DNA of 34,997 nt from Candidatus Iainarchaeum sp. (GTDB taxonomy: Archaea > Iainarchaeota > Iainarchaeia > Iainarchaeales > JAAZKV01), in NCBI GenBank assembly GCA_028701835.1, contig JAQVQA010000005.1, positions 1 to 34,997 of the forward strand. Direction: 5' to 3'. The notes beneath the pieces were generated by a model, which worked only from the letters and a program-made list of their open reading frames with translations, did not search any database and had not been told where the DNA came from. The translations under genes and the position numbers were made by a program. Each line of letters opens with the position of its first letter. The first letter of the stretch is position 1. Shown in pieces: positions 1 through 34,997 of the stretch.

Positions 1-192
1 AACGAGTAACTAATTTTCCTTACTCCAAAAAAAACTTCAATTTAATGAAATCCTTTCTTCTCAAGGTCTTAAACTTAAATTATTCTCATTTGAGAGAATT
101 TATAAATAATTCTTTTTTAAATAAAAAAATAATCTTTTGTGAAATTAACTTTTTTTTAATCTTCACAAAACCAAATTTTTTAATTAATGAAT

Positions 193-1578
<1,386 letters not shown>

Positions 1579-1621
1579 CTAAAATCCTTTTCATTATAAC
1601 ACTAATTCGAAGAGACTTTAT

Positions 1622-4243
1622 TCAAATCTCTCCCGATTCTTTTAATTTTTTTAACTCTTCTTTCACATCAACACCCATTCCAGATTTTGTGTTCATTGGG
1701 AATATCCCATCTTCACCATATTGGTATTGAACTAACATGTTTGATGCTGTTCTTACAGTGCCATCTGGTGAAGCTACTAAGTCTTTTAATGCATTTGCAA
1801 GTCTCCTATACAAATACCCTGATACTTTTGTTGATACACCTGTGTCCACTTCTCCTTGTCTTCCACCCATTGCGTGGTAGAAGTACTCTTTAGCATTCAT
1901 TCCCTCAAGGAAATTATTTCTAATAAATCCCCCTGCAAGTAATCCAACATCTCCTTTTTCATTTGAAGTAATTAATCTATTATAATAACCTTTTTTTGGT
2001 CTTCCTTCACGTACAGAAGCTTGTCCCCAAAATCCAGCAATATTCATTAGATTTAATGAACTTCCTCTTGACTTTGCCAAAATCATTGAAATTGTGTTTA
2101 GAGTCATTTTTTCGCTTGTTACATAGTGTAGTTTTTCTTTCATAATTGCTTTCTCTACTTTTGCTTTTGCTTCATAACCTACTCTGACCATGTATTGTTC
2201 AAACGATTCATCAACAGTTTTTCCAGGAATTATTTCAAGTTTTCCTCTATGGTATGACTCAACTAGAGCCTCTGCTTTTTTAAGTGCCTCATCAATCGCT
2301 TTTGTTTTTAGACTCTCAATGTCTTTACTAACTTCATATTCAGCTAGTGAAGCTGTCATTCCTTGGTTTGTTAGAATGAATGAAGTTATTCTGTTAACTC
2401 CTTTATAAAATTCTTCTATTACTGTGCTTGGATATTCCCTTGCAATAGCATCAACTATTTTTCCTCGTCCTTCACTTAGTGCATTTGAATCAATTACTCC
2501 ACTAACTAGTTTCCCGTCAACTATTTTTACTTTACTCATTATTTCATCAACTATTTTAGAGTCTTGAGGAGTGTACCCTGCATCGTTAAATACTTTGCTT
2601 GTAAATGATTCAAATTCAAGGTTTAATCCTTTTGGAAGTATTTGAGAGAATATTATTCTTCCTGAATACTTTTTTCCTCTATCAGGTTTTGGGAGTTCAC
2701 TTAACCCTATTGAATACAGTAATTGCATTGCCTCTTCTTTAGTGAATTCTGTTTGAGGCATTGTTAATGCAAAGCACCCAGATACCCCATCTTCCTTTGG
2801 TGCTATTAGTGGCGCACCATACCTAGGAGATATTATTTGGTCTCTTGAGAGCATTAATAATCTAGCCTCTGCTTTTCCTTCTTCTGTTTGAGGAACGTGA
2901 CAATTCATTTCATCCCCATCAAAGTCCGCATTGTATGGAGAACAAACAATTGGATTCATCCTAAATACTTTTCCAGGCATTATTCTTGCAGTGTGAGCCA
3001 TCATTGATAATCTGTGCAAAGAGGGTTGTCTATTGAATAACACAATATCCCCATCTTGTAAGTTTCTCTCTACTCTATAACCAACATCTAGTTCTTTTGC
3101 AATTTCTTCTTTGTTTTCTGCACTAACTTTTCTTCTTGAACCATTTGGTCTAATCACATAAACTGGTTTATCACTCTTTTCAATCATTTTTTTCATTGTT
3201 TCAAGATTCCATTCTGTAACAAACTCTGGAACAGTTAGTTCTTCAGCAGCTTCAAGAGGTACTCCAAGTTCTGAAATATCAATATAGGGATCTGGAACAA
3301 TTGTTGATCTTGCAGCGTGATTTACTCTCTTTCCAGTCAAGTTGTACCTAAATCTTCCTTTCTTTCCTTTCAATCTTTGAATAATTGTTCTAAGTGGTCT
3401 TCCACTTCTGTGCTTTGCTGGAGGAACTCCTGCAGTATTATTATCAAAATAAGTTGTTACGTGATATTGTAACAAGTCCCACAAGTCTTCAATAATTAAT
3501 TGTGGAGCACCCGCTTCAATATTATCTTTCAATCTATTATCTATTCTAATAATATCAACTAATTTGTGAGTCAAGTCATCCTCTGATTTTATTCCATTAT
3601 CTAGAGTAATACTTGGTCTTATTGTAATTGGAGGAACTTGTAATACTGTTATTACAAACCACTCTGGCCTTATTCTTTGAGTATCATAACCCATTAATTT
3701 TAAGTGTTCTTCTGGAATCTTTTCCATCCATTCTCTTATTTGAGTTGGGTAAATTCTTTCTTTGTTATAAAAAAAGTTTGTTGGTTTATCAAGCACTGTT
3801 TTTGATACAACTGCATTACAGTGAGGACATTTTTTTGCACTCTTTGCTTTCAACAAAATTCTTTTAGTGTAATCAACTAATTTTCCTTTTGAAGCTTCTT
3901 GCAATTTTCTTATTTGATCATCATTCAAAACTAATTTTCCACAATCCTTACAAGTACAATTCATTAATAATTCTAGTCTTCTTCCAAATTCTGAGTGAAT
4001 AACTGGTCTTTCAAGTTCAAGGTGTCCGAAGTGTCCTGAACAGTTTCTCATTGTTTGACCACAAGTCTTGCACTTGATTCCGGGATTTATTACTCCTAAG
4101 TGGGGGTCCATTAACCCTCCTTCCATTGGGTAGCCATCTTTGTCATAAGTCTCTGGATTTTTTATTTCTGTTGAACTCATTTTTCTTACAAGTTCTGGGT
4201 TAATGAAGTTGAAATCAACACTACCGATTTTTTTTACAATCAT
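1622..4243 (-). CDS. rpoA1: DNA-directed RNA polymerase subunit A' (Rpo1N)
   Basis: 873-aa ORF. Has the N-terminal zinc motifs CKTCGQTMRNCSGHFGH and CPHCNAV and the catalytic NADFDGDEMN motif. AAGGTG lies upstream of the ATG. Confidence 0.97.
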   Translation of the reverse strand: MIVKKIGSVDFNFINPELVRKMSSTEIKNPETYDKDGYPMEGGLMDPHLGVINPGIKCKTCGQTMRNCSGHFGHLELERPVIHSEFGRRLELLMNCTCKDCGKLVLNDDQIRKLQEASKGKLVDYTKRILLKAKSAKKCPHCNAVVSKTVLDKPTNFFYNKERIYPTQIREWMEKIPEEHLKLMGYDTQRIRPEWFVITVLQVPPITIRPSITLDNGIKSEDDLTHKLVDIIRIDNRLKDNIEAGAPQLIIEDLWDLLQYHVTTYFDNNTAGVPPAKHRSGRPLRTIIQRLKGKKGRFRYNLTGKRVNHAARSTIVPDPYIDISELGVPLEAAEELTVPEFVTEWNLETMKKMIEKSDKPVYVIRPNGSRRKVSAENKEEIAKELDVGYRVERNLQDGDIVLFNRQPSLHRLSMMAHTARIMPGKVFRMNPIVCSPYNADFDGDEMNCHVPQTEEGKAEARLLMLSRDQIISPRYGAPLIAPKEDGVSGCFALTMPQTEFTKEEAMQLLYSIGLSELPKPDRGKKYSGRIIFSQILPKGLNLEFESFTSKVFNDAGYTPQDSKIVDEIMSKVKIVDGKLVSGVIDSNALSEGRGKIVDAIAREYPSTVIEEFYKGVNRITSFILTNQGMTASLAEYEVSKDIESLKTKAIDEALKKAEALVESYHRGKLEIIPGKTVDESFEQYMVRVGYEAKAKVEKAIMKEKLHYVTSEKMTLNTISMILAKSRGSSLNLMNIAGFWGQASVREGRPKKGYYNRLITSNEKGDVGLLAGGFIRNNFLEGMNAKEYFYHAMGGRQGEVDTGVSTKVSGYLYRRLANALKDLVASPDGTVRTASNMLVQYQYGEDGIFPMNTKSGMGVDVKEELKKLKESGEI

Positions 4244-4285
4244 TTCTCAACACCTTCTCTAATTTTCGCTACCTAATTTTAATCT

Positions 4286-6109
4286 TTATACTTTATCCAC
4301 TAAATTTATTTTAGCTAGTATTCCTAAAGCCTTTAATTCATCAAGCAATAGTTTGAATCCGTATGACATTTCTACTGGATAAACTGCTGTTGTCTTGCAT
4401 AATGGACAATATTTTTTGTGCCTTATCTCGTCATTAACAGCAATTACTCCGCATTTTTCACAAACGAGTTCTACTGTCTTATCAGAGTCTTCAATTAATT
4501 TTTCGTGGAGTAGCATTGCAGCTCCGTGTCCAACTAGGGTTTCGCCTTCCATTTCTCCAAATCTTAATCCCCCTTCTTTTTCTTTTCCTTCAGTTGGTTG
4601 TCTTGTTAGTACTTGCACTGGTCCCCTTGCTCTTGCTTGTAATTTGTGCGTTACTACGTGGAAGAGTTTTTGAGTTGCAATTATTCCTTGGAATATTTCT
4701 CCTTCAATTCTCTTACCGGTTACTCCATCATAAAAGACTTCCATTCCGTCTCCTCTAAAACCATTCTCTCTAAGCATACCCTCTAATTCGTTTCTTGGAG
4801 TTGAACCAAATGGAGTTCCATCAATTATTTTTCCACTAACTGCCCCTGCTTTTCCTCCAAGCATTTCCATTAAGTGTCCCATAGTCATTCTTGATGGGAT
4901 TGAGTGGGGGTTAATTATTAAATCTGGTTTTATTCCATCAATTGTGAAAGGCATGTCTTCTTCGTTAACTATTGCAGCTACAACACCTTTTTGTCCGTGT
5001 CTTGAAGCTATCTTATCCCCAACTTGTGGGATTAGTGGAGTCCTTATTTTTACTTTCACAAGTCTGCTCCCATCTTCTCCTTCGGTCATCATTATAGTAT
5101 CAACAAAACCTGGTTTTCCTTTTCTTATTGTTAGTGAAGCGTCTCTTCTTTTTTCTTCATCTACCCCAAAGTCAGTCATGTCTTCAAAGAATCTTGGCGG
5201 AGATGTTTTTCCAATAATTGCTTCTTCTTCTCCTACAAATTGTTCTAATTGAATTATTCCATCAGGACCCAATTTTTTATAATTTTCTTCTTGAACAAAA
5301 CCCACTTTTTCTTCGGTTGGAACTTCAAACTTATCTCTTTGTCCACCAGGGTATCTTTGTTCTACTGTTTCATAATTTCTAAAATAAGATGCTCTTGCAA
5401 GTCCCCTTTCAATCGCTCCTCTATTTAGAACTATTGCATCCATTGTGTTGAATCCATAGTAAGGCATAATTGCCATTACAAAGTTTTGTGATTGTGGTCT
5501 TTTGTCAAGTTCAATTAAATCCATTGTTCTTGTTTTTACTAAATTCTTTTCTGGATAATATAGTAAGTATCCTTCAGTATCGTGTCTTATCTTGTAATTA
5601 ACTGCACCCATCCCAATAGCTTGTTTGAACATTTTTGCTCCGTGAAGTGCTTTTCCTGACATGTTGTGATTAGCATATGGAATCAAACTTGAGATTATAC
5701 TTAGAGTAACTGCTCCATCAATCTCCATGTGAGTATGTTCTTTTGTTATTCCTTCTTCGCTTTGTGCAATTAGCATGTTCTCTTCTTCTTCAGGGTCAAG
5801 GTACTCTATTACTCCTCTTTCAACTAATTGATTAAAAGATAATTTCCCTTCCTTAACTTGTTTTTTTAAATCTTCAGTGTAAGTACTCTTTCCATTCTTT
5901 AACACGATTAGTGGTCTTTGTACTCTCCCAGCATCAGTGTTCAAGTAAACTTCGTTAGTGTCTTTGTGGTAGGATACATTTGTTTGGATTGGCAACTTAT
6001 TATCTCTTCTTGCATTAATCACTGTTTCAGTCAACTCTTTTGGATCACTATGAAACCCAATTAACCTTCCATTAATATACACTTTTGCTACTTTTGATGC
6101 ATCTGCCAT
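4286..6109 (-). CDS. rpoB1: DNA-directed RNA polymerase subunit B' (C-terminal half of split subunit B)
   Basis: 607-aa ORF. Contains GDKIASRHGQKGV, PFTIDGIKPDLIINPHSIPSRMT and the C-terminal Zn ribbon CEKCG...CPLCK. GGTGGG lies upstream of the ATG. Confidence 0.97.
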   Translation of the reverse strand: MADASKVAKVYINGRLIGFHSDPKELTETVINARRDNKLPIQTNVSYHKDTNEVYLNTDAGRVQRPLIVLKNGKSTYTEDLKKQVKEGKLSFNQLVERGVIEYLDPEEEENMLIAQSEEGITKEHTHMEIDGAVTLSIISSLIPYANHNMSGKALHGAKMFKQAIGMGAVNYKIRHDTEGYLLYYPEKNLVKTRTMDLIELDKRPQSQNFVMAIMPYYGFNTMDAIVLNRGAIERGLARASYFRNYETVEQRYPGGQRDKFEVPTEEKVGFVQEENYKKLGPDGIIQLEQFVGEEEAIIGKTSPPRFFEDMTDFGVDEEKRRDASLTIRKGKPGFVDTIMMTEGEDGSRLVKVKIRTPLIPQVGDKIASRHGQKGVVAAIVNEEDMPFTIDGIKPDLIINPHSIPSRMTMGHLMEMLGGKAGAVSGKIIDGTPFGSTPRNELEGMLRENGFRGDGMEVFYDGVTGKRIEGEIFQGIIATQKLFHVVTHKLQARARGPVQVLTRQPTEGKEKEGGLRFGEMEGETLVGHGAAMLLHEKLIEDSDKTVELVCEKCGVIAVNDEIRHKKYCPLCKTTAVYPVEMSYGFKLLLDELKALGILAKINLVDKV

Positions 6110-6161
6110 TTTTTCCCACCAACCATTTAATTTATTCTAAAAAAATTAAAACGCTTTAAAT

Positions 6162-7625
6162 TTAAAGCTTCTTTAACTTTACTCCTTCCTTGTGCAAGAA
6201 GTCCTCTACTGGAGCCTCTTTTGCTTCTGTAGTTACTTCTGCCATAAAGCAAAGGTTTTTTACGAGTCCACATTGTGGTCCATCAGGAGTCTCAATTGGA
6301 TCAAGTCTACCCCAGTGAGTTCCGTGAACATCACGAGCTTCGTACAATTCTCTTGTTTTTGCTAATTGTGATTTTACTTTTCGTAAATCAGTGAGTGGAG
6401 CTAAGTAATTTACTCTATCCATAAACTTTGCTACACCAGTACTTCTTCCAATCCAATTCCCTGTACTCATAGCAAATTTTATTCTCTCACTAACAGCTCC
6501 AGGTCTTACAACTGTGGAAATATTTAATTTTCTTCTTCTAGTAACAGTCCTATCAATTTGGAATCTTAAGTCTTTTACAAAGTACTTAAAAGAGTACCTA
6601 AACAAGTGCTCCATTAGTTTTCCAGAGAGTTCAAGTCTCTTGTTTGAATAGTGATCCTTATCATCTTTTCCACGTAAACCATAAGCTCTTTCAATTGCTT
6701 TAGTTGACATCATTGCTAAGTAATATGCTTTTGCGAGTCTAGCTGGTTCATCTTGCCCGATGTGAGGTAATAAGAATCCATCAATTACTTCCCTTGCTCT
6801 CCTTAACCTATAATCAATTACTTGTCCAGGTGCAACATATTTTCCAATTTTATCAAGTGCTTCTTCTTCAGTACTAATATCACACTCTTCCCAATTTAAT
6901 AGTAAATCATTGTGAATTTCTTTTTCTTCTGGGAAAGCATCGAAAACTTCTTTCTTTGTTTTTAACCCAAGTGCTTTGAATAAAGATACTAAAGGTAATT
7001 TTCTTGGACTTGTTGGAAAAGAAACGTATAGTAATCCTTCAGGACTCCTTAGTATTCTTACTCTTCCCTTAAAAGCTCCTCTTGTTGAAATAACTTCAGA
7101 CACAACTCCTTTCTCTCCTTGAGAAATTAATACTCTATCAGATGCTAACACTTCTTGAGTCATTAAAGCTTTTTCACTACCGTTAATGATAAAATAACCC
7201 CCAAAGTCTTTTGGGTCCTCACCCAATTCAATTAATTCTTCAGGACTCTTTTGGTTCAACCAACACAAATTAGATTTAACCATTATTGGTAAATCCCCAA
7301 TAAATGTTCTTCTAGCATCTTGTTCAACATCTCTTCTAAATAACCGCATAGTTAAATAAAGTGGACCCGCATAACTCCTATTCCTTAGTCTTGCTTCCAT
7401 TGGAGAGAATTCTTCATGAGGAGAACCATCTGCTTCCATTATCCTTGGTTTCTCAACTTCAATATTAGATAATTCTATTCTAACTTCCTCGATTTTTGGA
7501 ACAATTAGAGCATTCTCTGCAACTATGTCATTTAATTTTTGGTCAATGAATTGGTTGAATGAATCAATTTCCATTTGTGCTACATTCTTGTTTCTTAAAT
7601 AAGAATCAATTAGTTCCCATGACAT
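6162..7625 (-). CDS. rpoB2: DNA-directed RNA polymerase subunit B'' (N-terminal half of split subunit B)
   Basis: 487-aa ORF. Contains GYFIINGSEKAL and HGTHWGRLDPIETPDGPQCGLVKNL, typical of the Rpo2 N-terminal part. It lies immediately upstream of B'. Confidence 0.95.
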   Translation of the reverse strand: MSWELIDSYLRNKNVAQMEIDSFNQFIDQKLNDIVAENALIVPKIEEVRIELSNIEVEKPRIMEADGSPHEEFSPMEARLRNRSYAGPLYLTMRLFRRDVEQDARRTFIGDLPIMVKSNLCWLNQKSPEELIELGEDPKDFGGYFIINGSEKALMTQEVLASDRVLISQGEKGVVSEVISTRGAFKGRVRILRSPEGLLYVSFPTSPRKLPLVSLFKALGLKTKKEVFDAFPEEKEIHNDLLLNWEECDISTEEEALDKIGKYVAPGQVIDYRLRRAREVIDGFLLPHIGQDEPARLAKAYYLAMMSTKAIERAYGLRGKDDKDHYSNKRLELSGKLMEHLFRYSFKYFVKDLRFQIDRTVTRRRKLNISTVVRPGAVSERIKFAMSTGNWIGRSTGVAKFMDRVNYLAPLTDLRKVKSQLAKTRELYEARDVHGTHWGRLDPIETPDGPQCGLVKNLCFMAEVTTEAKEAPVEDFLHKEGVKLKKL

Positions 7626-7742
7626 AATACTCTACCCCGCTTTACTCCAAAACTTTTTTTGACTCACGCCAAAAAACTAAATTTAATTTAGTTTTGATTT
7701 TATTCAAATCCTGATTTATCTAAATTACTTTTTACAATTTTT

Positions 7743-7979
7743 TTAAACTACTCTTCTGTAATAAACGCTCTGACCAGCAGTCAAAGAATCTCTAATTATT
7801 TTTACTACATCACCCTTTTCTGCACCAAGTAGTTTTAACGCAGCATCATCCTTGTAAATTCTTGGTAAATCTTCTTTTTTTATCCCAAGTTCCGCCATTA
7901 ACTCCGAAACCTTGTCTTTTTTTATTAAAACGTGCTCTGGCACTAAATAGTGTTTTTGTTTTTCTAAAGTTTCAGCCAA
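7743..7979 (-). CDS. rpoH: DNA-directed RNA polymerase subunit H (Rpo5)
   Basis: 78-aa ORF. Contains HYLVPEHVLI...LPRIYKDD...GAEKGDVVKIIRDSLTAGQSVYYRRVV, which matches the archaeal RpoH pattern. It is first in the rpo operon. The only start upstream of the conserved HxLVPxH is a TTG, preceded by GGTGA. Confidence 0.85.
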   Translation of the reverse strand: MAETLEKQKHYLVPEHVLIKKDKVSELMAELGIKKEDLPRIYKDDAALKLLGAEKGDVVKIIRDSLTAGQSVYYRRVV

Positions 7980-8133
7980 AATATCACCAGAAATATTTTA
8001 TTTACTTGGAAAAATAGCAGTCAAATTACTCAAGGAAAATAAAAATCCAAAAAATAACCTAAAAGCACCACCAAGCTTGCGCGAAATTAACCACGCTAAT
8101 TATAGAAATACAGGATTAGAAAGCTTTAAAAGC

Positions 8134-8174
8134 GTTGAGGGTAAGGAAAGATTTTGAAGATACTATCCCTCAAC
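8134..8174. other. 8-bp inverted repeat (GTTGAGGG...CCCTCAAC) with a 25-nt loop, flanked by T/A runs. Possible terminator hairpin downstream of the 8195..9622 gene.
   Basis: Read directly from the sequence. On the minus strand short T runs (CTTTTT, GCTTTT) flank the hairpin. On the plus strand it is followed by T8, but no plus-strand gene precedes it. Confidence 0.3.
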
Positions 8175-8194
8175 CAAAAAGTCGTTTTTTTTAA

Positions 8195-9622
8195 TTAAAT
8201 TTCTTCATATTCTTCTTTTGGAGTATTGAATAGTAAATTCATTATTATTAATACTATGATTAAGAATACTATTATCCCGCCTATTAGGGTTGAATCAATA
8301 TCTTGGAATAAATTGTTTTTGATTAAGTTTAAATGATTTTTTTCTTCACAATTTACACAATTTTTTGTCGTTTCTTTAATGCTTGAGTTTATTGTTACCT
8401 CTTTTTCAAGTCCGTCCAAATTCAACAAATTTATTTCGTGAATTGTTGATTGTGAGTTGCAATCTAACTGGTTTTTATCTAACTCAATTTTTTTTTGAGT
8501 TAGTTCTCCAAAAGCACTTATATTTAATTTCATTTCGTGCGAGCATTTTATTGCAATTAATAAACTATTCTTGTCTTTTTGATTTACTATTACTTCTATT
8601 ATTGAATTAAAATCGGGTGAACTTTCTTGTACCCCTATTCGCATTGCTTTGCAATTAATGTTGTTGTCACTAATGCATTTCCAATTAGTGATTGAACCAA
8701 TTGTTTCTCCCAAAACAGGGTTTGTTATTGAGGGAGTACTATTCTTGCACAAGTCTCCATTTCCAGGAAACTCTTCTCCTAAAAAATAGTCTTTGTTTGC
8801 ACTTCCGCAAGAAACTTCTCCTTCTTTTAGTACACACTCTCCCCTAAAAATAACATAACCTTCATTACAATTCCACTCGCATTTTCTAGTAGTATTTGTT
8901 TTTGTTAGTACGCTTGCAGTATTATAATCTAGTCCCTTTTCATCGTCTTCAAACATAGTTGCATTCTCAAATACTCCTATACAAGAATATGTTTTTAAAA
9001 CGCATTTCCTAACACCATTAACTAAATCTATTTGGTAGTTTTCTTTACAATAATACTCGCATTTTCTATTAGTATTTGTTTCAACTAATTCTTTTAGTGT
9101 GTTAGAATCAAGTTTCATATCATCATTATAGTAAATTAAAGCGTTTTCAAAATCGTTTCCAGCACAAGCAAAGGGGAGACATTCATTAGCATTAACTCCA
9201 CCCAAATAGTGAAATTCGTTACAATACCATTGGCATTTTCTTATCTCTGAGCAACTATTCTTAGAGTTAACTAGAATATTTGTTATTCCTTTTTGAGGTA
9301 AGTTAGTATTATCATCAGGACAAATAGTTGCATTATTTGGAGTAGGTCCTTCACAAGTTAGTTCTGATAAATTTAAGCATTTTCCTTCATTTAAGTAATA
9401 ACCATTTTTGCAGTACCACTCGCATTTTTTTTGATTATTACAATCCAAATAAGAGTCAATTAAGTTAATTGAATAATTTTGATCAAGATTAGTGTTACTA
9501 TCTTTGCACATTAACGAGTTTGAATCAATCACCCCAATGCATTCAAATGAATAAACTGAAGTTAAAAAGAAAATAAGTAATATTATTAGATAAAATAATT
9601 TATTCACACTAACTCCCCACAT
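8195..9622 (-). CDS. Type I membrane-anchored, secreted cysteine-repeat protein. It has four copies of a roughly 60-aa Cys module, then a CGSA-type domain, then a C-terminal TM helix.
   Basis: 475-aa ORF with ATG start. N-terminal hydrophobic signal is LFYLIILLIFFLTSVYS. Repeated pattern is C-x(35-40)-(R)KCE[WY]xCxxGY-x(7-12)-C. C-terminal TM segment is LIGGIIVFLIIVLIIMNLLF. It is a paralogue of the next gene. Confidence 0.8.
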   Translation of the reverse strand: MWGVSVNKLFYLIILLIFFLTSVYSFECIGVIDSNSLMCKDSNTNLDQNYSINLIDSYLDCNNQKKCEWYCKNGYYLNEGKCLNLSELTCEGPTPNNATICPDDNTNLPQKGITNILVNSKNSCSEIRKCQWYCNEFHYLGGVNANECLPFACAGNDFENALIYYNDDMKLDSNTLKELVETNTNRKCEYYCKENYQIDLVNGVRKCVLKTYSCIGVFENATMFEDDEKGLDYNTASVLTKTNTTRKCEWNCNEGYVIFRGECVLKEGEVSCGSANKDYFLGEEFPGNGDLCKNSTPSITNPVLGETIGSITNWKCISDNNINCKAMRIGVQESSPDFNSIIEVIVNQKDKNSLLIAIKCSHEMKLNISAFGELTQKKIELDKNQLDCNSQSTIHEINLLNLDGLEKEVTINSSIKETTKNCVNCEEKNHLNLIKNNLFQDIDSTLIGGIIVFLIIVLIIMNLLFNTPKEEYEEI

Positions 9623-9642
9623 AATTTAAAATAATTCAAATG

Positions 9643-9705
9643 AATTTAAATTAATAATAAAATCACCTAATTTAAATTAATAACAAAACCATTTTAATTT
9701 AAATT
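9643..9705. repeat. Three copies of the palindromic decamer AATTTAAATT, spaced 26-27 nt apart. Two copies extend to the 15-mer AATTTAAATTAATAA.
   Basis: Copies at 9643, 9669 and 9696. They lie 21-85 nt upstream of the start of the minus-strand gene 8195..9622. Further short direct repeats (ATTAATTTAATCA at 9741 and 9781) occur in the same intergenic region. Confidence 0.7.
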
Positions 9706-9873
9706 TAAAACTACTACCCTAACGCAAAATTTGTAACTATATTAATTTAATCATAAAATAGCTACATTAATTAATTATACATTAATTTAATCAAAAAATT
9801 ATTTTAACTAAAATAATATTTATTCAATTGAATAAAATCTTTTTTTAAAAAATCAATGAATTTAATTTTTTTT

Positions 9874-12867
9874 TCAATTATTTTTTGTGGAAGAGTTAAT
9901 CTTGTCTTTGTTAAGGAAAAAATATGCACCTACCCCTATTATTAGTATTAGAATCATCGCACCTATTATAATGAATCCTATTGAATTATCTTCTTTAGTT
10001 GTTTCGCTTGGAGTGTAATCCATGTAATAAATTAATTCACAGTCTTCACAATCATCTTTATCAACTAAAGCTACTTTAATATCAAGAGTTCTTTCTTCGC
10101 TAGGAATTGATTCTAATTCTAGCATAAATTCTTCTTCACTTGTAGGGCAATCAATTGTTTTTTGAGTTATTTTGTACTCTTCTTTTGATAAATAATCTTT
10201 TATAGTAACTTCAACAGTTGTTGTTTTTTCGCATTTTAGAGTGAGTTTTATTTTTCCTTCTTCACTCATTTTTGCAGTTGCTTTGATTATTGAGTTTGTT
10301 GTTTTTTCTTCTTGAGGCACTTCAGTATATTTACTTGACACTCTTGTAGCAAAACATTCTTTGTTAACATCATCAATGCAAATCCAAGAAGTTATTGAAC
10401 CTATTTCTTGACTAAGTGAAGGGTTTGTAATTGAAGGCGTTCCTTTTTCGCATAGAGTGAAAGTTGATGGGAAGCTTTCGTTTGGATTGTATCCTCTCTC
10501 AGCGTTACCACAAACAGCAGTACTCAAGCTCACAGGAACACACGTGTTTCCATCTTTTTTATAATTTAATGCGCAATGGTATTCGCATTTTCTTTGAGTG
10601 TTTGTCTCGACTAATAAAAAATTTAGGTCTTGGGTTAAACCAAAGTCATCCCCAATATAAATTACTCCGTTTGATGACATCACCCCTATACAATTGTAAT
10701 TCATTGGTAAGCACATTGCTTCTCCTTGAACAACACTCAAATAATACCCTTGTCTACAATGATACTCGCATTTTCTTTGAGTGTTTGATGTTGAGAGTAT
10801 ACTATTAGTGTCTTGGGTTAAACCTGAATCGTCATCATCATAAAGTATTGCATTTGAATCTATTCTACCAACGCACTTAAAAGTTTCTTTGCTTTTTTCA
10901 ACACACTTATACCCTTTTCCATTTGCATCAACTAATCGGTACCCTTCTTTGCAACCCCATTCACACTTCATAGGAGTATCTTCAAATACAATCGTGTTAA
11001 TTAGGTTATCAAATAAAGTTAGATTTTGATCATCTCCTAAAATTATTTGGGTAGAATTAGTATCCATTGGACCCATGCAAGTATAAACTCCTTTAGGAAC
11101 GCACTTGTTTATATCTTCTCCAACTCCCCTCTCAAATCCACTTTGACAAACCCAAACACATTTTTGACCAGTATTGCATCTTACCCCAAGTGTATTTGTA
11201 GTGTTTTGATCCAAATCCTTATTCCAATCAATGCAAGGAATTGCATTTGTATCTATTTCTCCTTCACAAAAATAATTATTCAGTATGCATTTGTTTTCAT
11301 CTAACCCTGTTCCTTTGTGGTATCCACTTTTACAATGATACTCGCACTTTGCAATAGTGTTAGAGTCAACTAAAACACTATTCATATCACTCATTAAATC
11401 AACATTATCATCTTCATAAATTACTGCATTTGAATCAATTAATTCACTTTGAGTGCATTTAAATGGATTAGGAATGCACTTAGTTTTTTCATCATTTAAA
11501 ATAAAATTCTTTGCACAATGATACTGGCACTTTGTACTAGTATTAGAATCAACTAGAGTTATTTCTAAATCTTGGGTTAAATTTGCATCATCCCCTTTGT
11601 AAATAATTGAATTAGAATCTTTTTCTCCAATACACTTGTATTGGTAAGGTAAGCAAGTTCTCTTTCCTGAAACTATTCCAAAATAATAACCTTCATTGCA
11701 AGTATATTCACATTTCCTTGTACTAGTACAATCTTCTAATAGTAAATCAGATACTACTCCAATCACCCCTTCGTCATCATTATCACAAATTGTTGCAGTA
11801 AAATAATTTAGGTCTGTTTTTATACAAGAATAAGGGTGGCAATTACCGTCTTTGTAAAAATAATTTTCATTACAACTGTAAGTACAATCACTCATAGATT
11901 CTTGGTAAAAATAAGTATCATTAATTAAAGTATACCAATTCAAACCACTCCATTTTTCAGTGTATTTTTCATCAGGGTGATTGGGTGTTGAATTTAGAGG
12001 AGTATTTCCTTGACAATCATTAATTCTTCTTGTTTCATAACTACAATTATTAGTACAATTAGTAGACCCTTTTATACAATCAAAAATTTCATCTACTTGC
12101 TCGTCACAATCATTGTCCAAACCATCACATTTTTCAAAAGCATTAGGATAAACACTTGACTTTGAATCGTCACAATCAGTATTGTCACTAATATAATCTC
12201 CACTATAAGAACTACAAGAACTAATTACATCTCCTGCCCCAAAACCATCTCCATCAACATCTAAATAAAAATTATAAAATGGAATTCCTTCATCAATTTC
12301 ATTATCACAATCATTATCTAAACCGTCACAAATTTCAGGTGTAGGGACACAAACTTCTTCTGCTTCTTCTACAGGATCAACAGGCTCACCCAGGTTTAAA
12401 GAATTAACTAAATTCAAGAATCTATTAAAAGTTAAAGTGCCTCTAAAAAGAGATGATGTTATTTTAGTATTATTTTGTGTATTAATAAAAGCTATTACAG
12501 GAAATCCAGGAACACTATTATTCAAATATTTTCTTTTAACATATTGATATACTCCATCCCCGCTTGTGTTCTCATAATTGGCATATACCAAAGGAACTTT
12601 GTTTTCTCTTGACCAATTATAAAAGGTTTGAGTATTAAAAACTCTGTTCATTGCACTATCACATAACCCGCACCCTGAACTCCCTACAAAAACCACTAAG
12701 TAAGTCCCGTTTTGATTTGCAAGGTTTTTTGCTGCACTTAAATCTTTACTCCATTTACCAAAAACAGCTCCATTTAACTGAAAAGGAGGTTCGTAACTAA
12801 ATACAAACCCAATTAGAAAGAGGATTAAAATAAATAATGTAAACAATCTTTTGTCAAAATTTTGCAT
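9874..12867 (-). CDS. Large type I membrane-anchored cysteine-repeat surface protein. Order of parts: signal peptide, thioredoxin-like CxxC domain, CDGxDNDCD metal-binding-like motifs, about eight Cys modules, CGNA-type domain, TM anchor.
   Basis: 997-aa ORF with ATG start. Signal is LFTLFILILFLIGFVFS. The thioredoxin-like segment YLVVFVGSSGCGLCDS...GFPVIAFI carries CGLC. Two CDGLDNDCD(N/E)xxDE motifs are present. I read seven clear modules plus one degenerate module ending in KCEYxCxxGY. C-terminal TM segment is IGFIIIGAMILILIIGVGAYFF. Confidence 0.85.
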   Translation of the reverse strand: MQNFDKRLFTLFILILFLIGFVFSYEPPFQLNGAVFGKWSKDLSAAKNLANQNGTYLVVFVGSSGCGLCDSAMNRVFNTQTFYNWSRENKVPLVYANYENTSGDGVYQYVKRKYLNNSVPGFPVIAFINTQNNTKITSSLFRGTLTFNRFLNLVNSLNLGEPVDPVEEAEEVCVPTPEICDGLDNDCDNEIDEGIPFYNFYLDVDGDGFGAGDVISSCSSYSGDYISDNTDCDDSKSSVYPNAFEKCDGLDNDCDEQVDEIFDCIKGSTNCTNNCSYETRRINDCQGNTPLNSTPNHPDEKYTEKWSGLNWYTLINDTYFYQESMSDCTYSCNENYFYKDGNCHPYSCIKTDLNYFTATICDNDDEGVIGVVSDLLLEDCTSTRKCEYTCNEGYYFGIVSGKRTCLPYQYKCIGEKDSNSIIYKGDDANLTQDLEITLVDSNTSTKCQYHCAKNFILNDEKTKCIPNPFKCTQSELIDSNAVIYEDDNVDLMSDMNSVLVDSNTIAKCEYHCKSGYHKGTGLDENKCILNNYFCEGEIDTNAIPCIDWNKDLDQNTTNTLGVRCNTGQKCVWVCQSGFERGVGEDINKCVPKGVYTCMGPMDTNSTQIILGDDQNLTLFDNLINTIVFEDTPMKCEWGCKEGYRLVDANGKGYKCVEKSKETFKCVGRIDSNAILYDDDDSGLTQDTNSILSTSNTQRKCEYHCRQGYYLSVVQGEAMCLPMNYNCIGVMSSNGVIYIGDDFGLTQDLNFLLVETNTQRKCEYHCALNYKKDGNTCVPVSLSTAVCGNAERGYNPNESFPSTFTLCEKGTPSITNPSLSQEIGSITSWICIDDVNKECFATRVSSKYTEVPQEEKTTNSIIKATAKMSEEGKIKLTLKCEKTTTVEVTIKDYLSKEEYKITQKTIDCPTSEEEFMLELESIPSEERTLDIKVALVDKDDCEDCELIYYMDYTPSETTKEDNSIGFIIIGAMILILIIGVGAYFFLNKDKINSSTKNN

Positions 12868-13003
12868 AACTACCTATTTACAATAAATTTTGGATTTAAA
12901 AAACCTTTTGAAAGAGTAAATTATTTTTTATTTGCTTAATTCTTTGTTTTTTTATGACATTCTTATTTATTTATAATTCAATTAAATTTTTCATTGAATG
13001 TAT

Positions 13004-13432
13004 TTAAACCAATTTTTTTAGGTTTTCTATTTTTTCTTCTTGGAGTTGTTTAATAGATTTTCTCTTTTCAACGTCTTCTCCCAAATAGTGCCAAAAAAGT
13101 ATTTGTTCTTCAAGTGGTCTCCAACATAATAAAATTTCTTTCTTATTGTGTTTTGAGTAGAAATCAATCTCCATTTTTTCTAAATCTCTCACAACACATC
13201 CTTCTCTTATTAAATCTCCAAGTAAAGTGTATAATTCAACATTTTTTTCATGAAAATTTTTATTCAATTCTACTTCTAGTAAAAAATTTTCTGTTGAATC
13301 CTCATCAAACTCTATTTTTGTGTTATCAAGTAATTGTAATTGTTCGTTGAGTTCAAATAGTCTATCAACTTGAGGCTTTATTCTCTTTATTAGAGTATTT
13401 GCTTCTTGGATTGAAAAATAGATTCTTGACAT
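13004..13432 (-). CDS. DUF2203-family protein (conserved, function unknown)
   Basis: 142-aa ORF. The N-terminal YFSIQEANTLIKRIKP and the LLCWRPLEEQILFWH block match my recollection of the DUF2203 pattern (LCW...E..I..WH). It is transcribed divergently from the U32 gene. Confidence 0.55.
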   Translation of the reverse strand: MSRIYFSIQEANTLIKRIKPQVDRLFELNEQLQLLDNTKIEFDEDSTENFLLEVELNKNFHEKNVELYTLLGDLIREGCVVRDLEKMEIDFYSKHNKKEILLCWRPLEEQILFWHYLGEDVEKRKSIKQLQEEKIENLKKLV

Positions 13433-13485
13433 AATATAAGAGAAGTGTTAAAGCTTTTAAATTATTTGAAAACCAAAAAATCAAC

Positions 13486-13493
13486 ATATTTAA
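13486..13493 (+). promoter_or_regulatory. TATA-like box (ATATTTAA) about 31 nt upstream of the U32 ATG
   Basis: Position relative to the ATG at 13521 fits an archaeal promoter driving a leaderless or short-leader transcript. No SD motif lies in between. Confidence 0.3.
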
Positions 13494-13520
13494 TTGCTTT
13501 GATGCAAGTTTTACTTTGTT

Positions 13521-14750
13521 ATGAAATTAAAGAAACCAGAGCTCTTAGTAGGTGCAGGTGATTTTTCTAGTGTTATTGCTGCTAGTAACGCTGGGGCGGA
13601 TGCAATTTACTTTGGAGTTAAAGGGTATAATATGAGGGATCTTGGAACTAACTTTAAACCAAGTGAGTTAAGAAAATTAATGAGTTTTCTTCATGACAAA
13701 AAAATGAAGGGTTACTTGGCTCTTAATACAATAATTTTCGAGGAAGAGTTGAGTAGAGTTGAAAAGATTTTGGCGACTGCTAAAAAAGCAGGTGTTGATG
13801 CAGTAATTTTGTCTGACTTAGGAGTTTTGTCCCTTGCAAGAAAACACAAGTTGAATATTTTTTTGAGTACTCAAGCAAGTGTAACTAATTCAATTGCTTT
13901 AAAGGAATATAAATCTCTTGGAGTAAAGAGAGTTATTTTTGCTAGGGAAATGAATTTAACTCAAATTAAGGAAGTTACTAAAAAAGCACATAAATTAGGT
14001 ATTGAAGCAGAGTGTTTTGTTCATGGAGCTATGTGTATTAGTGTTAGTGGTAGGTGTTTTTTGAGTCATGAACTTTTTGGAAGGAGTGCTAATAGGGGTG
14101 AGTGTCTTCAACCTTGTAGGAGAGCTTTTTTCCTTGATGGAGCTAAACCAGATTATGAGAAGAAAGAAGTTTATTTGCAAGGAGATACTATTCTTTCTGC
14201 AAAGGACTTAAAATCAATTGATTTTTTGGATAAAATAATTAATTCAGGAATTGATTCAATTAAAATTGAGGGTAGGACTAAACCAGCTGATTATGTTTTT
14301 GCAACAACTAAGTGTTATAGGGAAGGAATTGACTCTGTTTTTGACAAGACTTTTTCAAAAGAAAAGATTAGTGAGTGGAATAATGAATTATCTAAAGTAT
14401 ATAATAGGGGTTTTTCGAATGGATTCTTTTTTGATAAACCTAGTGGGAAAGATCTTGCTAAGGGCCAAGGTAGTTTTCAGACCCAAAAAAGGGTTCAAGT
14501 TGGAATTGTAACAAAATATTATGTTAAAGTAGGGGTTGCTGAAATTAAGTTATTTGATTCACTTAGCGTTGGGGACACAATTACTATTGAGGGAGTAACT
14601 ACTTTCATTCAACAAAAAGTTGATTCAATGGAAATAAATAATAAAGTTGTTTTTAGTGCAAGTAAGGATAATGCAATAGGGGTTAAAGTTAGTGAGAGAG
14701 TAAGACCTAATGATAAAGTGTTTAAGTTTGTTAAGAGGATTAATAATTAA
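13521..14750 (+). CDS. U32-family protein (peptidase U32 / O2-independent hydroxylase family) with an intact 4Fe-4S motif
   Basis: 409-aa ORF. N-terminal KPELLVGAGDFSSVIAASNAGADAIYFG is typical of U32. C-ISVSGR-C-FLSHELFGRSANRGE-C-LQP-C equals CX6CX15CX3C. A C-terminal beta-barrel-like U32_C region is present. Confidence 0.9.
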   Translation: MKLKKPELLVGAGDFSSVIAASNAGADAIYFGVKGYNMRDLGTNFKPSELRKLMSFLHDKKMKGYLALNTIIFEEELSRVEKILATAKKAGVDAVILSDLGVLSLARKHKLNIFLSTQASVTNSIALKEYKSLGVKRVIFAREMNLTQIKEVTKKAHKLGIEAECFVHGAMCISVSGRCFLSHELFGRSANRGECLQPCRRAFFLDGAKPDYEKKEVYLQGDTILSAKDLKSIDFLDKIINSGIDSIKIEGRTKPADYVFATTKCYREGIDSVFDKTFSKEKISEWNNELSKVYNRGFSNGFFFDKPSGKDLAKGQGSFQTQKRVQVGIVTKYYVKVGVAEIKLFDSLSVGDTITIEGVTTFIQQKVDSMEINNKVVFSASKDNAIGVKVSERVRPNDKVFKFVKRINN

Positions 14751-14800
14751 TTTGGTTAAAGAGAAGGTTTATTTACTTCTTTTAATTTATTTTTAGTGTA

Positions 14801-15712
14801 ATGGACTTTGGTTTACCTAATTTTTTTGGATTCGCTTATTCAGAAGATCAGTTACTTGTTCTCAGATTATTAAAAGAATCAAAAAAAAGAGGGGCTAGTA
14901 AAGTTATTCTAATGAGTGCTCCTTCTTTTGTAGTTGATTTTGATTATAAGGATTTTTGTCCTTTAATGAAGGGGCTTGGTTTTGATAAGGTAACTGAATT
15001 AACTTTTGGAGCAAAGATAGTGAATTCTTGTTATAGATCATATATTAAAGAGAATAAAGAAAAGCAAGAAAAATTTATTGCTAGTGTTTGTCCTTCTACA
15101 GTAGAGCTAGTAAAAAACAAGTACCCTTATTTGAAAAGATTTCTTCTTCCTTTTGACTCCCCAATGGTTGCAATGAGTAAAGTTTTGAAAAAGAATTATC
15201 CTAAACACAAAATAGTTTTTGTTTCTCCTTGTAGTGCAAAAAAAGTTGAAGCAAAAAAATCTTTTTATAATGGAAAGCAATTAATTGATGCAGTAATAAC
15301 TTTTTCTGAATTAAAGCAAATCCTTGCTAAAGAGAAGCCAAAAAAATTGAGTGTTAGTCACAAATTTGATTCTTTTTACAATGATTACACAAAAATTTAT
15401 CCTCTTTCAGGGGGGCTGGGAGCAACTCTTAACAAAAAAGGTATTTTGAGTGAAAGTGAAATGGTTTCTTGTGATGGTTTTAATCAAATTCAAAGAGTTT
15501 TTGAAAAAAAATTGGATAAAGTTTTTTTTGATGTATTGTTTTGTAATGGGGGTTGCATTGGAGGGAATGGAATTAGTTCTAAATTACCAATTGTTTTGAG
15601 AAAACAAAAAGTTTTATCTTACAGAAATCTTTCAAAAAAAGAGAATATGGATGGCAACCAAGGTTTGAGTAAGTACTTTAGAGGAATTAATTTTTCAAAA
15701 AAATTTGATTGA
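14801..15712 (+). CDS. [FeFe]-hydrogenase large-subunit C-terminal (H-domain)-like protein, minimal form with no ferredoxin-like N-terminal domains
   Basis: 303-aa ORF. LGFDKVTELTFGA aligns to the Fe_hyd_lg_C core. Counterparts of the three H-cluster motifs are present: SVCPS (vs TSCCP), SPCSAKKVEA (vs MPCxxKxxE) and FCNGGCIGGNG (vs MACxGGCxxGGG). Confidence 0.8.
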   Translation: MDFGLPNFFGFAYSEDQLLVLRLLKESKKRGASKVILMSAPSFVVDFDYKDFCPLMKGLGFDKVTELTFGAKIVNSCYRSYIKENKEKQEKFIASVCPSTVELVKNKYPYLKRFLLPFDSPMVAMSKVLKKNYPKHKIVFVSPCSAKKVEAKKSFYNGKQLIDAVITFSELKQILAKEKPKKLSVSHKFDSFYNDYTKIYPLSGGLGATLNKKGILSESEMVSCDGFNQIQRVFEKKLDKVFFDVLFCNGGCIGGNGISSKLPIVLRKQKVLSYRNLSKKENMDGNQGLSKYFRGINFSKKFD

Positions 15713-15783
15713 ATTAAACCAAAAAACACCTCTGATTTTTCTTAACTAGAATGAATAAAAGTCTTCTGTTTTAAATAATTTTT

Positions 15784-16914
15784 ATGATTTATCATTTAAT
15801 TACTACTCCGGATTGTAACTTGTGTTGTGAGTATTGTTGTGGAAAATCTTTTCAGGAACCAGAAAGCAAAATTAAGTTCGAATCTGTTCCTAGCAAACCT
15901 CAATTTACTCAAGCACAATTAAATTCTTTTTTGAAAAAGGATAAGGATAAGCCTGTTTCAATTATTTTTTATGGCGGGGAACCCTTGCTAAACATTGATT
16001 TTATTAAGCAAACAATGGATGCTCAAGAAAAGTACAAAACCGTTGATAATTTCTTGATTCAAACTAATGCTACTCTTCTTGACAAGTTACCAAAAAAATA
16101 TGTTAATAGGTTTCATACTATTCTAGTTTCGATTGACGGAGGAAGAATTACTACTAATAAAAATAGAGGGGAAGGAACTTGGGAGAAAGTTATTAATAAT
16201 GTTAAATTGGTTAAGTCTAATGGATTCAAAAAAGAGATTATTGCTCGAATGACTATTGAAGAACCAACTCATTTTTTTGAAGACATAATGGATTTAATTA
16301 ATCCAAAGGACGAAAATGGTTTTTCTTTTAATTCAATTCATTGGCAACTCGATGCAAATATGTGGCATGATTATAAGAAAAGAAATTTTTCTAATTGGAT
16401 TAGAGAGTATAATTTAGATATTACAAAATTAACTGATTTTTGGGTTAGTGAAATGAAGAAAGGAAGGGTTTTGAGGCTTTACCCTTTTTTAGGTTTAATG
16501 AATTCACTTATTTTTGGAAATAAATTTTATTTACGATGCGGTTCAGGGGTAAGCAATTTTACTATTATTTCTAACGGCAAGATTAGTGCTTGCCCAATAA
16601 TGCAAGGAATTAATGAGAAATACTTAGGAGATATTAATTCAACTAACCCTAAGAACCTTAGTTTTAAACTAACTTGTTCTTCTCCTTGCACAAAGTGTAG
16701 TGAGTTTGAGTTATGCGGGGGCAGATGTCTTTATTCTAACCTTTACCCTGCTTGGCCAAAGAAAGGTGTTAATGAAATTTGTGATTCAATTAAACATTTA
16801 ATTTCTGAAATGAAGAGAATTCAACCAGAAGTAGAGGTTTTGTTGAAAAATAAAGTTATTAAGAAAAAAGATTTTGATTTCTTAAAATATAATTGTTGTG
16901 AAATAATTCCTTAA
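15784..16914 (+). CDS. Radical SAM enzyme with a complete C-terminal SPASM domain. It may belong to the archaeal AF0577-like putative peptide-modifying family; that assignment is from memory and unverified.
   Basis: 376-aa ORF. The CX3CX2C motif is C-NLC-C-EY-C near the N-terminus. The SPASM motif is C-x12-G-x4-C (CGSGVSNFTIISNGKISAC), then C-TK-C-SEFEL-C-GGR-C (CX2CX5CX3C), then a later Cys. Confidence 0.85.
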   Translation: MIYHLITTPDCNLCCEYCCGKSFQEPESKIKFESVPSKPQFTQAQLNSFLKKDKDKPVSIIFYGGEPLLNIDFIKQTMDAQEKYKTVDNFLIQTNATLLDKLPKKYVNRFHTILVSIDGGRITTNKNRGEGTWEKVINNVKLVKSNGFKKEIIARMTIEEPTHFFEDIMDLINPKDENGFSFNSIHWQLDANMWHDYKKRNFSNWIREYNLDITKLTDFWVSEMKKGRVLRLYPFLGLMNSLIFGNKFYLRCGSGVSNFTIISNGKISACPIMQGINEKYLGDINSTNPKNLSFKLTCSSPCTKCSEFELCGGRCLYSNLYPAWPKKGVNEICDSIKHLISEMKRIQPEVEVLLKNKVIKKKDFDFLKYNCCEIIP

Positions 16915-16989
16915 AATTATTTTAATTTTAAAAACACAGTTATCATAAAATAATTAAAAATATTTTATTACTTATTTTTTTGATTTGCA

Positions 16990-17880
16990 TTAATTTTTTT
17001 CTTTTTTTATTCTAGCAAGAAAGAATTGTTGAGTGTCATTATCTTGAGGGTATAACCGCACACAATTTTTGCAATAATTATTACCCCTTATTTTTACTCC
17101 TTCTAAATTAATTCTTTCAATAACCACGTTTTTTCTTTGGGATATTAAATAATTAATTACTTCTTCATTTTCCTCTATTGCAAAAGAGCATGTAGAGTAT
17201 ACCATTACTCCCCCTTCTTTTAGATAATCAAATGCTCGCACTATCATGTGTTTTTGGTCATGGGCTTTTCTTTTAACTAAATTTTGTGACCAACCAACTA
17301 AAGCTTCTCTTTTTTTTCTAACCAAACCTTCACTTGAGCAAACCACGTCAAGTAATATTTTATCAAACCTCTTGTTTCTTTTTAAATTCCTAAAATCAAT
17401 TCTTTTTGCTTCAACATTTTTTAAATCAAATCTTGCAATTGTTTTTTTTAATATTTCAAATCTTTTTGAGTTCAGTTCTGTTGCAAAAACTTTTTTAGCT
17501 AAGTTGCTTAATTGAATTGTTTTCATTCCTGGAGCTGCACAAGCATCAAGAACATAATCTTCTTTTGTAGGGTTTAGCACAACAACAGGAATCATTGCTG
17601 CTTTTTCTTGAATCGAAATTAACCCTTTTTTATATTCTTCTAATTGCCCTGGTGTGTTGCACTCTATTTTAAATGCTTGGGGGTGAAACAGCAGGGGAGT
17701 AAATTTAATTGAATTTTTTTTAAGAGAGTTAATTGCATCAGAAATAGTCGTTTTGTTTGTATTTACCCAAAATGATTTTGGTTGTTTTGTTTTAATTGTT
17801 TTAAAAAATTCTTCCCACTCATTTCCTAAGAAAATAGAATATTTTTCAATAAATTCTTTGGGGAAAAAAGTGCTTCTCAT
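16990..17880 (-). CDS. NOL1/NOP2/Sun-family RNA cytosine-C5 methyltransferase
   Basis: 296-aa ORF. The SAM-binding motif is DACAAPGMKT. Motif VI is YSTCSF. Motif IV reads LLDVVCSSEG rather than the canonical DAPCS. Confidence 0.85.
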   Translation of the reverse strand: MRSTFFPKEFIEKYSIFLGNEWEEFFKTIKTKQPKSFWVNTNKTTISDAINSLKKNSIKFTPLLFHPQAFKIECNTPGQLEEYKKGLISIQEKAAMIPVVVLNPTKEDYVLDACAAPGMKTIQLSNLAKKVFATELNSKRFEILKKTIARFDLKNVEAKRIDFRNLKRNKRFDKILLDVVCSSEGLVRKKREALVGWSQNLVKRKAHDQKHMIVRAFDYLKEGGVMVYSTCSFAIEENEEVINYLISQRKNVVIERINLEGVKIRGNNYCKNCVRLYPQDNDTQQFFLARIKKEKN

Positions 17881-17939
17881 AAGTATATTGAGTTAATTAA
17901 AAGAAATATAAATTAAGCGTTTTTGAATAATAACAATAT

Positions 17940-18146
17940 TTACTCGGAGAGAACCGAATCAATATCTTCAAGAGTATTATTTATGCCACTCAAATCAGTT
18001 CCAATATCACTTGTTACTAAATCAACTTCACTTTGGTTTGTCAACAAGGGAGGAGTATTTTCATCAGTTGAATCACTCTCATTTACACAACCAAATAAAG
18101 AAAAGAAAATTATTAATACAATTAACAATCCAAAAAATTTTTTCAT
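17940..18146 (-). CDS. Small acidic putative lipoprotein
   Basis: 68-aa ORF with ATG start. Signal is MKKFFGLLIVLIIFFSLFGC with a lipobox-like LFGC. The mature part is rich in D/E/S/T. It starts 23 nt downstream of the stop of the preceding same-strand gene. Confidence 0.5.
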   Translation of the reverse strand: MKKFFGLLIVLIIFFSLFGCVNESDSTDENTPPLLTNQSEVDLVTSDIGTDLSGINNTLEDIDSVLSE

Positions 18147-18169
18147 TTAAACCAACTCCTTTTCCATTA

Positions 18170-19906
18170 TTAATCCAATAATTTAATTAATACTTTTTCA
18201 ATTGAATTTTTCTTTAATTCACTTATTTTCTCTTTAACTATTAAAGCATCTTCTTCACTAAAATTATTTACCTTATTTTTAATTATCTCTTTCACAGCAT
18301 CTATTTCAATTGAAGCATTTGATAATAAATCTAAGGATTCCTTAAATTTTAGAGCATAATTAAAATCATTTATCCCTTCATAATAATTAGAAACTCCTTT
18401 TATTTTCAAGCTTATTTTACTTAACTCAATTTTTAGTTCCTCTAATTTTAAAGCTAATTCCAACAATTTTGTTGAATCACTCAAAATTTCTTTATTTATT
18501 TTATTTGAATCACTAGTTTTATTTTCACCAATACACTCCACTAACACAACACAATTATCAGAGTTTGTTTTAATTAACAATTTCCCTCCCCTTTCTTCAC
18601 AAGCAATGTATTTTGATTGAGGTAATTCGTTTAAGGAAATGCATTTCTCTTCTTTAATATAACCATTTTTGTCTTTATTTGGTTTTATTGTTGAATCAAA
18701 ATTAGAGTCAGAATAATTTAAATCAGTTGAATTATAGTTGTTTATATTACAAACATAATTTAGACAATTGTTAGCATATTCTTTTACTATCACTTCTCCA
18801 CCCAAACTTAAGCACTTTTCTTTAATTAACTTTATTTCTTCAAGAGTTTGTTTCTTGCATTCATTTTCACAGTACCTTGCATTTTCTCCATTGTCACAAG
18901 AAATATTTTTACACCCCTCTTCATCAATTATTATTTTGCAATTTGGTCTACAAGGGTTAATGAATTCTATATTTTCTACACTCGACGCTAAACTTATACA
19001 AGTATTAAAATCTAAATTAACTTTTACTCCGTACGCATTTGATCTTGTTTCACTTGAATTATTGTCATTAGTGTAGCACTTTTCTTCTGTGAATTGAGCG
19101 CATATTTGCCTTGCCTTTTCTTTCCAATAAGCTAGAGGCATGCACTTTTCTAATCTTTCTTTATAAACTTCTTTGTTTGAACAAACCCAATTCGCCCCTA
19201 AATAAAAACCTGAATTAGAATTTTGATTAGAATATTCTGCGCTTGCAGTATTATACTCATTAACTATTATAACACAAACCGGTTTTTTGCACCCTTTTTC
19301 ATCAATCTTTTCTATTAGTACTTGATTCAAATCACAAATCGGTTTAACGTATTTTTCGCACTCTGAATTATTATTTAAATCAAAATTAGAATCCAAATTA
19401 TTATTTCCGCCATAATTTTCATCATAATTTTCATCATAATTTTCATTATAATTTTCATCATAATTTTCATCATAATTATTGTCATTACTATCAAGGTAGT
19501 TGTTATTAGAGTCACTATCTTTACACTCGCCAACATAAGCAATTTCTACTTTTTCGCAGTTAGCTATACACTTATTACCATAAGTTTTTCCGTTCACTCC
19601 ACAAACAGGAGCATATTCCATTGTACAAATGCAATCCGGTGCTTTAACTATGTTTGAAACAACATCTTCGTTTGAATCACATTTTTCTTCCCATATTCTT
19701 AAGCATTTTTGTTTCTCTTCACACCAAGTATAACCTGCTGAAGGAATGCAACCATGTTCATCCCTATCATTTCCAACTATTTGGTTAAAAGAATTAGAAT
19801 CTTTAGAATCATTAGTGTCAGAGGTTTCATTTAAGTCCGCAAAAGAAGGTACTGCTAGTAGTAGTGCTAGAGAAATAACTAATAATATGGTTAACTTTTT
19901 ATCCAC
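18170..19906 (-). CDS. Secreted cysteine-rich protein with a Kazal-type domain, a (DENY)n low-complexity tract and a C-terminal coiled-coil-like region
   Basis: 578-aa ORF with GTG start. Signal peptide is ILLVISLALLLAVPSFA. C-TMEYAPV-C-GVNGKT-Y-GNK-C-IAN-C...C fits the Kazal spacing C-x7-C-x6-Y-x3-C-x3-C. Confidence 0.75.
   Translation of the reverse strand: MDKKLTILLVISLALLLAVPSFADLNETSDTNDSKDSNSFNQIVGNDRDEHGCIPSAGYTWCEEKQKCLRIWEEKCDSNEDVVSNIVKAPDCICTMEYAPVCGVNGKTYGNKCIANCEKVEIAYVGECKDSDSNNNYLDSNDNNYDENYDENYNENYDENYDENYGGNNNLDSNFDLNNNSECEKYVKPICDLNQVLIEKIDEKGCKKPVCVIIVNEYNTASAEYSNQNSNSGFYLGANWVCSNKEVYKERLEKCMPLAYWKEKARQICAQFTEEKCYTNDNNSSETRSNAYGVKVNLDFNTCISLASSVENIEFINPCRPNCKIIIDEEGCKNISCDNGENARYCENECKKQTLEEIKLIKEKCLSLGGEVIVKEYANNCLNYVCNINNYNSTDLNYSDSNFDSTIKPNKDKNGYIKEEKCISLNELPQSKYIACEERGGKLLIKTNSDNCVVLVECIGENKTSDSNKINKEILSDSTKLLELALKLEELKIELSKISLKIKGVSNYYEGINDFNYALKFKESLDLLSNASIEIDAVKEIIKNKVNNFSEEDALIVKEKISELKKNSIEKVLIKLLD
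19411..19477. repeat. 12-bp in-frame tandem repeat (CATAATTTTCAT, 5 full units plus a partial one, with a single substitution) encoding NYDENYDENYNENYDENYDENY
   Basis: Read directly from the sequence. It lies inside CDS 18170..19906. Confidence 0.9.
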
Positions 19907-19995
19907 TAATAATCAACTTATTATAATACACTCTTTTTGTATTTAATACCTGTGTTTTGCTTGGTAAAAGAACGAATAATCCTAATCAATCATAA

Positions 19996-21762
19996 TTATT
20001 CTTTTGGCAAGTCTAGTGCTATGTGTAATTCTTTTAGTTGTTTTTCACTTACACTACTTGGGGCATCATCCATTAAAGATACTCCTGATTTGTTTTTTGG
20101 GAAAGCTAGTACTTCTCTAATACTTCCTGCTCCAAGCATTATCATTACTAATCTATCTAAACCGAATGCGAATCCGCCATGCACTGGAGCCCCATAATTG
20201 TACGCGTTTAGAATAAATCCAAATCTTGATTCTATTTCTTCTTCACTTAATCCAATCATTTTGAATACTTTTCTTTGCAAATCAGGGTTAGTTATTCTAA
20301 TACAACCGCTTCCAAGTTCTATTCCGTTTAACACCATGTCAAAGGAACCACTAATTGCTTTTAGAGGATCTTTATCAAGTAACTCTTTGTCTTCTTCTCG
20401 CACCATTGAGAATGGATTGTGAGCGTAAGTTAATTGATTTGTTTCTTCATCAATTTCAAACATAGGGAAATCAACTACCCATAAAAAGTCCCAAGTATTT
20501 GGTTTTACTAAACTAAGTTTTTTTGCGAGTAAGTTTCGCATATTCCCAAGAGCCGCACTAACTATATTATATTTTCCTGCAACTATTACAATTAAATCAT
20601 TCTCCTTTGGATTCACTTTGTTTTTCAATTCTTCAAGAACACTTGGTTTAAAGAACTTGGTTATTGAACCCTCAAAAGTCCCATTAACATACTTTAAGTA
20701 AGCTAAACCCTTCGCTTTGTATATTTTTACGAATTCTTCTAATTCAGAAATATCTTTTCTTGAAAACTCTGCTTTACCTTCAATATTAATTGCTTTAATT
20801 ACACCGCCTTCACTTGCAACTGCATTAAATGCGTTAAATTCTCCTTTAGATAAAATACTTGTTAAGTCAATTAATTCTAATCCAAATCTAGTGTCAGGTT
20901 TATCAACACCAAATCTCTCAAACGCTTCAGAGTGAGAAATTCTTTTTAGAGGGACTTTAATGTCAACACCCAAAACATCTTTCACTACTCTTTGAATTGC
21001 CCTCTCCCCCACATCAAGCAAATCATCTCTGTCAACAAAACTCATTTCCCAATCAACTTGAGTAAATTCTGGTTGTCTATCGGCTCTTAAATCCTCATCC
21101 CTAAAACACCTAGCTATTTGGTAGTACTTGTCAAAACCTGATAACATTAGTAATTGCTTGAATATTTGGGGACTTTGGGGGAGTGCATAAAATTTTCCTG
21201 GATTTACTCTACTTGGAATAAGATAATCTCTTGAACCTTCAGGAGTACTCTTAGCCATTATTGGAGTCTCTATTTCAAAAAAACCTTCTTCATCATAATA
21301 ATCTCTAAAAGCTTTTGTTATTTTGTGTCGCAAAGCAATGTTTTTTTGTAAATTGTTTGCTCTTAAAGCAAGGTACCTGTACTTTAAAGACAAGTCCTCA
21401 TTAGTTTCTGTTCTCCCATTCAAATCAATTGGGAGAGGAAGGGAAGAACCTACTACAAAAATTTTTTCAGCACTAACTTCAATTCCACCAGTAATTAATT
21501 CTTTATTCTCTGTTCCAGTCGGCCTAGCCCTAACACTACCCTCAATGTGAATTACAAATTCTTTTCTAATTGATTTTGTTACCCTAGCTATATCTTCACT
21601 CTTTGAAGAATCTATAACTACTTGAGTTACTCCATACCTGTCCCTTAAATCAATGAAAGTAATATTACCGTGGTTTCTAATAGTATCCGCCCATCCTTCA
21701 AGAACCACATTCAAACCAGAATTAGACGAATTCAATTCCCCACAAGTGTGTGTCCTACGCAT
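19996..21762 (-). CDS. aspS: Aspartate--tRNA ligase, bacterial type (with the large insertion between class II motifs 2 and 3)
   Basis: About 588 aa from the ATG at 21762; an in-frame TTG lies 3 nt upstream. Contains FIDLRDRYGVTQVV, QSPQIFKQLLMLSGFDKYYQIARCFRDEDLRADRQPEFTQVD (motif 2), GFAFGLDRLVM (motif 3) and LAFPKNKSG. Confidence 0.95.
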   Translation of the reverse strand: MRRTHTCGELNSSNSGLNVVLEGWADTIRNHGNITFIDLRDRYGVTQVVIDSSKSEDIARVTKSIRKEFVIHIEGSVRARPTGTENKELITGGIEVSAEKIFVVGSSLPLPIDLNGRTETNEDLSLKYRYLALRANNLQKNIALRHKITKAFRDYYDEEGFFEIETPIMAKSTPEGSRDYLIPSRVNPGKFYALPQSPQIFKQLLMLSGFDKYYQIARCFRDEDLRADRQPEFTQVDWEMSFVDRDDLLDVGERAIQRVVKDVLGVDIKVPLKRISHSEAFERFGVDKPDTRFGLELIDLTSILSKGEFNAFNAVASEGGVIKAINIEGKAEFSRKDISELEEFVKIYKAKGLAYLKYVNGTFEGSITKFFKPSVLEELKNKVNPKENDLIVIVAGKYNIVSAALGNMRNLLAKKLSLVKPNTWDFLWVVDFPMFEIDEETNQLTYAHNPFSMVREEDKELLDKDPLKAISGSFDMVLNGIELGSGCIRITNPDLQRKVFKMIGLSEEEIESRFGFILNAYNYGAPVHGGFAFGLDRLVMIMLGAGSIREVLAFPKNKSGVSLMDDAPSSVSEKQLKELHIALDLPKE

Positions 21763-21967
21763 CAAACCAACTACTAAATAACTTTTAATTATAATTTAAA
21801 AAGCTTCTTAAAAAAAATAATTATTCAAAAAACAAAAATCATTTTTTATTATATAAAAAAATTCTAAAAATTTATTAAAATTAGTTTCTTTATTCAAAAT
21901 ATCTATTTTTAAAGAGTTTACTCATTGTTAGTTAGTAGTGTTTTTAGAATTTTTTGGGTGGATTAAA

Positions 21968-22231
21968 ATGGCTAGAATGAGTGATGTTGAAGAGTTAAAG
22001 TATGAGTATGAAAAGGCTTTGAGAGAAAAGGCTAATCTTGAGAAGATTCTTGAGAGGAGAAGAAAATTGAATTTGCTTGGCCCTGGGGAAGAGGAGTCTT
22101 TGAAAGATGATATTAAGGATATTGACGAGGTTATTAGGAGTTTGAGGGGAAAGTATAGGAGTGTTGAGTCCGAACACGCAAGAGCCAGAATTATTTCTGA
22201 TTCGAATGAAAAAGCTCCTTGGGAAAATTAA
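21968..22231 (+). CDS. Small charged coiled-coil-like hypothetical protein
   Basis: An ATG at 21968 (MARMSDVEELKYEYEKALREKANLEKILE...) lies inside a longer GTG-initiated ORF. No family was recognised. Confidence 0.4.
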   Translation: MARMSDVEELKYEYEKALREKANLEKILERRRKLNLLGPGEEESLKDDIKDIDEVIRSLRGKYRSVESEHARARIISDSNEKAPWEN

Positions 22232-22338
22232 ATTAATTTTCCCTTCTTGTATTTTAACTAAAAAAAAAATCAATTTTTTTAACTAATTAAACCTTGAAAA
22301 AAACCTTTTTTTGGCTTAAAACGGGCTAAAAGTTAAGG

Positions 22339-22346
22339 TATTTAAA
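22339..22346 (+). promoter_or_regulatory. TATA-like box (TATTTAAA) centred about 27 nt upstream of the ATG at 22369
   Basis: The spacing is consistent with a leaderless transcript of the PPC-domain gene. No SD motif is present. Confidence 0.35.
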
Positions 22347-22368
22347 CAGTTGTTTCGTGTATTAAGTT

Positions 22369-22740
22369 ATGAGTACAAACTATACTGTTATCCTTGATGA
22401 TAATGAAGAGATTTTCCCTGCTTTAGAAACTTTTGCTAAAGAGAATGAAATTACTTACGGAATGATTATATCTGCTAAAGGAGCTATAAAGCACTTTGAT
22501 ATTATTTCACACGGGCAACGAGGAACCGTTGAAAAAATTAATTATAAAAGAGAATTTGAGGTTAATGCTTTGAGTGGAAAAATTGATATTAAAGGCGGGG
22601 AAGTTAGAATAAAAATGAATGCCCTTGTATCAAGCTCTGGTTTTACTCCAATAACAGGAGAATTGTTGAATGGTAAAACAGCGGGTTCTTTACAAATAGT
22701 TGTAAGAAAAGTTGATATGAAGAAAATGATTGAAGCTTAA
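22369..22740 (+). CDS. PPC (DUF296) domain protein
   Basis: 123-aa ORF. The length and pattern (N-terminal VILDDNEEIFPALETFAKENEI, G-rich C-terminal strands GELLNGKTAGSLQIVV) resemble DUF296/PPC. The usual His residues are not evident. Confidence 0.55.
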   Translation: MSTNYTVILDDNEEIFPALETFAKENEITYGMIISAKGAIKHFDIISHGQRGTVEKINYKREFEVNALSGKIDIKGGEVRIKMNALVSSSGFTPITGELLNGKTAGSLQIVVRKVDMKKMIEA

Positions 22741-22819
22741 AAAAAATTTATTATTAAAAAATCAATAACTAATTTTAAAACTAAAATAATTGCATGCAAA
22801 AAACTAAAATAAGGTATTT

Positions 22820-22831
22820 AAAAAAACAAAG
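22820..22831 (-). terminator. T-rich tract (CTTTGTTTTTTT on the minus strand) about 22 nt downstream of the tRNA 3' end
   Basis: Archaeal terminators are oligo-T tracts. This is the first such tract after the tRNA. Confidence 0.4.
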
Positions 22832-22852
22832 CGTCCAACAAATAATGTTAAA

Positions 22853-23005
22853 CGCCCAGTCCGGGATTCGAACCCGAGTCACGCCCGAACAGTAGCAAAA
22901 AGTCTCGCTAAATTTACTCTGCCTCGCGTTAGCGAGTGCATTGCTTTTGCGAGCCTTAACAAAGCTCTGACAGGGGCGTATCCTAGACCACTGGACGAAC
23001 TGGGC
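22853..23005 (-). tRNA. tRNA-Asp (anticodon GUC) interrupted by an 80-nt intron at the canonical 37/38 position. No CCA is encoded.
   Basis: Manual fold. Acceptor stem is GCCCAGT/ACTGGGC with G73. D stem is GTCC/GGAT with loop AGTGGTCTA. Anticodon stem is CGCCC/GGGCG and the loop is C-U-GUC-A-[intron]-C. T arm is TCGGG-TTCGAAT-CCCGG. Mature length is 73 nt. This is the only GC-rich island in the local AT-rich context. Confidence 0.85.
22888..22967 (-). other. tRNA-Asp intron (80 nt) flanked by a bulge-helix-bulge-like motif
   Basis: The central helix is C32-G, U33.U, G34-C, U35-A. The 3-nt bulges are C36 A37|G and U U|C38. The outer helices are the anticodon stem and intron AGC/GCU. Inside the intron, GCAAAAG pairs with CUUUUUGC and CUCGCUAA pairs with UUAGCGAG. 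Confidence 0.7.
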
Positions 23006-23104
23006 ATACACTTTATTAAAGGAGCTTTGCTTCTTTAATAGGAATATTCTTTTAAGGAAGTCTTTAAAATATTCATTTTTTCTTCTTTTTTTAAGGAAAA
23101 AAAT

Positions 23105-23389
23105 TTAGAACACTTTTTTTGGAATAAGTATTACTGCTAAAATGTACACTAATATTCCTGGAAGTATCCCTGTTACTAAAGTCAATAATATGAAAACTAA
23201 TCTAATTATTGTTGGATCATAACTTAAATAATCCGCAATTCCTGCTAGTACTCCTAAAAGAACTTTCTTGTTTTGATTTCGATACAACTTTTTTGACTCT
23301 TTTTTCAAAACTTTTTTTTCACTCTTTTTTGAGTTTTCCTTAACTATTTTTTTTACACTATTTTTTTTCTTTAATTGTTTTTTAACCAT
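23105..23389 (-). CDS. PspC-domain membrane protein with a lysine-rich N-terminal tail
   Basis: 94-aa ORF. LLGVLAGIADYLSYDPTIIRLVFILLTLVTGILPGILVYILAVILIP matches the PspC domain pattern. Confidence 0.75.
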   Translation of the reverse strand: MVKKQLKKKNSVKKIVKENSKKSEKKVLKKESKKLYRNQNKKVLLGVLAGIADYLSYDPTIIRLVFILLTLVTGILPGILVYILAVILIPKKVF

Positions 23390-23451
23390 GAATTAATCAC
23401 AATTAATTCTTCTCTAGAAGAGTTAATAAAGTTTGTTTTGAGTATATTTTC

Positions 23452-24063
23452 ATGAAAGTAATACAAATCCCCGTCAATGGTTTTGATAACAATTTTAGTT
23501 ATTTAATAATTGGAAAAAATAACGAATCAATTCTAATTGATCCAACTGGCGACTTGAACAAAATACTTAAAGAAATAAATAATAATAACCTAAAAATAGT
23601 ATTAGTTCTTTTGACTCACTCTCACCCCGACCATTCTGAAAATTTGAATTATTTTTCAAACGTTAAAGCAATTATTCCAAAAAAAGGATTAGTTGGTGAA
23701 GAAGAATCAATCAAAATTAATGAATTTATAATTAAATTAATTCACTTGCCTGGACACACTAAAGATAGTGTTGTTTATTTATTAGAAAATAATTTATTCT
23801 CCGGAGACACTCTTTTTTGTAGAGGGATTGGAACAACTACTTATGGGGGAAACGAAATTGACTTAAAAAATTCTTTAAATTTTTTATCTTCATTAAATAA
23901 AAAAATTGTTCTTTGGCCTGGACACAATTATGGAGGAAATTCTTGTACTTTAAAAGAAGCTTTGATTAATTCTAAAATTAAACCTAGTAAAAAAACTTTG
24001 GATTTAATAAAGAGTAAAGTAAAGAAGTACGAATTGAAAAGTTCTAAAAAAGTTAGAGAATAA
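23452..24063 (+). CDS. MBL-fold metallo-hydrolase (glyoxalase II-like)
   Basis: 203-aa ORF. Contains the HxHxDH motif (THSHPDHS), then HLPGHTKDS, GDTLF and PGHNYG. Confidence 0.85.
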   Translation: MKVIQIPVNGFDNNFSYLIIGKNNESILIDPTGDLNKILKEINNNNLKIVLVLLTHSHPDHSENLNYFSNVKAIIPKKGLVGEEESIKINEFIIKLIHLPGHTKDSVVYLLENNLFSGDTLFCRGIGTTTYGGNEIDLKNSLNFLSSLNKKIVLWPGHNYGGNSCTLKEALINSKIKPSKKTLDLIKSKVKKYELKSSKKVRE

Positions 24064-24121
24064 ATTTTTTTAATATATAAAACATAATTTTTCAAAATTC
24101 ATTTATTTGAACAATTATTAA

Positions 24122-24481
24122 TTAAGCAATTATTATTCTTCCCTTTGGTTTGCATGCTTCTTCTTCACATTTTTCAAAACAAATTTCTACTCCAGTAGGA
24201 TAATCTTCTTTGTTTATTCCTTCAATCATTAAAACAACTTGTGCCCCGTTTTTTGTGCAAACCCCATCACCTGATTTTGATTCTACACTAATCACCATAG
24301 ATTTATTTTTTCCCTTTACCCTCATTTTTTTTGCAACTGCCCCCTCAACTAACCTTGCAATAACACAAACAGCTTCCATCCCTACAAACTTCTCTGACTT
24401 TACTACTTTTACTCTCCCACCACTATGCGAAGAAGAATTAATACTATTTGAACTTCCAAATGTTAGTGAACTCAAACTCAT
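24122..24481 (-). CDS. Hypothetical protein, possibly an EF-Tu domain-II-like beta-barrel
   Basis: 119-aa ORF with ATG start. The pattern VIARLVEGAVAKKMRVKGKNKSMVISVE...NGAQVVLMIEGI...GVEI recalls translation-factor domain 2. It has a Ser-rich N-terminus. It is on the same strand as rbcL and 107 nt downstream of it. Confidence 0.45.
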   Translation of the reverse strand: MSLSSLTFGSSNSINSSSHSGGRVKVVKSEKFVGMEAVCVIARLVEGAVAKKMRVKGKNKSMVISVESKSGDGVCTKNGAQVVLMIEGINKEDYPTGVEICFEKCEEEACKPKGRIIIA

Positions 24482-24588
24482 TCTTAATCACCGAATTTTT
24501 CTTTTATGCACAAGTCAAATACTTTTTTGTTAATAAACTTTATCTTAAAGGAATCCAAACTAGTTAAAAAAAATTTTTTTGTTATTCT

Positions 24589-25899
24589 CTACTTTGGAAG
24601 AGAGTGTCCCCAAGTCTTTAATGCTTCTTTTAACTCGGGGCAATTCTTTGCTTTTTCTTCTACGCTTATCTTATCCAAATAAGCTTCTATACTTGCTCTC
24701 ATTGCGACTGCTCCAGCATGACTCCCTTTTGGGTGTCCGTGTACTCCCCCACCAAGTTGAATCATTATGTTTGTTCCAAGTAAATTAAATATTTTATCAA
24801 CTATACCTGGGTGTAGTCCTCCACTTGAAACAGGGAATACTGGTTTTATTTTACCCCAATCTTGTTCAAAGCAATGCTCTAACACATTTTGTTTTGTCTT
24901 GCTTTGAGTTAATTCGTTTTGGCATTGAAGAACTTCTTCCTTTGGACTAACTAACTTTCCGTAAGCAGTGCCTATATGTAATTGGTCTACTCCAATTAGT
25001 CTTGACAATTTTGACACGCAATTCATCGAGAATCCATGGTTATTACTCCTAGTGAATGAAGCATGCATCGCTCTATGAGCATGAATCGCAAGCCCCAAAT
25101 CTTTACACTCTTCTCTAAGAGAATTTGTTGCAGTCCAACCCGAAGTAATAACATCAATCATTACATACTCTCCACCCATTTTTTTTACATAATTTGCTCT
25201 CTCAATCATTTCTTGAACAGTAGGAGCACTCACATTAATTAAATAAGATTTTTTTTCTCCAGTTACTTTCTGGGCTTTTTCCCTCATTTTTAACGTATTC
25301 TCTACTCTTTTTTTAAAGGGATTAAATTTTTGGTTAGTTAAATTCTCATCATCTTTTAATAAATCAAGACCACCTGTCCAAATATCATACCCTACTTTAG
25401 CATGTTCTTCTGTAGTCATACCTACTTTGGGTTTTGCAACACTAAGCATTAAAGGCCTTTTTGTAACATTAAATATTTTTCTAACCCCATTCACTCCAAA
25501 TGCAGGCCCCTTGTATTGTTTAATAATGTCTTTAGTGAATTGAATATCTTGTAACTTGAGTGAATCAACTGCTTTCATCCCAAATACATTCCCTGCAATT
25601 GAAGCTAGTATTTGGGAAGGATTTTTTTGTTCAAAGTGGTCTTCAGGGTAAGCTATTTTTATCCAAAAATATTCCCCATGATTCTCTATACTATAAACTT
25701 TGCCAGCAACTTTTTTTACATGAGGGTACTTTGCCCAAATATCAATATCACTCCAAGTACCAACACTCGATTCACTAGCAATCGCCCCAAATGCTCTCTC
25801 TGGAGTCTCCCAACTAGGAACTTTTACTTTAAAAGAAGCGAGTACATCCTTATTATTTGGTTTATAACCAAGGTCTACAAAATCCTCATAACTAGCCAT
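24589..25899 (-). CDS. rbcL: Ribulose-1,5-bisphosphate carboxylase/oxygenase large subunit, form III (archaeal type)
   Basis: About 436 aa from the ATG at 25899; an in-frame TTG lies 6 nt upstream. Active-site blocks are KPKVGMT, GGLDLLKDDENL (carbamylated Lys), HAHRAMHA, SGGLHPG and GGGVHGHP. No small-subunit gene is present. Confidence 0.93.
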   Translation of the reverse strand: MASYEDFVDLGYKPNNKDVLASFKVKVPSWETPERAFGAIASESSVGTWSDIDIWAKYPHVKKVAGKVYSIENHGEYFWIKIAYPEDHFEQKNPSQILASIAGNVFGMKAVDSLKLQDIQFTKDIIKQYKGPAFGVNGVRKIFNVTKRPLMLSVAKPKVGMTTEEHAKVGYDIWTGGLDLLKDDENLTNQKFNPFKKRVENTLKMREKAQKVTGEKKSYLINVSAPTVQEMIERANYVKKMGGEYVMIDVITSGWTATNSLREECKDLGLAIHAHRAMHASFTRSNNHGFSMNCVSKLSRLIGVDQLHIGTAYGKLVSPKEEVLQCQNELTQSKTKQNVLEHCFEQDWGKIKPVFPVSSGGLHPGIVDKIFNLLGTNIMIQLGGGVHGHPKGSHAGAVAMRASIEAYLDKISVEEKAKNCPELKEALKTWGHSLPK

Positions 25900-25992
25900 T
25901 CTCAAAAACCCTCAAAAAATTAAATAACTAAATGTTAATTAAAGAAGAATTTTGAGGTTAATAATAGTTCCCTCTGGATTAAAAAATTGTTT

Positions 25993-28900
25993 TTATTCAC
26001 TAATTTCGCTAGGGTACTTCATGCAATAATCCCAAGAATTAAGGAAATTATTCATTGTGTGTTGCATTAATTTACTATTAGTAGGATTCATATTACCATA
26101 TTGGTGGTTAATGTTGTTGTTTTGCCAAGCATTAAGTGAAGGCCAAAGATTAACTTCCATAACTTCGTTTGAAACCCCTATTAATTCTCCATTAATATAA
26201 TAACCAATTCCGCCTTCTTGAGTAAAATCTTCCCAATAAATATTATCCCCAAATAAAGAAATATCTCTAACTTGTTTTGAATCATCTATTATTCTTCCAT
26301 TATACACTAAACCATCCGCTGACCCAAATGCATAATTATTCTTAAAAATAACAAAATCACGGCCTTGGATTCTTTCTCCTACTTTCTTTCCATTAAAATA
26401 TATTTCATTTGAATTTTTTCCACGTCCAATCCAATTATCCTCAAACAATTTTACTTCATTAAGCTCTTCATTAAATACTCTTACCCCATCAACAAAAACC
26501 CCTTCGTCTGTTGTAACAATGTGATGATTATCAAAAAGGATAGTTTCATTAAAAGAGACTTTAATATCATTAAATAAATTCAATAATTTTCCATTAAAAA
26601 TCAAATTATTCCCTAAAAAAAAGCTCGTAAAATTAGCTACTGCAAAACCTAAATTTTCAAAAACTAAGTTATTTTCACCAAAGAAAGTATAGTCTAAAGA
26701 AGGATTATAATAATCTACTCTTTCACCATTTTTATATAAATAACTGTTCTTTTCCTCAACCCAAATCGTTCCAATTGAAGAAAAGAAAGAATCTTGCCCT
26801 TTTCCGCTTTGAACTAGTTTACCGTTTTTGAAAACTTTGTTAAAACCATTAACATCAAAATAACTAACATCCGGGAGTTGGGTTATAAGGTTATTCCCAT
26901 CAATCCAGTCAATTTTCATAGCCCCCTCTTTTTTTGAATCAACTATTTTTTCACCATTCCAAACTATTGAACCATCTTTTGTTTTGTAAGCATAATTATT
27001 ATGAGATATCGTAAAATCGGTTTTAATCATACAATCAGCATCAGAAAAAACATTCTCATCATAACCAAAAGAATAATCTGCCTTGCAATAACCAATATGA
27101 TTCCCCCAAAGTTGCGGATGTTCACCCAAACCAAATTTATTACCATCATAAAAAACCATTTTTCTATTTTTACACTCCCCTCTAAATTCTTCACATTCAT
27201 TCCCCTTCAAATCATATTTATCATCTTTTACATATGCATAATGATTATCAAAAATTGTTAACTCTGTAATATTTCCCTCATCCACTTTTACTCCATCAAA
27301 ATACAATTCCCTCCACGTAACACTATCAGCTCGTTTTATGTAAGCATAATGCCCGTTACAATCAAAAACCTTATAATAATTTGAATTTTTTAACAAATCT
27401 AACTCTATTTTTTCTGTCAAAATCATTTCCCCTGCTTTTAAAGGATCTATTTTCAGGGTTTTTTCAACTAATCCTGCAGAAAAATTAATTTCTTTTGATT
27501 CATTAGGCCTTAACCCAATCATCAACCCATCATTTTTATCTAAAACCATAAAGGCTCCAATAATAGAATCTATTTGAACATGAATTGTGTTTTTATTATA
27601 GTCAGAGTTTATTTCTATTGGAACAAAAACAAAAGCGTAATCCAAACTAATGTTTATTGATTCACCAACACTAGGCACATCAATTAAAGTCTCTTCAAAA
27701 AAAGCTTTTTTTTGTGCCAAAAAGTAAAAAACTGCTTTTCCATTTGGTTTGCCAAACAATTCAAATGAATTATCTTGGAAAGGGTAGAAATACTTTTTTG
27801 AAATCGAAGCATAGTCTTTTCCTTTCACTACTGCTGTCAAAAAATAATTTGAATCAATTGAACTAGATTCACTTTCTTGGAATAAAATAAATTCTTTTAA
27901 ATATATTAATTCATTCATTGAAATATTCTCTTCCACATTTTCATTAACAAGGGTTGTAGAATAATCTCTATTTATTGTTTTAAAAAGAATTTCAAAATCT
28001 CCATAATACTCTTCTATTGTTGTAACTTCTTTACCATAAATATATTTGATTGAGTAAGTTAATTCTTTACCATATTTTATTTTTTGAGTAAATACCCTAT
28101 TAAGATCATCATATTCAAATTCAAATTCACCTTCATCATTTTTGATCCCTTTAAGCAACCCCTTGTCATTATATTCAAATTGTATTGAAGTAGTTAATTC
28201 TATTAAAGGGTTAGCAAATGAATTACTAATTTTCTTTAACTCATTTCCTTCATAATAAAATTCATACTTCATATAATAATTCTGATCAAAAACAAAGAAT
28301 ATGTTGTTTAGTTTGTTCGAATCATAATCAAAAAACACTCCTTTTTTTTCTGATTGAATTATATAACCCAATCTATTGTCAGAGTATAAAAGATTTGATG
28401 CTTCTTGACTTAGAACTGAGAATGGATAAGCATTTCTATTATTGATATCCTCATCAAATTGAGAATAACTCAATAGTCCCTCAGCTATACTTAATTTCAA
28501 TTCACCAGTTCTTGGATTAACCCAAAAATCATTAAAATTTTCTTTTTCACTAATTTCGTTTTGTGAAAAATAATAACACTTCTTTGATTCATTCAAATCT
28601 TTTTCAAAGTGAAAATTACGAGCCCAATCAGAAAAATCATTATAAACAGTTTGACCTACTTCAGAGATAACTTGGTTTAAAGGAATACCTCTAATAGGAG
28701 CATCATTTACAATTGGATTATAAATTAAGTTTTCATAAACATTAACCGGAGCAACTACTTCAGAAAAATTTTCTTGAGTTTGGCGAATAATATCTTCTGC
28801 AGAACCAGAAATTGAAGTAGAGTAAGTTGCAAGAACATTTCCCCTTAAATCACTAGGATTTGCTTGACCTAAAGGATTATCTATGCCTAAAAGCAACGCC

Positions 28901-30543
28901 CCTGAAGAATCTGTAAAATCTATTACTGATTGAAAAGAAGAAACATTTCCACTAAATCCAGGAATAACAAATCTTGCCATGTTAGTCAAACCATTAGATA
29001 ATTTACTATAAGTTGAATCAACCCCAACTAAATAATGAACTGCATCAAAATTAAATCCGTTTTCAGATAAAGACCTGTCATTTGAATTCAAAAACAATCC
29101 CCCGTCAGGATTAGTTAATTTTACTTCATGCTGTAATTCTCCTCCATTAAAAAGCGCAGCCATTAGCGGGTTGATATCGTCACCAAGATTAGGATTTAAA
29201 AAACCTGGTGGCAATCCATTATGTTCACCATAAAAAGTGCTATTTCTCATCATTCTAAAAATGTCTTTTGAAGATGCATCAGGAAACAATTTCTGAAGAT
29301 CCCCTGCACAATCAGCCAAGTCACTCATTGATTCTAGCGGACCAGTGTATTGCAAATTTAATTTCCCATCAGAATCTGTACTTGCAACAAAACTCCCATC
29401 ATAATCCCCTGAATTTAAAATATTTCTTGCATTATCCGCCATTTCTTTAGCTTTGTTTTTTTCTTGTTCTTTTTGTTCCTTAAAAAAGTCTTTTGCTTTA
29501 TCATAAGCTTCTTTTGTATTATTCTTCATCTTTTCCCAAATTTCTTTTGCGCGGTCTTTCATGGAATTATATTTGGTTTTAGCCCAATCTTTTATACAAG
29601 CGAGTGGGTTTTGAACACACTTAAAAAAAGTACTTCCAAAAAATCCAGAGAAACTCATTCCCCCACTATTTCCTATTCCTGCATCGCAATTCCACCATGA
29701 AGCAATTGTATCAATCTCTCCTTCATAATAACATTCATTTTCACTACAAGTTTTTTTTGCAATTCCTTTCTCAACCCACATTCCTTTTACTTCATCAAAA
29801 TACCAAAAAGGAATCTCACTAGGGGAAGATTCTATTTGATTTGTGCTTATTGGTATTTTTAGAGTTGCTTTTTTTCCCTTTGCAAGATCAAGTTTTTCTC
29901 CTTTAGAATTTTCCGCTTGTACTTTCGCAAATCCAAATGATTCAAAAGGAATCACTTCACCAGTTTTTAACTCTCCTTCAAAATCCCCAGGAAAAGCTTG
30001 TATTTCTTCTTCACTAGTTGGATCAAAAGGAGTTAAAGAAATCCCAACATCAATCGCTCTTTCATTAGTTCCCTTTACCACAAAACTATTAACAGGAGCA
30101 CTAAGACCAGCCCCTCTCATTTCAACATTAACAGGCTCATTAACATTTACTTTAACAAAATCCTCTTCCTCAAAAAATATTGTATTAACAGTTAAATCAA
30201 ATCCATTAAGCTCAACACTCTTATGAATCGGAACAAAACCATCCTTAAAAAAAGTAATTATAGCATTCCCTTTCAAACTAGCATTAATTGAATAAGACCC
30301 ATCTTCACTAGTAATAGTCTTCAATTTCCCAATACTTACTTCAACTTCTTTAACATATTCATTTTTTTTGTTGATTACAACTCCACTTATAGAATAATTC
30401 TCGTCACCTACCACTAGTTTTGAATAAAATCCGTTGTTTGAATCAATAGAATCAGAGTCACTTTTAGAAATACAACCACTGACTAATAACAATAGCGTTA
30501 GGGACACTAACAAAATAAACACAAAATTTTTGGTTTTCAACAT
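25993..30543 (-). CDS. Giant (1516-aa) putative surface lipoprotein. It has a carboxypeptidase-regulatory-like domain, a few YD/RHS-like repeats and a C-terminal array of roughly 40-aa repeats.
   Basis: ATG start. Signal plus lipobox is FVFILLVSLTLLLLVSGC. ISGVVINKKNEY...TSEDGSYSI resembles CarboxypepD_reg. YD-like strings are FEYNDKGLLKGIKNDEGEFEFEYDDLNRV. The C-terminal third repeats [YF]xNG[KE]x[VI]...F(D/K/G)N(H/N)YA. Confidence 0.85.
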   Translation of the reverse strand: MLKTKNFVFILLVSLTLLLLVSGCISKSDSDSIDSNNGFYSKLVVGDENYSISGVVINKKNEYVKEVEVSIGKLKTITSEDGSYSINASLKGNAIITFFKDGFVPIHKSVELNGFDLTVNTIFFEEEDFVKVNVNEPVNVEMRGAGLSAPVNSFVVKGTNERAIDVGISLTPFDPTSEEEIQAFPGDFEGELKTGEVIPFESFGFAKVQAENSKGEKLDLAKGKKATLKIPISTNQIESSPSEIPFWYFDEVKGMWVEKGIAKKTCSENECYYEGEIDTIASWWNCDAGIGNSGGMSFSGFFGSTFFKCVQNPLACIKDWAKTKYNSMKDRAKEIWEKMKNNTKEAYDKAKDFFKEQKEQEKNKAKEMADNARNILNSGDYDGSFVASTDSDGKLNLQYTGPLESMSDLADCAGDLQKLFPDASSKDIFRMMRNSTFYGEHNGLPPGFLNPNLGDDINPLMAALFNGGELQHEVKLTNPDGGLFLNSNDRSLSENGFNFDAVHYLVGVDSTYSKLSNGLTNMARFVIPGFSGNVSSFQSVIDFTDSSGALLLGIDNPLGQANPSDLRGNVLATYSTSISGSAEDIIRQTQENFSEVVAPVNVYENLIYNPIVNDAPIRGIPLNQVISEVGQTVYNDFSDWARNFHFEKDLNESKKCYYFSQNEISEKENFNDFWVNPRTGELKLSIAEGLLSYSQFDEDINNRNAYPFSVLSQEASNLLYSDNRLGYIIQSEKKGVFFDYDSNKLNNIFFVFDQNYYMKYEFYYEGNELKKISNSFANPLIELTTSIQFEYNDKGLLKGIKNDEGEFEFEYDDLNRVFTQKIKYGKELTYSIKYIYGKEVTTIEEYYGDFEILFKTINRDYSTTLVNENVEENISMNELIYLKEFILFQESESSSIDSNYFLTAVVKGKDYASISKKYFYPFQDNSFELFGKPNGKAVFYFLAQKKAFFEETLIDVPSVGESINISLDYAFVFVPIEINSDYNKNTIHVQIDSIIGAFMVLDKNDGLMIGLRPNESKEINFSAGLVEKTLKIDPLKAGEMILTEKIELDLLKNSNYYKVFDCNGHYAYIKRADSVTWRELYFDGVKVDEGNITELTIFDNHYAYVKDDKYDLKGNECEEFRGECKNRKMVFYDGNKFGLGEHPQLWGNHIGYCKADYSFGYDENVFSDADCMIKTDFTISHNNYAYKTKDGSIVWNGEKIVDSKKEGAMKIDWIDGNNLITQLPDVSYFDVNGFNKVFKNGKLVQSGKGQDSFFSSIGTIWVEEKNSYLYKNGERVDYYNPSLDYTFFGENNLVFENLGFAVANFTSFFLGNNLIFNGKLLNLFNDIKVSFNETILFDNHHIVTTDEGVFVDGVRVFNEELNEVKLFEDNWIGRGKNSNEIYFNGKKVGERIQGRDFVIFKNNYAFGSADGLVYNGRIIDDSKQVRDISLFGDNIYWEDFTQEGGIGYYINGELIGVSNEVMEVNLWPSLNAWQNNNINHQYGNMNPTNSKLMQHTMNNFLNSWDYCMKYPSEISE

Positions 30544-30627
30544 AAATACAATAACATTTAACCTAATATAAATGTTTAGATTAAAAAAAAACCCTTGAGT
30601 TTTATTAATTGTTTTAAGGAAAAAAAT

Positions 30628-31539
30628 TTATTTTTTCAATGGTCTTTGTATTGTTGTTGAATTGTCTTTTGAGATTTCAAATTCTTTTTTTGTTTTTTGC
30701 TTTGCTTCGTCAGCTATTTGGTGAATGCTTTTTGTTTTTTCTTTACTACCACTTTCTTGTGTTGCATGATTATTTTCTTGAGTGGGTTCTTTTTTTTCAT
30801 GCAAGTGTTCGTGATTGCAATTTTTAGTATGAACGTGGTTTTCTTCACTAATTTCTTTTGGTAACTCTACTTCACTTCCCACCATTTCTTCTTCTTTGAA
30901 TTTTAATTCTACTCCAAATTCTTTTGCTATTTGAGTAATTGATTTATTTACTTGTTCTAAGTTTTTCATTAAGTTTTTGGATAGGGTTACTGTTAGAACT
31001 CCTGGAGTAATTTCTTTCTTTGACCCTGGGATTCTTTCGTAGTATTTTTCAAAAATTGCTTCTGCAACTTCTTTGTTATCTTTTATTTCTTTTACTAATT
31101 CAACATGGTATTCTACGTCTCTTCCTGCTAAAGGGTGGTTGAAATCTATTCTTACTCTTCCACTCGTAACACTTTGCACTTTTCCAATAGCATTAGCTAC
31201 TCTTACAACGAGTCCAGGAAAAGGATTAATTTTTTGATCAAAAAAGTTTTTTATTGGAATTACTCTTACTAGCTCTTGTTTTCTTTCACCAAATGCCTCA
31301 TTTGAGATTAGTTTAACTAATTGTTTTTCCCCTTCTTTCATTTGTTCTATTACATCCTCAACTTTTTCGAGGAGTTCTTTTTCACCAGTAATTATTGTTA
31401 ATGGTTCGTATTTTCTTCTAGCATCATGTATACCCGCTTTTTTTGCTTCTTCTTCACTCGTAGTATCAAACACTTTTCCTTCTAGTGCTTCTTTTCCAAC
31501 AAAATTTACTTTCACTATTTTTCTCTTCTTTTCAGCCAT
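30628..31539 (-). CDS. FKBP-type peptidyl-prolyl cis-trans isomerase, archaeal long type, with an IF (insert-in-flap) domain and a His-rich C-terminal tail
   Basis: ATG at 31539 (MAEKKRK); an in-frame GTG lies 12 nt upstream. V(K)VNFVGK...GKVFDTT...PLTIITGEKELL and RIDFNHPLAGRDVEYHVELV are typical of SlyD/archaeal FKBP. The tail is HVHTKNCNHEHLHEKK. Confidence 0.85.
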   Translation of the reverse strand: MAEKKRKIVKVNFVGKEALEGKVFDTTSEEEAKKAGIHDARRKYEPLTIITGEKELLEKVEDVIEQMKEGEKQLVKLISNEAFGERKQELVRVIPIKNFFDQKINPFPGLVVRVANAIGKVQSVTSGRVRIDFNHPLAGRDVEYHVELVKEIKDNKEVAEAIFEKYYERIPGSKKEITPGVLTVTLSKNLMKNLEQVNKSITQIAKEFGVELKFKEEEMVGSEVELPKEISEENHVHTKNCNHEHLHEKKEPTQENNHATQESGSKEKTKSIHQIADEAKQKTKKEFEISKDNSTTIQRPLKK

Positions 31540-31721
31540 TTTTTTACTCACCCATTAACATTGAATTAATCAAAAGCCCTTTTGACTCATCATTAATTGC
31601 TTTATTGTTTAGGTTTTTTAAAGTTGGCTTTATGGGAAAAAGAGAAAATGACTGGTTTTTAAGGTTTTACAAAACTAATCAATTTAATCAAGTAGGGGTG
31701 TTTTTGTTGGAACAAGAAAAA

Positions 31722-32453
31722 ATGGTAAAGTATTTTGGTATTTTTGTTGCAGTTACAATGGTAATTAGTCTTTTTGCTTATGTTGGTTACGTTGCTTTAA
31801 GTGATCCAATAATTCCTAGTGAAGAGGATTACTTTGAACCCAACGCAACATTATTTAGTTATAACCTTTCTTTTGACACTAATGCAATTAAGGACTTGTC
31901 TTCTTTTAGAGTTGCTTTAACAACTTCAATTGAAGATAAAGTTATGATTGATAGTGAAATTAAAAAAATTGAGGGAGTGAATAATATTGCATCTCAATTC
32001 AAAAAAGAAGATATTTCTTCAAAAGAATGGATTTACTTTGCTGAAGTAACATTAAAAAAGAATGCTAGCATCAGTCAGATTGTAAATAGTATTTATTCAC
32101 TAGATTTTTTTGACTCTTCTTCCGAAAAAGTTGCAATGAAGCACATGACTATTAATGTTCCAAAAAGTGTAATACTTCATAACCCTGATTTGAATATTGA
32201 CAGGAATTATTCATTCACTACCCCTGTTTTGTCTGCTTTAACAAGCATTGATACTCTACCGGGTGACGAACTTATTGTAGAGGGTTTAATTTCTCTTCAA
32301 GGTTCTCTAATTAATTCAATTGAATTAATAGAACTTGAGAATAAGTCTCTTCAAGAGCGATTAATGCAAGAATTCGAGACTCAAGTAATTGATGTTAATG
32401 AAGGCATCATAGTTAGTGATGAAGAATTAACTGATGTTAACAAGAATGAGTAA
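31722..32453 (+). CDS. Hypothetical N-terminally membrane-anchored protein
   Basis: The ATG at 31722 yields MVKYFGIFVAVTMVISLFAYVGYVALS, a TM or signal anchor. The longer ORF from 31485 overlaps the divergent FKBP start and is Phe/Leu-rich junk. An alternative ATG lies at 31632. Confidence 0.5.
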   Translation: MVKYFGIFVAVTMVISLFAYVGYVALSDPIIPSEEDYFEPNATLFSYNLSFDTNAIKDLSSFRVALTTSIEDKVMIDSEIKKIEGVNNIASQFKKEDISSKEWIYFAEVTLKKNASISQIVNSIYSLDFFDSSSEKVAMKHMTINVPKSVILHNPDLNIDRNYSFTTPVLSALTSIDTLPGDELIVEGLISLQGSLINSIELIELENKSLQERLMQEFETQVIDVNEGIIVSDEELTDVNKNE

Positions 32454-32515
32454 TTCCAACAATTATTCAATAATGTTTAACTAGAATATTAAATGAAAAT
32501 AAAAGTGAATTAGGA

Positions 32516-32523
32516 TTTTTTTT
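32516..32523 (+). terminator. T8 tract about 60 nt downstream of the stop at 32453
   Basis: An oligo-T tract in a convergent intergenic region. Confidence 0.35.
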
Positions 32524-32565
32524 GAACAAAAATAATTGTTTGAATAAACCCTAGTCCAATTTTAT

Positions 32566-32895
32566 TTATTCTTTTAATTTTAGTATCGCTTGAGCTATAT
32601 CTCCTTTTGTTTCTATCAAAGCTTTTTTTGCTTCTTCTTCACTTACCCCTGCTTGTTCTGCAACCATACTCACATCTTCTTTTGAATACTCTTCTTCAAT
32701 AACTTCTCTACCTGCTAGCGAATAAGTCTTGACTCCCTTCATTTCAATTAATTGAACTTGGGGTTCAACTATTTTTATTACTTTCCCACTCTTTAGTTTT
32801 ATTATCACTTCTTCTGCATCAACTTCTTGGTTTTTTATACCAAATTGCTTCATCATTCCACTCATTTGTCTAGGATTCATTCCACCCGGAAACAT
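32566..32895 (-). CDS. nac: Nascent polypeptide-associated complex protein (archaeal NAC with C-terminal UBA domain)
   Basis: 109-aa ORF. Contains MFPGGMNPRQMSGMMKQFGI, a NAC beta-barrel core, and the UBA-like VSEEEAKKALIETKGDIAQAILKL. GAGGT lies upstream of the ATG. Confidence 0.9.
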   Translation of the reverse strand: MFPGGMNPRQMSGMMKQFGIKNQEVDAEEVIIKLKSGKVIKIVEPQVQLIEMKGVKTYSLAGREVIEEEYSKEDVSMVAEQAGVSEEEAKKALIETKGDIAQAILKLKE

Positions 32896-32984
32896 ACTAA
32901 TTACCTCTAATTAGAAGTAATAATCAAAACAATTAAAAAAGAGTTTTTTAATTACAAATATTTTTTTTAAATTATTGTGAAGAA

Positions 32985-32992
32985 TTTTTATA
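32985..32992 (+). promoter_or_regulatory. TATA-like box (TTTTTATA) about 25 nt upstream of the ATG at 33013
   Basis: The spacing fits a leaderless transcript of the GLUG-repeat gene. Confidence 0.3.
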
Positions 32993-33012
32993 CTTGGAAA
33001 ACATTAGTTTTT

Positions 33013-34997
33013 AATGAATTATAAATTAAATTTAGTTATTTTCATTTTCTTTTTTTTAAGTACAATTGTCCTTGCTTTTAGTGGAGGGAGTGGGACTATT
33101 AGTGATCCTTTTATTATTACTAATTGCATTGAACTACAAGAAGTCCATAATATAAACAATCTTGAAAAAGCATATATTTTAGGCAATGATATTAACTGTT
33201 ATAATGAAACACGACTTGGAGGCACATTATACAATAATGGAGAAGGTTTTAACCCAATAGGGCATTTTGGTTATTATAATTTTAACAATTATGTATCCCC
33301 CTTTACAGGTACTTTTAATGGAAAAAATTTTGTAATATCTAATTTAACAATTAATAGACCTAATTTTGATTCAGTAGCATTATTTGCATCAACTCAAAAT
33401 GCTTCAATACAAAACGTGGGTTTAGAAAATGCTTTAATCACCGGATGGAATATTGTTTCTTCATTAGTAGCAAATTCTGATTCTTCAACAATTATTAATA
33501 CTTACAATAAAAATGGATTAATAAACGGCGCAGGAATTGTTGGAGGTTTAATAGGAAGACAACAAGGAAATTCTGTGTTAATTAATTCATATAACACTGG
33601 AAATGTATTAGGTAGATATTATAACGAATTTGCTGAACCAAACAATATAGGGGGCTTAATCGGATTTAGTGAGTCTTTAATTAATCCAACAAAAAATTGT
33701 TTTTCAACGGGAAGAATTGTTGGAACTAATGCTATAGACGGGTTAATAGGTTCTACTTCTTTATTACCAATTAATAGTTATTGGTTCGACGTTTTAGATG
33801 ATAATGCTACCTCTTGCAGTGGTTGCATTAAATCAAATTCAATTAATAATTTTTATTCAAAAAATTATGGAGTGTATATTAACACACCTATTTGGGATGG
33901 TAATTGGTTTTGGTCAGAAAATAGTTTTCCAGTTCTAAAAAAAATGATGGGTGAAGGGACTATTAGTGATCCTTTTATTATTACTAATTGCATTCAACTC
34001 CAAAATATAAATAATAATTTGAATGCCCATTATATTCTGGGAAGTGATATTGATTGTAGTGATACAATTAATTGGAATAATGGCTCTGGTTTTATTCCAA
34101 TTGGGGGAGCATATTCAAATTTTAAAGGTAGTTTGGACGGAAATTATAAAGTAATAAAGAATTTGTACATTAATATCCCTGTTTCAAGAAATCTTGCAGG
34201 AACAAATGACTTTGTAGGTTTGTTTTGTATTGTTGATGGGGCAAAATTAAGAAACATTGGTTTGAAAGATGCAAACATAACTGGGGCTGTTGATGTTGGT
34301 GGTTTTATAGGGAGAGTTAACATATACAGTCCAACTGAATTAACTAATTTGTATTTTGATGGAGAATTAACTGGAACTGATGAGGGCGCTATGTATGGAG
34401 TATTATCAACAGTAGGAGGAATTATTGGAACAACCTGGGACAAAGTAACTTTAAAAAACTCTTTTTCAACAGGAAAAATAAATTCAAGTGGATATGGAGG
34501 AGGATTGATTGGGAGTATTCAAGGAAGTAATATAATTAATTCTTATAGTTTGATGAGTATTACTGCCCCTTATGCGGGGGGTTTGGGTGGTTTTGCTTCG
34601 GGGGGTTCTATCATTAATTCTTTTTCAGCTACTAATTTGAGCGGAAACACAACTTCTCCAATAGTAGCAAAGGTTAATAATAACTATAATTCATCTAATT
34701 TGTATTGTTTAAATAGTTCTGCCCCCCCTAATTGTACTTTTGTTTCTGACCCGAAATTGATTTACCCAAATACTCACCAAGTTTATAACTCTAGTCCTTC
34801 TTGGGATAATAATTGGGTTTGGACTGAAAGCTTTTTTCCTCAATTAAATACATTTCCTTATTGTAGGGGCCCGATTGATGGCAATGCAGTAATTTATCAA
34901 GGGGATTGGACTGGATTAAAACCAACTGATAATTTAATCAATGTTCTCTCAAATTCAAATACTTCAAGAACTTGTGAATGGAAATGCAAAGAGGGTT
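33013..34997 (+). CDS. Secreted GLUG-motif beta-helix adhesin-like protein. It has two tandem GLUG modules and then enters the shared Cys module. It is 3'-truncated by the window end.
   Basis: I translated this open frame from the ATG at 33013 to the window edge; it is absent from the ORF track because it has no stop. Signal is LVIFIFFFLSTIVLAFS. GTISDPFIITNCI(E/Q)LQ occurs twice. Recurrent GGLIG/GGFIG/GGIIG (GLUG-like) motifs are present. The last residues, CRGPIDGNAVIYQGD...NTSRTCEWKCKEG, match the module of genes 8195..9622 and 9874..12867. Confidence 0.85.
33092..33130 (+). repeat. 39-nt perfect direct repeat, copy 1 (GGGACTATTAGTGATCCTTTTATTATTACTAATTGCATT)
   Basis: Identical to 33956..33994. 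It marks the start of GLUG module 1. Confidence 0.9.
33956..33994 (+). repeat. 39-nt perfect direct repeat, copy 2
   Basis: Identical to 33092..33130, 864 nt downstream and in the same reading frame. It marks the start of GLUG module 2. Confidence 0.9.

Follow-up and report, generated by a model that had tools for sequence, protein, structure and literature searches.

Two adjacent minus-strand genes of the DPANN archaeon Candidatus Iainarchaeum sp., on the 34,997-nucleotide stretch of contig JAQVQA010000005.1 analyzed here (the window), encode proteins with tandem arrays of a disulfide-stapled module of ~56-60 residues, which is a new, uncurated domain family of a generally familiar kind. Judged by its sequence, the four-cysteine module of the window is one lineage's variant of a six-cysteine module whose large family spans bacteria and archaea and comprises at least 857 clusters. 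We favor, with a probability of roughly 55%, a reading in which a rod of modules stands on a membrane-anchored base, carries distal heads, and probably acts in adhesion or recognition.

Copies, cysteines and distribution of the module

The array of the first protein, A475 (8828..9547, minus strand; aa 26-265), holds four modules with boundaries at aa 26-84, 88-150, 151-209 and 212-265, each scoring 65-78 bits with the window HMM. The second protein, B997, has seven clear copies (10534..11832, minus strand; aa 346-778; 64-89 bits each), which the same HMM bounds at 346-407, 410-466, 469-529, 532-591, 595-657, 663-721 and 724-778, preceded by one divergent copy (11833..12021, minus strand; aa 283-345) of which the C-terminal "C.Y.C..NY...G.C" half alone is recognizably homologous; module scores run from 49 to 89 bits overall. 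These counts, four and seven plus one, are those of an earlier, sequence-only reading. To avoid circularity, an independent HMM was built from nine bacterial-type copies only (alignment A4); it recovers every one of the 4+7 clear copies, with E from 1e-9 to 1e-16 (4e-9 to 3e-13 in A475 and 5e-9 to 3e-16 in B997) and matches just the C-terminal half of the divergent copy (E ~0.003). That copy had been called degenerate; it is indeed present and divergent, but it does not appear to be decaying, since 65% identity is kept in orthologues. Its sequence looks like a distinct Trp-containing subtype, and copies resembling it occur also in P0011 and P0029. In the DNA, the repeats recur every 180-183 nt and are 60-78% identical, indicating that the duplications are old.

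Four cysteines are invariant, spaced C-x(33-38)-C-x3-C-x(10-15)-C. An additional pair is present in A475 modules 1-2 (modules 3-4 are four-Cys) and in clear modules 1 and 4 of B997, while 8 of the 12 window copies lack this second disulfide and have Tyr/Phe and Asn at Cys14 and Cys33, respectively. The sequence-only reading correctly noted copies with an extra pair, but their description as a sub-variant has to be reversed, because most members of the wider family have six Cys. Most copies in this lineage would have lost one disulfide as a Cys pair. The two extra cysteines are always gained or lost jointly (359 copies with both, 0 and 0 with either one, 148 with neither), which shows, at the sequence level, that they bond each other. 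For the core, the most likely topology is C1-C2 plus C3-C4, by analogy with the C-terminal hairpin of EGF.

The family consensus is [YF]xCxGxxPxNAxxCxGDDxGLxxxTxxxLVxxCTxxxKCEYxCxxGYxxxGxxC. Exhaustive HMMER searches, clustered at 50% identity, return 857 clusters at E<=1e-3, 347 at E<=1e-10 and 82 at E<=1e-30. A single protein can hold as many as 17 copies, and archaeal window modules and bacterial copies detect each other by HMM in both directions. The family extends far beyond the A475/B997 paralogues, and the module is not peculiar to them. The six-Cys modules of CPR, Omnitrophota, Bdellovibrionales and DPANN members share length, core Cys positions and conserved motifs with the window copies, whereas the archaeal proteins add a lineage-specific base of CGxA domain, beta-sandwich and TM anchor. 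An N-terminal hydrophobic segment is found in 120 of 145 complete family members, and the partner domains (TSP1, LRR, CARDB, PKD, Big, beta-helix, Flg_new, Fib_succ_major, cohesin, N_methyl pilin, T4SS pilin) are extracellular or adhesin-type; one member, P0008, has a class-III/Flp-like leader and adjoins a prepilin peptidase gene. A scan of species-representative GTDB genomes with one peptide pattern, seeded on bacterial copies, yielded 43 loci, among them 17 in Patescibacteria, 5 in Omnitrophota, 4 in Bdellovibrionales and 6 in archaea (3 named DPANN and 1 labelled Methanosarcinales), with the caveat that MAG labels can be wrong throughout; the archaeal HMM confirms 41 of the 43, all except L029 and L047. 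By sequence, then, the module appears widespread in ultra-small or predatory microbes, namely CPR bacteria, Omnitrophota, Bdellovibrio relatives and other DPANN.

Architecture of the window proteins

An ORF check places the two genes exactly where they had been read, A475 at 8195..9622 (minus strand; 475 aa) and B997 at 9874..12867 (minus strand; 997 aa). The A475 assignment is supported by hydropathy, synteny and the orthologues P0002 (98% identity) and P0003 (72%, from Ca. Iainarchaeum sp.), and that of B997 by Pfam matches, its orthologue in L002 (999 aa, 68%) and P0011; comparison with P0002 suggests that A475 may start at a GTG six codons downstream. From the N-terminus, A475 has a signal-like segment and the four modules, then the CGxA domain, a beta-sandwich and a TM segment, and it closes with a short acidic tail, while in B997 the signal-like segment is followed by a thioredoxin-like head, two MopE motifs, the one divergent and seven clear modules, and then the same CGxA domain, beta-sandwich and TM segment. 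Each protein has exactly two hydrophobic segments by hydropathy, the N-terminal signal-like one and the C-terminal TM anchor (A475, 8228..8287, aa ~446-465, Kyte-Doolittle maximum 3.12 over 19-mers; B997, 9913..9981, aa ~963-985; both minus strand), with a short charged tail after the anchor, and all Cys lie between the two. This agrees with the type I topology proposed earlier (signal peptide, ectodomain, TM anchor, short tail).

The third paralogue is represented by its 5' part, at 33014..34996 on the plus strand, with an ATG at 33014 and a frame open through the window end. A signal-like segment and two beta-helix-like GLUG regions (PF07581 Glug, 36.3 bits) precede its first module, a fragment at 34859..34996 (plus strand; window HMM 43.1 bits, E 2.9e-14). 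The terminal sequence of the ORF, YCRGPIDGNAVIYQGDWTGL...SNTSRTCEWKCKEG, is a module start, and the fragment reads YCRGPIDGNAVIY...SNTSRTCEWKCKEG; the claim that this truncated protein enters the same module, which is thereby common to three window genes, holds. Over its full length the ORF aligns with the N-terminal 656 of the 1167 aa of P0015 (34% identity, E 1e-84), whose remaining part holds 6 modules, then a CGxA domain, a beta-sandwich and a TM segment. We infer that A475, B997 and the truncated third gene encode type I membrane-anchored proteins exposed at the cell surface.

The membrane-proximal base begins with the four-Cys "CGxA...W.C...C" domain, at 8627..8821 (minus strand; aa 268-332) in A475 and 10330..10524 (minus strand; aa 782-846) in B997. 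The sequence-only reading had described this conserved pre-anchor domain in both proteins; it recurs in five homologues, and alignment A3 has 26 invariant columns, including C, G, A, Y, F, C, P, W, C and C. Tandem relatives occur in P0013 and P0020. The domain has no match in Pfam, and AF2 gave no confident model for the A475 copy. The adjoining beta-sandwich of A475 (8318..8620, minus strand; aa ~335-435), which has a CxxC as well as a conserved Cys pair, was modeled by AF2 at pLDDT ~90 and yields FN3/Ig-like Foldseek matches (HAP2 D3, FlaG, FN3) at E ~6e-3; the corresponding segment of B997 (10003..10320, minus strand; aa ~850-955) aligns with it. Distally, B997 carries a thioredoxin-like segment (12418..12795, minus strand; aa 25-150) with the CxxC CGLC at aa 66-69, and a MopE region (12022..12375, minus strand; aa ~165-282) with two "CDGxDNDCD" putative metal-binding motifs and a DNA repeat, D6, at a spacing of 201 nt. 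Both features were absent from the sequence-only description.

Competing accounts and relation to known domains

The arrays might be purely structural parts of the envelope (as a spacer, a scaffold associated with the cell wall or S-layer, or a protective coat) that recognize no partner, which we consider possible but rather unlikely. Such a role would fit the module number and order, which are strictly conserved, 1:1 and without indels, between two Iainarchaeum species; it would also fit A475, which has modules only and no obvious binding head, and the C-terminal TM anchor, as found in some archaeal envelope proteins. On the other hand, the surface genes diverge faster than their surroundings (68-72% identity to Ca. 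Iainarchaeum orthologues vs 82-96% for neighbors), and B997 is most variable at its distal end, where identity is 44% for the head and climbs to 89% for the CGxA domain close to the membrane; A475 shows no distal-to-proximal gradient in the orthologue comparison. Further evidence against a purely structural part comes from the adhesin, lectin or pilin domains that accompany the module in family members, and from N-glycosylation sequons, which are not enriched (8 observed vs 7.3 expected, and 16 vs 12.9, for the two proteins), unlike in typical archaeal S-layer glycoproteins. As an envelope protein, the separate 1516-aa ORF at 25993-30543 is the better candidate.

Sushi/CCP/SCR (PF00084) is the sole curated model with recurrent matches to the module, and the proteins could in principle be ordinary Sushi-domain proteins built from divergent repeats of that family, although we regard this as improbable. 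Both domains are ~60-residue, tandem, extracellular, all-beta and disulfide-stabilized, with four Cys, a "C-x-x-P-x-N-[AG]"-like start and a local "Y-x-C-x-x-G-Y-x-(L)-x-G-x(4-6)-C" hairpin. PF00084 scores 25.2 bits over the whole B997 sequence, above its gathering score of 20.7, so annotation pipelines may label such proteins "Sushi"; it reaches 42.3 bits in P0010 and E<=1e-4 in 10 of 86 family members, and the module profile run against PDB sequences returns CCP proteins alone (CR1, 1.5e-9 summed over repeats). However, neither Pfam-A nor NCBIfam holds a model for the module beyond these partial matches, in keeping with the earlier reading, which could not match it to a named domain: the alignments are always confined to the hairpin, which takes up about half of the profile (positions 17-44 of 56), and the scores are sums over sub-significant repeats ("0 stretches"), no stretch being individually significant except one in B997. 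The Cys spacing differs as well, in that the module lacks the fourth Sushi Cys and the invariant Trp and carries an extra Cys at a distance of four residues ahead of the "Y-x-C" Cys. A single module was modeled by AF2 as all-beta with high confidence (pLDDT 96.4, pTM 0.78), and Foldseek found no significant match to the whole domain in either PDB or BFVD; the best CCP structure, CD55, reaches TM 0.18-0.24 at E>5.

The loose resemblance to EGF noted before is real but local. The last ~20 residues of the module (C-x-x-G-Y...C) superpose on EGF-like/cEGF proteins over an 18-20-residue hairpin (0.5-0.8 A rmsd, 35-39% identity), and both are tandem extracellular spacer or binding modules. The module, in contrast, has nearly double the length, shows C-x3-C where EGF has C-x-C, includes a ~35-residue N-terminal half (CxGxxPxNA...GDDxGL...LV) without EGF counterpart, and gives no significant whole-domain Foldseek or Pfam match. 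MopE (PF11617), the Myxococcus Cys-rich repeat DUF4215/TIGR02232 and TSP1 are short disulfide-rich repeats that occur within the same polypeptides and share the module's niche in large proteins that uncultured bacteria and archaea secrete or anchor, but their pattern and length are unrelated to it and their models do not match it.

It is likewise improbable that B997 is an extracellular redox or metal-handling protein in which the CxxC head and the copper-type MopE motifs do the work, with a possible job in disulfide formation or copper handling at the surface, and the array is only a tether. Matches to Thioredoxin_7 (E 9e-4), DsbH (E 0.0019) and Thioredoxin_2 (E 0.047; 8.6e-6 in the orthologue P0011) coincide on the head, its CxxC is invariant in 3 orthologues, PF11617 MopE scores 47.7 bits in 2 stretches against a gathering score of 27, and the architecture of head plus MopE is kept in P0011 and the L002 orthologue. 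Yet the thioredoxin matches all fall under Pfam gathering scores, the head is the least conserved part of B997, and the headless A475 and GLUG paralogues would be left unexplained. Finally, the low GC of the region (27-32%) and its Asn/Lys-rich sequence might suggest that the pattern arises by chance or from composition in an AT-rich genome, or that the ORFs are not genes, a reading refuted by orthologues at 41-98% identity across several assemblies, gene-pair synteny kept in three of them, hundreds of HMMER homologues, recovery of every clear copy by the independent HMM, and the invariant Cys.

Proposed role of the arrays

Our preferred reading is that each array would form a semi-rigid, protease-resistant rod, in which every module is a small all-beta unit held by two or three disulfides. 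The rod would stand on a base of CGxA domain, Ig/FN3-like beta-sandwich and TM helix and would hold distal heads off the cell: for B997 a thioredoxin-like domain with MopE motifs, for the third gene GLUG beta-helices. In their probable role in adhesion or recognition, the arrays would resemble the CCP, EGF and FN3 arrays of eukaryotic and bacterial adhesins. Several considerations speak against the proposal: A475 shows no conservation gradient, sequons are not enriched, the taxonomic enrichment derives from the single pattern seeded on bacterial copies, and many disulfides in a surface protein of an anaerobe need an oxidizing folding route, of which the thioredoxin-like head is a possible supplier.

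Host attachment and an episymbiotic lifestyle are assumed solely from architecture and taxonomic distribution. In the Diapherotrites literature, Iainarchaeia have reportedly been argued to be metabolically fairly complete, which makes a host-attached lifestyle an assumption for this lineage. Most likely, the arrays function in adhesion or as rigid extracellular stalks for the display of distal heads, and they would probably serve contact with other cells or surfaces, in adhesion or recognition.

Topology and module arrays of A475 and B997

The two adjacent minus-strand ORFs described in the sequence-only reading were recovered at 8195-9622 (A475, 475 aa) and 9874-12867 (B997, 997 aa). Each contains one N-terminal and one near-C-terminal strong hydrophobic stretch, the latter followed by a short charged tail, in agreement with the signal and anchor layout that reading had proposed, and all cysteines lie between the two stretches (28/28 in A475 and 56/56 in B997). 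Judged from sequence, such a layout predicts type I membrane-anchored proteins whose ectodomains are rich in disulfides. Neither protein shows an enrichment of N-glycosylation sequons. The annotated ATG of A475 (window 9605-9622, minus strand) may not be the true start; a homologue with 98% identity, P0002, begins six codons downstream (MNKLFY...), where the window codon is GTG.

A475 has four and B997 eight occurrences of the motif C-x-[WYF]-x-C-x-x-x-[YFH], spaced by ~60 residues, and the twelve aligned units contain four invariant cysteines together with the motifs previously picked out by eye. HMM boundaries place the copies at aa 26-84, 88-150, 151-209, and 212-265 of A475 and at aa 283-345, 346-407, 410-466, 469-529, 532-591, 595-657, 663-721, and 724-778 of B997. 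As a noncircular test, an HMM built exclusively from nine bacterial-type copies from elsewhere (alignment A4) detected 4/4 copies in A475 and seven clear copies in B997, at E 1e-9 to 1e-16, the same numbers as counted from the sequence alone. The further B997 copy that had been called degenerate is indeed present as an eighth unit and is matched by the A4 HMM in its C-terminal half only; it appears to be a conserved divergent subtype rather than a decayed module. B997 aa 283-345 (window 11833-12021) resembles a Trp-rich subtype (C.G..P.N...Y..KW.G..W....Y......C.[YW].C...Y...G.C), which recurs beside the canonical module in P0011 (a B997 orthologue), P0029, P0028, and P0021 and may be a sister subfamily that is spread more widely in bacteria.

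At the DNA level, the repeats have a period of 180-183 nt and are only 60-78% identical, indicating that the copies are old duplications. Module number and order correspond 1:1 between two Iainarchaeum species, a comparison proposed beforehand, and recent duplication or recombination among copies is rejected on the basis of the DNA identity and this orthology. A chance or compositional artefact is likewise rejected, given the syntenic orthologues, the homologues found by exhaustive HMMER search, and the detection by an independent HMM.

A six-cysteine family and the predicted module fold

Word-indexed protein searches with short module profiles returned 1 and 0 matches and proved too insensitive for 55-60-aa queries; thus, an exhaustive HMMER search with the archaeal module profile was needed. 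Among 1.84 billion cluster representatives, this search, of the kind called for by the sequence-only reading, recovered 857 proteins at E<=1e-3, 347 at E<=1e-10, and 82 at E<=1e-30, with a maximum of 17 copies per protein (P0010, Candidatus Omnitrophota). The family consensus is [YF]sCtGxxPxNAxLCxGDDxGLxxxTxxxLVxxCTxxxKCEYxCxsGYxxxGxxCV, and the elements that define membership (C-x-G-x-x-[PD]-x-N-A, G-D-D-x-G-L, K-C-E-[YW]-x-C-x-x-G-[YF], and a terminal Cys) were found. Detection is reciprocal: the archaeal profile reaches the 857 clusters as well as 41 of 43 bacterial and archaeal loci from a separate pattern scan, and the bacterial-only profile reaches 11/11 clear window copies. An N-terminal hydrophobic segment is present in 120/145 family members, and the partner domains are of extracellular or adhesin type, comprising TSP1, LRR, CARDB, PKD, Big_13, beta-helix, Flg_new, Fib_succ_major, cohesin, DUF4215, MopE, N_methyl pilin, and T4SS pilin. 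One member, P0008, combines a class-III/Flp-like leader with TSP1 repeats and eight modules and adjoins a prepilin peptidase gene. On the same contig (L001; 4460-8154 and 8151-9020), P0008 precedes an HxsD-like gene and two radical-SAM genes, which form a His-Xaa-Ser-type peptide maturation system, as well as the prepilin peptidase (A24) gene. All retrieved family source names read 'hypothetical protein', and neither the module nor Sushi-like repeats from CPR, DPANN, or Omnitrophota were found described in the literature searched. The module makes up a domain family that is new and uncurated but belongs to a familiar class, that of small disulfide-rich extracellular repeats.

The wider family also changes how the window copies are to be read. 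Two additional cysteines occur in 4/12 window copies, which the sequence-only reading had treated as a sub-variant; the extra pair is real, but it is the window modules that vary, being the four-Cys form of a six-Cys family that is large and cross-domain. The 161 family proteins surveyed contain 651 module copies, the full-length ones being 329 six-Cys and 144 four-Cys. The extra cysteines (column 14 and column ~33) occur together in 359 copies and are both missing from 148, and copies with a single one number 0:0; since they are never found singly, the two must be disulfide-bonded to one another. This inner Cys14-Cys33 bond is missing from 8/12 window copies, in which Tyr/Phe and Asn replace the pair, and the paired gain and loss indicates that the four-Cys form arose by concerted loss of one bond. 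For the core cysteines, the favored pairing would be C1-C2 and C3-C4, by analogy with the EGF hairpin; correlated Cys loss was uninformative for this pairing, with two aberrant copies only.

AlphaFold2 modeling of B997 copy 663-721 with a 34-copy alignment, the single-module prediction suggested earlier, gave a pLDDT of 96.4 and a pTM of 0.78 (all five models >=95.6) and an all-beta domain of seven short strands. In Foldseek searches, this model matched no whole domain significantly, either in PDB (best E 3.7, TM <=0.30) or in BFVD, which leaves the module unassigned to a known fold. The terminal hairpin alone superposes on EGF-like proteins, at 0.5-0.8 Å over 18-20 residues, in line with the loose EGF likeness originally noted. 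We read the predicted structure as an EGF/CCP-like C-terminal 'CxxGY...C' hairpin mounted on an ~35-residue N-terminal subdomain without a named counterpart. That the fold is new is provisional, owing to the low power of Foldseek on 59-residue domains.

The curated domain nearest to the module is Sushi/CCP, and a divergent Sushi identity was weighed. In its favor, Sushi (PF00084) is the sole Pfam-A model that touches the module, through the stretch 'Y-x-C-x-x-G-Y-x-L-x-G...C', and searches of PDB sequences with the module profile returned CCP proteins only, aligned over the same 18-21 residues. The Pfam match is, however, always partial (profile positions ~17-44 of 56); single copies score <=18.7 bits against a gathering score of 20.7, so that no copy gives a full-length, individually significant match, and whole proteins exceed that score solely through summed repeats. 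The cysteine frameworks also differ, with C-x(33-38)-C-x3-C-x(10-15)-C in the module and roughly C-x(25-30)-C-x(12-16)-C-x(10-15)-C, paired 1-3/2-4, in Sushi/CCP. In the alignment, the third and fourth module cysteines fall on Sushi C2 and C3, and the module ends at this last Cys with no counterpart of Sushi C4; an extra Cys, absent from Sushi, precedes the 'Y-x-C' Cys by four residues. The near-invariant Trp between the third and fourth Sushi cysteines has no conserved equivalent after the 'GY' hairpin in 507 modules, and in the CCP-fold comparison CD55 reached a TM of only 0.18-0.24, in a search that is weak for very small domains. Based on cysteine spacing, Trp, HMM, and fold, a divergent Sushi identity is disfavored, and summed partial Sushi matches in such proteins do not denote true CCP domains. 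EGF-like domains, which have six cysteines in 30-40 residues (pairs 1-3, 2-4, 5-6) and C-x-C-x-x-G-[FY], differ from the module with its four or six cysteines in 54-63 residues and C-x3-C; EGF Pfam models matched none of the 12 copies apart from a stray MSP1 match (E 0.0011, 1/12). The earlier statement that the module could not be matched to a named domain thus stands for NCBIfam, where none was found, and for full-length Pfam matches, and needs amending only for the partial contact with Sushi.

Heads, base, and genomic neighborhood

Following the arrays, A475 and B997 share a domain of ~65 residues with four cysteines ('CG.A...F....LC..G..S...P.L......W.C.....C.A.R'), the CG-A domain that had been noted before the anchor, which the alignment places at window 8627-8821 in A475 and 10330-10524 in B997 (both minus strand). 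No Pfam model covers it, and relatives in P0013 and P0020 form tandem 'CG..G..(8-12)..LC..G..S..SGSGPW.W.C.G..GG...C.A' units; it is a member of a second uncurated four-Cys family. An AlphaFold model of the C-terminal 180 aa with a 7-sequence alignment gave pLDDT < 50 for this domain, and the sole confident part was a membrane-proximal beta-sandwich of ~100 residues (pLDDT ~90) whose Foldseek matches are generic FN3/Ig-like only. The TM helix follows the sandwich as the final element in both proteins.

A third gene runs off the 3' end of the window on the plus strand, in a frame with an ATG at 33014 that carries GLUG motifs (PF07581, 36.3 bits against a gathering score of 20.5). Its final 46 residues are the start of a module (E 3e-14), as the sequence-only reading had seen, and over its full length the ORF can be aligned to residues 1-656 of P0015 (E 1e-84), a homologue that continues with six modules and then the base and anchor of A475/B997. 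The window therefore encodes three paralogues with a common stalk and base and different heads, and the claim that three genes use the module holds.

The distal part of B997 carries two MopE-type 'CDGxDNDCD' putative metal-binding motifs (window 12022-12375, minus strand; 'CDGxDNDCDxxxDE', PF11617 at 47.7 bits over two stretches, gathering score 27) and a thioredoxin-like segment at aa ~25-150 (window 12418-12795, minus strand), assigned from sub-threshold Pfam matches and a CxxC motif that is invariant in three orthologues. The thioredoxin-clan matches lie just below gathering scores, both in B997 (Thioredoxin_7, E 9e-4, and a second match at E 0.047) and in P0011 (Thioredoxin_2, E 8.6e-6, and another at 2.7e-5). 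PDB was searched with the head by sequence and by profile, and the profile search gave no significant match. Both segments, the thioredoxin-like one being a sub-threshold assignment, sit at the distal tip of the disulfide-rich stalk. Redox or metal handling by the B997 head is a rival account of what this protein does, to which the CxxC and MopE motifs lend themselves; were the head a thiol-disulfide oxidoreductase tethered to the surface, that would be unusual for an anaerobic archaeon.

The closest named homologue of A475 (72% identity) lies on a 983-kb contig of 'Candidatus Iainarchaeum sp.', with which synteny extends over the whole neighborhood (DUF2203, a 999-aa gene, a 504-aa gene, rpoH, rpoB, rpoA). 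The two surface genes are 68-72% identical to their counterparts, compared with 82-96% for housekeeping neighbors. Along B997, the distal head is 44% identical and the membrane-proximal modules and base are 84-89% identical; A475 has no such distal-to-proximal gradient. A475 and B997 are, as predicted from sequence, secreted or anchored proteins, disulfide-rich and modular, with a conserved membrane-proximal base and variable distal ends.

The window also encodes archaeal, split RNA polymerase genes (Rpb2 in two parts and Rpb1 in two parts), NAC, AspRS, a RuBisCO large chain, and a small [FeFe]-hydrogenase-like protein. The RuBisCO homologue (24589-25905, minus strand; PF00016 E 1e-89, PF02788 E 5e-32) is, judging by DPANN genomes, presumably the archaeal form III of the nucleotide-salvage pathway. 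Just upstream of it, a 1516-aa ORF (25993-30543, minus strand) has weak N-terminal CarboxypepD_reg-like matches only and is a candidate envelope or S-layer-type giant protein. A 578-aa ORF (18170-19906, minus strand) contains a Kazal-type serine protease inhibitor domain (PF00050, 27.6 bits; PF07648, 26.5 bits; both above gathering scores), a further 'eukaryote-like' disulfide-rich extracellular domain in this genome. The hydrogenase-like protein (14801-15712, plus strand; 303 aa) consists of the large-subunit C-terminal (H-cluster) domain only and is flanked by U32 peptidase and radical-SAM genes (13521-14750 and 15784-16914, both plus strand), a cluster whose synteny extends to Ca. Iainarchaeum sp. 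In size and lineage, the protein agrees with the minimal/ultraminimal [FeFe] hydrogenases for which activity is reported in DPANN archaea, Ca. Iainarchaeum andersonii among them (PMC11216029).

Distribution and proposed role

For DPANN archaea, CPR bacteria, and Omnitrophota, little is established about partner attachment and choice, and their large surface proteins are mostly annotated 'hypothetical'. With the pattern KCE[YH]xC[NDA][ASP]GY, derived from the nine closer bacterial-type copies, and one genome scanned for each GTDB species, 43 loci were found, a distribution estimate biased by the choice of pattern. Patescibacteria/CPR account for 17 (including Saccharibacteria, Moranbacteria, Gracilibacteria, Peribacteria, and Falkow-, Lipton-, and Nomurabacteria), Omnitrophota for five, Bdellovibrionales for four, Planctomycetales for two, genomes labeled Pseudomonadales for two, unclassified bacteria for six, and Virgibacillus for one weak match; six are archaeal (Aenigmatarchaeota, Woesearchaeota, and Nanoarchaeota, two unnamed, and one labeled Methanosarcinales). 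The archaeal-derived HMM confirmed modules in all but two loci, L029 from Peribacteria and L047, the weak Virgibacillus match. The module was on none of the viral contigs scanned.

By analogy with CCP, EGF, and FN3 arrays, the tandem modules may form a stiff rod, which would project the heads (thioredoxin-like/MopE, or a GLUG beta-helix) or merely its own surface, and which could mediate contact with other cells or surfaces. On sequence-based topology and partner-domain context, the proteins are candidate cell-surface adhesins. The family leans toward ultra-small episymbionts and predators and includes pilin fusions, and the surface genes evolve faster than their neighbors; these observations would fit a contact or recognition role. 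An episymbiotic lifestyle is assumed for this Iainarchaeum. A rival account is a purely structural envelope role, in which the module would act as a spacer. On a broader contact reading, the module would be a cell-contact domain of new structure that is exchanged horizontally and typifies prokaryotes of both domains that are ultra-small, host-dependent or predatory (CPR/Patescibacteria, DPANN, Omnitrophota, and Bdellovibrionota), serving them as shared hardware for recognizing or holding host or prey, with the Iainarchaeum form a disulfide-reduced archaeal adaptation; we regard this as speculative and give it roughly one chance in five.

The analysis delineates a confident, widespread, uncurated extracellular module that comprises hundreds of clusters at 50% identity, is modeled at pLDDT 96, has no structural match over the whole domain, and could be made into a Pfam/NCBIfam model. 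If it is only a structural spacer, this amounts to a useful improvement in annotation and no more. The module can mark candidate contact proteins across DPANN, CPR, and Omnitrophota, and its interest would grow if it were a host- or prey-contact device shared by ultra-small prokaryotes.
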